Shown one piece after another: positions 1 through 64,000 of a stretch of DNA of 64,000 nucleotides. Source of the DNA: an uncultured Chloroflexia bacterium (lineage in GTDB: Bacteria > Chloroflexota > Limnocylindria > Limnocylindrales > CSP1-4); NCBI GenBank assembly GCA_963768655.1, contig CAVYIM010000004.1, positions 154,500 to 218,499 of the forward strand, in the 5' to 3' direction. A model generated the notes under the pieces. It did no database searches. It was given only the letters and a program-made list of their open reading frames with translations, and was not told the origin of the DNA. Positions within the stretch are counted from its first letter, which is position 1; each line of letters begins with the position of its first letter. The position numbers were made by a program, and so were the translations under genes.

Positions 1-41
1 CTAGTGCGGCTTCAACTGGTTGCTCGGTAAGTCGATGGGCT

Positions 42-91
42 GAGCGCCGCCGGACCGCCGGACCTCACTCCGGCTGGTCCCGGCGGCGCTC
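42..91 (+). promoter_or_regulatory. GC-rich imperfect inverted repeat (stem-loop) upstream of the first ABC permease gene
   Basis: GAGCGCCGCCGG (42-53) is the exact reverse complement of CCGGCGGCGCTC (80-91). The stem continues imperfectly to a loop of about 10 nt (61-70). There is no U-tract. Confidence 0.4.
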
Positions 92-176
92 GCCGAACCC
101 TCTAGAATCGGTCGCCAGCTGCCGCGCCTGCGGGTCAAGCGGGGCACGTCCGTGCCAGGACGAAGCGAACCCGGCC

Positions 177-1103
177 ATGGGGCGAAAGGAGAGCAATGGC
201 ATGAGTCGGCGGTCCTCCCTGGACGGTGGCTATGCGATCTTCATGCTGCCGGGATTGGTCGCCTTCCTGGTCGTGATGGTTGGCCCCTTCCTGGCCACGA
301 TTGCCGTCAGCTTCACGACATGGAACGGCGTGCAAGTACCGAAATGGACCGGCGTAGACAACTACGTCAACTTGCTCAGCGACCCGTACTTCGTGGCATC
401 GTTCCAGAACACCTTCGTTCTGCTCCTGGCCATGGTCGTCATACCGACGATCTTGGGCTTGCTCCTGGCCGGTCTGCTCTACAGCTTCGTCGGCCGCAGG
501 TTTGGTCCGAGAACCGCCAGCTTCTTTCGTGCAGGCTTCTATCTCCCGCAGGTGATGCCCGTCGCGGTCGCCGGCGTCGTGTGGGGCTGGATACTCACTC
601 CCGACGGGGCCTTGAACTCGATCCTCCAGTCCGCAGGCCTCGGCGTCCTGGCCCAGAATTGGCTCGGCAACCCGGACATCGCTCTCTTCTCGGTGATGGG
701 AATGATGGTGTGGTTCCAGATCGGGTTCCCGCTGGTCATCTTCTTCACCGCACTTCAGCGAATGGATCAGACGATCATTGAGGCAGCGGCACTCGACGGA
801 GCTTCTGGCTGGCAAACATTCATACACGTGACGATCCACCAGATACGACCGGAGATATTCGTGGTTGTCCTGATGACGACCATTGCCACGTTCAAGGTAT
901 TCGCCCAGGTCTTTGTCCTGACAAGAGGTGGGCCTGGCACGGCCACCTACGTGCCGTCGTACTACACGTACTTGAACTTCTTCCAGAAGGACCAGGTCGG
1001 GCTTGGGTCGGCCGTAGCCACGATCGTGACCGTGGTCGTTCTCGTCGTTGCCGCAGTATTCATCAACTTCCAGGCGAGACGTGACCTTGCGAAGGAGTCC
1101 TAG
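177..1103 (+). CDS. carbohydrate ABC transporter permease (MalF/UgpA-like)
   Basis: 308-aa ORF with an ATG start. It has multiple hydrophobic helices and a binding-protein-dependent transport signature region (AAALDGASGWQTFIHVTIHQIRP). A second permease follows directly. Confidence 0.85.
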   Translation: MGRKESNGMSRRSSLDGGYAIFMLPGLVAFLVVMVGPFLATIAVSFTTWNGVQVPKWTGVDNYVNLLSDPYFVASFQNTFVLLLAMVVIPTILGLLLAGLLYSFVGRRFGPRTASFFRAGFYLPQVMPVAVAGVVWGWILTPDGALNSILQSAGLGVLAQNWLGNPDIALFSVMGMMVWFQIGFPLVIFFTALQRMDQTIIEAAALDGASGWQTFIHVTIHQIRPEIFVVVLMTTIATFKVFAQVFVLTRGGPGTATYVPSYYTYLNFFQKDQVGLGSAVATIVTVVVLVVAAVFINFQARRDLAKES

Positions 1104-1104
1104 C

Positions 1105-2010
1105 GTGGCCACGACCAGCGCTGCTGAATCGCGACCGGTACCGGTGGCCAGAGCTCCCCGCCGCCGGATGTCCATGTGGTCACGCGTCCTCGACGTCGTC
1201 CAGGCCTACGGAATCCTCCTCGGGCTTCTTGCACTACTCGTCGTGATGTTCGCGCCGTTCGCCATAATCGCGATCAATGCCGTTAAGACCCCGACGGACC
1301 TCGCTGCAAACGGGCCGTTGTCGTTGCCGCAGAATCCCACCATGGACAACATAGTCACGTTCTGGAACGCGGTGGACTTCGGCGGGGCACTGAGGAACAG
1401 CTTCGTCATCAGCTTGTTGGTGGCGATCTTCGCGACGATCCTGTCTCTGCTGAATGCCTTCGCGCTGGGAATCGGAAACGTGCGGGGCTCCGTGTGGTTG
1501 CTTGTATTCTTCATGCTGGCCAACATACTGCCCAATGAGGCCGTCGTGTATCCGCTGTACTACATGGCAAAGACGGTTGGCCTCTACAACACGCAGCTGG
1601 CTGTTGTCATCATCTTCACGGTGATTCAGAGTGCCTTTGGCACGTACTTCCTGGCGTCAGTCATGCGAGCGTTTCCACGGGAGATCCTGGATGCGGCCAG
1701 GGTCGATGGCTGCGGGAAGCTACAGCTTCTGGTCAGCGTCGTCGTGCCGATCATGCGACCGACCCTGGCGGTGCTGATGGTCTTTGCGTTCATCTGGACG
1801 TGGAATGAGTTCTACCTGCCCATGGTCTTTCTCATTTCCAACTCTCAGTACACGGTGCCGGTGGCAGTGGCCGTGACCCAGGGCCAGCACATGATGAATG
1901 AGAGTCAAGTGGCTGCGTCTGCGTTGTTGGGCGTTCTGCCTTGCGTATTGTTCTTCCTCGTGTTCCAGCGAACGCTGACGAGGGGGATCTACGCAGGGTC
2001 CTACAGGTAG
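1105..2010 (+). CDS. carbohydrate ABC transporter permease (MalG/UgpE-like)
   Basis: GTG at 1105 sits 7 nt after GAAGGAG and 1 nt after the upstream stop. An alternative ATG lies at 1168. Contains an EAA-like loop (DAARVDGCGKLQLLVSVVVPIMRP) and a multi-TM profile. Confidence 0.8.
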   Translation: MATTSAAESRPVPVARAPRRRMSMWSRVLDVVQAYGILLGLLALLVVMFAPFAIIAINAVKTPTDLAANGPLSLPQNPTMDNIVTFWNAVDFGGALRNSFVISLLVAIFATILSLLNAFALGIGNVRGSVWLLVFFMLANILPNEAVVYPLYYMAKTVGLYNTQLAVVIIFTVIQSAFGTYFLASVMRAFPREILDAARVDGCGKLQLLVSVVVPIMRPTLAVLMVFAFIWTWNEFYLPMVFLISNSQYTVPVAVAVTQGQHMMNESQVAASALLGVLPCVLFFLVFQRTLTRGIYAGSYR

Positions 2011-2149
2011 GAAGGCAGCCCTTCGAGAACGACAAGAGCCGTGGTCGGCGAGGAGTCTTGCAGGTTCGCTCTGGCCTTGGAGGCCTACCCCTGGGTGGCG
2101 TCCGGTCCGCGGTGGACGTGGATGGCAGGTGTTCGAGAAGCGAGGATTC

Positions 2150-4549
2150 ATGAAGTTCAGGGACGGCTACTGGCTGTTGCGTGACGGCGTACGGGCGTAC
2201 CATCCGGCGGTCGTCCACCGCGTCACCGCCGCCGAAGACACGCTGACAGTCTTGGCGCCCGCAGTCGCGCCGCAGGATCGCTCCGAGATGCACGATCTCG
2301 TAGCCCTGACGATTGAGCTGTCGTCCCCCACGGTCAACGTCATCCGCGTTCGTCTGACGCACCATGCCGGCGGGCGAGCCAGTGGGCCCTACTTCCCGAT
2401 CTTCCCCGGCCACGCCCCGGACGTCCGAGTTGAGGTCGACGAGTCGGTGGCGAGCCTCCAGTCGGGCCGGCTCGTCGCGCGCATCCATCGAACGGGTCCC
2501 TGGAGCCTGGACTTCGTAGCCGACGGTCGGATTCTCACCAGCAGCGACGCGACGAGCATGGCCGCGATCGAATGGCATGGCCACGACGGGCATGGCCAGG
2601 ACGGCAGGGAGGCGGGGCACTTCATGGCCGACGCTCTCTCGCTCGGCGTGGGCGAGCACGTCTACGGTCTGGGCGAGCGCTTCGGCCCGTTCGTCAAGAA
2701 CGGCCAGTCGATCGACATCTGGAACCGCGATGGCGGCACGGGCTCGGAACAAGCCTACAAGAACGTGCCGTTCTACATGACCGACGCCGGCTACGGCGTC
2801 TTCGTCAACGAGCCGGGAAAGGTCGACTTCGAGGTCGCGACGGAGCGCGTCGACCGGGTCGGCTTCAGCGTCGAGGGCCAATCGCTCGAGTACCTCGTCA
2901 TCTACGGCCCCAGCCCCAAGGAAGTGTTGGAGAGGTTCACCGGCCTAGTGGGCCGGCCGGCCCTGCCCCCGGCCTGGTCGTTCGGGCTGTGGCTGTCGAC
3001 CTCGTTCACTACTGATTACGACGAGGCGACTGTGACGAGCCTGGTCGAAGGCATGGCCGAGCGGGACATTCCCCTGAGCGTCTTCCACTTCAATTCGTTC
3101 TGGATGCGCGACTTCCAGTGGGTCGACTTCAGCTGGGACGAGCGGACGTTCCCCGACCCGGCCGGCATGCTCGCCCGGCTCCATGAGCGCGGTCTGCGGA
3201 TCTGCGTCTGGATCAACCCCTACGTCGCCCAGGCTTCGCCACTCTTCGCCGAGGCGGCCGCGGCCGGTTACCTGCTCCGCCGCCCAAACGGCGACATCTG
3301 GCAGAGCGACCAGTGGCAGCCGGGCATGGGCATCGTGGACTTCACCAACCCCGACGTCCGAGCCTGGTACCGCTCGAAACTCGCCGCTCTGCTCGACCAG
3401 GGCGTCGACTGCTTCAAGACCGATTTCGGAGAGCGCATTCCGACCGACGTCGTCTGGCACGATGGTTCAGACCCGGAGCGGATGCACAACTTCTATCCGT
3501 ACCTGTACAACGAGACGGTCTTCGAGTTGCTCCGCGAGCGCCGCGGCCGCGGCGAGGCGGTTGTCTTCGCCCGCTCGGCGACGGCCTGCAGCTGGCTGTT
3601 CCCGGTCCACTGGGGCGGCGACTGCGAGAGCACATTCCTGTCCATGGCCGATACCCTGCGCGGCGGGCTGTCTCTCGGCCTGTCCGGCTTCGGCTTCTGG
3701 AGCCACGACATCGGCGGTTTCGAAGGTACGCCCCCGGCGGCTGTCTACCAGCGCTGGGCCCAGTTCGGTCTGTTGAGCTCGCACAGCCGGCTCCACGGCA
3801 GCAATTCCTACCGCGTTCCGTGGCTGGTCGACCATCAGTCCGTCGAGGTGGTAAGGGCCTTCGCACGCCTCAAATGCCGCCTCATGCCTTACCTGTATCA
3901 GGCGGCCGTGGAGACTTCGCGGGGAGGCGTGCCGATGATGCGCGCCATGTTGCTGGAGTTCCCCGACGACCCGACAGCTGCCTTTCTCGACCGCCAGTAC
4001 ATGCTCGGGGAGTCGCTGCTGGTGGCGCCGATCTTTGCCGCGGACGGCCAGGTCACCTACTACGTCCCGGCAGGGCGCTGGACGAACCTCGTCAGCGGCG
4101 CCACGCTGCGGGGGCCGGGTTGGATCAAGGAGCGCCACGATTTCTCTGGCATGCCTCTCCTGGTCCGGCCCGGGTCGGTGATCGCCATGGGCGCCCGGAG
4201 CGACAGGGCCGACTATGATTTCGCGGACGGCGTGACTCTCCGCGCATACGAACTGGCGGAGGCGGTGAAGGTGACCGTCGCGGTGCCCGAGGTGCACGGC
4301 GGCGCCGACTCCGCCTTCGAAGTGACCCGGGCCGCCGGGGCCGTCCTCGCGGTGCGGGTTCGGGGGTCCAAGTCGTGGCGGTTCTTGCTGGCCAACGAGA
4401 CGTCCGTTGGGGAGGTCACGGGCGGCTCCGTCGAGAGCACGCCTGAAGGGATACTCGTCACAGCCGCCGCCGACTCGGATCGAATCGAGATCGAGCTGCC
4501 TCACGATCGGTCACAGTCGGGGGGCGGCCACTCAACTGGCGAAAGGTGA
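2150..4549 (+). CDS. GH31 alpha-xylosidase/alpha-glucosidase (YicI-like), paralog 1
   Basis: N-terminus MKFRDGYWLL, catalytic region GVDCFKTDFGERIPTDV, plus WGGDC and FWSHDIGGF motifs typical of GH31 YicI-type enzymes. Confidence 0.85.
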   Translation: MKFRDGYWLLRDGVRAYHPAVVHRVTAAEDTLTVLAPAVAPQDRSEMHDLVALTIELSSPTVNVIRVRLTHHAGGRASGPYFPIFPGHAPDVRVEVDESVASLQSGRLVARIHRTGPWSLDFVADGRILTSSDATSMAAIEWHGHDGHGQDGREAGHFMADALSLGVGEHVYGLGERFGPFVKNGQSIDIWNRDGGTGSEQAYKNVPFYMTDAGYGVFVNEPGKVDFEVATERVDRVGFSVEGQSLEYLVIYGPSPKEVLERFTGLVGRPALPPAWSFGLWLSTSFTTDYDEATVTSLVEGMAERDIPLSVFHFNSFWMRDFQWVDFSWDERTFPDPAGMLARLHERGLRICVWINPYVAQASPLFAEAAAAGYLLRRPNGDIWQSDQWQPGMGIVDFTNPDVRAWYRSKLAALLDQGVDCFKTDFGERIPTDVVWHDGSDPERMHNFYPYLYNETVFELLRERRGRGEAVVFARSATACSWLFPVHWGGDCESTFLSMADTLRGGLSLGLSGFGFWSHDIGGFEGTPPAAVYQRWAQFGLLSSHSRLHGSNSYRVPWLVDHQSVEVVRAFARLKCRLMPYLYQAAVETSRGGVPMMRAMLLEFPDDPTAAFLDRQYMLGESLLVAPIFAADGQVTYYVPAGRWTNLVSGATLRGPGWIKERHDFSGMPLLVRPGSVIAMGARSDRADYDFADGVTLRAYELAEAVKVTVAVPEVHGGADSAFEVTRAAGAVLAVRVRGSKSWRFLLANETSVGEVTGGSVESTPEGILVTAAADSDRIEIELPHDRSQSGGGHSTGER

Positions 4550-4559
4550 GCAACCGGCC

Positions 4560-6884
4560 ATGAAGTTCTCGGATGGCTACTGGCGGATGCGCCCCGGCGT
4601 CACGGCCTGGCACCCGGTCGAGGCGTACGACGTGTGCGAGTCGCTGGACGCGCTCACGATCTACGCGCCGACCCGCAGGATCGAGCACCGCGGCCACACC
4701 CTCGGCGGCCCCCTCGTGACCATCCGGCTGAGTTCGCCGCTGCCCGATGTCATCGGCGTCCGCCTGACGCACTTCGAGGGCGAGGTCCGGCAGAAGCCCG
4801 AATTCCAGCTCGCGGCCGCGCCGGGGCCTGTCGTGGTATCGGCGACCGACGAGTCCGCGGAGCTCACGTCGGGCAGGCTGACGGTCCGGGTGGGCCGCGA
4901 TGGCGAGTGGGGTATCGACTTCGAAGCCGACGATCGAGTTCTGACCTCGAGTGAGCCCAAGGGCATCGGCATCGTCGAGTCAGACGGCCACCACTACATG
5001 GTCGAGCAACTCGGCCTGGGGGTCGGGGAGTGCGTATACGGGCTCGGTGAACGGTTCGGGCCGCTGGTGAAGAATGGGCAATCGATCGACGTCTGGAACA
5101 GGGACGGCGGAACGAGCAGCGAGCAGGCCTACAAGAACATACCGTTCTACCTGACCAACCGCGGCTACGGCGTGTTCGTGAACCATCCGGGCCTGGTCTC
5201 GTTCGAGGTCGGTTCGGAGGCCGTCTCCCGCGTCCAGTTCAGCGTCGACGGCCATGCGCTCGAGTACTTCGTCATCTACGGCCCGAGCCCGAAGGAGATC
5301 CTAGAGAAATACACCGCCCTCACTGGCCGGCCCGCCCTGCCGCCGGCCTGGTCGTTCGGGCTGTGGCTGAGCACGTCGTTCACCACCGCGTACGACGAGA
5401 CGACGGTGATGAGCTTCATCCGGGGCATGACCGAGCGCAATCTACCGATGAGCGTCTTCCACTTCGATTCGTTCTGGATGCGTGAGTTCAACTGGTGCGA
5501 CTTCGCCTGGGACCCGCGGACCTTTCCAGATCCACGGGGCATGCTCGCCCGCCTGAAGGGGGACGGCCTGCGGATCAGCCTGTGGATCAACCCATACATC
5601 GCCCAGCGCTCGCCGCTGTTCGCCGAGGGCCGCGACGGGGGCTACCTTCTCAAGCGTCCGAACGGCGACGTATGGCAGTGGGACCTCTGGCAGCCCGGGA
5701 TGGGCCTGGTGGACTTCACCAACCCGGAGGCGCGACGCTGGTACGCCAGCAAGCTCGACGCCCTCCTCGACATGGGCGTCGACTGCTTCAAGACAGACTT
5801 CGGTGAGCGCATCCCCACCGACGTGGTCTACTTCGACGGCTCCGATCCGGAGCTCATGCACAACTACTACCCGTATCTCTACAACCGGACGGTCTTCGAG
5901 CTGCTCGAGAAGAGGCGGGGCAAAGGCGAAGCCGTGGTGTTCGCCCGCTCGGCGACGGCCGGGACCCAGCAGTTCCCGGTCCACTGGGGCGGGGATTGCT
6001 CCTCGACCTTCGAGTCTATGGCCGAGAGCCTGCGCGGCGGGCTCTCGCTCGGACTGTCCGGCTTCGGCTTCTGGAGCCACGACATCGGCGGGTTCGAGGG
6101 CACGCCGCCGGCGTCGGTGTTCAAGCGCTGGATCGCATTCGGCCTGTTGTCCTCGCACAGCCGGCTCCATGCCAACGAGTCCTACCGGGTTCCTTGGCTG
6201 TTCGACGAAGAGGCCGTCGACGTCATGCGCACCTTCAGCGAGCTCAAGAACCGCCTGATGCCGTACCTCTACGGCGTGGCCGTCGAGGCGCACGAGCGCG
6301 GCATCCCCACGATGCGGGCGATGTGTTTCGAGTTCCCCGACGACCCGGCATGCAGCTACCTCGATCGTCAGTACATGCTCGGCGACCGCCTCCTCGTGGC
6401 GCCGGTCTTCTCGGAATCCGGGACCGTTTCGTACTACGTCCCGGCGGGGAGGTGGACGAACCTGCTCAGCGGCGCCGTCGTCGAAGGGCCGGGCTGGCGG
6501 GAGGAAAGCCATTCGTATTCGAGCCTGCCTTTGCTGGTCCGACCGAATTCGGTCCTCCCGATGGGCGAATGCGAGACCAGGGCGGACTACGACTTCCGGT
6601 CAGGCGTCACGCTGCGGGCCTACGCGATCGAGGACGGCGCCCGGGTCAGGGTGGCGGTCCCGTCGCAGGACGGGGCGCCAGGCCTGACGTTCGACCTGCA
6701 CCGCAAGGGCCGGCAGGTGACGATCAAGCCCCACGGGGCAGCCGTGGGCTGGCGCCTGCTCCTGGCGGGAGAGGACGTCGAGTCGGCCAGTGGCGGAACC
6801 GCCGAAGCCACGGCAGAGGGCGCGCTCGTGCGGCCGGCGTCGCCGAACGCAGTTGTCGAGCTGACCCTTCGCGCCGTTCGCTGA
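4560..6884 (+). CDS. GH31 alpha-xylosidase/alpha-glucosidase (YicI-like), paralog 2
   Basis: Starts MKFSDGYWRM, 10 nt after the stop of paralog 1. Carries the same GVDCFKTDFGERIPTDV, WGGDC and FWSHDIGGF motifs and is collinear with paralog 1 throughout. Confidence 0.85.
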   Translation: MKFSDGYWRMRPGVTAWHPVEAYDVCESLDALTIYAPTRRIEHRGHTLGGPLVTIRLSSPLPDVIGVRLTHFEGEVRQKPEFQLAAAPGPVVVSATDESAELTSGRLTVRVGRDGEWGIDFEADDRVLTSSEPKGIGIVESDGHHYMVEQLGLGVGECVYGLGERFGPLVKNGQSIDVWNRDGGTSSEQAYKNIPFYLTNRGYGVFVNHPGLVSFEVGSEAVSRVQFSVDGHALEYFVIYGPSPKEILEKYTALTGRPALPPAWSFGLWLSTSFTTAYDETTVMSFIRGMTERNLPMSVFHFDSFWMREFNWCDFAWDPRTFPDPRGMLARLKGDGLRISLWINPYIAQRSPLFAEGRDGGYLLKRPNGDVWQWDLWQPGMGLVDFTNPEARRWYASKLDALLDMGVDCFKTDFGERIPTDVVYFDGSDPELMHNYYPYLYNRTVFELLEKRRGKGEAVVFARSATAGTQQFPVHWGGDCSSTFESMAESLRGGLSLGLSGFGFWSHDIGGFEGTPPASVFKRWIAFGLLSSHSRLHANESYRVPWLFDEEAVDVMRTFSELKNRLMPYLYGVAVEAHERGIPTMRAMCFEFPDDPACSYLDRQYMLGDRLLVAPVFSESGTVSYYVPAGRWTNLLSGAVVEGPGWREESHSYSSLPLLVRPNSVLPMGECETRADYDFRSGVTLRAYAIEDGARVRVAVPSQDGAPGLTFDLHRKGRQVTIKPHGAAVGWRLLLAGEDVESASGGTAEATAEGALVRPASPNAVVELTLRAVR

Positions 6885-6976
6885 CCGCCCCTCCTCCGGC
6901 AGGCTCGGCCCGAGGCGCCGGCCGTCAGGGTTCGGAATCCCCGGCCGCGGTCACGCGCGAGCGTCCACCCGTCTCG

Positions 6977-7393
6977 CTAGCGGCGCGTCGAGACGGGAGC
7001 GGCTGCCTTCCGCATACCCAGGAGCCGGCGGGCGAGCGGCTCATTGTCGACGGAGAGCGACCACTCGGCCCGACCATTGTGCCGGCCGACGACGCAGCAG
7101 CCCGTCAGGACCACGCCGCCGTGCTCGAGGCGCGAGGTGAGGCTGCCCAGAGCGCCGGGCGTGTCCTCGATCTCGACGATGAGCGTGGAGCCGATGACGT
7201 ACGAGTAGCCCATGCTGCGGAGCACGTCGGCGGTGGCCTCGTCGTTGTCCGTGTAGAGCAGGGCGCAGGCCATCTCGCCGGCCGCGCTGCCCTGGATCTG
7301 GGTGAGGTTGATGCCGCGTGCGCACAGGCCCGTGGCCAGGTGAGCGAGCTCACCCGGCCGATTCGGCAGCTGGACTACGAACGGTTGAGCCAT
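6977..7393 (-). CDS. tandem-ACT-domain small protein (138 aa), paralog B
   Basis: An internal ATG of the 6977..7801 ORF gives MAQPFVVQLPNRPGELAHL. Two ACT-like halves are visible (VVQLPNRPGEL... and IVEIEDTPGAL...). It is collinear with the upstream paralog. Confidence 0.7.
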   Translation of the reverse strand: MAQPFVVQLPNRPGELAHLATGLCARGINLTQIQGSAAGEMACALLYTDNDEATADVLRSMGYSYVIGSTLIVEIEDTPGALGSLTSRLEHGGVVLTGCCVVGRHNGRAEWSLSVDNEPLARRLLGMRKAAAPVSTRR

Positions 7394-7452
7394 GGTCTCT
7401 CTCCCGGTAGCGTCGCGACCTTGATGTGCCCCTCCGTGCGCGGGCGAATCGG

Positions 7453-7869
7453 CTAGCGAGGCGACCCCGTCGTGCTTGCGGCCGGAATCCCCAGGATCTG
7501 GCGAGCGACTTCCTCGCGGTCCACTGACAGCGCCCACGTAGCCAGGCCGTTGGCCCGACTCAAGACGCAGCAGCCCGAGATGTTGACCCCGGCGCCTGAG
7601 AGCCGGTCGCTCACCTCGCCGAGGGCGCAGGGCGTGTCTTCGATCTGGACGATCAGGCTCGACCCGGCTACGAAGGGGTAGCCCATGCTGTGGAGGACTT
7701 CCCTCGTATCGTCGTCGCAGCAGTCGGTGTAGATCTCGGCGCAGGTGAGGTCGCCGGCGGTGCTCTGGTGGACCTGGACGATGTTGACGCCGCGCGCGCA
7801 CAGGGCCTTGGCCAGATGGGCCAGTTCGCCCGGCCGATTGGGCAGCTGAACGACGAATTGTTGGCTCAT
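7453..7869 (-). CDS. tandem-ACT-domain small protein (138 aa), paralog A
   Basis: Starts MSQQFVVQLPNRPGELAHL. A strong SD (GGGAGGGAG) lies just upstream of the ATG. Same two-ACT layout as paralog B. Confidence 0.7.
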   Translation of the reverse strand: MSQQFVVQLPNRPGELAHLAKALCARGVNIVQVHQSTAGDLTCAEIYTDCCDDDTREVLHSMGYPFVAGSSLIVQIEDTPCALGEVSDRLSGAGVNISGCCVLSRANGLATWALSVDREEVARQILGIPAASTTGSPR

Positions 7870-7983
7870 GTCTCCCTCCCGACGATACTGTCAGGCGGTA
7901 GGAGGTGCACCCCGGCCGGCAGGTCCCCGATCTGTCGCCCGTTGCTCGTGGACGAGGCCGGCGCCGTGCCGGCGAAGACTAGA

Positions 7984-8280
7984 CTAGCCGATTGCCACCT
8001 CCCTGTGCTCCGGGTCTTTGGGCCCGGGTGGCCCGCCGCGCTCGACGTCCATGGCCGCCAGCCGCACGCCCTCCCCGGGGATCCTCTGGATGACGAGCTC
8101 GGCGCCCTCGGCGCACGATCCGACCGACACCTCGCTCCAGGCGTAGCGCAGCGCGTCTTCGGTGTGCTCGTCGTCCTCGCCGAGCAGCACGTGGACGGCG
8201 GCGACCCGAGTCACCTCCAGGGCAGTGGCGCGCTCGACGACCTTGTCCAGAACCGCCTGGGCGAGCATGGCCTGGTGCAT
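7984..8280 (-). CDS. HypA-like hydrogenase nickel-insertion protein, N-terminal domain only (no CxxC zinc site)
   Basis: 98 aa. MHQAMLAQAVLDKVVERA...RVAAVHVLLGE...CAEGAELVI aligns by eye with the first ~70 aa of E. coli HypA (MHE..., ...RVTGVWLKIGA...VAEGCKLHL). It has only one Cys and no CxxC...CxxC motif. Confidence 0.55.
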   Translation of the reverse strand: MHQAMLAQAVLDKVVERATALEVTRVAAVHVLLGEDDEHTEDALRYAWSEVSVGSCAEGAELVIQRIPGEGVRLAAMDVERGGPPGPKDPEHREVAIG

Positions 8281-8282
8281 GG

Positions 8283-8807
8283 CTACCGGGCTCCTGCGGC
8301 GACCAGCTCGACGACGGCCTGGGCCGCCGCCGGGATCGCCGCCTCGACCGCCGGGCTCAGCGCCTCGCTGAACTCGTCGGTTCGCCGGGCCTGGACGGTG
8401 ACCGCGTGAATGCTCTCGGGCAGGCTCGCCCCGAGGCGCCTGCCCAGCGTCAGCGCCGTGCGAAGGGAGGCGTCGTGGGCAGAGTCGAGGTGGCCGGCCG
8501 CGAACTCGGCCAGTTCGTCGAAAGAGCAGGACCGAACCTCACCGATGGGACGGTTCGGGAACTCGGCGGCGTCCACCAGGATGGCCGCCTCGTAGCCGGT
8601 CAGGCATTCCATCAGGCGCAGGCCGCCGACGCCCAGCCGCTCGATCTCGACGTCAGGGATCGTGCGGCCTGCCTCCTGGGCCGCGCGAATCAGACCCTCG
8701 ACCTCGTCGGCGACGCGCCAGCCAACGCCGTCGTCGCCGAGCAGCGGGTTGCCCAGCCCGACGACGATCGTTCGGGGCTGCCGGTCGCCGGAGACGTGAT
8801 CGGCCAT
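8283..8807 (-). CDS. [NiFe] hydrogenase maturation endopeptidase (HycI/HybD/FrhD family)
   Basis: Contains the VVGLGNPLLGDDGVGWRV motif typical of this family. Lies immediately downstream of the large subunit gene. Confidence 0.85.
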   Translation of the reverse strand: MADHVSGDRQPRTIVVGLGNPLLGDDGVGWRVADEVEGLIRAAQEAGRTIPDVEIERLGVGGLRLMECLTGYEAAILVDAAEFPNRPIGEVRSCSFDELAEFAAGHLDSAHDASLRTALTLGRRLGASLPESIHAVTVQARRTDEFSEALSPAVEAAIPAAAQAVVELVAAGAR

Positions 8808-8820
8808 GCAGATATCCGAT

Positions 8821-10314
8821 CTAGCAGTTCTGGGAGAGGACCTCGATCACCTCGCCGTCCGAGTTGCGGATGGCGACCTGCAAGGGCATCTCCCCGGGCA
8901 GTGAATGAGTGGCGCAGCCGAAGCACGGGTCGTACAGGCGGAAGGCCATTTCGACGCGGTTCAGCAGACCCTGGTGAACGACGACGCCCTTGTGGATCAG
9001 GCTCTCGGCGGCTTTCTTGACCGACATCGCCATCGGGGCGTAGTTGTTCGTGGTCCCCACGAGCAGGTTCACGGACGTGAGAACGCCGCGCTCGTCGGTC
9101 ACGTAGTGGTGGGTGAGGGTGCCTCGCGGCGCCTCGACCGTGCCGACGCCCTCGGTGGGCTTCTCGGTCGGAACGACGCGGACGTCCGGCGAGGTGATGT
9201 CGGGATCGGTCGCCAGCTCGACCATCCGCTCGGCCGCATACAGCAGCTCGACCAGGCGAGCCCAGTGGGTGGCGAGACGATGATGGACCAGGCGCTTTCC
9301 ACCCGACTCCGGCTTGGGAGCAAGGGTGTCGTAGAAGCGCTCGTACGCGGCCTGGGCCAGCGGCGTGGCCATGCCCTCGGCGGTGTTGAGGCGCGACAAT
9401 GGCGTGGCGCAGTACACGCCCGAGTCGGCACCGTCGACGAAGCCCTTCCAGCCGACCTTCTTCAGGTACGGGAACTTGAGGTACGTCCAGGGCTCGACGT
9501 GCTCGGCGATCCAGTCGCGGTACTCGGCCGGGGCGTAGGTGCCGACGCGCTGGCCGTCGGGCGACATGATGCTGACCTTGCCGTCGTAGAAGTTGATCTT
9601 GTTGTTCGGGTCCACCATGCCCATGTAGTAGGTCCGGTGGGTGTACCCGTCGGAGAGGACCATTTCCCTGTAGGCGTCGTTGCCGAGCACGATCTGGTCG
9701 AAGATGCCCAGGCTGAACTGGGCGAACTCGACCGACCAGCGGCCGATCTTCTCGATCTCGGCGCGCTGCTCCTCGGTGATGCCCTGGGTCATGCCGCCTG
9801 GCACCGCGGTGGCCGGGTGGATCTTGCGGCCGCCGATCATCTCGACGACGTTGTGGCCCTGCTTGCGGGCCTGGATGACCTTGCTGCCGACTTCCATGCC
9901 GACCTTGGCCAGCACACCCAGGATGTTGCGCTCGGCCGCCGGGGCATCGGGTCCGACCACGAAGTCGGGGCCGCCCAGGGCGTAGAAGTGAGTGGTGTGG
10001 TCCGTGACGTAGAACGCGCTGTAGAGCAGCTCGCGCAGGAGCTTGGCCGTTCGGGGCGGGTCGACGTGGTAGACCGCGTCGGCGGCCTTGGCCGCGGCCA
10101 TGTGATGCGCTTCCGGGCAGACGCCGCAGATACGGTTGGTCAGCGTCGGCATCTCCTCCACGGGGCGGCCGACGCAGAACCGTTCGAAGCCGCGCAACTC
10201 CGGGATCTGGAAGTACGCGTTGGCGACCTCACCGTCCGGATCGAGGAAGATCTCGATCTTGCCGTGGCCCTCGAGCCTGGTGACGGGGTCGATGGTGATT
10301 CGTTCCATGCTCAC
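8821..10314 (-). CDS. mvhA: [NiFe] hydrogenase large subunit, MvhA-like (group 3 type)
   Basis: Contains PVTRLEGHGKIE, the N-terminal Ni-binding motif RICGVCPEAHH, and the C-terminal DPCFGCATH followed by a 27-aa cleavable extension. GTG at 10314 overlaps the small-subunit stop. The ATG at 10308 has better SD spacing. Confidence 0.9.
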   Translation of the reverse strand: MSMERITIDPVTRLEGHGKIEIFLDPDGEVANAYFQIPELRGFERFCVGRPVEEMPTLTNRICGVCPEAHHMAAAKAADAVYHVDPPRTAKLLRELLYSAFYVTDHTTHFYALGGPDFVVGPDAPAAERNILGVLAKVGMEVGSKVIQARKQGHNVVEMIGGRKIHPATAVPGGMTQGITEEQRAEIEKIGRWSVEFAQFSLGIFDQIVLGNDAYREMVLSDGYTHRTYYMGMVDPNNKINFYDGKVSIMSPDGQRVGTYAPAEYRDWIAEHVEPWTYLKFPYLKKVGWKGFVDGADSGVYCATPLSRLNTAEGMATPLAQAAYERFYDTLAPKPESGGKRLVHHRLATHWARLVELLYAAERMVELATDPDITSPDVRVVPTEKPTEGVGTVEAPRGTLTHHYVTDERGVLTSVNLLVGTTNNYAPMAMSVKKAAESLIHKGVVVHQGLLNRVEMAFRLYDPCFGCATHSLPGEMPLQVAIRNSDGEVIEVLSQNC

Positions 10315-11390
10315 TTCTCCCCGTCGGTGTTCCAGGCCGCCTTGGAGCTGCGGAGCAGCGAACCGGCCAGGCTGAAGCGGTAGAACTGGCCCGCGGGATC
10401 GACGATCCCGTCGAGCACCCTGTCGATGTCATCGGGCTTCTGCGCCTCGACGACCGACGCGTATGCCGAGATCAGCCGGGCTCCGTAGTCCACGACGCCG
10501 TCGGCCGCCCCGTAGCAGCCGATGCACGGCGCCCCGACGGCGGGGCAGAGCGCACCGCAACCGTCGCGGGTGGCGGGGCCGTTGCAGGGCAGGCCCTGCT
10601 CCAGCAGGCAGATCTCCGGGTCGAAATGGGCGACCTGCTGGATGCGGACGAAGCGGTCGATCTTCTTGACGTCGCGCCTGCGGGCGCACTCGTCGCATAC
10701 GGTCGACTCGCCCGCGCCCAGGACCGCGCCCCTGGGCGGGAGAGGACCGGTCCCGTTGAGGGCCTTGACCACGGCCTCGAGGGCCGCCCAAATCTGCTTC
10801 GACTCGGGCGGGCAGCCGGGGATCGTGTAATCGACCTCCACGACCTGGTCGAGCGTTCGCAGCATCGGCTCGAACTCGGGCAGGTGCAGGACGCCTTCGG
10901 GCGCCTGGTACTCCCAGACCGGCCGGATCCCGTCGGGGTTGTCCGTGCTGGTCGTGGAGAAGGCGGTGTCGATGATCTGCTTGCGGCTCGACAGGTTGGC
11001 CAGGCCGGGAATGCAGCCCTCGCCCGCGCATGAGCCGAAGGCGACCATGAACTTGGACTTGCGGCGCAGGAGCCGGGCCAGGTGAACCGTCTCGTCAGTC
11101 CGCATGCTGCCGGAGACGAGCGTGATCGTGATCTCGCCGTCGTCCATGGCTTCGATGTCGGCGTACTTGCCGTCCATGATCGTCGGCCACAGGACGATGT
11201 CGAAGGCGGCCGCCACGTCCACGATGTGCTCGTGGATGTTGACGATCGCGATGTCGCAGCCGCCGCATGAGGCGGCGCCGAAGATCGCGAGCTTGGGCTT
11301 GGCGGCCGACTTCGCCGCGGGCTTGGGGGCCGGCTTGGGAGCCGGAGCCGCGGCCTTCGCCGCGCCGTTTGACTTCGAGGTCGGGCTCAT
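10311..11390 (-). CDS. mvhG: [NiFe] hydrogenase small subunit, MvhG-like, with Ala/Lys/Pro-rich N-terminal tail
   Basis: Contains FGAASCGGCDIA and later Cys clusters (CDECARRR, CNGPATRDGCGALCP, PCIGC). The start overlaps the mvhD stop as ATGA. No alternative start lies before the first Cys motif. Confidence 0.85.
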   Translation of the reverse strand: MSPTSKSNGAAKAAAPAPKPAPKPAAKSAAKPKLAIFGAASCGGCDIAIVNIHEHIVDVAAAFDIVLWPTIMDGKYADIEAMDDGEITITLVSGSMRTDETVHLARLLRRKSKFMVAFGSCAGEGCIPGLANLSSRKQIIDTAFSTTSTDNPDGIRPVWEYQAPEGVLHLPEFEPMLRTLDQVVEVDYTIPGCPPESKQIWAALEAVVKALNGTGPLPPRGAVLGAGESTVCDECARRRDVKKIDRFVRIQQVAHFDPEICLLEQGLPCNGPATRDGCGALCPAVGAPCIGCYGAADGVVDYGARLISAYASVVEAQKPDDIDRVLDGIVDPAGQFYRFSLAGSLLRSSKAAWNTDGEK

Positions 11391-11971
11391 CGGGCTACCG
11401 CCGCATGCTGCGGGTTGGTGCCACCGGGGGCTGAGGGCGGTCCGCCGGCGTCACCGCCGGTCGCCTCCCAGGCCGTTTCGAGGTCGACCGCGTCCAGGTC
11501 GACCATGTTGCCGGCCGGCCAGTTGAGCGGTCCGAGCGCTCGAACCTCTTCGGTGACCCGGGCGATCTCGTTTGCCAGGCGGACGCCCTCGGCGGCGCTG
11601 GCCCAGACGAGCTGGAGGCGAGCCGGTTCGATGCCGAGCGCCTCGATCGTTCGCTGCAACAGTTGGAAGCGCCGCAGGGCCTTGTAGTTCTGCTCGATGT
11701 AGTGGCATTCGCCTGGATGGCAGCCGCTGACGAGGACCGCGTCGGCCCCCTCGGCGTAGGCCTTGAGCACGAACGTCGGATCCAGCCGGCCCGAGCACAT
11801 GAGCCTGATCAGGCGCACGTTGGGCGGGTACTTCGTCCGCGCCGTGCCGGCCAGGTCCGCGGCCCGGTAGCTGCACCAGTTGCAGGTGAAGCCGATGATC
11901 ACCGGCTCGAAGGTGGCGGCCGGAGCCGTTCCCTGCGTGGAGGCCGGTGCGACAGGTGCCTGCGCGCTCAT
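11387..11971 (-). CDS. mvhD: methyl-viologen-reducing hydrogenase delta subunit (MvhD-like)
   Basis: Contains the MvhD signature GFTCNWCSY...LMCSGR...VLVSGCHPGECHY. Confidence 0.85.
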   Translation of the reverse strand: MSAQAPVAPASTQGTAPAATFEPVIIGFTCNWCSYRAADLAGTARTKYPPNVRLIRLMCSGRLDPTFVLKAYAEGADAVLVSGCHPGECHYIEQNYKALRRFQLLQRTIEALGIEPARLQLVWASAAEGVRLANEIARVTEEVRALGPLNWPAGNMVDLDAVDLETAWEATGGDAGGPPSAPGGTNPQHAAVAR

Positions 11972-14085
11972 GCTCGCACCGCCTCCTCGATCGCATCGTG
12001 ATGGGCTTCTGGGTAGGCGGTCCGCCTGAGCGGCGCCCCGTCGGCCCCGACTCGGAGCAGACCCTCGATCTGGGCCAGGACCTGCTCATTGCTGAAGCCG
12101 GATCCGGAGATCGCTCCGGCGGGGCAGGCCGCGACGCATGTGCCGCAGCCCTGGCACATCGCCGCGTTGATGACCGACACGGCTTTGACGTCGTCGAAGC
12201 TGATGGCGTTGTACGGGCACATCGTGTTGCAGATCCGGCAGCCGGAGCAGTGCTCCGGGTGAACCGTGGCCTTGATCGGCTCGAGGTTCATCTGCTTCTG
12301 CTGGATCCGCCCCAGGACTCGCGCGGCGGCCGCGGCGCCCTGCGCCACGGAGGCCGGAATGTCCTTGGGACCGCTGACGCAGCCGGCCACGAACACGCCT
12401 TCGGTCATGGTCGCGACCGGATCGAGCTTGGGGTGCTTCTCGATGGCCCAGCCGTCGAAGCTGCACGAGATCCCGAACCGGACGGCCAGCTCCTTCGCAT
12501 CGGCGCGGGGCTCGAGGCCGGACGAGAGGATGACCATGTCGACAGGGAAGCGACGCTGCTTGCCGACCAGCGTGTCCTCGACCTGGAGGATCAGCTTGCC
12601 CTCTTCCTCCGGAGTGCGGGCCACGTCGGTAATCTCGGCCGGCTTGCCGCGGACGAAGATTCCGCCCTCTTCCATGATCCGCTGGTAGAACTCGTCGTAG
12701 CCCTTACCGGCGGTCCTCATGTCGATGTAGAACTCGTAGATCGACGCCTCGGTGTGTTCCTTCACCAGATGGGCGAACTTGAGGCTCTGCATGCAGCAGA
12801 TCGCGGAGCAGTAGCTGTTGTGGTTCTTGTCGCGGCTGCCGACGCAGTGGACGATCGCCACCGACTTGGGCTCGGTGACTCCGTCGCGGAGGACGACGTG
12901 GCCGTTGGTGGGGCCGGCTGAGTTTGACAGCCGTTCGAACTCGAGGCTGGTGAAGACGTTCGGCAGGCGGCCGTAGCCGTACTGCTGCATCTTGCGGGCG
13001 TCGAAGAGGTCGTAACCGGTGGCGATGATGATGTTGCCGACCTGCAGGGTCAGGATCGTGTCTTCCTGGTTGAAGTCGATCGCGTTCGTCTCGCAGAACT
13101 TCTCGCAGGCCTTACAGGTGCCCTTCTCGTAGTAAGTGCAGTTGGCCCGGTCGATGACCGGAGTGCGAGGGACGGCCTGGTCGAAGGGCGTGTAGATCGC
13201 CTTGCGGTAGCCGAGCCCGGCCTCGAAGACTTCGTCGATGACCTTCTTGGGGCACTTCTCCTGGCACACGCCGCAGCCGTTGCAGAGCTCCTCGTTGACG
13301 TAGCGGGCCTTCTTGCGGACGGTGACGGTGAAGTTGCCGACGTAGCCCTCGACCTTCTCGACCTCGCTCCAGGTCAGGAGCTCGACGTTCGGATGCGTGC
13401 CGGCCGTGACCATCTTGGGGGTCAGGATGCAGGCCGCGCAGTCGAGGGTGGGGAAGGTCTTGTCGAACTGGGCCATGTGGCCGCCGATCGACGGCTCCTT
13501 CTCGACCAGGTAGACCTTGAATTCAGCATCGGCGATCTCGAGGGTGGCGCTGATGCCGGCGATGCCGCCGCCCACGACCAGCGTGGCGGGGTTGATGTCG
13601 ACCCTTATCGGCGAGAGCGGCTCGTTGCGGCGGACCCGCTCGACGCCGCCGGCCAGGATGGCCTTGGCCTTGGCGGTGGCGGCGGCCTTGTCGGTGTGGA
13701 CCCACGAGTCCTGCTCGCGGATCGAGACCAGCTCGCACAGGTACGGGTTCAGGCCGGCCCGGGCCGTGGCCGTGCGGAACGTGTTCTCGTGGAGATGCGG
13801 GGAGCAGGCGGCGACCACGATGCGGTTGAGGCCGAGGTTCTTGATGTCCTCGGTCACCAGTTCCTGGCCGGGGCTGGAGCACATGAACTTGTAGTCGCGG
13901 GCGACGACCACTCCCTGGTCGCGCAGGTTCTCGGCCGCCCAGCGGGCGACCTCGGCCACGTCGACCACGCCCGCGATGTTGCTGCCGCAGTGGCAGACGT
14001 AGACGCCGATCCGGATCTCGCCTTCCACGGGCAGTCCGGCGGAAAGCTTGCCCTCGGCCGGCGGGTGGTTGTGCTCGGCGCTCAT
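11968..14085 (-). CDS. hdrA: heterodisulfide reductase subunit A-like flavoprotein (HdrA)
   Basis: 705 aa. Contains VCHCGSNIAG, the FAD fold VVGGGIAGISA, and several ferredoxin motifs (CNGCGVCQEKCP, CSGCRICNTMCP, CQGCGTCVAACP). Confidence 0.9.
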   Translation of the reverse strand: MSAEHNHPPAEGKLSAGLPVEGEIRIGVYVCHCGSNIAGVVDVAEVARWAAENLRDQGVVVARDYKFMCSSPGQELVTEDIKNLGLNRIVVAACSPHLHENTFRTATARAGLNPYLCELVSIREQDSWVHTDKAAATAKAKAILAGGVERVRRNEPLSPIRVDINPATLVVGGGIAGISATLEIADAEFKVYLVEKEPSIGGHMAQFDKTFPTLDCAACILTPKMVTAGTHPNVELLTWSEVEKVEGYVGNFTVTVRKKARYVNEELCNGCGVCQEKCPKKVIDEVFEAGLGYRKAIYTPFDQAVPRTPVIDRANCTYYEKGTCKACEKFCETNAIDFNQEDTILTLQVGNIIIATGYDLFDARKMQQYGYGRLPNVFTSLEFERLSNSAGPTNGHVVLRDGVTEPKSVAIVHCVGSRDKNHNSYCSAICCMQSLKFAHLVKEHTEASIYEFYIDMRTAGKGYDEFYQRIMEEGGIFVRGKPAEITDVARTPEEEGKLILQVEDTLVGKQRRFPVDMVILSSGLEPRADAKELAVRFGISCSFDGWAIEKHPKLDPVATMTEGVFVAGCVSGPKDIPASVAQGAAAAARVLGRIQQKQMNLEPIKATVHPEHCSGCRICNTMCPYNAISFDDVKAVSVINAAMCQGCGTCVAACPAGAISGSGFSNEQVLAQIEGLLRVGADGAPLRRTAYPEAHHDAIEEAVRA

Positions 14086-15086
14086 TCCTCAACCTCGCTG
14101 TCGGCCATCCGCGGCATCGGCAGAGCCCGCTTGTCGGGCCTGGGCCGGTGCGCGGCAGGTGCGGCCCCGGCGGCCGCGAGCGTCTCCGCGGGGGCCGCCT
14201 TCAGGGCCGCCACCAGCGTCTTCTTCGCGTTCGTGTACTCGCGCCCGACCCCGGCCTTGCCCGGCTCGACGCCGAAGGCCACGGCCATGAGCTGGGTGAA
14301 GAACACGATCGGCATCTTGTAGTGGGTGTGGAACATGGCGTTCATCTCGCCCTGGTAGGCGTCGATGTTGATCTGGCACATCGGGCAGACCGTGACCATC
14401 ATCGCGGCCTCGCGCTTCTCGGCTTCCGCCACCAGGCGCCGGATCAGCTCCAGGCCGACCTTGGGGGCGACCTGGGTCATGTGGCCGCCGCAGCACTCGG
14501 TCTTGAGCGGGTAGTCCACCACGTCCGCGCCGAGGGCTCGAAGCAGGCGGTCGAGATCGTTTGGCTGCTCGTGGTTGGTGTAGGCCCCGTCGATATCCGG
14601 GCGGGGGACCATGCAGCCGAGGTAGGGCGCGACCTTGAGGCCGGTGAGGGGCTTCTTGACCGCGGCCTTGACCCTGTCCAGGCCGACGTCGTTGAGGATC
14701 ACCTCGAGGAGGTGGCGGACCTTGATCGTGCCCGGGTCGTAGTGCAGCCCGCCGGCCCCGAGCGCATCGTTGACGCGGGCGTTGAGCGCGGGCTGCTGGC
14801 CCATGTAGTGGTCCGTCTTGGCCAGGTTGAGGTAGCAGGCGCTGCAGGCGGCGACGAGGGGCTGGCCGTCCTTCTTCTCGCCGGCGGCGATGGCCAGGTT
14901 GCGGGCGATCATTGCGTACGCCGGAGTCGTGCTCAGGCTCACGTACTCGGTGGCGCCGCAGCAGTTCCAGTCGTCGATCTCTTCGAAGGTGATTCCGAGG
15001 GGCTCGCAGATACCTTCGAGGGACTCTCGATAGGAGCGGCCGCTGCCCTCCATGGAGCAGCCCGGGTAGTAGAGGTAGCTGGTCAT
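14082..15086 (-). CDS. hdrB: heterodisulfide reductase subunit B-like (two CCG domains)
   Basis: Starts YYPGCS, has NCCGATEY and TECCGGH (CCG motifs), and overlaps both neighbours. Confidence 0.85.
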   Translation of the reverse strand: MTSYLYYPGCSMEGSGRSYRESLEGICEPLGITFEEIDDWNCCGATEYVSLSTTPAYAMIARNLAIAAGEKKDGQPLVAACSACYLNLAKTDHYMGQQPALNARVNDALGAGGLHYDPGTIKVRHLLEVILNDVGLDRVKAAVKKPLTGLKVAPYLGCMVPRPDIDGAYTNHEQPNDLDRLLRALGADVVDYPLKTECCGGHMTQVAPKVGLELIRRLVAEAEKREAAMMVTVCPMCQINIDAYQGEMNAMFHTHYKMPIVFFTQLMAVAFGVEPGKAGVGREYTNAKKTLVAALKAAPAETLAAAGAAPAAHRPRPDKRALPMPRMADSEVEE

Positions 15087-15670
15087 TGGGCTCGCTCCAG
15101 CTGATCGGCCCGCTGCAGGATCGCCTGCAGTTGCTTCTTCTGGTGGATCTGGTGGGGCAGGATCCCGATCCGACCGTGGCGGAAGAGGCCGAAGGCCATG
15201 GGCGTCATCCCCGGCAACCGCAGGATGTAGTGGCGCAGGTAGTGGCGCGCCGTCAGGCCGATCTCCCAGCTGCGGCCGAAGCGCCTGGCCTGGCCGATGA
15301 AGACGCCGGTGAAGTCGGGCCCGACGTTGTTCGGATAGGTGTGCTCCTCTTCCGCGATGACCTTGAGGGCGTACATCACGTCCGTGATTTCAATGTCCTG
15401 CGGGCAGCGAACCACGCAGTGGTAGCAGGAGAGGCACATCCACGGCGTGTTGCTGTGGAGGACCTCGTCACGCTCGCCGGCGCGGATGAGCGCGAACAGC
15501 CCGCGCGGCGTGTGGTCCATGGCGTCCGCGGAGGGACAGGAACCTCCGCAGGAGCCGCACTGGATGCACATCTCGAGGCGCGAGACGCCTGCAGTCTTCG
15601 CGCCCACCTCGGCGAGGAAACGAACGCCCGCGTCCGTCACCTCCGGAGATGAGACCTGAGCCACGACCAT
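15083..15670 (-). CDS. hdrC: heterodisulfide reductase subunit C-like (2x[4Fe-4S])
   Basis: Contains CIQCGSCGGSCP and CLSCYHCVVRCP. An SD (AAAGGGG) lies 7 nt upstream of the ATG. Confidence 0.85.
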   Translation of the reverse strand: MVVAQVSSPEVTDAGVRFLAEVGAKTAGVSRLEMCIQCGSCGGSCPSADAMDHTPRGLFALIRAGERDEVLHSNTPWMCLSCYHCVVRCPQDIEITDVMYALKVIAEEEHTYPNNVGPDFTGVFIGQARRFGRSWEIGLTARHYLRHYILRLPGMTPMAFGLFRHGRIGILPHQIHQKKQLQAILQRADQLERAQ

Positions 15671-16110
15671 CCAAATGCCCCTTTGGTTACCGGTTTGGCC
15701 CTGGTCGACCTTGCTCCGGTCGCGCGCCGCAGCGGACGTCCGCGCCTACCTCGTGCGCGAGCGTCCGGCAACGGCGGAACCGTTCAGCCACGACCGTCCA
15801 GAGTTTGGCCGGGGTTGCGGGATATGAAGTGGGGACGCCACTGCGCTCTTGCCGGGGCGCTCCGGGCCGGGCTTCGGTGGCAACGGACCGGAGACCGACT
15901 ATGCGGGCCGCGTGACGCGGACCTACCTGTTGCCTTGTAGCTATTCTCGGAAGCCGGGTTCGGTGCCGATAGGGCCGCATGACCCGGCCCATCGGGGGCC
16001 AACCCGCCCGCGTTTCCCGGCCTCTTGGGGCTGGGGCAGCGGACAGCGGCACGACCCATACGGGCGGTATTGGGCTCGTTCGAGGGTGGACGGTAGGGCC
16101 GCCGGTAGAT

Positions 16111-17544
16111 TCAGGAGCAGAAGCGGGAGACGGCGTCCCAGAGCACGGGCAGGCCGAAGCGCAGCGCCTCGACGCCGACGCGCTCGTCGTCGCCGTGCAT
16201 CAGGTTCAGGAGACCCTCGTCGCGGGCGAGGCGCAGCGGCGAGAAGCCGTACGTCGGAACGCCGATGCGGGCCAGGTGCTTGGCATCCGTGGCGAACGGG
16301 GCGAGGAACGGCAGCGGCACCGCGGCGGCGTCGTGGTCGCGCAGGACGTGCTCGAGGAGCTGGTAGAGCGGCCCGTCGAGCGGCGCGGAAACGGAGGGCC
16401 CGATCTGCTCGCATTCGATGTCCATGCGCGCCCACAACTCCTCGCCGATGCGACGGCGCAGCTCCTCGCGCATGGCCGGCTCGTCGGTGCCGGGGAGCGT
16501 CCGGCAGTCTATCTCGATATGGGCTGTGCCGGGGATGACGTTGTACTTCACCCCGGACTGAACGATGCCGACGGAGACGGTGTCGTGGAGGATGGCCGAG
16601 ACGGTACGGGCCAGGACCGGATCGCACAGATCTCGGAGAGTGGCCTCGATGGCCCCCGGCTCGGGGGCGGTCAGGCCGTTAGCCCCCGCCAGGAGGCCCT
16701 GGATGGCGCGCGCCGCCCGGGCCGTCAGGTGCGGGATTGCCCGCGCCAGCGACACTGCGATCGGCTCCGTGAGGCGCGCCGGCCCCGGCTCCGCCAGGCG
16801 CGTCACGATTTGAGCGGCCAGAACCGCGGCGTTGTCCGGCGTAGGTATGGAGCCGTGGCCCCAGCGGCCCTTGACGTGGATCTTGTAGACGACGAAGCCC
16901 TTCTCCGCCACCTGGATCGGATAGAAGCGGACGCCACCGTAGGTCGTCGCGATGCCGCCCGCCTCGTTCAGCGCCCCGGCGGCGCGCAGCCAGTCGGGGT
17001 GCTCGTTGACCAGCCAGTCGGCACCGTGCCAGCCGCCGGCCTCCTCGTCGGCGGAGGAGCAGAAGATGACGTCGCGGCGCAAGCCCGGGATCGGATCTTC
17101 GGCTGGACTGCGGCCGTTGGCGCGCGCTGCCCGGGCGAGGCGGCGCATGACCTGCACCTCCATCGCCACCATGCCCTTCATGTCGATCGCGCCGCGACCC
17201 CAGACGTAGCCGTCCACGAGATCCCCGCCGAACGGGTCGTGCTTCCAGCCGGCCGGTTCCGCGGGCACGACGTCGAGGTGTGAGAGAAGCAGCAGCGGGT
17301 CGCCGCCGCTGCCGTCGCCGCGGACGCGGGCCACGATGGATCCGCGGCCGGGAAACGGCTCCACGACCGTCGGCCGGAGGCCTTCGTCGACGAGCACCTG
17401 CTCCAGATAGCGCGCCGCCAGGATCTCGTCGCCGGGCGGGTTGACGCTCTTGATCCGAATGAGCGCCCGAAGCAGCTCGACGAGTTCCGAGAGCTCCGTA
17501 TCGGACAACCTGCCGTCTCGTTCGCTGCGCATCTCGCCGGTCAC
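16111..17544 (-). CDS. M20 family metallopeptidase (ArgE/DapE/CPG2-like)
   Basis: Contains LLLSHLDVVP, GRGAIDMKG and SADEEAGG, which are M20 metal-binding signatures. The GTG start is preceded by GGAGG. Confidence 0.8.
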   Translation of the reverse strand: MTGEMRSERDGRLSDTELSELVELLRALIRIKSVNPPGDEILAARYLEQVLVDEGLRPTVVEPFPGRGSIVARVRGDGSGGDPLLLLSHLDVVPAEPAGWKHDPFGGDLVDGYVWGRGAIDMKGMVAMEVQVMRRLARAARANGRSPAEDPIPGLRRDVIFCSSADEEAGGWHGADWLVNEHPDWLRAAGALNEAGGIATTYGGVRFYPIQVAEKGFVVYKIHVKGRWGHGSIPTPDNAAVLAAQIVTRLAEPGPARLTEPIAVSLARAIPHLTARAARAIQGLLAGANGLTAPEPGAIEATLRDLCDPVLARTVSAILHDTVSVGIVQSGVKYNVIPGTAHIEIDCRTLPGTDEPAMREELRRRIGEELWARMDIECEQIGPSVSAPLDGPLYQLLEHVLRDHDAAAVPLPFLAPFATDAKHLARIGVPTYGFSPLRLARDEGLLNLMHGDDERVGVEALRFGLPVLWDAVSRFCS

Positions 17545-17859
17545 TCTCGCCTCCGAGCCGAATGGGTCGGCCGGTGGAGATCATGACCCAGTTGCCCGGG
17601 GAGTGCCATTCGTGGGCTACCTGGACCAGTTCCCCTCATCCGGGAATTGGGCGTCCTTTCGGCAGGTGCACGGCGTGGTAGAGGCGGTGCAGGCCTCCGT
17701 CGGGCCGGCGGTCACGCTCGGCCCGACGATCAGACGCGCCACGAGCCGTGGGATCCGGCCCAAAGCCGGGCCAGACCTGGCCCTCCCACCCGGCTGGAAT
17801 TGGACGACATGGCGCGAGCCGCTCGATGGGCGCCCGAACGACGGCCCGCCCTGCTCCGC

Positions 17860-19620
17860 CTACTTACCCGCGGACGTCGCCAGCCGCTCCGCCAGCCGCT
17901 CTCCGGTGGTGACCGCCCCGAGCGACGCGGACGAGACCAAGGCCGCGTACTTGGCCATGACGCCGGTCTTGTAGCGCGGCGCGGGTGAGGTCCAGCGTGC
18001 GCGCCGCGCCGCCAGGACGCCCGCCGGAACGTTGAGGTCCAGGGCGTGACGGTCGACGTCGATGACGATCTCGTCGCCCTCCTCGACCAGCGCGATCGGG
18101 CCGCCCAGCGCCGCCTCCGGCGCCACGTGGCCGATCATCAACCCGTGGGTGCCGCCGGAGAAGCGGCCGTCGGTGAGCAGGGCCACGTAGTCGCCCATGC
18201 CCTCGCCGGATAGCGCCGCCGTGACCGAGAGCATCTCCTGCATGCCGGGTCCGCCGACCGGACCCTCGTAGCGGATCACGATCACATCTTCCTTGTTGAT
18301 CTTCTGGTTGCGGACGGCGTCGTAGCAGGCGTTCTCGGTGTCGAAGACGCGGGCCGGGCCCTTGTGGAAGCGGCGCTCGTGACCGGCCAGCTTGATGACA
18401 CAGCCTTCCGGGGCCAGCGTGCCGTGCAGGATCGTCAGGCCGCCGGTCGGGCTGAGCGGAGTCTCGATCGGCACGACGACCTTCTGGCCGGCCGTCTCGA
18501 CCGTGGCCGCCGCCGCGCTGGCGATCGTGCCGCCGTCGACGTTGGGGGTGGAGCCGTCGATCAGGCCCTTCTTGAGCAGCTCGCGGGTGACGAGGGAGAG
18601 TCCGCCGGCTTCGTAGAGGTCGGCGGCGGCATAGTGCCCACCGGGCACCAGGTCGCCGATGATCGGGGTCCGATCGGCGATCTCGCCGAAGACGTCGATG
18701 TCGAGCGGCGGGAGGCCGTATTCGTGGGCGATGGCCAGCAGGTGCAGAACGGCGTTGGTCGAGCCGCCGGTCGCGGCCACGCACGCGATCGCGTTCTGGA
18801 TCGACGCGCGGGTGACGAACTCCTTGGGCCGGACGTCGCGCCGGATCAGGTCCATCACGATCTCGCCGCAGCGATGCGCTGCCCTGTCCTTGTCCGGATG
18901 CTCGGCCGGGATGCCGTTGAGGCCCGCCGGCGAGAGGCCCAGGATCTCGAGGACCATCGACATCGTATTGGCGGTGTACTGCCCGCCGCACGCCCCGGCG
19001 CCCGGGCAGCTCACCGACTCGATCTCGTACAGCTCCTCGGCCGACATCTTGCCGGCCCGGTACGCACCGATGGCCTCGAAGATGGTGACGATCGTGGCGT
19101 CGCGCTTGCCCCTGTACACGCCCGGATAGATCGTGCCGTTGTAGAGGATCAGGCCAGGCCGGTCGAGGCGGCCAAGGGCCATCACGGCGCCCGGGATCGT
19201 CTTGTCGCAGCCCACCAGGCAGACGACGCCGTCGAGCATGTGGCCGCGGACGCACAGCTCGATCGAATCGGCGATGACCTCACGGCTGATGAGGCTGGTC
19301 TTCATGCCCTCGGTGCCCATCGAGGTCCCGTCGGAGATGGAGATCGTGCTGAACTCCATCGGCGTGCCGCCCGCCGCCCGGATGCCCGCCTTGACGTGCT
19401 CCGCCAGCCGGCGCTGGTTGTAGTTGCACGGCATCGTCTCGATCCAGGTCGTGGCCACGCCGATGAGCGGCCGGGCTAGGGCGTTGTCGTCGAAGCCGAT
19501 GGCCTTGAGCATGCCGCGCGCGGCGGCGCGGTCGGGGCCGTCGGTCAGGGCGGCGCTGTGGCGCTTGTCCGGGTTGCTGGGCAGGTCGTAGGGCAGGGGG
19601 CAAGGGGCGTCGTTCGACAT
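17860..19620 (-). CDS. ilvD: dihydroxy-acid dehydratase
   Basis: 586 aa. Contains the family-typical [30 protein letters not shown] and [13 protein letters not shown]. Confidence 0.95.
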
Positions 19621-19749
19621 GGTGGGTCTCTCCGCGGGTCTGAGCGGCTGCGTCGTCGCGGTAAGTTTAGGGCCTGAGGGATGGCGGCCGAGCGCCGGCG
19701 CAACGCGCCCCCGGTCGAGGGCGGCGGCCGGTCGGACTCCGGCGGCGCT

Positions 19750-21534
19750 CTACAGCTTCGAGATGAGCCAGCCGAGGGCGCTGTTCAACGATGGTGAAGG
19801 GCCCGTCTGGACGACCACGTCAAGCGCCGTCCGCTGCCCGTTGGGTGCGGTGTTCACCGCCACGACCCACCACTGCCGGTACGGCGGCAGCTTCGTCAGG
19901 TCGACGGACTCGGCGCCGGACGGCGCGACCGTCGTGTCGGAGTTCGGAATGCCGGGCTTGACGCTGATCGTGGCTGCGGTCGCGGACGGATCGACGACGA
20001 CAAACGGCCCCTCCGTCGAAGCTGGCCAGAACTCCACGGTGACGACACCGCTACCGGCCGACGGGGGCACGCCATATTCGTAGGACCCGGTGTCGGTCTC
20101 GAACACTGTCAGCTCGACGGAACTGCCCTGTGCCAGCGGCGTTCCCGGCGTCGCGTTCGGGTCGAACGCGAACAACCGGCCGCCCGGCAGGAGCGTGAGG
20201 ATCGCCACCAGGAGAATCGCCGCGCCGGCGCCCCGCATGGTGTAGGCATTCTCGTTCGCGTGCCGGGGCCGGAATGTGCCGGCGACGAAAGCGACGGGCA
20301 CGGCCATGAGGGTTGCCACCGTGAGCGCGTCCTGGTAGCCGGGCAGGAGCAGAGCCAGGATGAGCACGCCGACCGCCCCGCCGACCGCCCACGGCAGGCG
20401 AAGCGTGGCGTCGCGGTGCCGGCTGATCCGGGCCAGCTGGCCCATGCTTAGGCGCCCGGCGGCGAACGCTCCCAGGCAGGTCATGATCGCGACCTGGTTG
20501 GTGGCCCATTCGGCGGACTCGAGCACGGTGACGTGGAGGCCTGTCAGGCTGACGATCCCGACGACCATGTCGGTGATGCCGGGCGCCACGACCAGGACCG
20601 CTATCGAAAGGAAGAGCCACAGCACCATCTCGGCCACGAGCAAGAACAGGGCTCGGCGGATGGCGCGGTTGAGCCGGCCCGGCGACTGCTCCGCCTGCTC
20701 GATGAGAGCCGCCAGGTCGAGCGGCGGCCCGAGCCGGCTCGTGGCCTCGGACGCGGCCGCCTCCGGGCCGTAGCCGTGCTGCTCCAGAGCCCCGGCCGAA
20801 TCGACCAGGTGATCGCCGATCTCCTGGCAGACCCGATCCAGCTCGATCCTGGGCAGGTCCAGGCGGGCGCCGAGGTCGTCCACATAAGCCGCCAGAGCGG
20901 CCCCGCCGGGCCGCCGACCTTCACCGGACGCCGGGCCGGGTTCAGCCGGGAACGGCGGCCGGGTCTCGATGTACCGGTCGATGCGGGGAGTGGCGCGGGG
21001 CGTTGGCGGCGGCGCGGGTGCGTTGGCCGATGGCGCGGGCGCGGGCAGCGAGGCCGTCGCGGGGCCCGTCGCCGCGGACGTCCGAGCCGGAGCCGGAGCC
21101 GCGCCCTCGGGCGTCGCCGGGCGCGCCGTCGACGCCGTGTCCCTGGGCATGAACCACGAGCCGGCTTCGGGGTCGGGGCTGGCAAGTCGACGCTCCGCGC
21201 GGTCGGGCGCTCTGAACTGGCCCTGGTTGGCACGGGAGCCGGCCGGAGACCAGTCGGGTTCGTCGGCGCGTTCCAGGGCGCGCACGGTCGGGCGGTACTT
21301 GCGCCTGGTCCGCTCCCCGGCATGCCAGTCGCTCTGGAGCAGGCCCTCCGCCTCGAGGCGGTAGAGAGTGGGGTAGAGATGGGCCTCGGTGAGCCGGCTG
21401 GGGATGCCCTGCGCCGATCCGAGCCACCGCCAGATCTCGAAGCCGGAGAGCTCCTGTCCGCGTAGCGAGTCGATGATGGCGCGGTCGACCCCCTCGTCCA
21501 CGATCAATGGACCGTCCCGGCCCGACTGATACAT
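19750..21534 (-). CDS. PadR-family DNA-binding domain fused to a HAAS/DUF1700-like module, multi-TM region and extracytoplasmic C-terminal domain
   Basis: The N-terminus (GFEIWRWL...HLYPTLYRLEAEGLL...RRKYR) is a PadR winged helix. The rest is collinear with the separate membrane protein at 21647..23077. Confidence 0.7.
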   Translation of the reverse strand: MYQSGRDGPLIVDEGVDRAIIDSLRGQELSGFEIWRWLGSAQGIPSRLTEAHLYPTLYRLEAEGLLQSDWHAGERTRRKYRPTVRALERADEPDWSPAGSRANQGQFRAPDRAERRLASPDPEAGSWFMPRDTASTARPATPEGAAPAPARTSAATGPATASLPAPAPSANAPAPPPTPRATPRIDRYIETRPPFPAEPGPASGEGRRPGGAALAAYVDDLGARLDLPRIELDRVCQEIGDHLVDSAGALEQHGYGPEAAASEATSRLGPPLDLAALIEQAEQSPGRLNRAIRRALFLLVAEMVLWLFLSIAVLVVAPGITDMVVGIVSLTGLHVTVLESAEWATNQVAIMTCLGAFAAGRLSMGQLARISRHRDATLRLPWAVGGAVGVLILALLLPGYQDALTVATLMAVPVAFVAGTFRPRHANENAYTMRGAGAAILLVAILTLLPGGRLFAFDPNATPGTPLAQGSSVELTVFETDTGSYEYGVPPSAGSGVVTVEFWPASTEGPFVVVDPSATAATISVKPGIPNSDTTVAPSGAESVDLTKLPPYRQWWVVAVNTAPNGQRTALDVVVQTGPSPSLNSALGWLISKL

Positions 21535-21646
21535 CCACCACCACCGTACACATGCGGCTCAGATGCGAGTTGGTCGCGCCGAGGAGTGTAGTCGTCGCCT
21601 GGCCCAGGCGCCGACGGGCCCGCCGGCCCCGGCAACGCCTGTAGAA

Positions 21647-23077
21647 CTAACCGGCAGCCGTCAGCCAGTCCCAGATTGTGCCGGTGAAGTTCCTTTCGAC
21701 GAAGAACGGCCGGTCGCCGAGCCAGTACCGCTGGCCGTCCGCGCCTATGCCGGTCAGGAAGATCCACCATTTCGGAGTGCGGGAGCCGTTCAGGTTGATC
21801 GCGTCCTGGATCGTGTCGTCCGGACCAACGATCGCAACCGCACTCGCATAAGGCGCCGAGTAGCTCGTGTCCAGCAGGCCGAGCATGACTCCGGACGGAG
21901 CGCCGGGATACGCGTTGGCGCGCCAGGCCTCGATGCGGAGGTCGTGGAACGCGGATAGCATGGCCGGGTCCTGGACGGTGATCGTGGGAGCGACGCCGAC
22001 CACGGAGCTCGAGTAGTCGAGATTGATTGCCTGATCGGGCGCGTGCGGCGCTACGTGGTTCCAGCCGATGCTGTCGTCGGTGTAACTGACGCTCCAGCCG
22101 CCGGCCTGCCCGTTGACCCCGAACGGACCCAGCACGCCTGCCAGCACGACGAAGCCGACCAGGAGCCCGCCTGCAATGGCGAGTCGCCGGCCGGTCACCG
22201 CCGGAACACGCACCCGCACCTTGACCAGCGCCCCGGCCGCGAAGGTCAGCGGGATGGCAAGCTCGAACACGACGACGAGCCAGCTCTGCTGGACGGTGAC
22301 CACGAAGACGACGAGCCAGCCGAGCCCAAGCATCCCGGCGAGCGCCCACCAGGGGCCGAGTTGGGTCGCCGTCCGGCCGCTGACCAGAGCGCAGGCTCGG
22401 ACCGCCCGACGGCCGGCCACGAATGCGGGCAACCAGGCGATGGCCGCCCCGACGGCGGTGCCGAATCCCAGCTCGCTCTGGTCGAACTCGACGGGAATGA
22501 AGTGGTTGGCGACGAAGTCGACGAGCGGTCTCAGCCCGACTCCGATCACGAGCGCCGCAACGAACAAGACCCAGAATGCCAGGATCGTGCCCTGAATCGC
22601 GCCGACGCCGGCGGCCCAGACGCCGCCGGCGGCGCCGGCGAGCAACCGTCGCGTCGACTGGTGGGCCCGGCGGAGTTGCCGTGCCAGATCCTCCGTCCGA
22701 CCCAGTCGAGCCAGGGCTTCGCCGACCGCAAAGTCGAAATCGCGCCCCTCGGCCTGAATTGCGGCGATGGAGTCGGTGAGGTGGTCGGACAGCTCGGCAC
22801 GGATCTCCGCGCGCATTTCAGCCGGCAATTCGAGTTGAGAGTCGAGGCGGGTCAGGTACTCCGCCGCCTCCGCCGGAAGCTGATCCGGGACGCGCCCCTG
22901 GAGCGTTTGCTTGCTCGCGGCCGACCGCGCGTTGCGCCTGCCAAGTTCGACCTGGCCCCAGAACGCCCATGCGAGCAGAACCACGATGGTCGCGGGCAAC
23001 GTGCCCGCTCTCGCGAAGGCCGCCGTCGCCAGAATCAGGATTGCCGACGCAAGCACGGCCGAGAAGAACCTAGCCAT
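21647..23077 (-). CDS. PadR-associated membrane sensor-like protein (HAAS/DUF1700-like segment + TM bundle + extracytoplasmic domain)
   Basis: The ATG at 23077 overlaps the padR stop (ATGGCTAG); the longest ORF starts at 23092. AAEYLTRLDSQLELPAEMRAEIRAELSDHL resembles a DUF1700-type module. Multiple TM helices follow. Confidence 0.6.
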   Translation of the reverse strand: MARFFSAVLASAILILATAAFARAGTLPATIVVLLAWAFWGQVELGRRNARSAASKQTLQGRVPDQLPAEAAEYLTRLDSQLELPAEMRAEIRAELSDHLTDSIAAIQAEGRDFDFAVGEALARLGRTEDLARQLRRAHQSTRRLLAGAAGGVWAAGVGAIQGTILAFWVLFVAALVIGVGLRPLVDFVANHFIPVEFDQSELGFGTAVGAAIAWLPAFVAGRRAVRACALVSGRTATQLGPWWALAGMLGLGWLVVFVVTVQQSWLVVVFELAIPLTFAAGALVKVRVRVPAVTGRRLAIAGGLLVGFVVLAGVLGPFGVNGQAGGWSVSYTDDSIGWNHVAPHAPDQAINLDYSSSVVGVAPTITVQDPAMLSAFHDLRIEAWRANAYPGAPSGVMLGLLDTSYSAPYASAVAIVGPDDTIQDAINLNGSRTPKWWIFLTGIGADGQRYWLGDRPFFVERNFTGTIWDWLTAAG

Positions 23078-23417
23078 TGGCCCGCGTCCCAACCGCTCGC
23101 GCCATCCCTACCGAGAAAGCGGCCCATTCGGCTTCGTGTTCCGCAAGCAGGCCGCTGCCCGTTGGCGTGATGCGGTAGTACCGGCGCCGCGGGCCCTTGT
23201 CGCTGTCGCGCCACTCGGCCTGGAGGGCGCCGTCGGCCTCGAGGCTGTGGAGCGCCGGATACAGCGACCCCTCGCTCGGCGCGAAGGCGCCGCCGCTCCG
23301 CTCGCGAACGCGCTGTGCGATCTCGTAGCCGTACAGCTCGCCGTCGCGCAGGACGCTCAGAACCAGGAGTGGAGTCGTGCCCTTGAGAAGCTGGCCCCGG
23401 ATCTTTCCTGCGCCCAC
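23070..23417 (-). CDS. PadR family transcriptional regulator
   Basis: The GTG at 23417 is preceded by GGAGG with a 5-nt spacer. Contains the PadR signature LLVLSVLRDGELYGYEI...GSLYPALHSLEADGAL...RRRYYRIT. Confidence 0.85.
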   Translation of the reverse strand: MGAGKIRGQLLKGTTPLLVLSVLRDGELYGYEIAQRVRERSGGAFAPSEGSLYPALHSLEADGALQAEWRDSDKGPRRRYYRITPTGSGLLAEHEAEWAAFSVGMARAVGTRANG

Positions 23418-23455
23418 GGCTACCTCCGTACACGCTCTATCATATAACGAGGTAG

Positions 23456-23485
23456 ATCGTAGGCGATTGCGACCTCGCGTGTCAA
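23456..23485 (-). promoter_or_regulatory. candidate sigma-70-like promoter for padR operon (TTGACA-N18-TACGAT)
   Basis: On the minus strand, TTGACA (23485-23480) and TACGAT (23461-23456) are separated by 18 nt. They lie about 40 nt upstream of the padR start. Confidence 0.35.
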
Positions 23486-23901
23486 CGACATCGCGGCGGG
23501 CTTCGAGCGATCGGCAGCGGGCGCTATCGCGGCGCGATGCCTTCGCGCCGTGGGCCTGGGGCTTGTGCCCAGGGCCAAGCACAGACGCGGCAGTCCGGGC
23601 GAGTCTGAACCGGACATGCTCGTCTGGAGACACACGTCGAGCGAGGGGAGTGTCAACGAGCCGCCGTCGACGTCGGGACTGTTCGTTTGGAGCCACACAA
23701 CCGACGCCAGCAGAGCGTCCAGGTCGAGAATGTGGTCGCGGCTGGGCAGGATTGGCGAGTGAGCGGTCCGCTCTCGGCGCCATGTGGCGTATGTGGTTGT
23801 ATATGTACCTGAATACGAGCAGCCGATCGCCGAAGACGCCCCGATTGTCAGATGTGGATGTCTGGCCGGGCAGGAACGACCGCGCCGCGGCGCGCGCACG
23901 T

Positions 23902-23935
23902 AGGAAAAGAGGCCCGCTGGCGAATGGCGGGCCTC
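23902..23935 (-). terminator. Rho-independent terminator downstream of leuD
   Basis: On the minus strand, a 9-bp stem (GAGGCCCGC paired with GCGGGCCTC) with a 9-nt loop is followed directly by TTTTCCT. It lies about 50 nt after the leuD stop. Confidence 0.7.
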
Positions 23936-23986
23936 AAGTGGTCGGAGCGGGCGGCTATCGCGTGGCGGCGCCTTCACGCCGCGAGC

Positions 23987-24604
23987 CTAGGCTCGCAAGG
24001 TGTCGACGCGGGCCGGGTGGGCGGCTTCCCAGGCTTCGATCGCCGGCAGCTTCGAGCGCACGTAGCCGATCTCGTCGGTGCCGGCCAGGATCATCGCCCG
24101 GGCGAACGGATCGATCTCGAACGCGAACGACTCGCCGCCGGGCAACGCGACCCTTTCGGCCTCCAGATCCACGGTCCACTCGCCATCGGGCGCGGCCGAA
24201 ACCAGAGCCTGGAGAGCGGCGAGCCGCTCGGCGGAGACGACGATCGGCAGGAGCGCGTTCTTCAGCGCGTTGGCCCGGAAGATGTCGGCGAAGCTGGTCG
24301 AGACGATGGCCCGGATGCCCCACGCCCGCAGCGCCCACGGGGCGTGCTCGCGCGAGGATCCGGCGCCGAAGTTGTCGCCGACCAGGAGGATCTGGCGGCC
24401 GGCGTTGTGCGGCTCGTCGATGAAAGACGGCGGCACGCGCCGCTTCCCGTCCGGCGTGAAGCGCCAGTCGAAGAAGAGCGCGTCGGCCAGACCGGCCTTG
24501 TCGGTGATCTTGAGGAAGCGGGCCGGGCAGATCTGATCCGTGTCGATGTTGGCGCGTGGGATCGAGATGACGCGGCTGGTGGTCGAAACGAATGGCTCGG
24601 GCAT
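23987..24604 (-). CDS. leuD: 3-isopropylmalate dehydratase small subunit
   Basis: Contains NIDTDQICPARFLK and GDNFGAGSSREHAPWAL. Lies adjacent to leuC. Confidence 0.95.
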   Translation of the reverse strand: MPEPFVSTTSRVISIPRANIDTDQICPARFLKITDKAGLADALFFDWRFTPDGKRRVPPSFIDEPHNAGRQILLVGDNFGAGSSREHAPWALRAWGIRAIVSTSFADIFRANALKNALLPIVVSAERLAALQALVSAAPDGEWTVDLEAERVALPGGESFAFEIDPFARAMILAGTDEIGYVRSKLPAIEAWEAAHPARVDTLRA

Positions 24605-24605
24605 G

Positions 24606-26066
24606 TCAGTTGGCCTCCACGGCCGCGGACCGCGAGACGGCCCCGGGCTTCGCCGCGACGCCCGGGAGCGTCCGCGGATCGGTGATGACGCCGGTGACGG
24701 CGCTGGCGGCGGCGGTCAGCGGTGAGGCGAGGAACGAGCGGCCGCCCTTGCCCTGGCGCCCCTGGAAGTTGCGGTTCGAGGTGCTGATGCCGTACTCGCC
24801 GGGCTCGAGCTGGTCGCCGTTCATGGCGATGCACATCGAGCAGCCCGACTCGCGCCACTCCGCGCCGGCCGAGCGGAAGACCTCGTCGAGGCCCTCGCTC
24901 TCGGCCTGGGCCTTGACCTGCTGGCTGCCAGGGACGACCAGGACGCGCAGGCCGTCGGCCACGTGGCGGCCGCGCAGGACCGAAGCCGCGGCGCGCATGT
25001 CCTCGATCCGGCCGTTGGTGCACGAGCCGATGAACACGACGTCGAGCTTCTGGCCGGCGATCGACTTGCCTGCCTGGAGGCCCATGTAGGCGAGCGCACG
25101 CTCGAGGTCGTCTCGGGCGCCCGGCTCGACGTCGGCCGGTCCGGGAATCCGGCCGGTCACCGGCACGCCCATGCCGGGGTTCGTGCCGTAGGTGACCATC
25201 GGCTCGAGCCTGTCGCCGTCGATGACGATCGTTCGGTCGTAGGTCGCGCCGTCGTCGGTCGGCAGCTTGCGCCAGCGGGCGACGGCCTCGTCCCAGGCCG
25301 CTCCCTTCGGGACGAACCTGCGGCCCTTCAGGTAAGCGAACGTTGTCTCGTCCGGGGCGACGAGCCCGGCTCGGGCGCCGCCCTCGATCGACATGTTGCA
25401 GACGGTCATCCGCTCTTCCATCGACAGGGCGCGGATGGCGCTCCCGGTGTACTCGAAAACGTGGCCGGTTCCGCCGCCGATCCCGATGCGGGCGATCAGG
25501 GCGAGGATGATGTCCTTGGCGCCGACGCCGGGCGCCAGCCGTCCGGTCACCTCGACCTTGAAGGTCTTCGGCTTGCGCTGCAGCAGCGTCTGCGTAGCCA
25601 GGACCATCTCGATCTCGCTCGTCCCGATGCCGAACGCCAGTGCCCCGAAGGCGCCGTGCGTGGCGGTGTGGGAGTCGCCGCAGACGATGGTCATGCCCGG
25701 CTGCGTCAGGCCGAGCTCCGGTCCGATCACGTGCACGATGCCGCGCGTCGGGCTGCCCTTGCCGTGGAACGGGATGCCGAACTCGCGGCAGTTCTCCTCG
25801 ATCTGGGCAAGCTGCTTGCGGGCCAGCTCGTCGGCGATCGGCAGCGACGGGTCCAGCGTCGGGATCGAATGGTCAGCGGTGGCGACGGTCTGGCCGGGCT
25901 TTCGAACCTTCAGGCCGCGCTCGCGCAGGCCGGTGAATGCCTGCGGGCTGGTGACCTCGTGGACGAGGTGTAGATCGATCGCGAGGATTGCCGGCGCGCC
26001 GGGGTCGGACGCCACCACGTGGTCGTCCCAGATCTTCTCCAGGATGGTGCGCGGTTTCTCAGCCAT
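24606..26066 (-). CDS. leuC: 3-isopropylmalate dehydratase large subunit
   Basis: The start at 26066 gives [18 protein letters not shown], as in homologs. Contains the aconitase-family motifs [12 protein letters not shown] and GSCTNGR. The longer ORF to 26252 would be encoded by 17-bp repeats and was rejected. Confidence 0.95.
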
Positions 26067-26150
26067 GTTTCCACTCGCGTTCGATTGTCCCGCCTCACAG
26101 CGGACGGGGGTCATCGAATGTACCAGACGAACGCAAACGGGGGCCGACTC

Positions 26151-26279
26151 GTGGGTCACGCGAGCCACCCGAATGCCTGAGCCACGCGAATGCCCGAGCC
26201 ACCCGAATGCCTGAGCCACCCGAATGCCTGGCCCCCCGAATGCCTGAGCCACGCGAATGCCCGAGCCACGCGAAGCTCC
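26151..26279. repeat. 17-bp direct tandem repeat, ~7 units (GAGCCAC[C/G]CGAATGCC[T/C])
   Basis: Units lie at 26162-78, 26179-95, 26196-212, 26213-29, 26230-45 (16 nt) and 26246-62, with a degenerate unit at 26263-79 and a partial unit before 26162. The array lies in the leuC 5' leader region. Confidence 0.9.
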
Positions 26280-26794
26280 TCAACACGCATGGAGTGAGTA
26301 GTAAGTTGGGCTGCCGGCCCGACTCCGGCACACCGAGAGCCCCGGTCGGCATCGGTTAGCCGTAAGTGGCTGACGACGGTCCATCAGGAGCCGAATCCGC
26401 ACCGCCGATTGGCCTCTCATGGACCGGCGGCCTCGCCGGCCGCACTTTGCACTCACCCCATGCGTGATGAGGAATTCCCGGTCGGGTGGGGCCAATCCCG
26501 GCTAGATCCTGGGCGCTCCCCTCGGCGCCCGCGCCGCTCGCCCGCCCCGGCGCCTGCCCCGGCGCGCTCCCCTCGGCCGCAGCGCCGGCCGCTATTCCAG
26601 CGCCGCCCGCAGGCGGAGCAGCGGGGCGACCGCGAGGGCCTGCGCAAGGCGCCGTTCGTGGCGTCCGCGCACCGCCTCGGGGTGCCCGGTGACGTTCGGC
26701 ACTGGCCCGCTACTGCATTTGCCTGAGACGCTTCCGCTGCGAGGCCGCCGCGCGGGGTAGCCGTGCTCTGGGCCGCGCCCGGAGGAGGCGTGAG

Positions 26795-29700
26795 GTGTTG
26801 GCGAGACGTCCCGCCCTTGCTGTAGCGGCGGCCGTGCTGCTTCTTGGTGGCCTGCCGCTTTCGGGAATCGTGCCCTCACGGGTGCTGGCAGGCGCCTCCA
26901 CGACGCCCGTTTCGCGGTCAATAGATGGGATGGAGGATTCAGGCCAGCCCTCGTCCTCGTCCACCCACGACGTTTCGCTGTCCACGCCCTGGACCGTCTT
27001 CGACACGGACGTGGACGTCGTCGGCGGGAATCTGTCCTTCGCCCAGCAGGACCTCACGATCCCCTCGATCGGCTTTGCCACCACCGTCGCCCGGACCTAC
27101 AACAGCGCGGCGGCGAACGTGAACGGACCCTTCGGCTACGGCTGGTTCTGGACCTACGGGCTCAGCGTCGCGGCGGCCTCGGGTGGCGTCGATGTGGCTC
27201 GGGCAGACGGCCGCGTCGACTTCTACGCCAGCAACTCCTCGGGCTACACGCCCCCGGCGGGCATATACGACACCCTCGCGGACACCGCGGGCGGCGGTTG
27301 GACTCTCACCCTGGTCGACCAGATGGTCTACACCTTCGCCGCGGACGGCAGCCTCACGAGTGAGTCCGACCCCAACGGCAACACAGCCACCCTCGCCTAC
27401 ACCAACGGGCTTGTCTCGAGCCTGACCGACACCGCCGGCCGGACCTGGACCTTCATCGCCGCTCCCGACGGCGTCCACGTCGGCGAAGTCGACGACCCGG
27501 CCGGACGCAAGGTCGACTACTCCTACAGCACCGCCGGCGATCTGGTCGGCGTGACCGATGCCACAGGCGCGTCCGAGACGCTCGCCTATGTGAGCCACGA
27601 TCTCACGAGCCTGACCGACGCGAACGGCAACGCGACTACCTACGTCTACAACTCGGGCGGCAGCGTCGCCTCAGTGACCGACGCCCTCTCGCACGCCACG
27701 TCCTTTGCCTACAACCCCGGTTCGCTGCGCACGACCGTCACCGATCCGCGCGGCAACAGCCACTCCTACAGCTACGATCCGACGTCGCGAGTCACCGTCC
27801 TGACCGACGCCCTGGGCGCGTCGGAGTACTGGACCTGGGACAGTTCGAACGATCGCATCTCGGTCATGGATAGGCGCGCCGACGTGACCTCGTATGCGTA
27901 CGATGCCGCGGGCAACATCACCGGCGTGACCGATGCGAACGGCGGCACCGCGAGCGCCGCCTACGACGCGGACAACCACCCGCTTTCACGCACCGATGCC
28001 CTGGGCCGGACCACCACTTACGGCTACGACGGCAACGGGAACCTGACCTCGATCACCGATCCGAACAGCGGCGTGACGGCTTACGGCTACGACAGCTACG
28101 GCGAGCGCACCTCCTCCACCGACGCCGATCACAACACGACCACCTACGGCTACGACGCGGTGGGCAACCTCACCTCGGTCAGCGATGCCCTCAGCGAAAC
28201 GACCACCTACGAGTACGACAGCGCCGGGCGGCAGACACGCATCACCGACCCTGACGGCCGCATCACGCGCTTCACCTACGACGCGCTCGGACGCGAGCTA
28301 TCGACCACGGACGGCGCGGGCGGCGTCACCAGCTGGACCTACGACGCGGTTGGCAACCGCCTGACCCAGCGCGATCCGGACGGCAACGTCACCCACTTCG
28401 CCTACGACGCCGCGAACCACCTGATCAGCACGACCGACGCCCTGGGCCATATCACTACGCTCGGCTACGACGCCAACGGCAACCGCACCTCGGCGGCCGA
28501 TCCTCTGGGCGATACCACGACCACGCAGTACGACCTCGACAACCGGGCCACCAAGGTCATCGACCCCAACAGCCACGCGACCACAACCGCCTACGACGCG
28601 GTCGGCAACCGGGCCTCGGTCACCGACGCCAACGGCCACATCACTTCGTTCACGTACGACCGACTCAACCGCCTGGTGGGCGTCACCGATCCTGCGGGCG
28701 GACACGCCGCCTACACCTACGACGCTGTCGGGAACATGACGAACGTGACCGATCCCAACGGCCACACGACCACGACCACATATGACGTCCTGAACCGCGC
28801 GGTGTCGGAGATCGACCCGCTCACACACGTGCAGTCGAGCACGTACGACGCGGTGGGCAATCTACTGACCCAGACCGACGCCAACGGCGTCACCACCAGC
28901 TACGCCTACGACGCGGCGAACCGGCTGCTCAGCGCGACCTACGCCGAAGGCGGGGTCAGCTACACGTACGACGGGGCGGGGGATCAGGTAAGTGTCACCG
29001 ACGCCGGAGGCACGACGAGTTACACATACGACGGCGCGCGACGGCTGCTCACCAACACGTCGAACGCCGGCACGGTGTCCGCGACCACCGTGACCTACAC
29101 GTACGACGCCGCAGGCAACCTGAAGTCGCTGCAGAACCCCGACGGCACGACCACCCACTACGGCTACGACGCCGACAACCGTCAGGCCTCGGTAACCGAC
29201 TCCAACGGACACGTCAGCTCGTTCGGCTACGACAACGCCGGCCGGCGCATCACCGAGGATCTGCCCAACGGCACCCATGGCGTCTGGGCCTACGACGCCG
29301 CCTCGCAGGTCACTTCGATCACCTGGACCGGCCCCGCGAGCCAGACCCTCTCCACGATCAAGTACAGCTACGACCCCGTCGGCAACAAGACCGAGATCGA
29401 CGACAACAGCGGCAAGAACGGCTTCAGCTATGACGCGCTCGACCGGCTGGTCTCGGCCTCGTACGGCGGCCGCGGCGTCAACGTCACCTACGCCTACGAC
29501 CCAGCTGGCAACCGGACGTCGATGACGGTCAGCGGTATCACCACGACCTACACGTACGATGCCGCCAACCGCCTGCTCAGCGTGAACGGGAGCCAGGTCA
29601 CCTCCGACGGCAACGGGAACGTGCTGGTCCTCGGCAGCCAGAGCTTCGCCTACGACTCACGCAACCGCCTCGTGGAGGCAGTGACCGGGTCGGTGACCGA

Positions 29701-32700
29701 GCACTTCGCCTATGACGGCGCCGATCAGCGCGCGAGTACCTCGGTCAACGGCGCGGCGACCAGCTACGCCTACGACGAGCATGGCCAGCTGGCCCAGGTC
29801 GTCACCGAGTCGGGCTCGGCCGCCAGTCATGTCTATGGCCTCGATGGTCAGGTCCTTTGGGATGTCTCGAGCGACCAGGGCACGACCTACTACCAGCAGG
29901 ACGCGATGGGCTCGACGACCATGCTCACCGCGGCGGACGGCTCGGTGAGTGGAACGCGTTACTACGACGCCTTCGGCTCGCCGGTCTCGGCGCAGGTTGG
30001 TTCGGGTTCCTATTGGTATGACGGCCAGCAGTACGACGAGAACAGCGGCCTGATCTACCTCCGTGCCCGTTACTACGACGCCGCCCTCGGCCGCTTCCTC
30101 TCGCCCGACACGGCCACGCCTGACTACGCCGACACGCAGTCGCTGAACCAGTACGTCTTCGCCCAGAACAACCCTCTGCGGTTCGAGGACCCGAGCGGGA
30201 AGTTCCTGCAAGTGCTGCTGGGCGCTGCGATCGGAGCGGCAGTCGGCGCTACTGCGGACGTAGGCATGACCTTGCTCACCGATTATGTCTCCAACGGCGG
30301 GCATTTCTCCGATGACCTCGGCGCGAAGGTAGCTGGCGCGGCCGTGTCGGGCGCCATCGAGGGCGGCATCGACGTTGGCCTCGCGACGGCGACTGGCGGA
30401 GCATCCCTTGTCGCCGGTAGCCTCGGGAGCGGCGTGGCAGACGCGGCGGGTTACGCGACAACCGCGGCGCTGGACGAGTACTTCTACCACAAGCCCACTA
30501 CAACATCTGATCTAGTGACCGGCATTGCTGTGCATGGAGTCTTGGGGATGGCCGAAGGTGGCCTATCGCAGGGCATTGCCGATCGCCTCGTCCCAAATAC
30601 CTCATCTGTCCTGAACTCGTTGGTGTCGGGCACGGTAAGCGGCCTGTTCGAGGGCGTCGAGGGCTATTTCGAGAACCCGACCGCCTTGGCTCCCGGTGAG
30701 CTCGCCAGCCCCGCTGGCGGACAGTGGCGCGGCTTCGGCGCGGGCGGTGGTGGCGCTGCATGGGGTAGCGGTGGCGTCAGCGGAGGCGGCGGTGCCTACG
30801 TGCCAGCCACTTTCAGTCCCACGCCGCCCACGATGCCGGAGCCGAGCGGGCCGGTTGTGCTGGTGTGCGATGGAGCCAATTTCTCGCCCAGCTGCGTCGA
30901 CCTTGCCCCCGGGGCGTACGCGGACCTGTCCGTGTTCGGGATGGACAAGCGGATCACGTCCTTCCGGGCCTCCGGCTACCAGGTCACGCTCTTCGATCAG
31001 CTCAATTTCGGGGGCAACGCCACCTACTACAGCGGCGACGTGGCCCAGCTGGCAGCTGGCCTGGACAACACGGCCCGCTCAATCCGAATTCTGCCGGTCG
31101 CCTCCGGCTCCTGGTCGCAGGTGACTCCGTCCGGTTTGATTCCTCTCGCCCGCTACGGTGGCGTCTCGGTCTGGGATCCCACCGACAAGGTCCAGCTCGT
31201 CTTCGGCGGCAATGGCTCTGGTATCGGCTTCCTCAACGACATGTGGGCCTACAGCCCGGCGGCCAGCACCTGGAGCCAGCTCCTGCCCGCCTCCGGGTCG
31301 CCGACGACGAGCTTCGGCTATTACGCCCGTGGCGCCTGGGATAGCGCCGATGGCGAGCTGCTCCTGTGGGGCAATGACTGCACCTCTACGTGCGTGAGCC
31401 AGCTCTGGAGCTTCGTGCCGAGCACCCGGATCTGGACCAAGTTGAGCCCCACCGGCACCGCGCCCGGAGCGGGCTATCCCGTCGTCTGGGATACGGTGGG
31501 CAAGCGGCTCCTCGTCGTCGACTCTTCGGGCAACGTCACCGCCTACAGCCCCACCACCAATGCCTGGGCGGCGCTCACCACCGGGACGACAAAGCCGTCG
31601 AACAACTTGGGTGTGGCCTGGGATAGCACCGATGGGATCGTGCTCCAGTTCGGTGGCGGCAGGAGCTGCAACAATGGCAACTGCAACGATCTATGGGCCT
31701 ACTCGCCGGTCGCGGGCACCTGGACCCAGCTGACCGCGACCAACCCGCCTGGCCTGCGATCCAACGAGCAGCTCGTCTGGGACAGCGTCCACAACCAGTT
31801 GCTCGTCGTCGACGGCAGCAGCTACATCAACGGCATCTCGACCTACTACGACGACGTCTGGGCCTACAGCGTGGCCCAGAGCCGCTGGCAGCAGCTCACC
31901 GTCAGTGGCACGCATCCTGCGGCACGGTGGTATGCCGATCTAGTCTTCGATCCCACCGACGACATCGCTCTTCTCTTTGGCGGCTCCAGCTCCACGACCA
32001 GCTTCCTTGGCGATCTGTCGGCCTATCAGCCAACGGCTCTTACTCTGCCGACCGGGCCGATCTCGGGCGCTCCAAACGCCTGGAGCCCTGCTCCAACCAT
32101 TACCAGCCCTCTCGCCCGCTACGGTGGCGTCTCGGTCTGGGATCCCACCGACAAGGTCCAGCTCGTCTTCGGCGGCAATGGCTCTGGTATCGGCTTCCTC
32201 AACGACATGTGGGCCTACAGCCCGGCGGCCAGCACCTGGAGCCAGCTCCTGCCCGCCTCCGGGTCGCCGACGACGAGCTTCGGCTATTACGCCCGTGGCG
32301 CCTGGGATAGCGCCGATGGCGAGCTGCTCCTGTGGGGCAATGACTGCACCTCTACGTGCGTGAGCCAGCTCTGGAGCTTCGTGCCGAGCACCCGGATCTG
32401 GACCAAGTTGAGCCCCACCGGCACCGCGCCCGGAGCGGGCTATCCCGTCGTCTGGGATACGGTGGGCAAGCGGCTCCTCGTCGTCGACTCTTCGGGCAAC
32501 GTCACCGCCTACAGCCCCACCACCAATGCCTGGGCGGCGCTCACCACCGGGACGACAAAGCCGTCGAACAACTTGGGTGTGGCCTGGGATAGCACCGATG
32601 GGATCGTGCTCCAGTTCGGTGGCGGCAGGAGCTGCAACAATGGCAACTGCAACGATCTATGGGCCTACTCGCCGGTCGCGGGCACCTGGACCCAGCTGAC

Positions 32701-35700
32701 CGCGACCAACCCGCCTGGCCTGCGATCCAACGAGCAGCTCGTCTGGGACAGCGTCCACAACCAGTTGCTCGTCGTCGACGGCAGCAGCTACATCAACGGC
32801 ATCTCGACCTACTACGACGACGTCTGGGCCTACAGCGTGGCCCAGAGCCGCTGGCAGCAGCTCACCGTCAGTGGCACGCATCCTGCGGCACGGTGGTATG
32901 CCGATCTAGTCTTCGATCCCACCGACGACATCGCTCTTCTCTTTGGCGGCTCCAGCTCCACGACCAGCTTCCTTGGCGATCTGTCGGCCTATCAGCCAAC
33001 GGCTCTTACTCTGCCGACCGGGCCGATCTCGGGCGCTCCAAACGCCTGGAGCCCTGCTCCAACCATTACCAGCCCTCTCGCCCGCTACGGTGGCGTCTCG
33101 GTCTGGGATCCCACCGACAAGGTCCAGCTCGTCTTCGGCGGCAATGGCTCTGGTATCGGCTTCCTCAACGACATGTGGGCCTACAGCCCGGCGGCCAGCA
33201 CCTGGAGCCAGCTCCTGCCCGCCTCCGGGTCGCCGACGACGAGCTTCGGCTATTACGCCCGTGGCGCCTGGGATAGCGCCGATGGCGAGCTGCTCCTGTG
33301 GGGCAATGACTGCACCTCTACGTGCGTGAGCCAGCTCTGGAGCTTCGTGCCGAGCACCCGGATCTGGACCAAGTTGAGCCCCACCGGCACCGCGCCCGGA
33401 GCGGGCTATCCCGTCGTCTGGGATACGGTGGGCAAGCGGCTCCTCGTCGTCGACTCTTCGGGCAACGTCACCGCCTACAGCCCCACCACCAATGCCTGGG
33501 CGGCGCTCACCACCGGGACGACAAAGCCGTCGAACAACTTGGGTGTGGCCTGGGATAGCACCGATGGGATCGTGCTCCAGTTCGGTGGCGGCAGGAGCTG
33601 CAACAATGGCAACTGCAACGATCTATGGGCCTACTCGCCGGTCGCGGGCACCTGGACCCAGCTGACCGCGACCAACCCGCCTGGCCTGCGATCCAACGAG
33701 CAGCTCGTCTGGGACAGCGTCCACAACCAGTTGCTCGTCGTCGACGGCAGCAGCTACATCAACGGCATCTCGACCTACTACGACGACGTCTGGGCCTACA
33801 GCGTGGCCCAGAGCCGCTGGCAGCAGCTCACCGTCAGTGGCACGCATCCTGCGGCACGGTGGTATGCCGATCTAGTCTTCGATCCCACCGACGACATCGC
33901 TCTTCTCTTTGGCGGCTCCAGCTCCACGACCAGCTTCCTTGGCGATCTGTCGGCCTATCAGCCAGTCGGCATGCCTGGAGCACCGAGCGGAGTCGTCGCC
34001 ACGCGCGGCAACACCACCGCGAGCATCTCCTGGGTGGCGCCGGTCTGGACAGGCGGGACTCCGATTACCGGCTACACGGTTACGAGCGCTCCTGCCGGCT
34101 TGACCTGCACCACCACCGGGGCGACCACCTGCACCGTCTCCGGCCTTTCCAACGGCACCTCCTACACGTTCACCGTCACGGCGACCAACCTGATGGGGAC
34201 CGGTCCCGCCTCAGCGCCGTCCGCGGCAGTCATACCGGCCACACTGCCGGCCGCGCCGACGGGTGCGACCGCGCAGCGTGGGAACGCCTCCGCCCTTGTC
34301 AGCTGGACCGCGCCGTCGAGCACCGGCGGGATCCCGATCACCGGGTACACCGCTACCAGCTATCCGGGCGGGCTGACGTGCGCGACGACCGGCGCGACCT
34401 CGTGCACCGTCTCCGGCCTGACGAACGGCACTTCGTACGCGTTCACCGTCGCAGCCACCAATGACGTCGGGACTGGGCCGGCGTCGGCGGCCTCTTCGCC
34501 TGTCATTCCGGCTGCCCTGCCCGGACCTCCGACCGGAGTCGCCGCCACGAGCGGACCGACATCGGCCAGCGTGATGTGGACGGCGCCGGCGGTCACGGGC
34601 GGCAGCCCGATAACCGGCTACACCGTCACGAGCTTGCCCGGGGCAAAGACCTGCACAACGACCGGCGCGAAGACGTGCACCGTGACCGGCCTCACCAACG
34701 GCACCGCCTACACGTTCACAGTCACGGCGACGAACCTCGTGGGCACCGGCCTGCCGTCGGCGCCTTCGGCGGCCGTTACGCCGCTTGGGCCACCGGCGGC
34801 CCCGACGGGCGCTACCGCCACTCGAGGCAACGCTTCGGCCGTTGTCTTCTGGACGGCACCCAGCGACAACGGCGCGAGCCCGATTACCGGCTACACGGTG
34901 ACGAGCTCTCCGGACAGCCAGACCTGCACCTGGACGAGCGGACCGCTCTCCTGCACCGTGATGGGCCTGACCAACGGCACGGCCTACACGTTCACCGTCA
35001 CTGCAACCAACAGCGTTGGGACCGGCCCGGCTTCGAGCCCGTCCGCCGCCGTGACGCCTGCCACGACGCCCGACCCGCCCAGCGGAGTCACCGGTACCCG
35101 GGGTAACACCTCGGTGCTCGTGTCGTGGACTGCGCCGTACAGCGGCGGCAGCCCGATCACGGGGTACACCGTTACGAGCTCTCCATACTCCCAGAACTGC
35201 ACCAGTACCGGTGCCACGATGTGCACCGTGACCGGTCTGACCAACGGTCAGGCTTACACGTTCACCGTAACCGCCACCAACGCGGTTGGGACCGGGCCGG
35301 CGTCCGCCTCCTCAGATCCAGTCACACCCGCAACCCTTCCTGGCGCGCCCAGCGGAGTCATCGTCGCCCCCGCCGATGCTGCGGTTACGGCGTGGTGGAC
35401 CGCCCCATCGAGCGACGGCGCGAGCCCCATCACGGGCTACACGGTCACGAGCTCGCCTGGCGGCCTGACGTGCACCACGACGGGCGACCTCACCTGCACC
35501 GTGACCGGCCTGACCAACGGTCAGCCGTACACCTTCACCGTCACGGCCACGAACGACGTCGGGGTCGGGCCTGCATCGGCAGCGTCGCTGGCGGTGACTC
35601 CCGTCACGGTCCCAGACGTCCCGACCGGCGTGGCGGCAACTCGTGGCAACGGCGAAGTCCTCGTGTCGTGGACCGCCCCGGCCGATACGGGCGGCCTGCC

Positions 35701-38700
35701 GATCACTGGCTACGTTGCCATCTCTGATCCCGACGGAGACACGTGCTCGACGACCGGCGCCACCAGCTGCATGGTGACCGGGCTCACCAACGGCCAGGGA
35801 TACACGTTCACTGTCCTGGCTGCCAATGACGTCGGAGTCAGCGATCCGTCGGATCCTTCCACCTCCGTGACACCCGACGCCGTGCCCGATCCACCAACAG
35901 ACGTGATCGCCACCGCCGGCGACTCGTCCGCCAGCGTCACATGGTCGGCCCCATCCGACAACGGGACCATCATCACCGCCTACACGGTCACGAGCTCGCC
36001 CGATGGCTGGACCTGCGCCACTACGGACGAGCTCACCTGCGTTGTGACCGACCTGTCCAACGGCACGGCCTACACCTTCACCGTAACCGCATCGAGTGAC
36101 GCCGGGCCTGGCCTGCCATCGGCGCCTTCGGCCCCGATCACGCCGGCCGCGCTCCCCGACGCACCTACAGATGTGACTGCCGCGCCAGGCAATGGTTCAG
36201 CCCTGGTGAGCTGGACCGCACCCTCGGACAACGGCTCTCCGATCACTGGCTACACCGTGACAAGCTCGCCTGACGGCAAGACCTGCGCCTGGACAAGCGG
36301 GCCACTCTCCTGCGCCGTGACCGGCCTCACAAACGGGACCGCCTACAGCTTCACCGTAACCGCGACCAACGGTGTCGGGACGGGCTCTTCTTCTGCGGCG
36401 TCGAGCAAGGTCACTCCCGCCACTGCGCCGGGTGCACCGACGGGAGTGAGCGGTGTCCGCGGGAACGGCTCGGTTCTGGTTTCCTGGACCGCGCCGGCAT
36501 CAGATGGTGGCGCCGCCATCACGCTCTACACCGTGACGTCGTCGCCGGGCTCGAAGACCTGTACCTGGGCGACGGGGTCGCTCTCCTGCACCGTCACCGG
36601 ACTCACCAACGGCACCGCCTACACCTTCACCGTGACGGCGACTAACGGCGTCGGCACCGGTCTAGCCTCGGCCGCCTCGAACAGCGTCACCCCGGCCACG
36701 GTGCCGGGGGCGCCGACTGCCGTGGCCGCCACCCGCGGAAACGCCTCGGCGGTGGTCTCCTGGACCGCGCCAGCATCGAATGGCGGCAGCGTCATCACGC
36801 TCTACACCGTGACAAGCTCGCCCGACGGCAAGACCTGTACATGGACGAGCGGGCCGCTCTCCTGCACCGTGTCCGGCCTGACCAACGGCACCGCCTACAC
36901 CTTCACCGTAACCGCCACCAACGGCGTCGGTACAGGGGCCCTGTCTACCGCTTCGGCATCGGTCACTCCTGCCACGGTGCCCGGCGCTCCCACCGGCGTG
37001 ACGGCCACGCGAGGGAACGCCTCGGCTCTCGTGTCCTGGACTGCTCCAGGCTCGAATGGTGGAGTTGCCATCACCGGCTACGCCGTGACGTCCACTCCTG
37101 ACTCGAAGACGTGCACCTGGACCACCGGTGCTCTCTCCTGCACCGTGTCGGGCCTGACCAACGGCACGGCCTACACCTTCAGCGTGACCGCCACCAACAG
37201 CGTCGGGACCGGTCTGGCCTCGGCCGCCTCGAACAGCGTCACTCCGGCCACCGTGCCCGGTGCGCCCACCGCGGTCAGTGCCACCCGGGGCAACGCAGCC
37301 GCCACTGTCTCCTGGAGCGCGCCAGCCTCAACTGGCGGCAGCGCCATCACTGCCTACACCGTGACAAGCTCCACTGGGTCGAAGACCTGCACCACCGCCG
37401 GTGCCGTCAGCTGCACCGTCACCGGACTCACCAACGGCACCGCCTACACCTTCACCGTGACGGCGACTAACGGCGTCGGCACCGGCGCTGCGTCCGCCGC
37501 TTCGGCGTCGGTGACACCGGCCACCTTCCCAGGCGCTCCCACCGCCGCGACCGCGACGCGCGGCAACACGTCTGCCACCGTGTCCTGGACGGCAGGGGCG
37601 ACCAATGGCGCGGCGATCTCTGCTTATCAGGTGATCGCCAAGCCGGAGGGTGAATCCTGTACCACCACCGGTGCTCTCTCCTGTACCGTGTCGGGTCTGA
37701 CCAACGGCACCGCCTACACCTTCACCGTAACCGCCACCAACAGCGTCGGGACCGGTCTGGCCTCGGCCGCCTCGAACAGCGTCACTCCGGCCACCGTGCC
37801 TGGTGCACCGACGGCCGTCACCGTCACCCGCGGCAACGCCGCGGTGCTCGTGTCCTGGACCGCCCCGTCAGCCAACGGCAGTCCCATCACCGCCTACACG
37901 GTCACGAGCTCCACTGGCTCCAAGACCTGTACCACCACCGGTGCTCTCTCCTGCACCGTGTCCGGCCTGACCAACGGCACCGCCTACACCTTCACCGTCA
38001 AGGCCACCAACAGCGTCGGTACAGGGGCCGCGTCGGCGGCCTCCGCATCGGTGACACCCACGACCGTGCCCGGCTCACCGACGGCCGCCACGGCCGTCCG
38101 AGGCAACGCCGCGGCTGCCGTGTCCTGGACCGCCCCGTCGGTCACCGGCTCCAGCTCGATAACCGGCTACACCGTCACCAGTTCGCCTGGCTCCAAGACC
38201 TGTACCACCACCGGTGCTCTCTCCTGTACCGTGTCGGGTCTGACCAACGGCACCGCCTACACCTTCACCGTAACCGCCACCAACAGCGTCGGGACCGGTC
38301 TGGCCTCGGCCGCCTCGAACAGCGTCACTCCGGCCACCGTGCCTGGTGCACCGACGGCCGTCACCGTCACCCGCGGCAACGCCGCGGTGCTCGTGTCCTG
38401 GACCGCCCCGTCAGCCAACGGCAGTCCCATCACCGCCTACACGGTCACGAGCTCCACTGGCTCCAAGACCTGTACCACCACCGGTGCTCTCTCCTGCACC
38501 GTGTCCGGCCTGACCAACGGCACCGCCTACACCTTCACCGTCAAGGCCACCAACAGCGTCGGTACAGGGGCCGCGTCGGCGGCCTCCGCATCGGTGACAC
38601 CCACGACCGTGCCCGGCTCACCGACGGCCGCCACGGCCGTCCGAGGCAACGCCGCGGCTGCCGTGTCCTGGACCGCCCCGTCGGTCACCGGCTCCAGCTC

Positions 38701-39790
38701 GATAACCGGCTACACCGTCACCAGTTCGCCTGGCTCCAAGACCTGTACCACCACCGGTGCTCTCTCCTGTACCGTGTCGGGTCTGACCAACGGCACGGCC
38801 TACACCTTCACCGTAACCGCCACCAACAGCGTCGGGACCGGTCTGGCCTCGGCCGCCTCGAACAGCGTCACTCCGGCCACCGTGCCTGGTGCACCGACGG
38901 CCGTCACCGTCACCCGCGGCAACGCCGCGGTGCTCGTGTCCTGGACCGCCCCGTCAGCCAACGGCAGTCCCATCACCGCCTACACGGTCACGAGCTCCAC
39001 TGGCTCCAAGACCTGTACCACCACCGGTGCTCTCTCCTGCACCGTGTCCGGCCTGACCAACGGCACCGCCTACACCTTCACCGTCAAGGCCACCAACAGC
39101 GTCGGTACAGGGGCCGCGTCGGCGGCCTCCGCATCGGTGACACCCACGACCGTGCCCGGCTCACCGACGGCCGCCACGGCCGTCCGAGGCAACGCCGCGG
39201 CTGCCGTGTCCTGGACCGCCCCGTCGGTCACCGGCTCCAGCTCGATAACCGGCTACACCGTCACCAGTTCGCCTGGCTCCAAGACCTGTACCACCACCGG
39301 TGCTCTCTCCTGTACCGTGTCGGGTCTGACCAACGGCACGGCCTACACCTTCACCGTAACCGCCACCAACAGCGTCGGGACCGGTCTGGCCTCGGCCGCC
39401 TCGAACAGCGTCACTCCGGCCACCGTGCCTGGTGCACCGACGGCCGTCACCGTCACCCGCGGCAACGCCGCGGTGCTCGTGTCCTGGACCGCCCCGTCAG
39501 CCAACGGCAGTCCCATCACCGCCTACACGGTCACGAGCTCCACTGGCTCCAAGACCTGTACCACCACCGGTGCTCTCTCCTGCACCGTGTCCGGCCTGAC
39601 CAACGGCACCGCCTACACCTTCACCGTCAAGGCCACCAACGCCCTGGGCACGGGAGCCGCCTCGGCCGCATCGGCCTCGGTGACACCCACGACCGCCGCG
39701 GTCACGTCGTCTTCAGAGCTCGGAACCGGACCGGCGACCACAGACCCGGGGCAGACAGCGGGTCGCCCGCGGACGGACTCTCGGCTCTGA
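26795..39790 (+). CDS. giant secreted Rhs/YD-repeat protein with C-terminal Kelch-propeller and FN3 arrays (4,331 aa)
   Basis: The GTG start lies 6 nt after GGAGGAGG, and the N-terminus looks like a Sec signal ([13 protein letters not shown]...LAGA). Dozens of YDxxGN...TD repeats are present, and the Rhs core ends at [17 protein letters not shown] (aa ~1120-1136). After that come a Gly-zipper-like segment and a beta/gamma-crystallin-like unit. Three 322-aa Kelch units and 21 FN3 domains complete the protein. Confidence 0.9.
31142..33964 (+). repeat. intragenic tandem repeat, 966-bp unit x ~2.9, apparently 100% identical
   Basis: Identical sequence recurs at offsets of 966 nt (31142, 32108, 33074). 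Even the off-frame ORFs in the track are identical between copies (for example 31693..32310 equals 32659..33276). Copy 3 diverges after CTATCAGCCA at 33964. Confidence 0.95.
37656..39640 (+). repeat. intragenic tandem repeat, 543-bp unit (two FN3 domains) x ~3.65, near-identical
   Basis: Period of 543 nt (for example TGGCTCCAAG at 38188, 38731 and 39274). The only difference I saw is ACC versus ACG in AACGGCAC[C/G]GCC: copies 1-2 carry C and copies 3-4 carry G. The array ends where ...GCCACCAAC is followed by GCCCTGGGC instead of AGCGTCGG. Confidence 0.9.
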
Positions 39791-39833
39791 CCCCAGGGCT
39801 GTTGGCGGTCGCCCGAGGGCTTGCGTAGGCTCG

Positions 39834-42428
39834 TCAGTCCAGCTCCAGCGACGCCCGCAGGCGGATATCGCGCGAGGAGGCACCGACCAGGATCTCGAAC
39901 CGGCCGGGCTCGATTCGCCAGCCGCCGCCGGCTTCGTCCCAGTAGGCCAGATCGCGGTCCTGGAGAGCGAAGGAGACGTCGACGCTCTCGCCCGGCGCCA
40001 GGTGCACTGCCGTGAAGCCCTTCAGCTCGCGCGGCGGGCGCGGGACCGACGACTCCAGGTCGGCGACGTAGACCTGCACCACTTCCTTGCCGGGGCGGCC
40101 ACCCGCGTTGCGCAGCCGAACCTTCAGCTGGGCCGAGTCACCGGCGGGCAGGCCGTCGGCGGTGACTTCGAGCGACTCGAACTCGATGCGGGCGTAGCCC
40201 AGGCCGTGCCCGAAGCAGAACCTCGGTTCGATCCCCGCGATGTCGAAGTGGCGGTAGCCCAGGTTGACGCCCTCGGCATAGACCAGTTCCTCCCGCTCGC
40301 CCGGCATCGTGCTGAGCGCGGGATAGTCGCATTCGCGGACGGCGATCGTGAAGGGCAGCCGCCCGCCCGGCTCGGCGGCGCCGAGCAGTACGTCGGCGAG
40401 GGCGCTGCCGAATTCCTGGCCCGGCAGCCAGGCGTACAGGACGGCAGCGACTCGATCTGCCCAGGGCAGATCCATCGGGCAGCCGGCGTTGACGACGACG
40501 ACGGTCCTGCGGTTGGCCGCGGCGACGCGCTCGACGAGCTCGTTCTGGCGGCCGGGTAGCGTGACGGTCGTGCGGTCGCGGCCCTCGGATTCCCAGTGCT
40601 CGTCGTTGCCGACGACGACGATCGCCACGTCTGCCGTGGCGGCCGCGGCGGCGGCTCGCTCCAGCTGGTCCGCCGCCTGCGGAGGACGGCAGCCGATGTT
40701 GAGCTGGTACGGGGAGTGAGTCGCCGAATGAATCTCGGCTTCGATGAGCACCGGCTCGCCGGCTCGAAGCTCGAATGTGCCGCCGTCCCGGCTGCCTTCG
40801 AACAGGGCCGTCGGGATGTCGGCCGCGGGACGGGCGTCCCAGAGGTCCGCCGCCACGACACCACCAACCTTCAGCCGCCGGCCGCCGAATCCGCGCAGCT
40901 CGATGTCGTGCGGACCGCTCTCGGACGGAGTGAGCCGGCAGGACAGGCGCACGGCGAAGTCGTCGGCCGCGATGCCGTGGGGCAGGTCGCCGAATATGTG
41001 CAGCTCGCTCGAGTCGACATGCCAGCTGGCGACAGGATCGCCGGCCGGCTCCTGGCCGTGGAAGAACTCGACCGTGAGGCCGGGCTGGCCGTGGAGGTCG
41101 CGCACGTCCATCGCGCTCAACGGCGGCAGGAACAGGTCGATGTGGCAGCCCGGTTCGTGGACTATCTCGGCTCCCGGGAGCGCGGCCCGCAGCCCCTCGA
41201 TCGGAGTCACCGTGGGCGGGGCGGCGATGTTGGCCGCACCGCCTCCCTGGGCGCACGGTTTGGAGGCGTTGGGCCCGATGACCGCCAGCTTGCGGATGCC
41301 GGCCGGAGCGAGCGGCAAGGTGCCGTCGTTGGTCAGCAGCACGAACGACTCGGCGGCGGCCCGGCGCACGAGGGCCGAAGCCGCGGCGTCGGACAGGTGC
41401 CAGGGCTGCTCGGGATCGAGCGGCGCGTTGCCGGGGCCGGAGCCGGCGAGCGGCCGCGCGCCCGCGCCCTCGGCCCGCGCGCGGGCGCCCTCGGCCCGCG
41501 CGCCCACGCGACCGGCGCCCCCCGAGGCTCCACCTCCGACCAGTGCCCCGACGCGCGCCGCGAGCAACAGTATCCGGCGTGCCTTGTCGTTCAGGACCGC
41601 TTCGCTCACCTCGCCCCGCCTGACCGCCTCGCCCAGCACCGGGCCCAAGAAGCGGGCAGGACCGGGCATCTCCAGGTCCAGTCCGGCCAGGGCTCCGGCG
41701 ACGGTGTCGTCGGCGGCGTGCCAGTCGGACATCAGCACGCCGTCCCAGCCCCACTCGCCCTTCAGAATCTCGCGGACCAGGTGATCGTGATCGACGCAGT
41801 GGACTCCGTTGACGAGGTTGTAGGCGGCCATGATCGACCACGCCCCGGCGTTCGCGGCGGCCTCGAAGGGGACCAGGTAGACCTCGCGCAAGGTCCTCTC
41901 GTCGACCCGGCAGTCGACCGAGGTGCGGTGGGTCTCGGATTCGTTGGCGACGAAGTGCTTAGGCGTGGCGGCCACTCCCGCCGACTGCATTCCCGCGACG
42001 TAGGCGGCGCCGAGCACGGCGGCCAGAACCGGATCCTCGGAGTACGCCTCGAAATCCCGGCCGCCCAGCGGTGAGCGGACGAGGTTGAGCACCGGCCCCA
42101 GCATGTAGTGGACGCCGGCCCGCTTCGCCTCGGCGCCGATCCGGGCCGCGACCTCGCGGACCAGATCCACGTCCCAGGTCGCGCCGAGGGCAGTGCCGCA
42201 CGGCGTGCACGTGGCCGTCGAACCGGCCGGGAAGGTCATGCCCCGAGCGCCGTTCGGGCCGTCCAGCGTGACCATCGGCGCGAGGCCGATCGAGGGCGCG
42301 CCGCACGGGTGCCAGGCGTCGACCCCGCCCGTCAACGCGGCCTTCTCCTTTATGCCGAGAGCCCCCAGGAGCTCTTCCAGGCGTTCGGGGCTGATCGGGC
42401 TGTCGGGAGCGGGGCGGGCGACCTGCAT
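39834..42428 (-). CDS. GH3 beta-glucosidase with PA14-like insertion and C-terminal Fn3-like domain
   Basis: The ATG at 42428 gives MQVARPAP. Contains SEDPVLAA, KHFVANESE and GVLMSDW (GH3 nucleophile region), and a C-terminal part ending VYVADLESSVPRPPRELKGF. The upstream part of the 1,147-aa ORF looks non-coding. Confidence 0.9.
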   Translation of the reverse strand: MQVARPAPDSPISPERLEELLGALGIKEKAALTGGVDAWHPCGAPSIGLAPMVTLDGPNGARGMTFPAGSTATCTPCGTALGATWDVDLVREVAARIGAEAKRAGVHYMLGPVLNLVRSPLGGRDFEAYSEDPVLAAVLGAAYVAGMQSAGVAATPKHFVANESETHRTSVDCRVDERTLREVYLVPFEAAANAGAWSIMAAYNLVNGVHCVDHDHLVREILKGEWGWDGVLMSDWHAADDTVAGALAGLDLEMPGPARFLGPVLGEAVRRGEVSEAVLNDKARRILLLAARVGALVGGGASGGAGRVGARAEGARARAEGAGARPLAGSGPGNAPLDPEQPWHLSDAAASALVRRAAAESFVLLTNDGTLPLAPAGIRKLAVIGPNASKPCAQGGGAANIAAPPTVTPIEGLRAALPGAEIVHEPGCHIDLFLPPLSAMDVRDLHGQPGLTVEFFHGQEPAGDPVASWHVDSSELHIFGDLPHGIAADDFAVRLSCRLTPSESGPHDIELRGFGGRRLKVGGVVAADLWDARPAADIPTALFEGSRDGGTFELRAGEPVLIEAEIHSATHSPYQLNIGCRPPQAADQLERAAAAAATADVAIVVVGNDEHWESEGRDRTTVTLPGRQNELVERVAAANRRTVVVVNAGCPMDLPWADRVAAVLYAWLPGQEFGSALADVLLGAAEPGGRLPFTIAVRECDYPALSTMPGEREELVYAEGVNLGYRHFDIAGIEPRFCFGHGLGYARIEFESLEVTADGLPAGDSAQLKVRLRNAGGRPGKEVVQVYVADLESSVPRPPRELKGFTAVHLAPGESVDVSFALQDRDLAYWDEAGGGWRIEPGRFEILVGASSRDIRLRASLELD

Positions 42429-42564
42429 GACTTGTCCTCGTGCGGGCTCTGGCGTGGCGAAATCGTAGCCCAGCGGTGGCAGGGTGGTCGACTGGGGGTG
42501 GTCGCCGCCACGGGCGTGGCCTAACCTTGTGCGGCGTCCAGCGCAGGCAGGAAAGGGGCGGGGC

Positions 42565-42759
42565 ATGGCGACGGCGAAGAATGTACCGGGCAACGGTGGA
42601 GCTGCCGAAGATACGCCGACCGCCGACGCGGCCGCCACCGGCATCGCGGCGGGTCCCGAGGATCCGGGCGGCTGGTTCTGGGCCGTGCCGGCGGGGCTGT
42701 CGGTGCTCGGGCTGCTCTGGATGGTGCGCGGGCGCCGTCGCAGCCGCTGCCGCGGATGA
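42565..42759 (+). CDS. small (64 aa) single-pass membrane peptide with Arg-rich C-terminal tail
   Basis: The ATG follows GAAAGGGG and third-position GC is high. The protein has an acidic N-terminal part, a helix WFWAVPAGLSVLGLLWMV and a tail RGRRRSRCRG. Its stop overlaps the next gene's start (ATGA). Confidence 0.4.
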   Translation: MATAKNVPGNGGAAEDTPTADAAATGIAAGPEDPGGWFWAVPAGLSVLGLLWMVRGRRRSRCRG

Positions 42760-43760
42760 GCAACCCCGAAGCCGGCGCCGGGGCGGCCGCCGCCGAGGCA
42801 TCCGTCGCCGCCGGCTCGACAGCCGAACGCCCGACGGCCGAACAGCGGACGATCGAACACGCGACGGCCGAGAGCCCGCCAACCTCGATGCGGCCGATCG
42901 ACCGCCTGATCGACCGGCTCCGCATCTACCGCGCGCCGACCGTGCTGGGCCTCTCGGGTGTCGGCGTCGTGTTCCTTGGCTGGCTTCTCCTGGTCGTCGG
43001 ACCGGAGAAGGGGACCACGGGCTTCGATGCCTTCGCCTACTGGGCCGTCTCGCCGTGGCATCCGTATGCGACGCCGCTCGGCGATGTTGGCTCGTTCACG
43101 TACACGCCGGCCGTGGCCCTGTTCTTCGCGCCGGTCCACAACCTCATGTTCGGCGCGTTCTACGTGCTCTGGGCCGGCTTCCTCGCGGCGAACCTCGTCT
43201 GGCTGACACGGCGCCACGCTCTCATGTGGCTGGCGTTCATCCCGGTGTCTCTCGAGCTGTACGAAGCCAACGTCCACCTGCTGCTCGCGACCGTCTGTGT
43301 GCTCGGGTTCGAGTACCCGGGCCTGTGGTCGATCGGCATTCTGACCAAGGTCACGCCGGGTATCTCACTGCTGTGGTTCGTGGTTCGCAAGGAGTGGCGG
43401 TCGCTGGCCCTCGCCCTCGGAACCACGGCCGCGATTGGCGTCGTTTCGTTCGCCATCGCCCCGAGCGCGTGGTTCGATTGGGTCACGTTCCTGACCAGCT
43501 CCAGTTCCACGGGGCCAGTCGAGAATGCCTCCTACCAGTGGTTGATTCCGCCGCTGGTCCTTCGCCTGGCGGTCGCGGCGGCCCTGATCGTCTGGGGCGC
43601 GCGGACCGATCGACGCTGGGTCGTGCCCGTAGCGACGGTGCTGGCGATGCCCGTCCTGTGGATCACCTCGCCCGCGGTCCTGGTGGCAATTCCGCGGCTG
43701 CGCCGGCTGCGCACCGCGCCGGCGCCCCAGGGCCACCTCGAATCGGCGAGCTCTGCGTAG
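42756..43760 (+). CDS. polytopic membrane protein, GT87/DUF2029-like (PimE-type GT-C glycosyltransferase family), paralog 1
   Basis: About 8 TM helices. Contains FTYTPAVALFFAP and LTKVTPGISLLWFVVRKEWR. Clearly paralogous to 60029..61003. The family call is from memory of GT87 motifs. Confidence 0.5.
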   Translation: MSNPEAGAGAAAAEASVAAGSTAERPTAEQRTIEHATAESPPTSMRPIDRLIDRLRIYRAPTVLGLSGVGVVFLGWLLLVVGPEKGTTGFDAFAYWAVSPWHPYATPLGDVGSFTYTPAVALFFAPVHNLMFGAFYVLWAGFLAANLVWLTRRHALMWLAFIPVSLELYEANVHLLLATVCVLGFEYPGLWSIGILTKVTPGISLLWFVVRKEWRSLALALGTTAAIGVVSFAIAPSAWFDWVTFLTSSSSTGPVENASYQWLIPPLVLRLAVAAALIVWGARTDRRWVVPVATVLAMPVLWITSPAVLVAIPRLRRLRTAPAPQGHLESASSA

Positions 43761-43846
43761 CGGACCTACAATCCGACTCGCCGTCCCGCCAGAATGCCCG
43801 CCGGCCGCGCCGGGGTGGGTGCACGAATCGACAGCAGGGTAGCCAC

Positions 43847-46693
43847 ATGTTCGATCGACTCGGCCGGCTGGTGCTCAGGCTCCGGTTCGTCCTGATTGCC
43901 ATCTGGGTAGTCGGTGCGATCGCGTTCGGCGTCCTGGGCCCGTCGCTGGCGAAGGTCGGGTCGGCCGACGAAACCAGCTTCCTGCCCAAGAACGCGGATT
44001 CGCTGGCCGCCCTCAAAGTCCTTTCGGCCGCCTTCCCCAGCGACTCGGCTCCGTCGACGGCGCTGATCGTCTTCTCGCGCCAGAGCGGCCTGACCGACGC
44101 GGACCGCGCCGCCATCGAGGGCCTGAGCACGTGGTTCGGAGGCGACAGTCGTCCCGCCGGCGTCCTGCGCTACGTCACCGCTGAGGGCACGCCCAGCCTG
44201 GCCACCATGTTCCGAAGCTCCGATGGCGTGGTCGAGCTGGCCCAGGTGGATTTCGATGCGCCCTCGTTCCTGCCACGGACCAACTCCGCCGTCGACGCCA
44301 TACGGGCTCACCTTGCCGCGCCGGGCGTGCTGCCGGCCGGGCTCGTGGCCCAGGTCAGCGGCCAGGCCGGGATCGGCCGTGACTATCTGAACGCCATCCA
44401 GCAGGGCACGAACAGCACGACCGTGGTCACGATCGTGCTCGTCGTCGTGGTGCTGCTGTTGATCTACCGCGCGCCGCTTGCGGCCCTGGTGCCGCTGGCC
44501 ACGATCGGCTGCGCCTTCCTGGTCTCGCGCGGCCTGCTCGGCTTCCTGGCCCAGGGCGGCTGGCAGCTCTCGTCCGTCCTCGACTCGTTCATCGTCGTGC
44601 TCGTCTTCGGCGTCGGCACGGACTACACGATCTTCCTGATATCGCGATTCAGAGAGGAGTTGGGCCGCAACAGCCACGACGACGCGGTCCGGGTGACCGT
44701 CAGCCGCATCGGCGCCGTCATCGCCGCGTCCGCGGCGACCGTCATCGTCGGCCTGAGCTCCATGATCGTCGCCAGCTTCGGCATGATCCAGACGACCGGC
44801 CCGGCCCTGGCCATCACGATCTTCATCACTCTGCTGGCCGGCCTGACGCTCACTCCGTCGCTGCTGGCGATCTTCGGCCGGCGGCTCTTCTGGCCGCTCC
44901 ACGAGCAGACCAGGACGGCCGCCTCGGACGAGAAGGGATTCTGGGCGGCGGTCGCCCGCCGGATCACGGACCGCCCGGGGTTGCTGGCCGCGGTCGTCCT
45001 GGTCGCGCTGGCGGCGCCGTTGCTGGCTCTGCCCCAGCTCAAGGAGAACTTCAACGTTCTCGAGGAACTGCCCGGCAACGCCGAGTCGCGCCTCGGCTTC
45101 GACACGCTCAGCCAGCACCTGGCCGAGGGCCAGCTGATGCCGCTCAATGTGCTGGTCGAGGTGCCGGCCGGGAATCTGGCCAGCCCTGCGGACCTGGCCC
45201 GTATCGGGCAGCTGGAGCAGAAGATCGCCGCGCTGCCGGACATCCAGTCGGTCAGCAGCGTCGTCGACCCGACGGGCCAGGGCACGGTTTCTGGCGTCGT
45301 GGAGCCGGCGACCGAGCTGGCCTCCATGGCGCAAGGCTTCGCGCAGCCGCCGAGCACGAACCTCAACGTCAACCTGAGCGACGCCTCTCTGGCGTCGATC
45401 GAATCCACGGTCGCGTACGTTGGCGGGCTGGCCGGGGCCTATCCGAACGTGGCGGGCGCGACCCTGACCGCCACCGAGGCGGATCTGGCCACTCTCCAGC
45501 TGAGCATCGTGAACGGGCGCGACCAGGCCAACGCCGCCAACCAGCTCGGCGCGCTTGCCGCCCAGCTGCAGGCCGCTGCCACCTCAGCCCCGAGCGGCGA
45601 TGCTGCCAGCCAGCTGGCCCAGCTCAAGTCCTACCTGGACGAGCTCGGCGCGGCGATGCCGGCGCTGACTGCGACCGACGCGTACAAGGCCGCGGAGACC
45701 GCCATCCCGCAGGTGGCGGCGACTCGCGATGCCGGGGCCTTCATGACACTCGTGGCTGCTCTTGGCCAGATGCAGGCGTGGTTCGAGGCCCAGCCGACCG
45801 CCTTCTACTTCAGCCCCACCACGGCGACGCCCACGGCCGAACAGCTGGCCGCCCAGCAGGCTACGGCCGCAGCCCGTGCCCGCCTGCCCGGTGAGTTGAG
45901 CCAGCTCGCCGCCTCGTTCGGCGCCGGCGACCTGTACGCGCCGCCCAGCCTGACGGCGGCCTACGTCTCGGGCGCCGGGAACGTGACCCAGCTGTATGTG
46001 ACCACCACGAGCAACCCGTACGACACGGCGTCCTTCGACGCCGTTCGCTCGCTCCAGACGCTGATGGCCGGTCAGGCGTCGAGTTTCGGGCCGGGGGCCA
46101 CGACGTACGTGGGCGGCGCGACCGCCGAATACGCGGACGTCCAATCCACGATCTCGTCCGACTTCCTGCGCGTCGCCGTGATCACGATCGTGGGCATCCT
46201 GATCGTCCTCATCCTGCTGCTGCGGGCGCTCGCGGCACCCGCATACCTGGTGCTGACGGTCCTGCTGTCGTACTCGGCCAGCCTGAGTCTCTCGGCTTTT
46301 CTGGTTCAGACCGTGTTCGGCCAGCCAGGCATCAACTACTTCATACCGCTGATGGTCTTCGTGCTGCTGGTCGCCCTGGGTTCCGACTACAACATCTTCT
46401 TGATGTCGCGGGTCCGCGAGGAGAGCGCCGTGCGGCCGCTGCGGCAGGGCATCCGCGCCGCCTCGGCTCGAACCGGCACGGTCATCACCTCGGCCGGCCT
46501 GATCCTGGCGGGGACCTTCGGGGCGTTGATCACGTCGCCGCTGCAGCTGCTCTTCCAGGTCGGCGTGACCGTCGCCCTGGGCGTGCTGATCGACACGTTC
46601 ATCGTCCGGAGCCTGCTCGTCCCGGCCATCACCGCCTTCATCGGGGAGTGGGCCTGGTGGCCGTTCCACCGGCGGGGCGCCGGGGGAGCTTAG
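43847..46693 (+). CDS. MMPL/RND-superfamily membrane transporter
   Basis: The internal ATG at 43847 gives MFDRLGRLVLRLRFVLIAIWVV. Two 6-TM bundles are present, with GVGTDYTIFLISRFREE and ALGSDYNIFLMSRVREE (MMPL signature). An Ala-rich insertion sits in the second extracytoplasmic domain. Confidence 0.9.
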   Translation: MFDRLGRLVLRLRFVLIAIWVVGAIAFGVLGPSLAKVGSADETSFLPKNADSLAALKVLSAAFPSDSAPSTALIVFSRQSGLTDADRAAIEGLSTWFGGDSRPAGVLRYVTAEGTPSLATMFRSSDGVVELAQVDFDAPSFLPRTNSAVDAIRAHLAAPGVLPAGLVAQVSGQAGIGRDYLNAIQQGTNSTTVVTIVLVVVVLLLIYRAPLAALVPLATIGCAFLVSRGLLGFLAQGGWQLSSVLDSFIVVLVFGVGTDYTIFLISRFREELGRNSHDDAVRVTVSRIGAVIAASAATVIVGLSSMIVASFGMIQTTGPALAITIFITLLAGLTLTPSLLAIFGRRLFWPLHEQTRTAASDEKGFWAAVARRITDRPGLLAAVVLVALAAPLLALPQLKENFNVLEELPGNAESRLGFDTLSQHLAEGQLMPLNVLVEVPAGNLASPADLARIGQLEQKIAALPDIQSVSSVVDPTGQGTVSGVVEPATELASMAQGFAQPPSTNLNVNLSDASLASIESTVAYVGGLAGAYPNVAGATLTATEADLATLQLSIVNGRDQANAANQLGALAAQLQAAATSAPSGDAASQLAQLKSYLDELGAAMPALTATDAYKAAETAIPQVAATRDAGAFMTLVAALGQMQAWFEAQPTAFYFSPTTATPTAEQLAAQQATAAARARLPGELSQLAASFGAGDLYAPPSLTAAYVSGAGNVTQLYVTTTSNPYDTASFDAVRSLQTLMAGQASSFGPGATTYVGGATAEYADVQSTISSDFLRVAVITIVGILIVLILLLRALAAPAYLVLTVLLSYSASLSLSAFLVQTVFGQPGINYFIPLMVFVLLVALGSDYNIFLMSRVREESAVRPLRQGIRAASARTGTVITSAGLILAGTFGALITSPLQLLFQVGVTVALGVLIDTFIVRSLLVPAITAFIGEWAWWPFHRRGAGGA

Positions 46694-46886
46694 GGCCAGC
46701 GTGCCAGCGTGGTTGATGGGTCGCGTCGCGACCGTCTTCTCCAGTCCCGTCGAGCTCGGCCGACACCTTCGGTACCATCGTCCTGCCCCCCGATTGGGGT
46801 CTGGCGCACGTCTTGACCTCTGCTGCTACACTCGCCAGACACCGCTCGACCGCGAGCCGGTGTAGTAACTGCTACGGAGAACCAGG

Positions 46887-47093
46887 TTGGGTCTGTTCAA
46901 CAGTCGGAACCGCCGCCACGTCGCCATCCTCGTTCGGACGGATGGTCGTCGCGTGCAGGTGCCCACCGACAACCTCGGCCTGGTCGACGTCTCCCTCCTC
47001 GGTCTACTTCATACCCTCGAGCTCGGCATTGAGCGCGTATTCGTACTCATTACCGGCTCCCGGCGGGAGGCTGGACCCAGGGACAAGCGCTGA
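46887..47093 (+). promoter_or_regulatory. candidate ilv leader ORF (68 codons, TTG start) ending just before a terminator
   Basis: GGAGA lies 6 nt before the TTG. The 3' half encodes LLGLLHTLELGIERVFVLIT, using locally rare A/T-ending Val and Ile codons (GTA, GTA, ATT, ATT). The stop lies 24 nt before the terminator stem. Confidence 0.3.
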
Positions 47094-47116
47094 CGACGCA
47101 AACCCCGAAAGACCAG

Positions 47117-47145
47117 AACCCTCGCCGGCAGGCGAGGGTTTTTTT
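47117..47145 (+). terminator. Rho-independent terminator/attenuator upstream of ilvB
   Basis: CCCTCGCC (47119-26) pairs with GGCGAGGG (47131-38) around the loop GGCA, followed by T7 (47139-45). It lies about 85 nt upstream of the ilvB start. Confidence 0.8.
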
Positions 47146-47228
47146 GATGAGCCGAACAGACCAGGAATCGTAGGTCGAGAGCGGGGCGCCGCAAACAGAC
47201 GAGTGCCACCGAAAGGAAGGGCGAAGCG

Positions 47229-49211
47229 ATGGGGACCACGGACGACGGACCGGGCCGTTCGCCGACGGCGATTTCGGGCATGACGCACCGGGCGGGCGGC
47301 GCAGGGACGGGCGGCGCTCGCGGCTCGGCCCAGGGCGCGCCCGCCGCGGGCGGAGAGGCTGCCGCCGAGCGGGGGCGTATCAACCACATGCCGGGGGCCG
47401 GTACGCCCCGCGCCGAGGCGATCAGCGCCGGGCGGCGCGAGATGCTGACCGACAGCCACCGCCTCCACATCAAGAGCCTGGCCGAGCGCGGCGCGAACCG
47501 GCCTCGCATCGGCGCGGATGCGGTCTGCGAGGCTCTGCTCCGCCAGGGCGTGGGGGTCTTCTTCGGGTACCCGGGCGGCGTCGTCCTGCCCTTCTACGAC
47601 GTCCTCGGCGACTACCCGGAGCTGCGCCACATCCTGGTCCGCCACGAGCAGGGCGGCGCCCACGCCGCCGAAGGCTACGCCCGCGCCACCGGCAAGGTCG
47701 GCGTCTGCCTGGCCACCTCGGGCCCGGGCGCGACGAACCTGGTCACCGGCATTGGCAACGCCATGCTGGACTCGGTTCCGATCGTGGCCATCACCGGCAA
47801 TGTCGTCGGTTCGCTGCTCGGCAAGGACGCCTTCCAGGAGATCGATATCACGGGCATCACGCTGCCCTGCACCAAGCACAACTACCTGGTCCGCGATCCC
47901 AACGACATCCCCCGCGTCTTCGCCGAAGCCTTCCACATCGCCCGCACCGGACGTCCGGGCCCGGTCCATATCGACCTGACCAAAGACGCGCTGATGGGGG
48001 AGTGCTCGGCCGCGCACCCGGACAGCGTCGATCTGCCCGGCTTCAAGCCCACCTTCGAGGGCCATCCCCGCCAGATCAAGCTGGCGGCCCAGGAGATCGC
48101 CAGGTCCGAACGCCCGGTCATCCTGGCCGGCCACGGAGTCCTGATCGCCGACGCCACCGAAGAGCTGCGTGAGCTGGCCGAGAAGGCCCAGATTCCTGTG
48201 GCCCACACGCTCCTCGGCGTCAGCGCCATGGACGAGACAAACCCGCTCAGCCTGGGCTTTGTCGGCATGCACGGCTGGAAGCACGTCAATCGGGCGATCC
48301 AGTCGGCCGACCTGCTGATCGCCCTGGGAATGCGGTTCGACGACCGGGTCACCGGCCACGTGCCCACCTTCGCGCCCTACGCCCGGATCGTCCATGTCGA
48401 CATCGACCCGGCCGAGATCGGCAAGAACGTGGCTGTCGAGATCCCGATCGTGGGCGACGTCAAGCGCGTCCTGCGGGCCCTCATCCCCCAGGTCGAGGCC
48501 GTGGCTCCGGAGCGGCGAGCGGCGTATCTGGCGGAGATCGCCGCGTGGCGGGCCGAGTCGCAGAAGACGCCGTGGCACGGCTCGGGGGCGTGGCGCAACG
48601 GCCAGCTCTCGGCCGACTTCGTGGTCAGCCGCATCGGCGATGCCACGGGACACGACGCGACCATCGTCGCCGACGTGGGCCAGAACCAGATGTGGACCGC
48701 CCGTTACGGCGGCTTCCGCCGGCCGAACAGCCACATCAGCTCCGGCGGCCTCGGGACGATGGGCTACGGCCTGCCGGCCGGAATGGGCGCCGCCGTGGGC
48801 CGGCCCGACAAGGAGACCTGGTCGATCGTCGGCGACGGCGGGCTGCAGATGACCGTCCAGGAGCTGATGACACTGGTTCAGGAACACATTCCGCTCCGGA
48901 TCGCGCTGCTCAACAACCACAAGCTGGGCATGGTCCGGCAGTGGCAGGAACTCGTGTACGCCGGCAACTACCATTCCTCGCATCTGCTCGGCCCCGACTG
49001 GTGCAAGCTCGCGGAGGCGTACGGCGTCGCCGCCTTCCGAGCCGACTCGCCCGAGCAGGTCGACGCCGCAATCGCTTCCGCCCGGGCCGTGGACGGCCCG
49101 GCGCTGATCGAGTTCTGCATCGCCCAGGAACAGAACGTCTTCCCGATGATGCCGGCCGGCAAGGGCCTGTCGGATCTGCTCGAGGAACAGTTCGAGGAGC
49201 CCAACCGATGA
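47229..49211 (+). CDS. ilvB: acetolactate synthase large subunit
   Basis: Contains the ThDP-enzyme motifs GADAVCEALLRQGVGVFFGYPGG, SGPGATN and GLGTMGYGLPAGMGA. The ATG at 47229 follows AAAGGAAGGG. Shorter starts at 47388 or 47442 are possible, because the N-terminal ~70 aa are low complexity. Confidence 0.9.
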   Translation: MGTTDDGPGRSPTAISGMTHRAGGAGTGGARGSAQGAPAAGGEAAAERGRINHMPGAGTPRAEAISAGRREMLTDSHRLHIKSLAERGANRPRIGADAVCEALLRQGVGVFFGYPGGVVLPFYDVLGDYPELRHILVRHEQGGAHAAEGYARATGKVGVCLATSGPGATNLVTGIGNAMLDSVPIVAITGNVVGSLLGKDAFQEIDITGITLPCTKHNYLVRDPNDIPRVFAEAFHIARTGRPGPVHIDLTKDALMGECSAAHPDSVDLPGFKPTFEGHPRQIKLAAQEIARSERPVILAGHGVLIADATEELRELAEKAQIPVAHTLLGVSAMDETNPLSLGFVGMHGWKHVNRAIQSADLLIALGMRFDDRVTGHVPTFAPYARIVHVDIDPAEIGKNVAVEIPIVGDVKRVLRALIPQVEAVAPERRAAYLAEIAAWRAESQKTPWHGSGAWRNGQLSADFVVSRIGDATGHDATIVADVGQNQMWTARYGGFRRPNSHISSGGLGTMGYGLPAGMGAAVGRPDKETWSIVGDGGLQMTVQELMTLVQEHIPLRIALLNNHKLGMVRQWQELVYAGNYHSSHLLGPDWCKLAEAYGVAAFRADSPEQVDAAIASARAVDGPALIEFCIAQEQNVFPMMPAGKGLSDLLEEQFEEPNR

Positions 49212-49849
49212 GCCCCACCGGTTCGAACCCCGGGGGCGGCGCCGATCAAGGCGTCGCCCCGGCGCTGGGTGGTGCGGCCGCATCTCACTCGGCGCCGGCC
49301 CACACCGCGCCGCCGGCGCGGGCTCTGCCCGGCCACGGCGAGGCGCACCGTCACGTGCTCGTCGCCATCGTCCTGAACAGGCCCGGCGTCCTCAACCGCG
49401 TCGCCAGCCTCATGCGGGCGCGCAATTTCAACATCGAGACCCTCGCGGTCAGTCACACTGATCAGCCGGAGGTCAGCCGCATGACGCTCACGCTCCACGG
49501 CGACGACGTGGCGGTCGAGCAGGCGGCCAAGCAGCTGTACCGGCTCATCGACGTCCTCAAGGTCCAGGACGTCACCAGCGACCCGACCGTCGAGCACGAG
49601 ATCGCGCTGATCAAGGTCCGCGCCGACGACCGCAATCGCGGCGAGGTGTTGACCATCGCGGACATGTACAAGGCCAGAGTCGTGGATCTTGCGGCCGAGT
49701 CGCTGATCGTGGAGGCGACCGGGACCGAGGCCGAGGTGGATGCGCTCATCGCGCTCCTTCGCGGGTTCGGGATCAAGGAGCTCGTCCGCTCGGGAACCGT
49801 CGTTATGTCCCGGGGTGCCGGGTCGATCGAGGAGGCAGTCAAGCGATGA
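49208..49849 (+). CDS. ilvN: acetolactate synthase small (regulatory) subunit
   Basis: The start overlaps the ilvB stop as ATGA. Contains the ACT-type core [33 protein letters not shown]. Confidence 0.9.
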
Positions 49850-50886
49850 CCGCGCGCATGTACTACGACAACGATGCCGACCCCAAGGCTCTCGCCGGCC
49901 AGAAGATCGCCATCATCGGCTACGGGAGCCAGGGCCACGCCCACGCCCAGAACCTGCACGACTCCGGCTACGACGTGACCGTCGTCGAGTCCAACCCCAA
50001 GGCCCGCGCCCTCGCCGAAGAGGCCGGTCTCAAGACGGCCGACATCGCGGACGCCGTCAAGGCCGCGGACGTGATCATGATCCTGGTCCCCGACACCATC
50101 CAGAAGAAGGTGTACGAGGAATCGATCCGGCCGAACATGCACGCCGGCCAGCTGCTCATGTTCGCCCACGGTTTCAACATCCGCTTCGACCGCATCCGCC
50201 CGGGCGAGGGCATCGACGTGGGCATGGTCGCGCCCAAGGGCCCAGGCCATCTCGTCCGCTCCGTTTTCGAACAAGGCGGCGGCGTGCCCGCTCTCTTCGC
50301 CGTCGAGAAGGACGCCACCGGGACCGCCCGTGCCCGTACCCTCGCCTACGCGCGTGGCATCGGCGCCACCCGCGCCGGCGTTCTCGAGACGACGTTCAAG
50401 GAAGAGACCGAGACGGATCTCTTCGGCGAGCAGGTCGTGCTCTGCGGCGGCGTCACGAACCTGATCAAGAACGGCTTCGAGACCCTGGTCGAGGCGGGCT
50501 ACCAGCCGGAGCTGGCCTACTTCGAGGTGATGCACGAGCTCAAGCTGATCGTCGACCTGATGTACCGCGGCGGCATGAACTTCATGCGCTTCTCGGTCAG
50601 CGACACCGCCGAGTACGGCGACTACGTCTCCGGCCCGCGGATCATCGACGCCCGCGTGCGCGCGGAGATGAAGAAGGTTCTGGGCGAGATCCAGGACGGC
50701 AGCTTCGCGGCGGCATGGATCGCCGAGAACGAGGCCGGCCTGCCGAACTTCAAGAAGATGCGCGAGGCCGGCCGCGACCACCAGGTCGAGCAGGTCGGTG
50801 CCCGGCTGCGCAAGGCCATGCCGTTCCTCAACCCCGTTGAGGTCGTCGACGGCCAGCCGCAGGCCTCGGCCAGGTCCAAGGAGTAG
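49846..50886 (+). CDS. ilvC: ketol-acid reductoisomerase
   Basis: Contains [24 protein letters not shown] and GEQVVLCGG. The start overlaps the ilvN stop as ATGA. Confidence 0.95.
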
Positions 50887-50979
50887 TTGCCAAAGCGATG
50901 AGTGGCGAGGCCGGATCGGTTTCGGCCTCGCTACTCCGCCCCGCCACCTGCCCGGAAGCCAGACAATGGAGAACCTCCA

Positions 50980-52164
50980 GTGAGCACGCCTCAGCCGCTG
51001 AATCAGGCCGACCCAGCGGCGACGTATCGCCTCGTCGTCGTTCCCGGTGATGGGATCGGCCCGGAGGTGATTGCCGGCGGCCGGCGCGTGCTCGAGACGA
51101 CAGGGCAGATTTTCGGGTTCGGGATCGAGTGGACCGAAGTGCTCGTCGGCGGCGTCGCCTTCGATGCGTACGGCGTCGGTGTCCGCGACGAAGACGTCGA
51201 CAAGTGCGCAGCCGCCGATGCCGTCTACTTCGGTGCGATCGGGGACCCGCGGTTCAACGATCCGAGGTCGAAGGTTCGGCCCGAGCAGGCGCTCCTGCGG
51301 CTCCGCAAGGACCTCTGCCTGTACGCCAACCTTCGGCCGGTCACGGTCCAGCCCATCCTCGCGGCCAGTTCGCCCGTTCGCGAATCGCTGGTGAAGGACG
51401 TGGATCTGCTGATCGTCCGAGAGCTGACCGGTGGCCTCTACTTCGGCAAGCCCTCGGAAACCCGCGTGACGCCTGCGGGGCGCGAAGTCGTGGACACACT
51501 CACCTACACCGAGCACGAAATCCGCCGCGTCGTGAAGCTCGGCTTCGAACTGGCACGCAGCCGCCGCAAGAAGCTGACCAGCGTCGACAAGGCGAACGTG
51601 CTGGAGTCGAGCCGGCTGTGGCGGACGATCGTCGAGGAGGTCAAGCCCGAGTACCCGGACGTCGAGCTGGAGCATCGGCTGGTGGACGCCTGCGCCATGT
51701 CGCTCGTCACTCGCCCCGCCCAGTTCGACGTGATGGTCATGGAGAATCTCTTCGGCGACATCCTGAGCGACGAGGCCAGCGTGCTGGCGGGCTCGCTCGG
51801 GATGCTGCCTTCGGCATCGCTGGGAGAGAGGCGAACGGACCACGGACTGTTCGGCTTGTACGAGCCCATTCACGGATCCGCGCCCGACATCGCGGGCCAG
51901 GACATTGCCAACCCGCTGGCGACGATCCTCTCCGCGGCAATGATGCTGCGCTGGTCCCTGGGCCAGACTGCCGCGGCCGAGGCGATCGAGGCCGCGGTCG
52001 GGGCCGCGCTGGCAGACGGCTACCGGACGCCGGATCTGGTCGCCGCGACGGGCGAGCAGCCGGGGCAGCGCAAGGTCGGGACGCAGGCCATGGCCGATGC
52101 GGTAGTCGCCGCCCTCCAGGCCGCGGCCGGGGCTGCCGGCGGCGCGAAGGCGGCCGTCCAATGA
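50980..52164 (+). CDS. leuB: 3-isopropylmalate dehydrogenase
   Basis: The GTG lies 6 nt after GGAGAA. Contains VVPGDGIGPEV, RELTGGLYFG and NLFGDILSDEAS. Confidence 0.9.
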   Translation: MSTPQPLNQADPAATYRLVVVPGDGIGPEVIAGGRRVLETTGQIFGFGIEWTEVLVGGVAFDAYGVGVRDEDVDKCAAADAVYFGAIGDPRFNDPRSKVRPEQALLRLRKDLCLYANLRPVTVQPILAASSPVRESLVKDVDLLIVRELTGGLYFGKPSETRVTPAGREVVDTLTYTEHEIRRVVKLGFELARSRRKKLTSVDKANVLESSRLWRTIVEEVKPEYPDVELEHRLVDACAMSLVTRPAQFDVMVMENLFGDILSDEASVLAGSLGMLPSASLGERRTDHGLFGLYEPIHGSAPDIAGQDIANPLATILSAAMMLRWSLGQTAAAEAIEAAVGAALADGYRTPDLVAATGEQPGQRKVGTQAMADAVVAALQAAAGAAGGAKAAVQ

Positions 52165-53837
52165 GCAACCGCGTAGTCCTCTACGACACGACGCTCCGCG
52201 ACGGGACGCAGCGTGAAGGCCTGATCGTGTCGCTGGCGGACAAGATCAAGATCGCTCGCCGCCTGGACGAATTCGGCCTGGCCTACATCGAAGGCGGCTG
52301 GCCGGGCTCCAATCCCAAGGACGTCGACTTCTTCGCGGCCGCCCGGTCGATCCAGTGGAAGAACGCGAAGCTCGCGGCCTTCGGCTCCACCCGGCACCGC
52401 TCCAACCGCGCGGAGACCGACCCGAACCTGGTCGCCATCGTCGCCGCCGGCACGCCGGTCGTGACGATCTTCGGCAAGAGCTGGCTGCTGCACGTCCGCG
52501 ACGTTCTCGGCGCCACGCCCGAGGAGAACCTGGCGATGGTGGCCGACTCCGTGGCCTTCCCGGCCGCCGCAGGCCGCGAGATGGTCTACGACGCGGAGCA
52601 CTACTTCGACGGCTACAAGGACGATCCCGCCTACGCCCTGGCCACTCTCCGAGCGGCCCGCGGCGCCGGGGCGGCCACCCTCGTACTGTGCGATACCAAC
52701 GGCGGCACGCTGACCGATGAGCTGGTGGAGATCGTGCGCGCGACGATGGCCGCTCTCGCGGACGACCTCGACGGCGGCGCTGCCGAGGTGATCTGGGGCA
52801 TCCACTGCCATAACGACTCGGAGCTGGCGGTGGCCAACTCCCTGGCGGCGATCGCCAGCGGCGTCCGCCACGTCCAGGGCACGATCAACGGTTACGGCGA
52901 GCGCTGCGGCAACGCCAATCTGGTCAGCATCCTGGCCGACCTGGAACTCAAGACGAGCTACGAGCCCGTTCCGTCGGGCCGCCTGGGTGAGCTGACGGAG
53001 ATGGCCCGCTACGTGGCCGAGATCGTCAACATCGCGCCGGACGACCACCAGCCGTACGTCGGCCGCTCGGCGTTTGCCCACAAGGGCGGAGTCCACGGCT
53101 CCGCGACCGCGCGCGCCAGCCGCGCCTACCAGCACGTGGACCCCGGCGTAGTCGGCAACGTCATGCGCCTCGTGGTTAGCGAGCTCGGCGGCAAGGCCAA
53201 CACGCAGCTTCGCGCCGAGCAGCTCGGCCAGCAGCTCGACGGCGTGGATCCGAAGGCGCTGAGCCAGGTCATCAAGCAGCTCGAGGCCGAAGGGCTCGCG
53301 TTCGAGGGCGCCGAGGCGTCGTTCGAGCTGCTGGTGAAACGCCACAAGGCCGGCTACGAGCCGCCCTTCGAGCTGTGCGACTACACTGTTCTCGTGGAGC
53401 AGCGCGGCGGGGCCGAGCTGCTGGCCGAGGCCACGGTCAAGGTCGAGGTCGCGGGCGAGGTGCTCCACACCGCAGCTGACGGCAACGGCCCGGTCAACGC
53501 CCTGGACACCGCCCTGCGCAAGGCCCTGGGCGCCTTCTACCCGCAGCTCGACTCGGTGCACCTGGTGGACTACAAGGTCCGCATCCTCGACAGCGAGGAG
53601 GCGACGGGCGCTCAGACGCGGGTCATCATCGATTCATCGGACGGCGCCCGGGAGTGGTCGACGATGGGCAGCGGAACGAACATCATCGCGGCGTCGTGCC
53701 AGGCCCTGTGCGACTCGCTCGAATACGCCATCTGGAAGACGGGCGCGGAAGTGCGGCGACGCGACGAGCGCCACTTCACCACCGCCGCGCCCGGCAACGG
53801 CACGGCCGGCGCCACCCGGCCGGGCCGCTCCGGGTAG
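52161..53837 (+). CDS. cimA: citramalate synthase-type member of the LeuA/CimA family
   Basis: Contains LYDTTLRDGTQREG, EGGWPGSNPKDVDFF and HCHNDSELAVANSLAA. The N-terminal pattern matches what I recall for the CimA subfamily, but LeuA activity cannot be excluded. Confidence 0.75.
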   Translation: MSNRVVLYDTTLRDGTQREGLIVSLADKIKIARRLDEFGLAYIEGGWPGSNPKDVDFFAAARSIQWKNAKLAAFGSTRHRSNRAETDPNLVAIVAAGTPVVTIFGKSWLLHVRDVLGATPEENLAMVADSVAFPAAAGREMVYDAEHYFDGYKDDPAYALATLRAARGAGAATLVLCDTNGGTLTDELVEIVRATMAALADDLDGGAAEVIWGIHCHNDSELAVANSLAAIASGVRHVQGTINGYGERCGNANLVSILADLELKTSYEPVPSGRLGELTEMARYVAEIVNIAPDDHQPYVGRSAFAHKGGVHGSATARASRAYQHVDPGVVGNVMRLVVSELGGKANTQLRAEQLGQQLDGVDPKALSQVIKQLEAEGLAFEGAEASFELLVKRHKAGYEPPFELCDYTVLVEQRGGAELLAEATVKVEVAGEVLHTAADGNGPVNALDTALRKALGAFYPQLDSVHLVDYKVRILDSEEATGAQTRVIIDSSDGAREWSTMGSGTNIIAASCQALCDSLEYAIWKTGAEVRRRDERHFTTAAPGNGTAGATRPGRSG

Positions 53838-53852
53838 TCGCAGGAGGGATCG

Positions 53853-54749
53853 ATGGCATCGCCAGCGTCCGGGATTCGGTCGGCGCCGGAGCCGCCCAGA
53901 GCCTCGCCTCACGTCGCGTTCCAGGGAGAGCCCGGGGCCTTTTCGGAGGATGGCGTCCTGTCTGCGTTCGCCGCTCCCGAAGCCGTCGCGATGCCGACGT
54001 GGCGGGCCGTCTTCGAGGCCGTGCACGAAGGGTCGGCCGACGCCGGCGTCGTCCCCATCGAGCGTTCGGCCGGGGGCAGCGTGCGCGAGATCTACGACCT
54101 GCTCTTCAAGTTCGATGAGATCCGGATCGCCGCCGAGGTGACGGTGCCGGTTCGGCTGGCCCTGCTCGCCCTGCCCGGCCAGACGCTCGACCAGATCGAG
54201 CGCGTGTACAGCATCGCCCAGGCGTTGGACCAGGCCGACGAGTTCCTGCGCTCCCGGCCGTGGCAGGTCATGACCAGCTACAACACGGCGGGCGCCGCCA
54301 AATCCATCGCCGAGAAGCGCGAGATGGCGGGAGCCGCCGTGGCCTCCGCCCGGGTCGCTCCGCTGTACGGCCTGGAGGTGCTCGCCGCCGACATCCAGAC
54401 CGGCGACGCGAACCGGACCAGGTTCGCCGTTCTCGCGCGCGATCCTCTACCTGACTCGTGGTTCGTTCCGGAAGCGCTGGCGGGTCCGATGAAGACGACG
54501 CTGGTCTGGGCGGTCCGCAACGTGCCGGGCAGCCTGTACCGCTGCCTCGGCTGCTTCGCCGAGCGCAGGATCAACCTGTCCCGCCTGGAGTCCCGACCGA
54601 GCCGGGGCGTTCGCTGGGAATATGTCTTCTGGGCCGACATGGACTCGGACCCCGAGTCGCCCGACTGCGCCGCGGCACTGGCTTCCCTCCTGCGCGAGGC
54701 CGTGATGGTCAGGGTCGCGGGCGTCTACCACCGGGCGGCCGAGGCCTAG
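53853..54749 (+). CDS. pheA: prephenate dehydratase
   Basis: Contains VAFQGEPGAFSE and TRF, plus a C-terminal ACT domain (NVPGSLYRCLGCFAERRINLSRLESRP). CAGGAGGG lies upstream of the start. Confidence 0.85.
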   Translation: MASPASGIRSAPEPPRASPHVAFQGEPGAFSEDGVLSAFAAPEAVAMPTWRAVFEAVHEGSADAGVVPIERSAGGSVREIYDLLFKFDEIRIAAEVTVPVRLALLALPGQTLDQIERVYSIAQALDQADEFLRSRPWQVMTSYNTAGAAKSIAEKREMAGAAVASARVAPLYGLEVLAADIQTGDANRTRFAVLARDPLPDSWFVPEALAGPMKTTLVWAVRNVPGSLYRCLGCFAERRINLSRLESRPSRGVRWEYVFWADMDSDPESPDCAAALASLLREAVMVRVAGVYHRAAEA

Positions 54750-54821
54750 GCTGAACAGCCCGGCTCGGGTCCGCCGACCAGGGCGCCGCAGGGGCCCGAC
54801 GCGCCTGCTATGCCGCGCCGC

Positions 54822-55529
54822 TCAGGCGGGCTTGCGCACCGCATCTCGCCGCATGCGTTGCAGCGAGAAGATGTAGCGCACGATCTTGTCCTGCGCCATC
54901 TCCGAGATCGCGACGAAGTGCACGGCGATCGACGTCATCGGAACTTTGGCGGAGGCTTTCGACCTGGCGCGGCCCTCGACGATCTCCTCGACGCGGACGA
55001 CCTCCGCCTCCGCCTCCACCGCCTCCAGACCCAGGCCGATGCTGATCGCGATCTCATCGCCGACGGCCACGATCGGCTCGCCGGGCTGAATCACGAACTG
55101 GATTCCACCGGCGCTGATGTTGCGCGTCGTCCCTCTTCCTGTCAGGCCGGCGATGCCGTCGTCGCTCTGGTCGGTGACCGTATATACGACCGGGCACTGG
55201 GCGTCCAGGCGGAGGTGCGCGCGCCGCTGGACGAGCTGGAAATCGTCCGGCCATTCGACCGAGAACAGGCGCGACCGGCTCGGCCCGAGGTGGCTCAGGA
55301 AGGTCGACGCCGCCACCATCGCCGCGCCCTCGCGCTTGAAGGTCAAGACCACCGGCTGGTCCGGTCGAACCTGCGCCAGGCCGGCGTCGGGTCGAACCAG
55401 GCCAAGCCACAGGCTCGTGGGCATCACGCTGACGACGACCGCGCGCAGCCCAACGACCTTCCCGTCGATATCGACCTCGACGAGAACCTGATCGTGAACC
55501 ACGGGCTTTCTGTTCGGTTCGTTCATCAT
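54822..55529 (-). CDS. PilZ-domain protein (YcgR-like, two-domain)
   Basis: RRAHLRL (the RxxxR motif) is followed by TTRNISAGGIQF (the D/NxSxxG motif). These are the c-di-GMP-binding PilZ signatures. Confidence 0.7.
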   Translation of the reverse strand: MMNEPNRKPVVHDQVLVEVDIDGKVVGLRAVVVSVMPTSLWLGLVRPDAGLAQVRPDQPVVLTFKREGAAMVAASTFLSHLGPSRSRLFSVEWPDDFQLVQRRAHLRLDAQCPVVYTVTDQSDDGIAGLTGRGTTRNISAGGIQFVIQPGEPIVAVGDEIAISIGLGLEAVEAEAEVVRVEEIVEGRARSKASAKVPMTSIAVHFVAISEMAQDKIVRYIFSLQRMRRDAVRKPA

Positions 55530-56074
55530 CTCCGCGACCGCCTCGTCCGGACGCGTGGTGCTGGACGGCCTGGATGCGCCGGTCCACTGCCGGCAGCTCG
55601 CCGTCGCAGGGCCCGAACGACTCGGCCGGAGGCAGCGGCTGCCTGGGCGAGGATACAGCCTGTCGGACTATGAATCGGCCTCGACGCCCGACCCCTTGAG
55701 GGCGGGGGCCCACGGAGCCCACGGACGTTCGATCCCAGGGCGAGTGGTCATTCGAACCCCCGCCCCGTACCCCTTTGGTCCGGCTCCTGTGCCCGCCTGT
55801 TGCATGAGTCGAGGCAGGACCGCCGGCCAGCCGATGGTCCGGGTGCGGGCAGGCACCGCAATCGGCGATTCACCTACCTAACTTGAGGTGACCAACGTAC
55901 CAGCAGTGCGCAGCCTGAGGTCCGGTTGTGAGGCCCCTATTTCGGGGGTTTGATGAGGTCAACGCGCTGGGCAAGAACCGGCGATCGGTGCCCAAAAGCA
56001 ACTTTCGCAGGAGGCCCTCGCCGCCCGGCCGCCCGGAGGTACCGGCCACCGGCCGTGACATGAAGGACTGCAGT

Positions 56075-56674
56075 ATGGAGAGCACGAAGACCCACCGGCG
56101 CCGCAGGCGAGGCCTGCTCGCCCTGCTGATGGCAGGGACCGCACTCATCAGCGCCACTGGCGCGACCATGTCCCTGGCGCTGTTCACCGACCAGGCTGTC
56201 GCCAACGCCAACACGTTTACCACCGGCACGATCCACATCGGGATCACGCCGACGGCGACCATCCTGAGCGACGTCACGATGATGCCCGGCGACACCGTAA
56301 ACGGGTCCGTCGTCGTGACCAACACCGGAAGTGCGTCACTTCGCTACGCCATCTCCGGCTCCGCCTCGAACCTTGACACCAAGGGTCTGGCGTCACAGAT
56401 CACGGTCACGATCAAGACGGCGGATACCGTCGGCGGCACGACGTGCACGGCCTTCGCCGGCACGACGCTGTTTACCGGAGTGGTCCCCTACGTCGAAGGC
56501 CCCCTCTTTGGCACCTACACGGCCCATCCGAACGGCGGCCGCACGCTCGCTGCGGCAGCATTCGAGACCCTCTGCTTCCGCGCGACGCTACCCCTCAATA
56601 CCGCGATTGGCTACGAGGGCGCCACGACGACGATGACCTTCACCTTCTATGCCGAGCAGACCCAGAACAACTAG
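56075..56674 (+). CDS. TasA/camelysin-like secreted protein with SipW-dependent-type signal peptide
   Basis: The signal peptide is MESTKTHRRRRRGLLALLMAGTALISATGATMSLALFTDQAVANANTFTTGT. MMPGDTV and VTNTGSASLRY follow, as in TasA-family proteins. GAAGGA lies 7 nt upstream; an alternative ATG is at 56060. Confidence 0.7.
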   Translation: MESTKTHRRRRRGLLALLMAGTALISATGATMSLALFTDQAVANANTFTTGTIHIGITPTATILSDVTMMPGDTVNGSVVVTNTGSASLRYAISGSASNLDTKGLASQITVTIKTADTVGGTTCTAFAGTTLFTGVVPYVEGPLFGTYTAHPNGGRTLAAAAFETLCFRATLPLNTAIGYEGATTTMTFTFYAEQTQNN

Positions 56675-56764
56675 TAGCGCTTCGGCTGCACCGACGCCGG
56701 CCGTGACTCGCCTCGACGGGTCACGGCCGGCCGTCCGGCACTCTGGAAGGACAGGCAGGGACCT

Positions 56765-57346
56765 ATGAGCACAGCATTGCGGTTGACGCGCTGGCTGCTC
56801 GACCTGGCCCTCATCGCGCTCGTGTTGTCTGTCCTCTCCCTCGTTCTTGCCGCCAACATCGGCCCCGCGATCGGCCATCAGATGGTCGTCATCCGGGGCT
56901 CCTCGATGTCGCCGGCAATCCCGCTGGGAGCCGTCGTCGACATCACCAGCGTCAAGCCCCAGGACCTCAAGGTCGGCGACGTGGTCACCATTACGTCGCC
57001 CGGGGGCACCGTCTACACCCACCGCATCGCCAGGATCGTCACCCAGCCGGACGGGATGTACATCGAAACCCAGGGCGACGCGGTCGGCCACCCCGACTCG
57101 CCGCTCCAGCCGGTATCCGAAGTGACCGGTCGAGTCACCTACTCGCTGCCGTTCCTGGGGTTCTTGCTGTACATGCTTACCATTCCGACCGGCGTCGTTT
57201 CGATCTTCTCCCTGGCCATCACCATGCTGTTGTGCATCTGGCTGCTCGAGGACCTTGAGCAACACCAGGTCCAGGACCAGGAACCTTACGAGTGCGAGCT
57301 GGCGAGGACCCTGGACGCGTTGCGCATGCGTGAGAGGCTGGGATGA
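56765..57346 (+). CDS. signal peptidase I, SipW/archaeal-ER type (S26B)
   Basis: Has an N-terminal TM helix and GSSMSP (catalytic Ser). YTHRI and TQGDAVGHPD indicate the His/Asp type without a catalytic Lys box. A C-terminal TM helix follows. Confidence 0.8.
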   Translation: MSTALRLTRWLLDLALIALVLSVLSLVLAANIGPAIGHQMVVIRGSSMSPAIPLGAVVDITSVKPQDLKVGDVVTITSPGGTVYTHRIARIVTQPDGMYIETQGDAVGHPDSPLQPVSEVTGRVTYSLPFLGFLLYMLTIPTGVVSIFSLAITMLLCIWLLEDLEQHQVQDQEPYECELARTLDALRMRERLG

Positions 57347-57388
57347 GCGTGCGGCGCCTGCGCGTTCCGCTCGTCCTGACGCTGGCAG

Positions 57389-58036
57389 TTGCAGCGCTGC
57401 TGGCCCAGGCTGGAATCCAGCCTTGCGCTCTTCACTGAGTCGCAGGCCGCGGCCGCGAACACGTTCGCCGCCGGGACCTGGGCCTTCTACCTGCACAACA
57501 ACCCGACTCCGCCGACCGCCAACACGACGGCCCAGGTCAACCTGGTCATGAACTCGACCGTCCCGACCGCAGCGACGCTCTATCAGTACTCGACCAACTG
57601 CTCCGCCCATGCGGGACGGCGCCTGACCCGTGCCGCGCCCAGTCCCACCCAGGCGACTGTGTGCGATTACGAGAACTGGCGCACCGCGGCGCTCACGGTG
57701 CCCGTGATTCTGAGCGGCGCGATCACGGTCGACATCTGGACGGCCTCCGACACCGGCACCGCCAACCGGACGGCCGGCATCGTGGCCTATCTGCGCGACT
57801 TCAACCCCGCCGGAGCGGGCACCTATACGGAGATCGCGAACGGCCTGTACACGACGACCTACGTGACTGGCCGGACCTTCTACCACTACCCGATCACCGT
57901 GACGGTGGCCACGGCGTACACGCTGCCCGTGGGTCACCAGCTCGAGTTGAAGCTGGTCGCATCCAACGCCTATCAGGCCGCCGTCCTGGTCGCCTACGAC
58001 ACGACGACCTACTCGTCGTTCTTGAGAATCCGGTAG
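57389..58036 (+). CDS. second SipW-type substrate (secreted protein), N-terminus disrupted by a frameshift
   Basis: The frame-2 ORF starts at a TTG and reads ...SSLALFTESQAAAANTFAAGTW. The matching n- and h-regions (MSVRRLRVPLVLTLAVAALLA) are encoded in another frame from the ATG at 57343, which overlaps the sipW-like stop. Confidence 0.55.
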   Translation: MQRCWPRLESSLALFTESQAAAANTFAAGTWAFYLHNNPTPPTANTTAQVNLVMNSTVPTAATLYQYSTNCSAHAGRRLTRAAPSPTQATVCDYENWRTAALTVPVILSGAITVDIWTASDTGTANRTAGIVAYLRDFNPAGAGTYTEIANGLYTTTYVTGRTFYHYPITVTVATAYTLPVGHQLELKLVASNAYQAAVLVAYDTTTYSSFLRIR

Positions 58037-58105
58037 GTCGGGGTTAGCCGCGCCACTCGCCAAAGAAGGCCCCGCCGATGCCGGAGCCTTCGGAGCTCCG
58101 GGGTA

Positions 58106-58125
58106 GGCCGTCGCGTGCGACGGCC
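58106..58125 (+). terminator. GC-rich hairpin downstream of the TasA/SipW cluster (possible terminator, no U-tract)
   Basis: GGCCGTCG pairs with CGACGGCC around a 4-nt loop. A second hairpin lies just upstream, CCGGAGC (58081-87) paired with GCTCCGG (58095-101). Confidence 0.3.
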
Positions 58126-58228
58126 GGGTGAAGTCTGCGTCGGGATCGCGTCAGGTCATGCCGGACGCGAGGCCGAAAGTCGTAACCTGAATCAGGCCGC
58201 AGGAGAGCGGCCCAAGGCGAGGTGACGT

Positions 58229-59914
58229 GTGAGCGGTAGCACCGTCTCGGGCGAGGTCGAGGCCGTTCGCCGGCGCGCGGCGGACCTGGCGGCGCGACTC
58301 TCGCCGCCGGCGCGCCGCTCGGCCACGATCGCCCAGGAACGTGCGCTCCTGCGCATGGTCGGAGTGGACGGCCTGGATCGGGCCGGTCATCCGCTGGCGG
58401 CGACGATGGCGGAGCGGTACTGCAGCTCCGATCGGGACCGGCTGGCCAGAGGCGTGATCCTGCCGTTCGCCGTGGCCCTGCTCGAGTACGACCTGTCCGC
58501 TCGAGACCTCGGGCTCGAGGTGGCGTCCGGCGCGATCGACCTCGGACTCGAGGCCGAGCTCCTGGACCGACCCGGGCGACTGGCCGCCGCGGAGGCGCAC
58601 GCGACGCGGCTGCTGGCCGCGGCGCTGGCCCGTTTCGACGCCAACCGGACCGCTACCCGGGAGATGCGCGACGTACTGGGGCTCGCCGGCGAGCCCTGGC
58701 TGGGCCTCGCCCTGAACGCGGTCGAGGTTGGGCCCGCCGCCGAGGAGACGAAGGTGCTCGTCGGGGAGGGCGCCGACGTAGTCCAAATTCGAGTGCCTGC
58801 CAGCTGGGAGTTCGCCGAGGCCCGGCGGCATGCGGGCCTGGAGACACCCTGGCTGTTCGAGGGAGCCGGACGGAGCGGCAAGGACGGCCGGAGATCGGGC
58901 GCGCGCGGGTCCGTCGGGCGACTGACCCGGGCTCGCGGCGGGCGAGGTCGGCAGGCGCCGCCGCAGCGGTTCGAGCGCGACCTCGTCCCGGCCGGCAGCC
59001 AGCGGGGTCTGGCCGCGCTCCGGAAGGCGGCCGACGACGCGGCCGCGGAACGCGGCTGCTACGCCAGCCTGATGACGGTCACCTCCGCCTTCGCCGCGCC
59101 CGAGCAGGCCGTCGTGGCAGCCTTCGAGCGAATCGACCTGGTCGAGGCCGATCCGATCCGCGAGATCGTCGAGGAGAACGTCGATCCGGAGCGCGCCCTG
59201 GCGGACCACGCCTTTGCGCACTGGCTTCACGCCCGGGCCGGCTGCCGCGTCGTGATGGGGCCCGGGCCGCTGGCGCTCGGCGCCGACGTGGCCAGCGGCA
59301 TTCCTTCCGACGCCGCGACGCGGGCCGGCCGAGCCCTGGCTCTTCAGGCCCTGGGCGTCGAGCTCGCCCTCGCCGACGGTCTGGCCGCGGACCGACTTAT
59401 GCTGGGCGCGGTGCCGGACTGGGTCGGCGGCGCGGAGTGGGTCGCCGGCGAGAGTGACTCACGCGCGATCCTGGTTCAGGCATGGCTGCGGAGCCTGGTC
59501 TTTCCCGGGCACCGTCTGGTCGTCGGCGAGCCACGGGCGGAGAGCCAGCCAAACTGCCGAACCTCGGCCCTGATTGCGGCGCTCTCGGGGGCCGCGGCGT
59601 CACTTGTGGTCCGGGATCGGGCCGGAGGCGGCGTCTCCGAGTCGGCCGCGGACCTTGGAGCCGCCGCTTCGACGGCCGCGGCCCTGCGGGCGGCTCTGGG
59701 TGACGGCGCGTTGCACGGAGAGGCGGCGGAGCTGGCGCTTCGGACGTTGCGCGCCGCGAACTCGGCCCTGGAGCGTCTCGGCGGCGAGGGGTGGGGGAGT
59801 CTCATCGGGCCCGCCGGACGTGGCCACGAGGCCGAGAGATTCGGCCGCGGCGCGGTAGTCGAGCGCGCCACGGGCCCCACTTCGAGCGCCAGGCTCCTGG
59901 CGGCCCTGACCTGA
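58229..59914 (+). CDS. lysine 5,6-aminomutase alpha-subunit-like (KamD family TIM-barrel) protein, orphan
   Basis: ERALLRMVGVDGLD resembles KamD ERAVCRLLGIDGVD. GADVVQIRV, ERIDLVEADPI and RVVMG are collinear with my recollection of KamD. GTG start. Confidence 0.45.
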   Translation: MSGSTVSGEVEAVRRRAADLAARLSPPARRSATIAQERALLRMVGVDGLDRAGHPLAATMAERYCSSDRDRLARGVILPFAVALLEYDLSARDLGLEVASGAIDLGLEAELLDRPGRLAAAEAHATRLLAAALARFDANRTATREMRDVLGLAGEPWLGLALNAVEVGPAAEETKVLVGEGADVVQIRVPASWEFAEARRHAGLETPWLFEGAGRSGKDGRRSGARGSVGRLTRARGGRGRQAPPQRFERDLVPAGSQRGLAALRKAADDAAAERGCYASLMTVTSAFAAPEQAVVAAFERIDLVEADPIREIVEENVDPERALADHAFAHWLHARAGCRVVMGPGPLALGADVASGIPSDAATRAGRALALQALGVELALADGLAADRLMLGAVPDWVGGAEWVAGESDSRAILVQAWLRSLVFPGHRLVVGEPRAESQPNCRTSALIAALSGAAASLVVRDRAGGGVSESAADLGAAASTAAALRAALGDGALHGEAAELALRTLRAANSALERLGGEGWGSLIGPAGRGHEAERFGRGAVVERATGPTSSARLLAALT

Positions 59915-60028
59915 CCGAGTCGGGACGTGCCGGCGTCTGCGCGCGTCGGCGTCGGCGCGGCAGATCGCCGGGCCCATGAGCCGCGGCACGCGCCGGCATC
60001 CCTCCTCGCGGTCGAACCCGGTGCTAGG

Positions 60029-61003
60029 ATGGCCGGCGGGACGGGAGCGAGCGCAGAGGAGAGACAACTGAGCAGTTCGAACGAGCGCACGGTCGCGCTC
60101 GGAGGGCGCCATGTGCCGGCCGTTGTGGTCGCCGGGCTGGTCGCCCTCGCGGCAGCCTGGCTCGCCATCGTGTACTTCGCCGAACCGTGGGGCCAGTCCG
60201 CTCTGCCGTCCGGAATGGACGCCCGCTGCTACTGGGTGCCGAGCCTCTCGAACCCGTACCTCCAATCGACCTGGGGCGAGCAGATCGCATACCCGTACTC
60301 GCCCGCCTTCCTGCAAATCCTGCAGCCGATCCGGCTGCTTCCCTGGCAGCTGTTCATGGCCGTCTGGGCCGCGATCCTGATGGCCGCGATGGTCTACCTG
60401 ACCGGCCCACGCCTGATCTTGCTCGGTCTGGCCTTCTTCGGGCTGATGGAGATCTGGGGCGGCAACATCGAGTTGTTGATCGCCGTGGCGATCGTCCTCG
60501 GGTTCCGCTGGCCGGCGACCTGGGCCTTCGTGCTGCTCACCAAGATCACGCCCGGCGTCGGCCTGCTCTGGTTCGCGGTCCGGAGAGAGTGGCGCGCCCT
60601 GGCGATCGCCATGGCCGCGACCGTGGCGGTCGTGGCCGTTTCGGCGGCGATCCAGCCGAATGCGTGGCTGGCGTGGCGCGACGTCCTGGTTTCGAACGCC
60701 GGCAAGAACGGGACGTGGGCGGCGGTCCCGGTCCCGTTCGCGGTGCGCTTCCCGCTCGCCGTGGTGCTGGTCGTATGGGGCGCGCGGACGAACCACCGCT
60801 GGACGGTGCCCGTGTCGGCGATGCTCGCCCTCCCGGCGCTCTGGTACGGCGGCCTGAGCATCATGCTCGCCACTCTGCCGCTGCTGGGGGCGCGGACGTG
60901 GGGTGACGTGCGCCACGTGCTGAGCAGCGGGTGGTCGGAACTTGCCGCCGACATCCAACACTTGCCCCGACCCTTCGGCCGCCGCTCCGCGCCGATCAGT
61001 TGA
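60029..61003 (+). CDS. polytopic membrane protein, GT87/DUF2029-like, paralog 2
   Basis: YPYSPAFLQILQP and LTKITPGVGLLWFAVRREWR parallel the protein at 42756..43760. The start is uncertain (longest ORF begins at 59927). Confidence 0.5.
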   Translation: MAGGTGASAEERQLSSSNERTVALGGRHVPAVVVAGLVALAAAWLAIVYFAEPWGQSALPSGMDARCYWVPSLSNPYLQSTWGEQIAYPYSPAFLQILQPIRLLPWQLFMAVWAAILMAAMVYLTGPRLILLGLAFFGLMEIWGGNIELLIAVAIVLGFRWPATWAFVLLTKITPGVGLLWFAVRREWRALAIAMAATVAVVAVSAAIQPNAWLAWRDVLVSNAGKNGTWAAVPVPFAVRFPLAVVLVVWGARTNHRWTVPVSAMLALPALWYGGLSIMLATLPLLGARTWGDVRHVLSSGWSELAADIQHLPRPFGRRSAPIS

Positions 61004-61444
61004 GCGGAGGCGGCGCCGGGCCGGCCGCTGGGGCGGCCGCCGGGGTCCGCGTGCCGGCCCTCCCGCGCACTGCCCGCCTCACGCCCTTCCCAATGCCCAT
61101 CAGGCGGACATTCGGCAGGGTGTTTGGCCGCCGGGCGAGGCCGGGAAGCCGGGGACGGCCCCAAACCACGCCGGTTCGGCCGCAATTGCCGTCGAAACCG
61201 GTCGTGTCGAGACTCAGGACGGTCGCTGGGCGGTCGAGAGGTGGGCCGCGAGGCCTCTGCAACCGCCTCGAACGCCCGGCCCTTGCCCGATGTCCTCGTG
61301 ATGGGAGATCGGAAGATGGGCGATCGACCCACGTCGGCTCGGGTCGCTCCACCCTCACCCCATCGCCGCCGCCGAGCGCATGCCCCGGCCTTGCTCGTAC
61401 GATAGACGGCAATAGCGGTCAAACGCATCAAGGAGGAGAACCAA

Positions 61445-62119
61445 GTGCCCGAACCTTCTCCGTTGCCGGTCCGCCCCAACGCCTGGCCGACGCTTCATGT
61501 GTCGCGGCATCCCGCGATCCTCCACAAGCTGCGGATCCTGCGGGACGAAAAGACCGAGCCCAAGAAGTTCCGCGAGGTCGTCCGCGAGCTGTCGTGGCTG
61601 CTCGGCTATGAGGCCCTGGCCGACGTCGAGGTCCGCCCTCTCACGGTCACCACGCCGCTCGAGACGACCGACGCCCACGAGCTCGGCGTGCGCATCGGTC
61701 TCGTGCCGATCCTGCGGGCGGGCCTGGGCATGGTCGACGCCATGCTCGAGCTGATGCCCACGGCCGAGGTCTGGCACCTGGGCCTCTTCCGCGACGAGCG
61801 CACGCTCCGGCCGGTCGAGTACTACAACAAGCTGCCGGATTCAGCGACTGTGGACCTGTGCCTGATCCTGGACCCGATGCTCGCGACCGGCGGATCGGCC
61901 ACGGCTGCGATCGAGGTCCTCAAGCGCTGGGGCGCGACGCGGATCAAGCTCGTCAACCTGATCGTGGCGCCCGAAGGGCTCGACGCGGTGACGGCGGCCC
62001 ACCCCGACGTCGAGATCTACTGCGCCGCCGTGGACCGCCAGCTCAACGAGCACGGCTACATCATGCCGGGCCTGGGCGACGCCGGCGACCGCCAGTTCGG
62101 GACCGGCCGGCCCAGCTGA
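61445..62119 (+). CDS. upp: uracil phosphoribosyltransferase
   Basis: The GTG lies 6 nt after AAGGAGGAG. Contains [36 protein letters not shown] and [16 protein letters not shown]. Confidence 0.95.
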
Positions 62120-62140
62120 CCTCAGTTCCTCGCCAACGAG

Positions 62141-62168
62141 AAGCGGGCGGCCTTCCGGCCGCCCGCTT
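62141..62168. terminator. bidirectional hairpin terminator between convergent upp and permease genes
   Basis: A perfect 12-bp stem (AAGCGGGCGGCC paired with GGCCGCCCGCTT) with loop TTCC. T-rich sequence (CGATTCT) follows on the plus strand. Confidence 0.6.
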
Positions 62169-62188
62169 CGATTCTGCGAGGGGTCTGG

Positions 62189-63526
62189 TCAGGAGGCCGC
62201 GGCCGGCGCCTCCGACTTGGCGCCCATGCCGAACTTGTTGAGGATCTGGTAGAGCAGCAGCGCGCCGATGCACGCTGTGCCGATACCGCCGATGGAGAAG
62301 TCGCCCTGGGTGATGGTGAGGTTGCCGGCGCCGAGCGTCAGGGCGACGGCGGCCGTGATGAAGTTCTTGTTGTCGGTGAAGTCGACCTTGTTCTCGACCC
62401 AGATCCGCGCACCGGTGGTGGCGATCAGGCCGAACAGGACGATGGCCATGCCGCCGAGAACGGCCTGCGGGATGGAGAGCACGAGTGCTCCGAACATCGG
62501 CGAGAAGCCGAGAAGGACGGCCACGACGGCCGCGATCACGAACACCAGGCTGGAGTAGATCTTGGTCACGCCCATGACGCCGATGTTCTCGGCGTAGGTT
62601 GTGACGCCTGTGCCACCGCCCGAACCGGAGACCATGGTCGCCACGCCATCGGCCAGGAAGGCACGCCCGATGTACGGATCCAGGTTGCGGCCGGTCATTG
62701 TCGCGACGGCCTTGATATGGCCCAGGTTCTCAGCCACGAGCACGATCGCGACGGGGACGATCAGGGTGATGGCATGGGTGTCGAACTGTGGCGTGGCCAG
62801 CGCGGGCCAGCCGACGAGGGAGGCCTTGCCGATCGAGTCGAGATTGATGTAGGGGCCGCCCAGATGCAGGATGTTCGAAAGCAGGCCGTACAGAAGGTAG
62901 CCGAACACGCCGCCGATGAGGATCGGTAGGCGGCGCGTCACTCCGGGGCCGTACACAGCGACGACGGCCACCGCAAGCGCGGTGATGAGGCCGACGAGGA
63001 TGCCGAAGTTGTCTCCCGCCGCGCGTCCGCTGGTCATGTATCCGACCCCGGATTGGGCAAGGTTCAGGCCGACGACCGCGACGACCGCACCGGTCACGAT
63101 CGGGGGCATCAGGAACTCGACCCACTTGTACCCGACCGCCATGACGATCAGGCCGATCACGGCGTAGACCGCACCGCAGGCGACGATGCCGCCCAGGGCG
63201 ACGGCGATGTTGTGGCCGCCGCCGATGGCCTCAGCCGACAAGACGACGGCGATGAACGAGAAGCTCGAGCCGAGGTAGCTCGGGACGCGGCCGCGGACGA
63301 AGACGAAGAAGATCAGCGTCCCGATGCCAGAGAAGAAGATGGCCGTGTTGGGGTTGAAACCCATGAGGATCGGCGCCAGCACCGTCGCCCCGAACATGGC
63401 GAAGATGTGCTGGATGCCCAACGCCACAGACTGCCCGGCCGGCGGCCGCTCGTCCGGGGCGATGATGCCTTCCCGTTTGACGGTCCACTGGAACATGCCC
63501 CGGACGTATTCGATGGCAGCAGCCAT
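62189..63526 (-). CDS. NCS2-family nucleobase (uracil/xanthine) permease
   Basis: 445 aa and polytopic. Contains ALGIQHIFAMFGATVLAP and TTYAENIGVMGVTK, typical of UraA/PyrP-type permeases. GGAGGAGG lies upstream of the start. Confidence 0.85.
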   Translation of the reverse strand: MAAAIEYVRGMFQWTVKREGIIAPDERPPAGQSVALGIQHIFAMFGATVLAPILMGFNPNTAIFFSGIGTLIFFVFVRGRVPSYLGSSFSFIAVVLSAEAIGGGHNIAVALGGIVACGAVYAVIGLIVMAVGYKWVEFLMPPIVTGAVVAVVGLNLAQSGVGYMTSGRAAGDNFGILVGLITALAVAVVAVYGPGVTRRLPILIGGVFGYLLYGLLSNILHLGGPYINLDSIGKASLVGWPALATPQFDTHAITLIVPVAIVLVAENLGHIKAVATMTGRNLDPYIGRAFLADGVATMVSGSGGGTGVTTYAENIGVMGVTKIYSSLVFVIAAVVAVLLGFSPMFGALVLSIPQAVLGGMAIVLFGLIATTGARIWVENKVDFTDNKNFITAAVALTLGAGNLTITQGDFSIGGIGTACIGALLLYQILNKFGMGAKSEAPAAAS

Positions 63527-63833
63527 GAGCGACCTCCTCCGACCTAAGAGCTCTCCGCCGGGCGTGACGGTCCCATGTCACCAGGGCACCCGGGCGTCCG
63601 ACAAGCGTCGCAAATGGGGCCGGCTCGCGCGTGCCCGCTGCGCAGCCTTGTGTGGGTAACCGGTGGGCAACTCGAGGGTTCGTCCCCATGTGCCACATCG
63701 CGCCGCGACTCGACCCATCGCCGCGTGACCCAGCGCGCCCGGGCTGGCAATATACGATCAGGCAGGCCGCGCCGCGGGGTCATGGACTGGGCATTGGATC
63801 GCGGCCACCCGAACAGCCAGGCATCGGAGCCAC

Positions 63834-64000
63834 ATGACTACCCGGCCGTCTGCACCTCAGCCATCTCCGACTCCTCAGGCATCTGCGGCCCCGCCGGTCG
63901 ACGCGACAGCGTCCGGCGGCCTGACCTCGGCCGAGGCGGCCCAACGACTCCGCCAGGACGGCCCCAACGCCCTCGGCAGCGAGGGCCGTCGCGGACCTCT
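63834..64000 (+). CDS. cation-transporting P-type ATPase, 5' fragment (runs off window)
   Basis: The reading frame is open from the ATG at 63834 to the window end. GLTSAEAAQRLRQDGPNAL is the typical Cation_ATPase_N motif. Confidence 0.55.
   Translation, partial: MTTRPSAPQPSPTPQASAAPPVDATASGGLTSAEAAQRLRQDGPNALGSEGRRGP

Follow-up and report, generated by a model that had tools for sequence, protein, structure and literature searches.

A putative Sec-exported protein joining an Rhs cocoon to a giant Kelch and FN3 array in a Chloroflexota bacterium

The current view of Rhs/YD cocoons is that of closed capsules that enclose small toxins. The known exceptions are eukaryotic: in teneurins and in the mosquito SGS proteins, both derived from such cocoons, the chain leaves the shell. 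Solved shells contain about 90-250 residues downstream of the core (PDB chain lengths; PMC9935623). In SGS1, about 230 aa of helices are located inside the shell and the Tox-SGS domain lies beyond it, while in teneurins the chain can also leave the YD shell (PMC9935623). Bacterial teneurin-like proteins (TLP) are defined by an FN-plug, an NHL propeller and a YD-shell joined in one superfold, with C-terminal domains that average about 15 kDa and adhesion domains that are N-terminal (PMC13018210). Literature searches for an architecture composed of a shell followed by Kelch and FN3 domains found no description.

The window, which is the whole stretch of 64,000 nucleotides analysed here, carries at 26795-39790 of the forward strand a single intact ORF of 4,331 aa with a GTG start and no internal stop, as seen in the ORF list and its translation. 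The chance of finding 4,332 stop-free codons at 69% GC, estimated from base composition, is about 1e-39, and GC3 ranges from 0.76 to 0.88 across all segments of the ORF. The first-pass annotation had described an uninterrupted ORF with a strong Shine-Dalgarno sequence and a Sec-like signal peptide, which agrees with the stop-free frame and with the elements found at its 5' end:

26781..26788, + strand: Shine-Dalgarno sequence GGAGGAGG, 6 nt upstream of the GTG at 26795 (read from the sequence)
26795..26890, + strand: putative Sec-type signal peptide, residues 1-32, likely cleaved between VLA and GAS (translation and hydropathy)

The 19-residue Kyte-Doolittle peak at the N-terminus (2.29) is the highest in the whole protein, and since the putative signal peptide has no Cys it is not a lipoprotein signal. 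Tat export was weighed because of the RR in the n-region, but is unlikely on general grounds given the 434-kDa size and the 28 Cys pairs. Promoter, terminator and Rfam scans of 25900-26900 gave no match.

The export signal is followed, after a gap of only 40 residues, by the parts of an Rhs cocoon:

27011..27217, + strand: DUF6531 N-terminal plug domain, residues 73-141 (Pfam PF20148, E 2.6e-11)
27242..29962, + strand: YD/Rhs repeat shell, residues ~150-1056 (21 RHS_repeat stretches, Pfam)
29963..30202, + strand: Rhs-associated core with the aspartyl autoprotease, residues 1057-1136 (TIGR03696, NCBIfam Rhs_assc_core, at 1057-1135, E 7.7e-19)

YD/Rhs repeats ending in a core motif had initially been placed at residues 60-1136; repeats and core are both present, but Pfam moves the start to about residue 73. 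AlphaFold2, run on residues 146-1345, models the shell (about 1,000 residues) with a pLDDT of about 90, and Foldseek matches it to solved T6SS Rhs cocoons with E-values from 1.7e-65 to 1e-50. The Rhs/YD toxins, which include B. subtilis WapA and the T6SS proteins RhsA, RhsP, Tse5 and Tse15 (PDB 7q97, 8h8a, 8cp6, 8qja), are the best matches in sequence and in fold, sharing the DUF6531 plug, the shell of about 1,000 residues and the core with R/D/D and DPxG, and a Sec signal is likewise found in WapA-type Gram-positive proteins. The TcB-TcC cocoons of Tc toxins (PDB 4o9x, 4igl; PMC9935623) also have a YD shell and an aspartyl autoprotease, with an unfolded cargo of about 200 aa; the window protein, in contrast, has no TcB-like half, gate propeller or TcA partner, and a huge external array follows its putative cargo.

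The core motif, at residues 1125-1136, ends in DPSGK. R1092, D1105, D1132 and G1135 are invariant columns in a 31-sequence Rhs alignment, and the catalytic R1092/D1105/D1132 align with R650/D663/D686 of YenC2 and with the core site of SGS1. On the basis of these conserved residues, an autoproteolytic cut is predicted between K1136 and F1137; cleavage after DPSGK, if it occurs, would free a 315-kDa stalk fragment. The first DPxG of the core is here DTAT with an insertion of 4-5 residues, a trait common to L082 and L083, two divergent metagenomic loci that have the same plan as the window protein, each with another long repeat array.

The difference from the Rhs toxins lies downstream of the core, where the adhesion-type domains of the window protein come after the shell and not before it. 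Its post-core region has 3,195 residues, whereas the median in 160 other Rhs proteins is 205 aa, with more than 500 aa in one only, and the longest among the nearest 75 shell homologues has 422 aa. With a shell capacity of about 90-250 residues, such a region cannot fit in the cocoon, as had been argued from the start. Its composition is not uniform, and its first part comprises three segments:

30203..30694, + strand: Gly/Ala-rich helical segment, residues 1137-1300 (~165 residues), putative lumen cargo or plug (composition, AlphaFold2)
30695..30853, + strand: Gly-rich then Pro-rich linker, residues 1301-1353, putative cocoon exit (composition and motif spacing)
30854..31093, + strand: beta/gamma-crystallin-like domain, residues 1354-1433, with the Cys pair C1358/C1367 (Pfam Crystall)

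The Gly/Ala-zipper-like segment and the single beta/gamma-crystallin-like unit of the first-pass annotation can both be recognised here. The helical segment consists of 33% G+A and contains 21 small-xxx-small-xxx-small motifs. When scanned alone, the crystallin segment reaches 26.9 bits with Pfam Crystall (cut-off 25), and the comparison with Protein S (PDB 1prr) gives an E-value of 0.008; judged on sequence, the crystallin-like domain is weak but real. Of the 53 linker residues, 17 are Gly and 8 are Pro, and GGAYVP stands at residues 1332-1337. The motif GGA[YR]VP lies 196 aa downstream of the cut site in the window protein, 195 in L083 and 183 in L082, with the Pro-rich linker next; the stretch in between is barely alignable among the three. 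These 196 residues match the median post-core length of the other Rhs proteins.

The remainder of the protein is made of repeated domains and a short tail:

31142..33961, + strand: three six-bladed Kelch propellers, residues 1450-2389 (Pfam Kelch families, E 1e-83)
33965..39688, + strand: 21 FN3 domains, residues 2391-4298 (Pfam fn3, E 4.7e-278, 21 stretches)
39689..39790, + strand: Ser/Thr/Pro/Gly tail of 33 residues (4299-4331) and the stop codon (translation)

The three Kelch units and the 21 FN3 domains with a conserved Cys pair, as first annotated, are borne out by Pfam, by the exact repeats and by the pattern C...C.V.GL, found by regular expression in 21 of the 21 FN3 domains. The Kelch region consists of three 966-nt units, 100% identical in DNA, of which the third lacks the 25-aa inter-unit linker; each unit has two Cys pairs and six blade-like repeats, counted by internal alignment, as AlphaFold2 run without an alignment on the crystallin domain and the first Kelch unit gave a pLDDT of 44. 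At the end of the array, a 543-nt unit occurs four times in exact copy and accounts for the final eight FN3 domains, so that the exact repeat count depends on assembly quality. All 56 Cys sit downstream of residue 1357, as 28 close pairs with one or two per domain, a distribution that supports an extracytoplasmic, disulfide-stabilised array. Within it, the Kelch propellers and the beta/gamma-crystallin domain are candidate ligand-binding (adhesive) domains. With regard to attachment, the earlier remark that no C-terminal anchor is recognisable holds for residues 4299-4331: no LPXTG was found in the tail, no Cys in the signal peptide and no anchor family with Pfam and NCBIfam. Because no cell anchor was found, the term surface fibre is an assumption.

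The array resembles that of fibrillar adhesins with FN3/Ig stalks (Gram-positive, Actinomycetota-type), with 21 tandem FN3 domains and paired Cys in every domain. The FN3 array is 45-66% identical to those of many secreted proteins, and the order of Kelch followed by FN3 is also present in P0303. Unlike in these adhesins, however, no LPXTG, S-layer or other anchor was found in the window protein, whose N-terminal "head" is an autoprotease-bearing cocoon of the toxin type.

The first-pass annotation had set this post-core region against a toxin. No toxin family was detected in it with Pfam and NCBIfam, including scans of the segments alone, but the first ~190 residues are as long as a normal Rhs cargo and are placed where one would lie. 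Together with the conserved GGA[YR]VP spacing, this points to a plug inside and the rest outside, and a cargo-sized plug in the cocoon with the remainder outside appears likely. In the proposed mechanism, residues ~73-1136 would fold after export into a closed YD shell, as homology and the confident model suggest, and the aspartyl autoprotease, judging from its conserved residues, would cut between K1136 and F1137. To go by size, position and spacing, the lumen would take the next ~190 residues only, that is, four helices that are rich in Gly/Ala and weakly hydrophobic, together with a Gly-rich stretch, and the chain would exit the shell at the conserved GGAYVP/Pro-rich linker. Outside, the disulfide-stabilised beta/gamma-crystallin domain would be followed by the three Kelch propellers, with the 21 FN3 domains as a stalk. 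The cocoon of about 116 kDa would remain attached to the adhesin-like fibre of about 315 kDa through the helical plug alone. Most plausibly, if speculatively, the fibre would bind or reach a surface, be it the own wall, a neighbour or prey, and the cocoon might, again as speculation, shield the membrane-active or sticky helical N-terminus of the fibre.

This overall reading, with a plug in the cocoon, a chain exit and an extracellular adhesin-like stalk, is given an even chance of being correct, and it includes the view that the protein is a real, Sec-exported product of a soil or freshwater Chloroflexota bacterium related to Limnocylindria, in which a standard Rhs cocoon is joined to a giant extracellular array. 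The post-core helices are predicted by AlphaFold2, but pLDDT is below 35 across residues 1124-1345, and encapsulation is therefore putative. The best structural matches here are T6SS-type Rhs cocoons; to our knowledge these are sealed, with no known exit, and this counts against a chain exit. The precedent for such an exit comes from mosquito SGS1 and the teneurins (PMC9935623).

As in mosquito SGS1 and SGS4 (PDB 8fjp, 9on3; PMC9935623), a YD shell and an intact autoprotease are found in the window protein, with a hydrophobic Gly/Ala helix straight after DPxG-x and, as putative cargo in the window protein, about 200-300 aa of helices ahead of a domain that must sit outside the shell. Notwithstanding, the helices of the window protein are much less hydrophobic and alone give no significant match. 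In SGS1, the receptor domains and propellers are N-terminal to the shell or on it, and the external C-terminal Tox-SGS has about 300 aa, not 2,980 aa; moreover, SGS proteins come from eukaryotes and have no classical signal peptide. Tox-SGS has no Pfam match in the window protein. Pfam and PDB searches with the helical segment alone gave no match, with nothing in the PDB at E ≤ 10, SGS1 and SGS4 included, and a claim of homology to the SGS1 helices was thus dropped and kept as an analogy.

The hydropathy of these helices bears on a further reading, in which they would form a true transmembrane hairpin that anchors the protein in the producer membrane, with the cocoon and the Kelch/FN3 array both outside. 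The first post-core helix (residues 1137-1160) has a Kyte-Doolittle value of about 1.6, no other anchor was found, and the corresponding SGS1 helices had for a long time been predicted as transmembrane (PMC9935623). Those SGS1 helices, however, turned out to be inside the shell (PMC9935623). In the window protein all later helices are below 1.1 and contain Asp/Glu, which makes a return pass unlikely, and a single pass would put the 28 disulfide-type Cys pairs in the cytoplasm. A membrane hairpin thus seems decidedly improbable.

The helices could also belong to a conventional polymorphic Rhs toxin, where the Gly/Ala-zipper helices would act as a membrane-depolarising or pore-forming effector and the array as a targeting or retention module, with immunity encoded elsewhere or unneeded. 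A hydrophobic Gly/Ala helix starts directly after DPxG in 35% of the 160 Rhs post-core regions, Rhs proteins of gut Firmicutes have a similar helical stretch of about 113 aa ahead of PT-HINT and Tox-SHH, and HMMER extends the core alignment by 90-115 residues into the SGS1/SGS4 helices; the intact autoprotease residues point in the same direction. Membrane-grade hydrophobicity is nonetheless restricted to the first helix, in a segment with 15 acidic residues, and the cut helices would still be covalently bound to an array of 3,000 residues, with no second processing domain found by Pfam. Furthermore, no immunity-like gene was found, as no small ORF lies between the stop codon and the end of the convergent GH3 gene, 47 nt further on. 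A toxin of this kind is considered unlikely.

Returning to the plug and chain exit, the teneurins and the bacterial TLPs (PDB 6fb3, 9ifo/9pt5; PMC13018210) combine, like the window protein, a shell with a beta-propeller and FN-type domains and have a proposed role in surface adhesion. The early comparison with teneurins is not supported beyond a chain leaving the YD shell: the propellers are Kelch-type, triplicated and C-terminal to the shell, and the catalytic triad is intact, including the last catalytic Asp that metazoan teneurins lack. Teneurin-like membership was rejected, as neither an FN-plug nor an NHL is among the Pfam matches and the plug is DUF6531.

If confirmed, the plug and chain exit would represent a bacterial case in which a plug of cargo size and a conserved exit motif precede extracellular domains that run to thousands of residues, and in which an adhesin-type array takes the place of a toxin as the variable C-terminal module. 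It would offer a tractable bacterial model for polypeptide exit from a YD shell, for the role of the common post-core hydrophobic helix and for the repurposing of cocoons from toxicity to adhesion. A more doubtful proposal, rated as unlikely, is that the cocoon is a self-cleaving removable cap over the hydrophobic N-terminus of the 315-kDa adhesin and that, on contact with a target, the helical plug of ~190 residues comes out of the shell and inserts into a foreign or neighbouring membrane, planting the Kelch/FN3 fibre like a harpoon or tether. If true, there would be a small family of "inverted" Rhs proteins whose delivered cargo is the anchor, with C-terminal arrays (Kelch/FN3, LamG/Kelch, beta-helix-like repeats) as interchangeable as toxins are elsewhere.

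The homolog search suggested in the first-pass annotation showed that the plan recurs, with different arrays, in L082 and L083 and is not a common characterised family. In L082, the Rhs part, DPSGK, the helices and the crystallin domain are followed by at least 4.5 kb of ~190-aa repeats, and identity to the window protein is 43% over Rhs, helices and crystallin and 54% in the crystallin domain alone. In L083, the order is Rhs, DPTGN, helices, linker, Ig/FN3-like domains, LamG and Kelch, with one in-frame TGA separating the Rhs part from the LamG/Kelch part. All relatives are metagenomic, and two come from error-prone assemblies with frameshifts; these points, with the TGA in L083, weigh against the plug and chain exit. 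When residues 1137-1440 were compared by HMMER with 1.84 billion representatives, the helices had two matches only, P0001 (the same locus) and P0026, all others being to the crystallin domain; about 130 beta/gamma-crystallin-type proteins of the representative library match this part only. Against 178 post-core regions, the helices scored only 9-15 bits with phmmer. A metagenome scan with a two-sequence alignment returned 79 loci, used as a comparison set, most of which are ordinary Rhs because the scan patterns were drawn from the Rhs core only, and a genome-collection scan with residues 1106-1420 yielded no relative. By these searches, the architecture of an Rhs cocoon with a giant array is very rare, with few metagenomic relatives.

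The same loci bear on whether the ORF stems from a chimeric assembly, or else from a recent accidental fusion or a pseudogene, with the reading of an Rhs gene that lost its toxin running on into the adhesin gene beside it. The exact repeats (966 nt, three copies; 543 nt, four copies) favour mis-assembly, the window's own genome was not found in the genome collection scanned, and in L001, from another assembly, the gene is joined head-to-tail and two blocks diverge by about 25% from the window. Conversely, there is no repeat at the Rhs/post-core junction, which is reproduced in L001 with core, helices, crystallin and Kelch at 99% identity or more, the plan recurs in L082 and L083, and coding GC3 is uniform. 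A chimera or accidental fusion is accordingly regarded as highly improbable. The ends of L001 meet precisely where Kelch gives way to FN3, which would be expected of a Kelch/FN3 junction that is real as well, and a tandem duplication of the gene is possible.

The giant gene is a single ORF (window 26795..39790, plus strand) of 4,331 codons. It begins with GTG, and the Shine-Dalgarno sequence GGAGGAGG precedes it by 6 nt; the uninterrupted frame and the strong Shine-Dalgarno site are as the first-pass annotation had read them. Assuming ~2% stops per random codon at 69% GC, the probability of 4,332 codons remaining open by chance is ~1e-39, an estimate from base composition. Moreover, the whole ORF appears to be coding, since GC at third positions is 0.76-0.88 across every segment. 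The encoded protein is laid out as follows.

Domain layout of the giant protein (residues)
1-32: signal peptide
73-141: DUF6531 plug (Pfam/NCBIfam scan)
~150-1056: YD shell, 21 RHS repeats (Pfam/NCBIfam)
1057-1136: Rhs core (Rhs_assc_core 1057-1135; core motif at 1125-1136)
1137-1300: four Gly/Ala-rich helices
1301-1353: linker, Gly-rich then Pro-rich, with GGAYVP
1354-1433: beta/gamma-crystallin domain
1450-2389: three Kelch propellers (Kelch propeller families, E 1e-83)
2391-4298: 21 FN3 domains (E 5e-278)
4299-4331: tail of 33 residues

The YD/Rhs repeats ending in the core motif, the three six-blade Kelch units and the 21 FN3 domains with a Cys pair each had all been proposed from the sequence, and the domain scans recovered them: six blade-like repeats were counted in every Kelch unit of 322 residues, and the Cys pair is present in 21 of 21 FN3 domains. 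The beta/gamma-crystallin-like unit, also proposed, is weaker than the other domains yet holds: a scan of the segment by itself gives 26.9 bits (cut-off 25), and in an exhaustive search with residues 1137-1440 ~130 beta/gamma-crystallin-type proteins match this part only. The reported lack of a C-terminal anchor agrees with the 33-residue tail, in which no anchor motif was found. Residues 1-1357 are devoid of Cys, and 28 close Cys pairs lie beyond residue 1357 (one in the crystallin domain, two in each propeller, one in each FN3 domain). Such pairing is the signature of disulfide-bonded extracytoplasmic domains, which implies that the array is exported together with the shell.

The giant protein belongs to the Rhs/YD cocoon family, since shell, plug and core were each looked for and found. 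AlphaFold2, with a 31-sequence alignment, modelled residues 146-1123 at pLDDT ~90. In Foldseek searches with this shell model, solved T6SS Rhs cocoons rank first (E 1e-65 to 1e-50; TM 0.57/0.70 against RhsP), followed by a bacterial teneurin-like protein (TLP), teneurins, TcB-TcC and SGS1, a mosquito salivary gland surface protein. The model thus points to a cocoon of standard size. In an alignment of the giant protein with 30 Rhs proteins, R1092, D1105, D1132 and G1135 occupy invariant columns, and the core residues align to YenC2 R650/D663/D686 and to the SGS1/SGS4 site. Catalysis needs one Arg and two Asp, the last Asp being missing in teneurins (PMC9935623). As the catalytic Arg/Asp/Asp are conserved and aligned with known sites, the autoprotease is predicted to be active and to cut between K1136 and F1137, which would yield fragments of 116 kDa and 315 kDa (computed).

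With regard to length, the 3,195 residues beyond the predicted cut are ~15x the median of 205 aa among 160 distinct post-core regions, drawn from 79 metagenome loci together with the 120 nearest shell homologues. A length above 500 aa occurs just once in the 160, at locus L137, with 1,609 aa and a second Rhs inside. This JGI metagenome protein (L137 6983-14998; 2,671 aa; first core DPLGL) has, past that core, a small domain as well as another DUF6531/YD-repeat region, and FN3-like repeats lie at its C-terminal end. In the 75 nearest shell homologues whose core could be recognised, post-core lengths span 56-422 aa, and solved Rhs-type structures have ~90-250 residues past the core, judging from chain lengths and alignment ends. 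One of the nearest shell homologues, P0175, has extra Ig/FN3/beta-helix-type domains N-terminal to the shell.

The helical segment 1137-1300 contains 33% G+A and 21 small-xxx-small-xxx-small motifs. AlphaFold2 predicts helices after the core at pLDDT <35, at which their placement relative to the shell is not informative. In a HMMER comparison with the PDB, the alignment continues past the core for 90-115 residues and covers "daisy-chained" helices of SGS4/SGS1, which in the SGS1 cryo-EM structure lie inside the shell, where ~230 residues are encapsulated; a furin site and Tox-SGS come beyond these (PMC9935623). Proven homology to these helices was considered and dropped; since the segment alone has no PDB match at E<=10 and scores just 9-15 bits when compared with 178 further Rhs post-core regions, the likeness is best treated as positional and compositional. 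GGA[YR]VP, with Pro-rich sequence after it, is found 196, 195 and 183 residues past the predicted cut in the window and in the related loci L083 and L082, respectively, and the intervening sequence is barely conserved among the three. Mainly because this conserved length agrees with the cargo capacity of known shells, only the part up to GGA[YR]VP would be inside the shell.

The preferred reading, of moderate confidence, is that the giant protein is a cocoon-headed, adhesin-like fibre. After export by Sec, the cocoon would close around a helical plug of ~190 residues, autoproteolysis would follow at K1136/F1137, the chain would leave the shell at GGAYVP, and a disulfide-stabilised crystallin/Kelch/FN3 fibre would form outside. 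Its role may be adhesive, or membrane-inserting. The same helices could also act as a pore-forming effector in an otherwise ordinary toxin, or anchor the protein in the membrane of the producer. Only the first helix (1137-1160) attains a Kyte-Doolittle value of ~1.6; the others stay below 1.1 and include acidic residues. A hydrophobic Gly/Ala helix directly follows DPxG-x in 56 of the 160 post-core regions; one group with it, a set of gut Firmicutes Rhs proteins, has ~113 helical residues before PT-HINT and Tox-SHH. Two features of Rhs polymorphic toxins, a toxin domain and an adjacent immunity gene, are absent here, with no immunity-like gene 3' of the giant gene. The pore-forming toxin is judged unlikely, and the membrane anchor distinctly more so.

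Among known systems, the cocoon-headed fibre would work most like SGS1, by analogy: in both, helices follow the core and another domain lies past the shell, although the giant protein lacks the N-terminal receptor domains of SGS1 and its Tox-SGS. The teneurin-like arrangement suggested at first was not supported. Assignment to that class, as defined in PMC13018210, was rejected, as the FN-plug and NHL domain are absent; the adhesion domains also sit on the opposite side of the shell from those of TLPs, and the C-terminal part is ~20x larger than in TLPs, whose C-terminal domains are ~15 kDa (PMC13018210). Since the FN3 array is 45-66% identical to those of many secreted proteins of Actinomycetota-type bacteria, and the order Kelch then FN3 is found elsewhere too (protein P0303), the C-terminal part resembles an adhesin module that was recruited.

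When 1.84 billion representative proteins were searched exhaustively by HMMER with residues 1137-1440, just two proteins matched the helical part. P0001 is encoded on L001, essentially the window's locus in another assembly, with at least 99% identity in the second shell half, core, helices, crystallin domain, Kelch units and first FN3 domains. P0026, on L082, combines Rhs, DPSGK/V (the slash marking the predicted cut) and a helical segment with a crystallin domain that shares 54% identity with that of the window. Beyond it, repeats of ~190 residues that conserve an EPLC..C pair fill at least 4.5 kb (L082 11500-16040), read across several frameshifts typical of noisy long-read assembly; they have no Pfam match and are possibly beta-helix-like adhesin repeats. 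L083, from a metagenome scan, has an Rhs core sharing the PDY..TQSLN insertion, then DPTGN/L, a helical segment, the GGAYVP linker, Ig/FN3-like domains and, after one in-frame TGA, LamG and a Kelch propeller without its own signal peptide. Among these homologues, the two divergent loci L082 and L083 keep the plan of the giant protein, but each carries another long array. The architecture, which the literature searched does not describe, is real and rare, a variant within the Rhs/YD cocoon kind.

The window contains exact DNA repeats at 31142-33961 (three Kelch units of 966 nt) and 37656-39584 (the last four two-FN3 units, 543 nt each), which arose by recent amplification or by gene conversion, unless the assembly homogenised them. 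The distal FN3 units of L001 all differ from each other, with a likeness of only 61-76%. L001 (1-13361), an independent ENA contig, resembles a closed 13.3-kb loop: the gene, flanked by 255 nt on its 5' side and 47 nt on its 3' side, is joined head to tail from window 39837 to 26540, with contig ends abutting at 33961/33962. Its identity to the window is at least 99% over 28985-36441 and ~75% over 27040-28985 (N-terminal YD repeats) and 36441-39838 (distal FN3 domains). Such a mosaic fits a tandem duplication whose two copies have diverged, a recombinant allele or strain variant, or else an assembly that collapsed. The architecture is unaffected, but the repeat copy numbers and the precise sequence of the distal FN3 domains stay provisional until confirmed at read level. 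That the giant ORF itself is an assembly or fusion artefact is very improbable.

The LeuC adjoining the giant gene is most similar (85%) to that of a Chloroflexota MAG, then to Ca. Limnocylindrales/Limnocylindria MAGs; Chloroflexota are regarded as monoderm. In the window, leuCD and ilvBNC are 21 kb apart (26253-47228), separated by the giant gene, a GH3/PA14 glycosidase and an MMPL transporter. Since related Limnocylindria-type MAGs keep this distance at 1-6 kb, and none of 80 relatives' loci has a Rhs, Kelch or FN3 match between leuCD and ilvBNC, the giant gene lies, among housekeeping genes, in a lineage-specific insertion that interrupts an amino-acid biosynthesis cluster. The convergent GH3 gene ends 47 nt past the stop codon of the giant gene. 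A 22-nt match (21/22 bases; E 4e-4 within the window) links 26596-26617, upstream of the giant gene, with 39844-39865, the GH3 3' end; both copies encode ..LRLRA.LE-stop on the minus strand, and the match may have been left by duplication of a GH3 end where the insertion begins or ends, or may be chance. At the leuC 5' end or leader (26162-26274), a 17-nt unit of consensus GAGCCACCCGAATGCCT recurs in tandem (6.7 copies, 89% matches) and has no Rfam match, and the annotated leuC ORF starts ~40-65 codons ahead of where homologues begin aligning. Elsewhere, the window carries two tandem GH31 genes (2129-6884) and a minus-strand operon (8821-15670) for NiFe-hydrogenase large and small subunits and heterodisulfide-reductase-like proteins (CCG domain, 4Fe-4S, FAD).

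Follow-up and report, generated by a model that had tools for sequence, protein, structure and literature searches.

Nucleotide-identical intragenic tandem repeats are known from Gram-positive surface proteins such as alpha C/Rib of group B streptococci and the Esp/Bap-type proteins, while the partial homogenisation of paralogues by gene conversion is exemplified by tufA/tufB. The window analysed here is a stretch of 64,000 nt from an uncultured Chloroflexia bacterium (GenBank assembly GCA_963768655.1, contig CAVYIM010000004.1, positions 154,500 to 218,499), and it contains a tract that resembles both groups. Like the alpha C/Rib and Esp/Bap-type repeats, the tract consists of whole-domain units repeated in frame, with near-100% DNA identity attributable to recombination; it likewise belongs to a predicted secreted or surface protein, in which the number of units could change without loss of frame. 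As in tufA/tufB-type pairs, sharp-bordered blocks of full identity lie beside strongly diverged blocks. The observation is real, recent and ordinary in kind.

Architecture of the giant gene

The tract is part of a giant open reading frame on the forward strand (26795-39790; 4331 aa, ~13 kb), defined from the ORF list and its translation and annotated with Pfam and NCBIfam. The encoded protein comprises, in order, a signal peptide, DUF6531, ~21 RHS/YD repeats, an RHS-associated core, a Gly/Ala-rich segment, a crystallin-like domain, three Kelch propellers and 21 FN3 domains. The RHS_repeat profile of Pfam matches 21 stretches, and NCBIfam TIGR01643 and TIGR03696 also match, the latter at aa 1057-1135 with 68 bits against a cut-off of 32.5. 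Judged from this match and the motif position, the core ends in DPSGK (aa 1132-1136; 30188-30202, forward strand), the counterpart of the DPxGL motif; the combination of RHS repeats with a core ending in a DPxGL-type motif is therefore present, and self-cleavage is putative. The core is followed on the same strand by a hydrophobic segment of 217 aa (30203-30853), defined by its composition of 21% Gly and 15% Ala, which ends in a poly-Gly/Pro linker and matches no Pfam or NCBIfam family. GC3 is 0.82-0.88 along most of the ORF and 0.72 in this post-core segment, resembling that of the neighbouring genes.

The FN3 array (33965-39693, forward strand) is supported by 21 stretches matching Pfam fn3 and by periods of 270-273 in Tandem Repeats Finder. 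It includes a second recent amplification (37656-39640, forward strand), recognised from exact runs at period 543, in which a two-FN3 unit of 543 nt is repeated in ~3.65 copies with one mismatch at 38254; this near-perfect array is taken as a sign of an ongoing process. The protein as a whole is probably secreted or surface-exposed, with an RHS/YD shell and with the Kelch propellers placed between this shell and a long FN3 stalk.

The gene of 13.3 kb is lineage-specific and has an unusual RHS-shell, Kelch and FN3 architecture. The nearest relatives lack it entirely, the site being empty in their genomes. The gene that follows, in convergent orientation, encodes a GH3 beta-glucosidase, and its stop codon is located 44 nt past that of the giant gene. 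Two unstranded copies of a 22-bp direct repeat (21/22 identical) were identified by repeat comparison and by reference to the relatives' site: the right copy (39844-39865) lies within the true 3' end of the GH3 gene, and the left copy (26596-26617), a remnant of that 3' end, marks the left edge of the inserted gene. In the intergenic region on the leuC side, Rfam gave no match and promoter or terminator signals did not rise above chance.

Full-length relatives were not found by a word-indexed homologue search with residues 1180-1790. Scans for related loci returned only a Segetibacter Kelch protein (26% identical) among genome contigs and none among metagenome contigs. Exact look-ups of the giant protein, LeuC, LeuD, IlvD and GH3 in a gene-position collection, repeated with starts corrected against a relative, gave no record, and nothing relevant to the combination of RHS, Kelch and FN3 was found in the literature. 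A search of sequencing runs located the window's allele in one shallow short-read freshwater-sediment metagenome run (~3x, stored in the form of short contigs); runs from peat and permafrost that it also returned contain only the related species, in which the gene is absent, and no Nanopore run carrying the sequence was found.

Extent and identity of the tandem tract

Self-comparison at a period of 966 nt defines 31142-33964 (2823 nt) as a perfect tandem tract with 0 mismatches, comprising a single unbroken exact run at 31142-32998 (1857 nt). Direct string comparison shows that copy 1 is identical to copy 2 across 966 nt and to copy 3 across 891 nt. The earlier note had reported three 966-bp copies without differences, starting at 31142, 32108 and 33074; their identity is confirmed, whereas the count is 2.92, since the third unit lacks its linker. 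With K as the propeller body (891 nt, 297 aa) and X as the linker (75 nt, 25 aa), the layout is K-X-K-X-K. On the forward strand, K1 (31142-32032), delimited by the exact repeat and the structural model, encodes blades 1-5 and three strands of blade 6, and is followed by X1 (32033-32107), whose AWSP strand closes blade 6 of the next propeller. K2 (32108-32998) and X2 (32999-33073) are identical to K1 and X1, and K3 (33074-33964), again identical to K1, is directly followed by the first FN3 domain.

Each unit of 966 nt corresponds to 322 codons in codon phase 0 of the ORF. A run of 1857 consecutive matches cannot have arisen by chance, and 0 differences over 1857 compared positions place the divergence between copies below ~0.16% (95% bound, our own arithmetic). 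The same comparison bears out the statement that identity reaches synonymous sites, and the self-alignment proposed at that stage gives 100% identity, with no overlooked divergence. Units in frame with near-100% nucleotide identity, synonymous sites included, are what characterises repeats homogenised by recombination. Immediately outside the tract, identity at period 966 falls to the random level (0.25-0.35). The DNA of X is unrelated to both flanks; at the protein level only, the tail of the left flank and the end of X are distant counterparts.

Structure of the repeated unit

Kelch profiles of Pfam match the whole unit (PF24681, 1e-83; PF24981, 2.1e-68), together with Kelch_1, Kelch_3, Kelch_4 and Kelch_6. 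The AlphaFold2 model of X plus K (pLDDT 88.7, pTM 0.89) contains 24 blade strands arranged as a closed six-blade Kelch propeller, whose sixth blade is completed by an N-terminal strand at residues 16-19. Its top PDB neighbours in Foldseek are the six-blade Kelch domains of LZTR1, KLHDC2, KLHDC3 and KLHDC10, with TM-scores of 0.75-0.79. The three approaches thus agree with the six Kelch blades per unit that had been read from the sequence.

For the first propeller, the closing strand would come from a left-flank tail of 13 residues (31103-31141, forward strand), which lies outside the identical tract and is assigned by comparison of the flank with the linker and by analogy with the modelled strand. 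According to the model, all three propellers are complete, because a strand of the segment that precedes each body closes its sixth blade; propeller 1 draws this strand from the left flank, and the other two draw it from linker X.

A second version of the gene and the reliability of the assembly

Perfect tandem repeats are a well-known source of assembly errors, and the earlier warning about copy number is a fair one. Short-read graphs cannot thread perfect arrays of 966 nt and 543 nt within a contig of at least 64 kb; a short-read graph artefact is thereby rejected as the source of the whole tract, and the window was very probably assembled from long reads bridging the 2.8 kb of the array. 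The warning is partly answered by a noisy, long-read-like contig of 13,361 bp (ENA ERZ25039480, contig_127695), which represents a mosaic second version of the giant gene. This contig has the L-K-X-K-X-K order with 2.92 copies, which directly follow the unique left flank. Within the array it differs from the window by indels specific to single copies and by substitutions in clusters, as is usual for a long-read consensus built at low coverage. The matching count argues against a gross copy-number artefact, in a contig that may share reads with the window's assembly and is perhaps not independent of its data.

It is nevertheless conceivable, though unlikely, that the repeat is real and its true count is not three, or that cells differ and the assembler picked one path. 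The second contig stops 3 nt short of the right edge of the array, which indicates that the array formed a node in the graph of that assembly. In the sediment short-read run, moreover, one contig at depth 5 covers 265 positions of the 966-nt unit and the other positions are uncovered, with depths of 2.3-4.3 for single-copy pieces; three copies should give a higher value, yet a ~3x run is far too shallow to decide copy number. Against a miscount, linker X requires at least two copies of K, 2.92 copies adjoin the unique left flank in both assembled versions, a length of 2.8 kb is easily bridged by long reads of a few kb, and the reading frame is open throughout the array.

Another possibility is that the copies truly differ slightly and that the differences were lost when the consensus was polished with reads of ambiguous placement, as can happen with near-identical repeats. 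The second contig shows that read placement in the array was difficult: its errors reach ~1.3% in the Kelch array compared with ~0.1% in adjacent unique segments. Reads spanning the array would, however, be placed unambiguously, and the neighbouring 543-nt array has kept its mismatch at 38254, so the pipeline preserves single inter-copy differences. Erasure by polishing is regarded as quite improbable.

Beyond the array, the second contig is an exact circular permutation of 26540-39837 of the window, joined at a novel junction, 39837|26540. Compared with the window, it is identical to 100% at 26540-26965, ~70% at 26965-28400, ~99-100% at 28400-36450, ~70% at 36450-39690 and 100% at 39690-39837, and it lacks the 543-nt FN3 array. 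Recombination between the 22-bp flanking repeats was considered as the origin of the junction and rejected, as the junction lies outside them. Loose ends of the sediment run's contigs did not match the second allele.

This arrangement raises the question of whether two paralogous giant genes lie in tandem and were merged by assembly into the chimeric gene of the window. In that case the locus would in truth read a1-S-b1-J-a2-S-b2, where S is the shared ~8-kb core (28400-36450, including the Kelch array), a the N-terminal RHS portion, b the distal FN3 portion and J the junction; the assembler would have crossed S once and left the loop b1-J-a2-S over as the second contig. A variant reading would place such a tandem pair, or else an excised circular form, in a minority of cells. 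The exact circular permutation with its novel junction, the mosaic of a ~99-100% identical core between ~70% identical segments, and the fact that such a contig is the expected output of a long-read assembler for a loop on a collapsed repeat all speak for it. On the other hand, the loop contig is far noisier than the window and carries many frameshifts, which is easier to reconcile with a variant of low abundance than with a portion of the same genome at equal coverage; the two may come from different samples; and the sediment run contains exact pieces of window-type a1 and b2 segments. We regard a chimera as rather doubtful, and even if it were true, the Kelch array itself would stand.

A related and equally tentative proposal is that the locus forms a multi-scale recombination system, with two mosaic giant RHS-Kelch-FN3 genes in tandem, or one of them as an excised circle of 13.36 kb. 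The two genes would share a freshly exchanged 8-kb core with triplicated propellers, while the RHS N-terminal third and the distal FN3 stalk would be ~30% diverged. Recombination between the gene copies would bring shell and stalk variants into new combinations and would insert or remove whole genes, and recombination at smaller scales would resize the propeller and FN3 arrays. Such a system would give an uncultured bacterium of sediment or peat a cassette-like mechanism for varying a giant surface protein, and a tandem or circular arrangement would offer a natural system for studying how recombination builds, resizes and diversifies giant repeat proteins.

Origin of the array

We consider it likely that a whole domain has genuinely been triplicated in frame within a real giant gene and that the copies are kept uniform by recombination, that is, by concerted evolution. 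Homologous recombination among the repeats, through unequal crossover, replication slippage or gene conversion, would have made the array and would keep it uniform. Since such exchange runs only as far as homology extends, identity would be total within K-X-K-X-K and end abruptly at both edges; the absolute identity inside K and X and its sharp stop at the edges accord with the earlier proposal of a very recent duplication or gene conversion. A single simple duplication of K is ruled out, as X derives from neither flank. Because X is unrelated to the flanks at the DNA level, the K-X-K state must predate homogenisation, and the sequence points to an older repeat structure that was homogenised rather than to one fresh copy-paste event.

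With a unit of 322 codons in phase 0, units gained or lost by unequal recombination would leave the frame intact, as the note had anticipated. The length variation it envisaged is not observed: no difference in unit number between strains was found, and the sole other version of the gene also has 2.92 copies, both versions carrying three propellers. Each propeller would fold independently, its sixth blade closed by the segment before it; the propellers are presumed to be ligand-binding heads, and their triplication would raise valency or reach. The array is a clean case of concerted evolution in which the repeated unit, a complete six-blade propeller, is unusually large. It marks a place where the assembly needs checking. 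The core in which it sits was recently exchanged, and the 13.3-kb gene around it is lineage-specific and exists in at least two mosaic versions.

Comparison with known systems

Giant proteins with more than one Kelch propeller occur commonly in public metagenomic protein sets, as illustrated by P0003 (2981 aa), P0023 (4666 aa) and P0036 (3112 aa), which makes the present architecture plausible. These proteins likewise carry several consecutive propellers in a very large chain, often with Ig-like or FN3-like domains; their propellers, however, are mutually diverged and 28-33% identical to the unit described here, and RHS repeats occur in 0 of the 6 examined.

With the RHS/YD polymorphic toxins (Rhs, WapA, TcC) and the teneurins, the protein has in common DUF6531, ~21 RHS/YD repeats and a TIGR03696 core ending in DPxG. 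It differs from the toxins in having ~3,195 aa past the core instead of a toxin of at most 300 aa; Pfam and NCBIfam recognised no short C-terminal toxin domain in this region, and the position directly downstream is occupied by the convergent GH3 gene rather than by a small immunity-type gene. Teneurins also combine a large folded region outside the shell with a beta-propeller in the same protein, although their propellers are of the NHL type and N-terminal to the shell, whereas those described here are Kelch propellers C-terminal to it.

The three K units share blocks of identity with one another, and so do the two versions of the whole gene. Compared with tufA/tufB, such blocks occur here at three nested scales in one gene, namely 543 nt, 966 nt and the 8-kb core. 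Relative to alpha C/Rib, finally, the unit is a 322-aa six-blade propeller with its linker instead of a Rib or Ig-like unit of ~80 aa, there are three units only with no copy-number variation seen between strains, and the host is an uncultured high-GC environmental bacterium.

Layout and identity of the Kelch tandem tract

The Kelch tract lies inside a single plus-strand ORF (26795-39790, 4331 aa), hereafter the giant gene. Self-comparison of the window at period 966 reveals an exact run that is unbroken from 31142 to 32998 (1857 nt), so the whole tract 31142-33964 (2823 nt) is perfectly periodic, with 0 mismatches; immediately outside it, identity at this period falls to 0.25-0.35, as expected by chance. 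Direct comparison gives identity of copy 1 with copy 2 across 966 nt and with copy 3 across 891 nt. The 1857 compared positions, with 0 differences, bound inter-copy divergence at roughly 0.16% by our own arithmetic. The tract has the anatomy K-X-K-X-K, in which K is an 891-nt propeller body encoding 297 aa and X a 75-nt segment encoding a 25-aa linker ([25 protein letters not shown]). The self-alignment that an earlier note had proposed as a check thus bears out total identity, but the three 966-bp copies described there amount to 2.92 units, the third DNA unit lacking X.

Each unit as a complete propeller

To define the fold of a unit, we generated an AlphaFold2 model of X plus the second body (32033-32998) from an alignment of 15 sequences. 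The model (mean pLDDT 88.7, pTM 0.89) comprises six blades of four strands each, and its Foldseek neighbors are the six-blade Kelch domains of LZTR1, KLHDC2, KLHDC3 and KLHDC10 (TM 0.75-0.79), in agreement with the suggestion that each unit encodes a whole six-blade propeller. K contributes blades 1-5 in full and three of the four strands of blade 6, whose fourth strand is formed by X residues 16-19 (AWSP), N-terminal to K. On this model, the closing strand of propeller 1 must be supplied by the left flank (…[13 protein letters not shown]), which resembles the end of X at the protein level only. Because the closing strand lies N-terminal to each K, in X or in the left flank, all three propellers would be complete despite the absence of X from the third DNA unit.

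Origin and copy number of the array

At the DNA level X is related to neither flank of the tract, and a single copy-paste of K cannot yield K-X-K-X-K when X is unrelated to both flanks. An earlier state with two propellers and a linker between them would for this reason be needed, followed by homogenization and/or unequal crossover among the K copies to give the present identity. The edges of identity coincide exactly with the edges of homology, a signature expected of recombination-driven concerted evolution, which we infer from sequence; very recent duplication or gene-conversion homogenization, the alternatives offered in the earlier note, is supported by the same pattern. Since the 966-nt unit is 322 codons and begins in phase 0 of the giant ORF, its gain or loss would keep the frame, as proposed for changes of propeller number by unequal recombination.

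When 1.84 billion representative proteins were searched exhaustively without a profile, 16,091 Kelch relatives emerged, only two of them close (98-99% identity), and both are gene fragments on a single contig (contig_127695, ENA ERZ25039480, 13,361 bp). This contig joins K-X-K-X-K to the unique left flank and holds 2.92 units, as in the window, so that the proposed copy-number variation was not seen between the two. Within the array, almost all of its differences from the window are copy-specific; they are indels and substitutions that fall in clusters. Frameshifts interrupt its genes, and the whole pattern resembles a long-read consensus built from low coverage. The contig supports the copy number in the window, and the two may share source data. 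It ends 3 nt short of the right edge of the array, and the array is therefore a node in the graph of that assembly. The window's sequence was found in a single sequencing run, a freshwater-sediment metagenome of shallow short reads available as contigs. Short-read graph assembly is very unlikely to have produced a contig of 64 kb or more that passes through two perfect arrays with periods of 966 and 543 nt, and the 2.8-kb array is within the span of long reads a few kb in length. The copy number in the window is, on this sequence evidence, probably right.

A mosaic, circularly permuted second version

contig_127695 matches window positions 26540-39837 as an exact circular permutation: it runs from the equivalent of 33962 through the FN3 array to 39837, then from 26540 to the equivalent of 33961, with a novel direct join 39837|26540. 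Identity between the two versions is mosaic, with five segments: 100% at 26540-26965, about 70% at 26965-28400, about 99-100% at 28400-36450, about 70% at 36450-39690 and 100% at 39690-39837. The Kelch triplication is part of the shared core (28400-36450). Identity changes abruptly at about 36450, the right edge of the core, and at 26965; at the left edge the transition is gradual, with identity of 0.86 increasing to 0.99 within about 600 nt (28400-29000), and may mark a recombination border that is older or has been used repeatedly.

The simplest readings of the permutation and the mosaic are two tandem paralogous giant genes with a recently exchanged core common to both, which the window's contig crosses once; a minority tandem form within the population; and an excised circle. 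A graph artefact could also be the source of contig_127695. This second version is a more interesting lead than the Kelch array itself.

Architecture and insertion of the giant gene

Domain searches place a signal-peptide-like N-terminus first in the giant protein, followed by DUF6531, about 21 RHS/YD repeats and an RHS-associated core (TIGR03696, aa 1057-1135) ending in DPSGK (aa 1132-1136). A hydrophobic post-core segment of 217 aa (30203-30853; 21% Gly, 15% Ala) has no match among known families; like the internal linker of teneurins, it might occupy the inside of the shell, or it might be a membrane-active module. A weak beta/gamma-crystallin-like domain then precedes the three Kelch propellers (aa 1450-2390) and 21 FN3 domains, an arrangement in which the propellers may act as heads that bind ligands, carried on a stalk of FN3 domains. 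A second recent amplification, at 37656-39640, repeats a 543-nt unit of two FN3 domains about 3.65 times with a single mismatch, at 38254. contig_127695 carries no near-perfect FN3 array, its distal FN3 domains being diverged, so this amplification is specific to the window's version.

Third-position GC is 0.82-0.88 along most of the giant gene, as in the adjacent housekeeping genes (leuCD, ilvD, ilvB, leuB, a GH3 beta-glucosidase and an MMPL transporter), and 0.72 in the post-core segment. In the nearest relatives (seven contigs, mostly from peat metagenomes with one NCBI MAG; GH3 86% identical), GH3 and leuC adjoin about 480 nt apart and the giant gene is absent. Homology of the window to this empty site stops near 26485 and resumes at 39838, and the whole 13.3-kb giant gene is a lineage-specific insertion. 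Flanking it is a 22-bp direct repeat (26596-26617 and 39844-39865, 21/22 identical) left over from the 3′ end of GH3. The leuC leader contains 6.7 copies of a 17-bp tandem repeat detected by TRF (26147-26258), in a region without a match to any Rfam family; in the closest relative an unrelated stretch of about 41 nt takes the place of this array, and the leader is conserved at 94% and 76% on the two sides.

Comparison with known systems

The giant protein shares the RHS repeats and core with RHS toxins, but it lacks their short encapsulable C-terminal toxin, and the gene lacks their downstream immunity gene. Its likeness to teneurins is limited to a large folded region outside the shell. Multi-propeller Kelch giants, which are common in public protein sets, likewise carry several propellers; unlike the giant protein, the six examined have no RHS repeats and their propellers are mutually diverged. 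Nucleotide-identical in-frame domain repeats are well known in surface proteins, such as those of the alpha C/Rib and Esp/Bap types, and the Kelch array is an ordinary kind of event.
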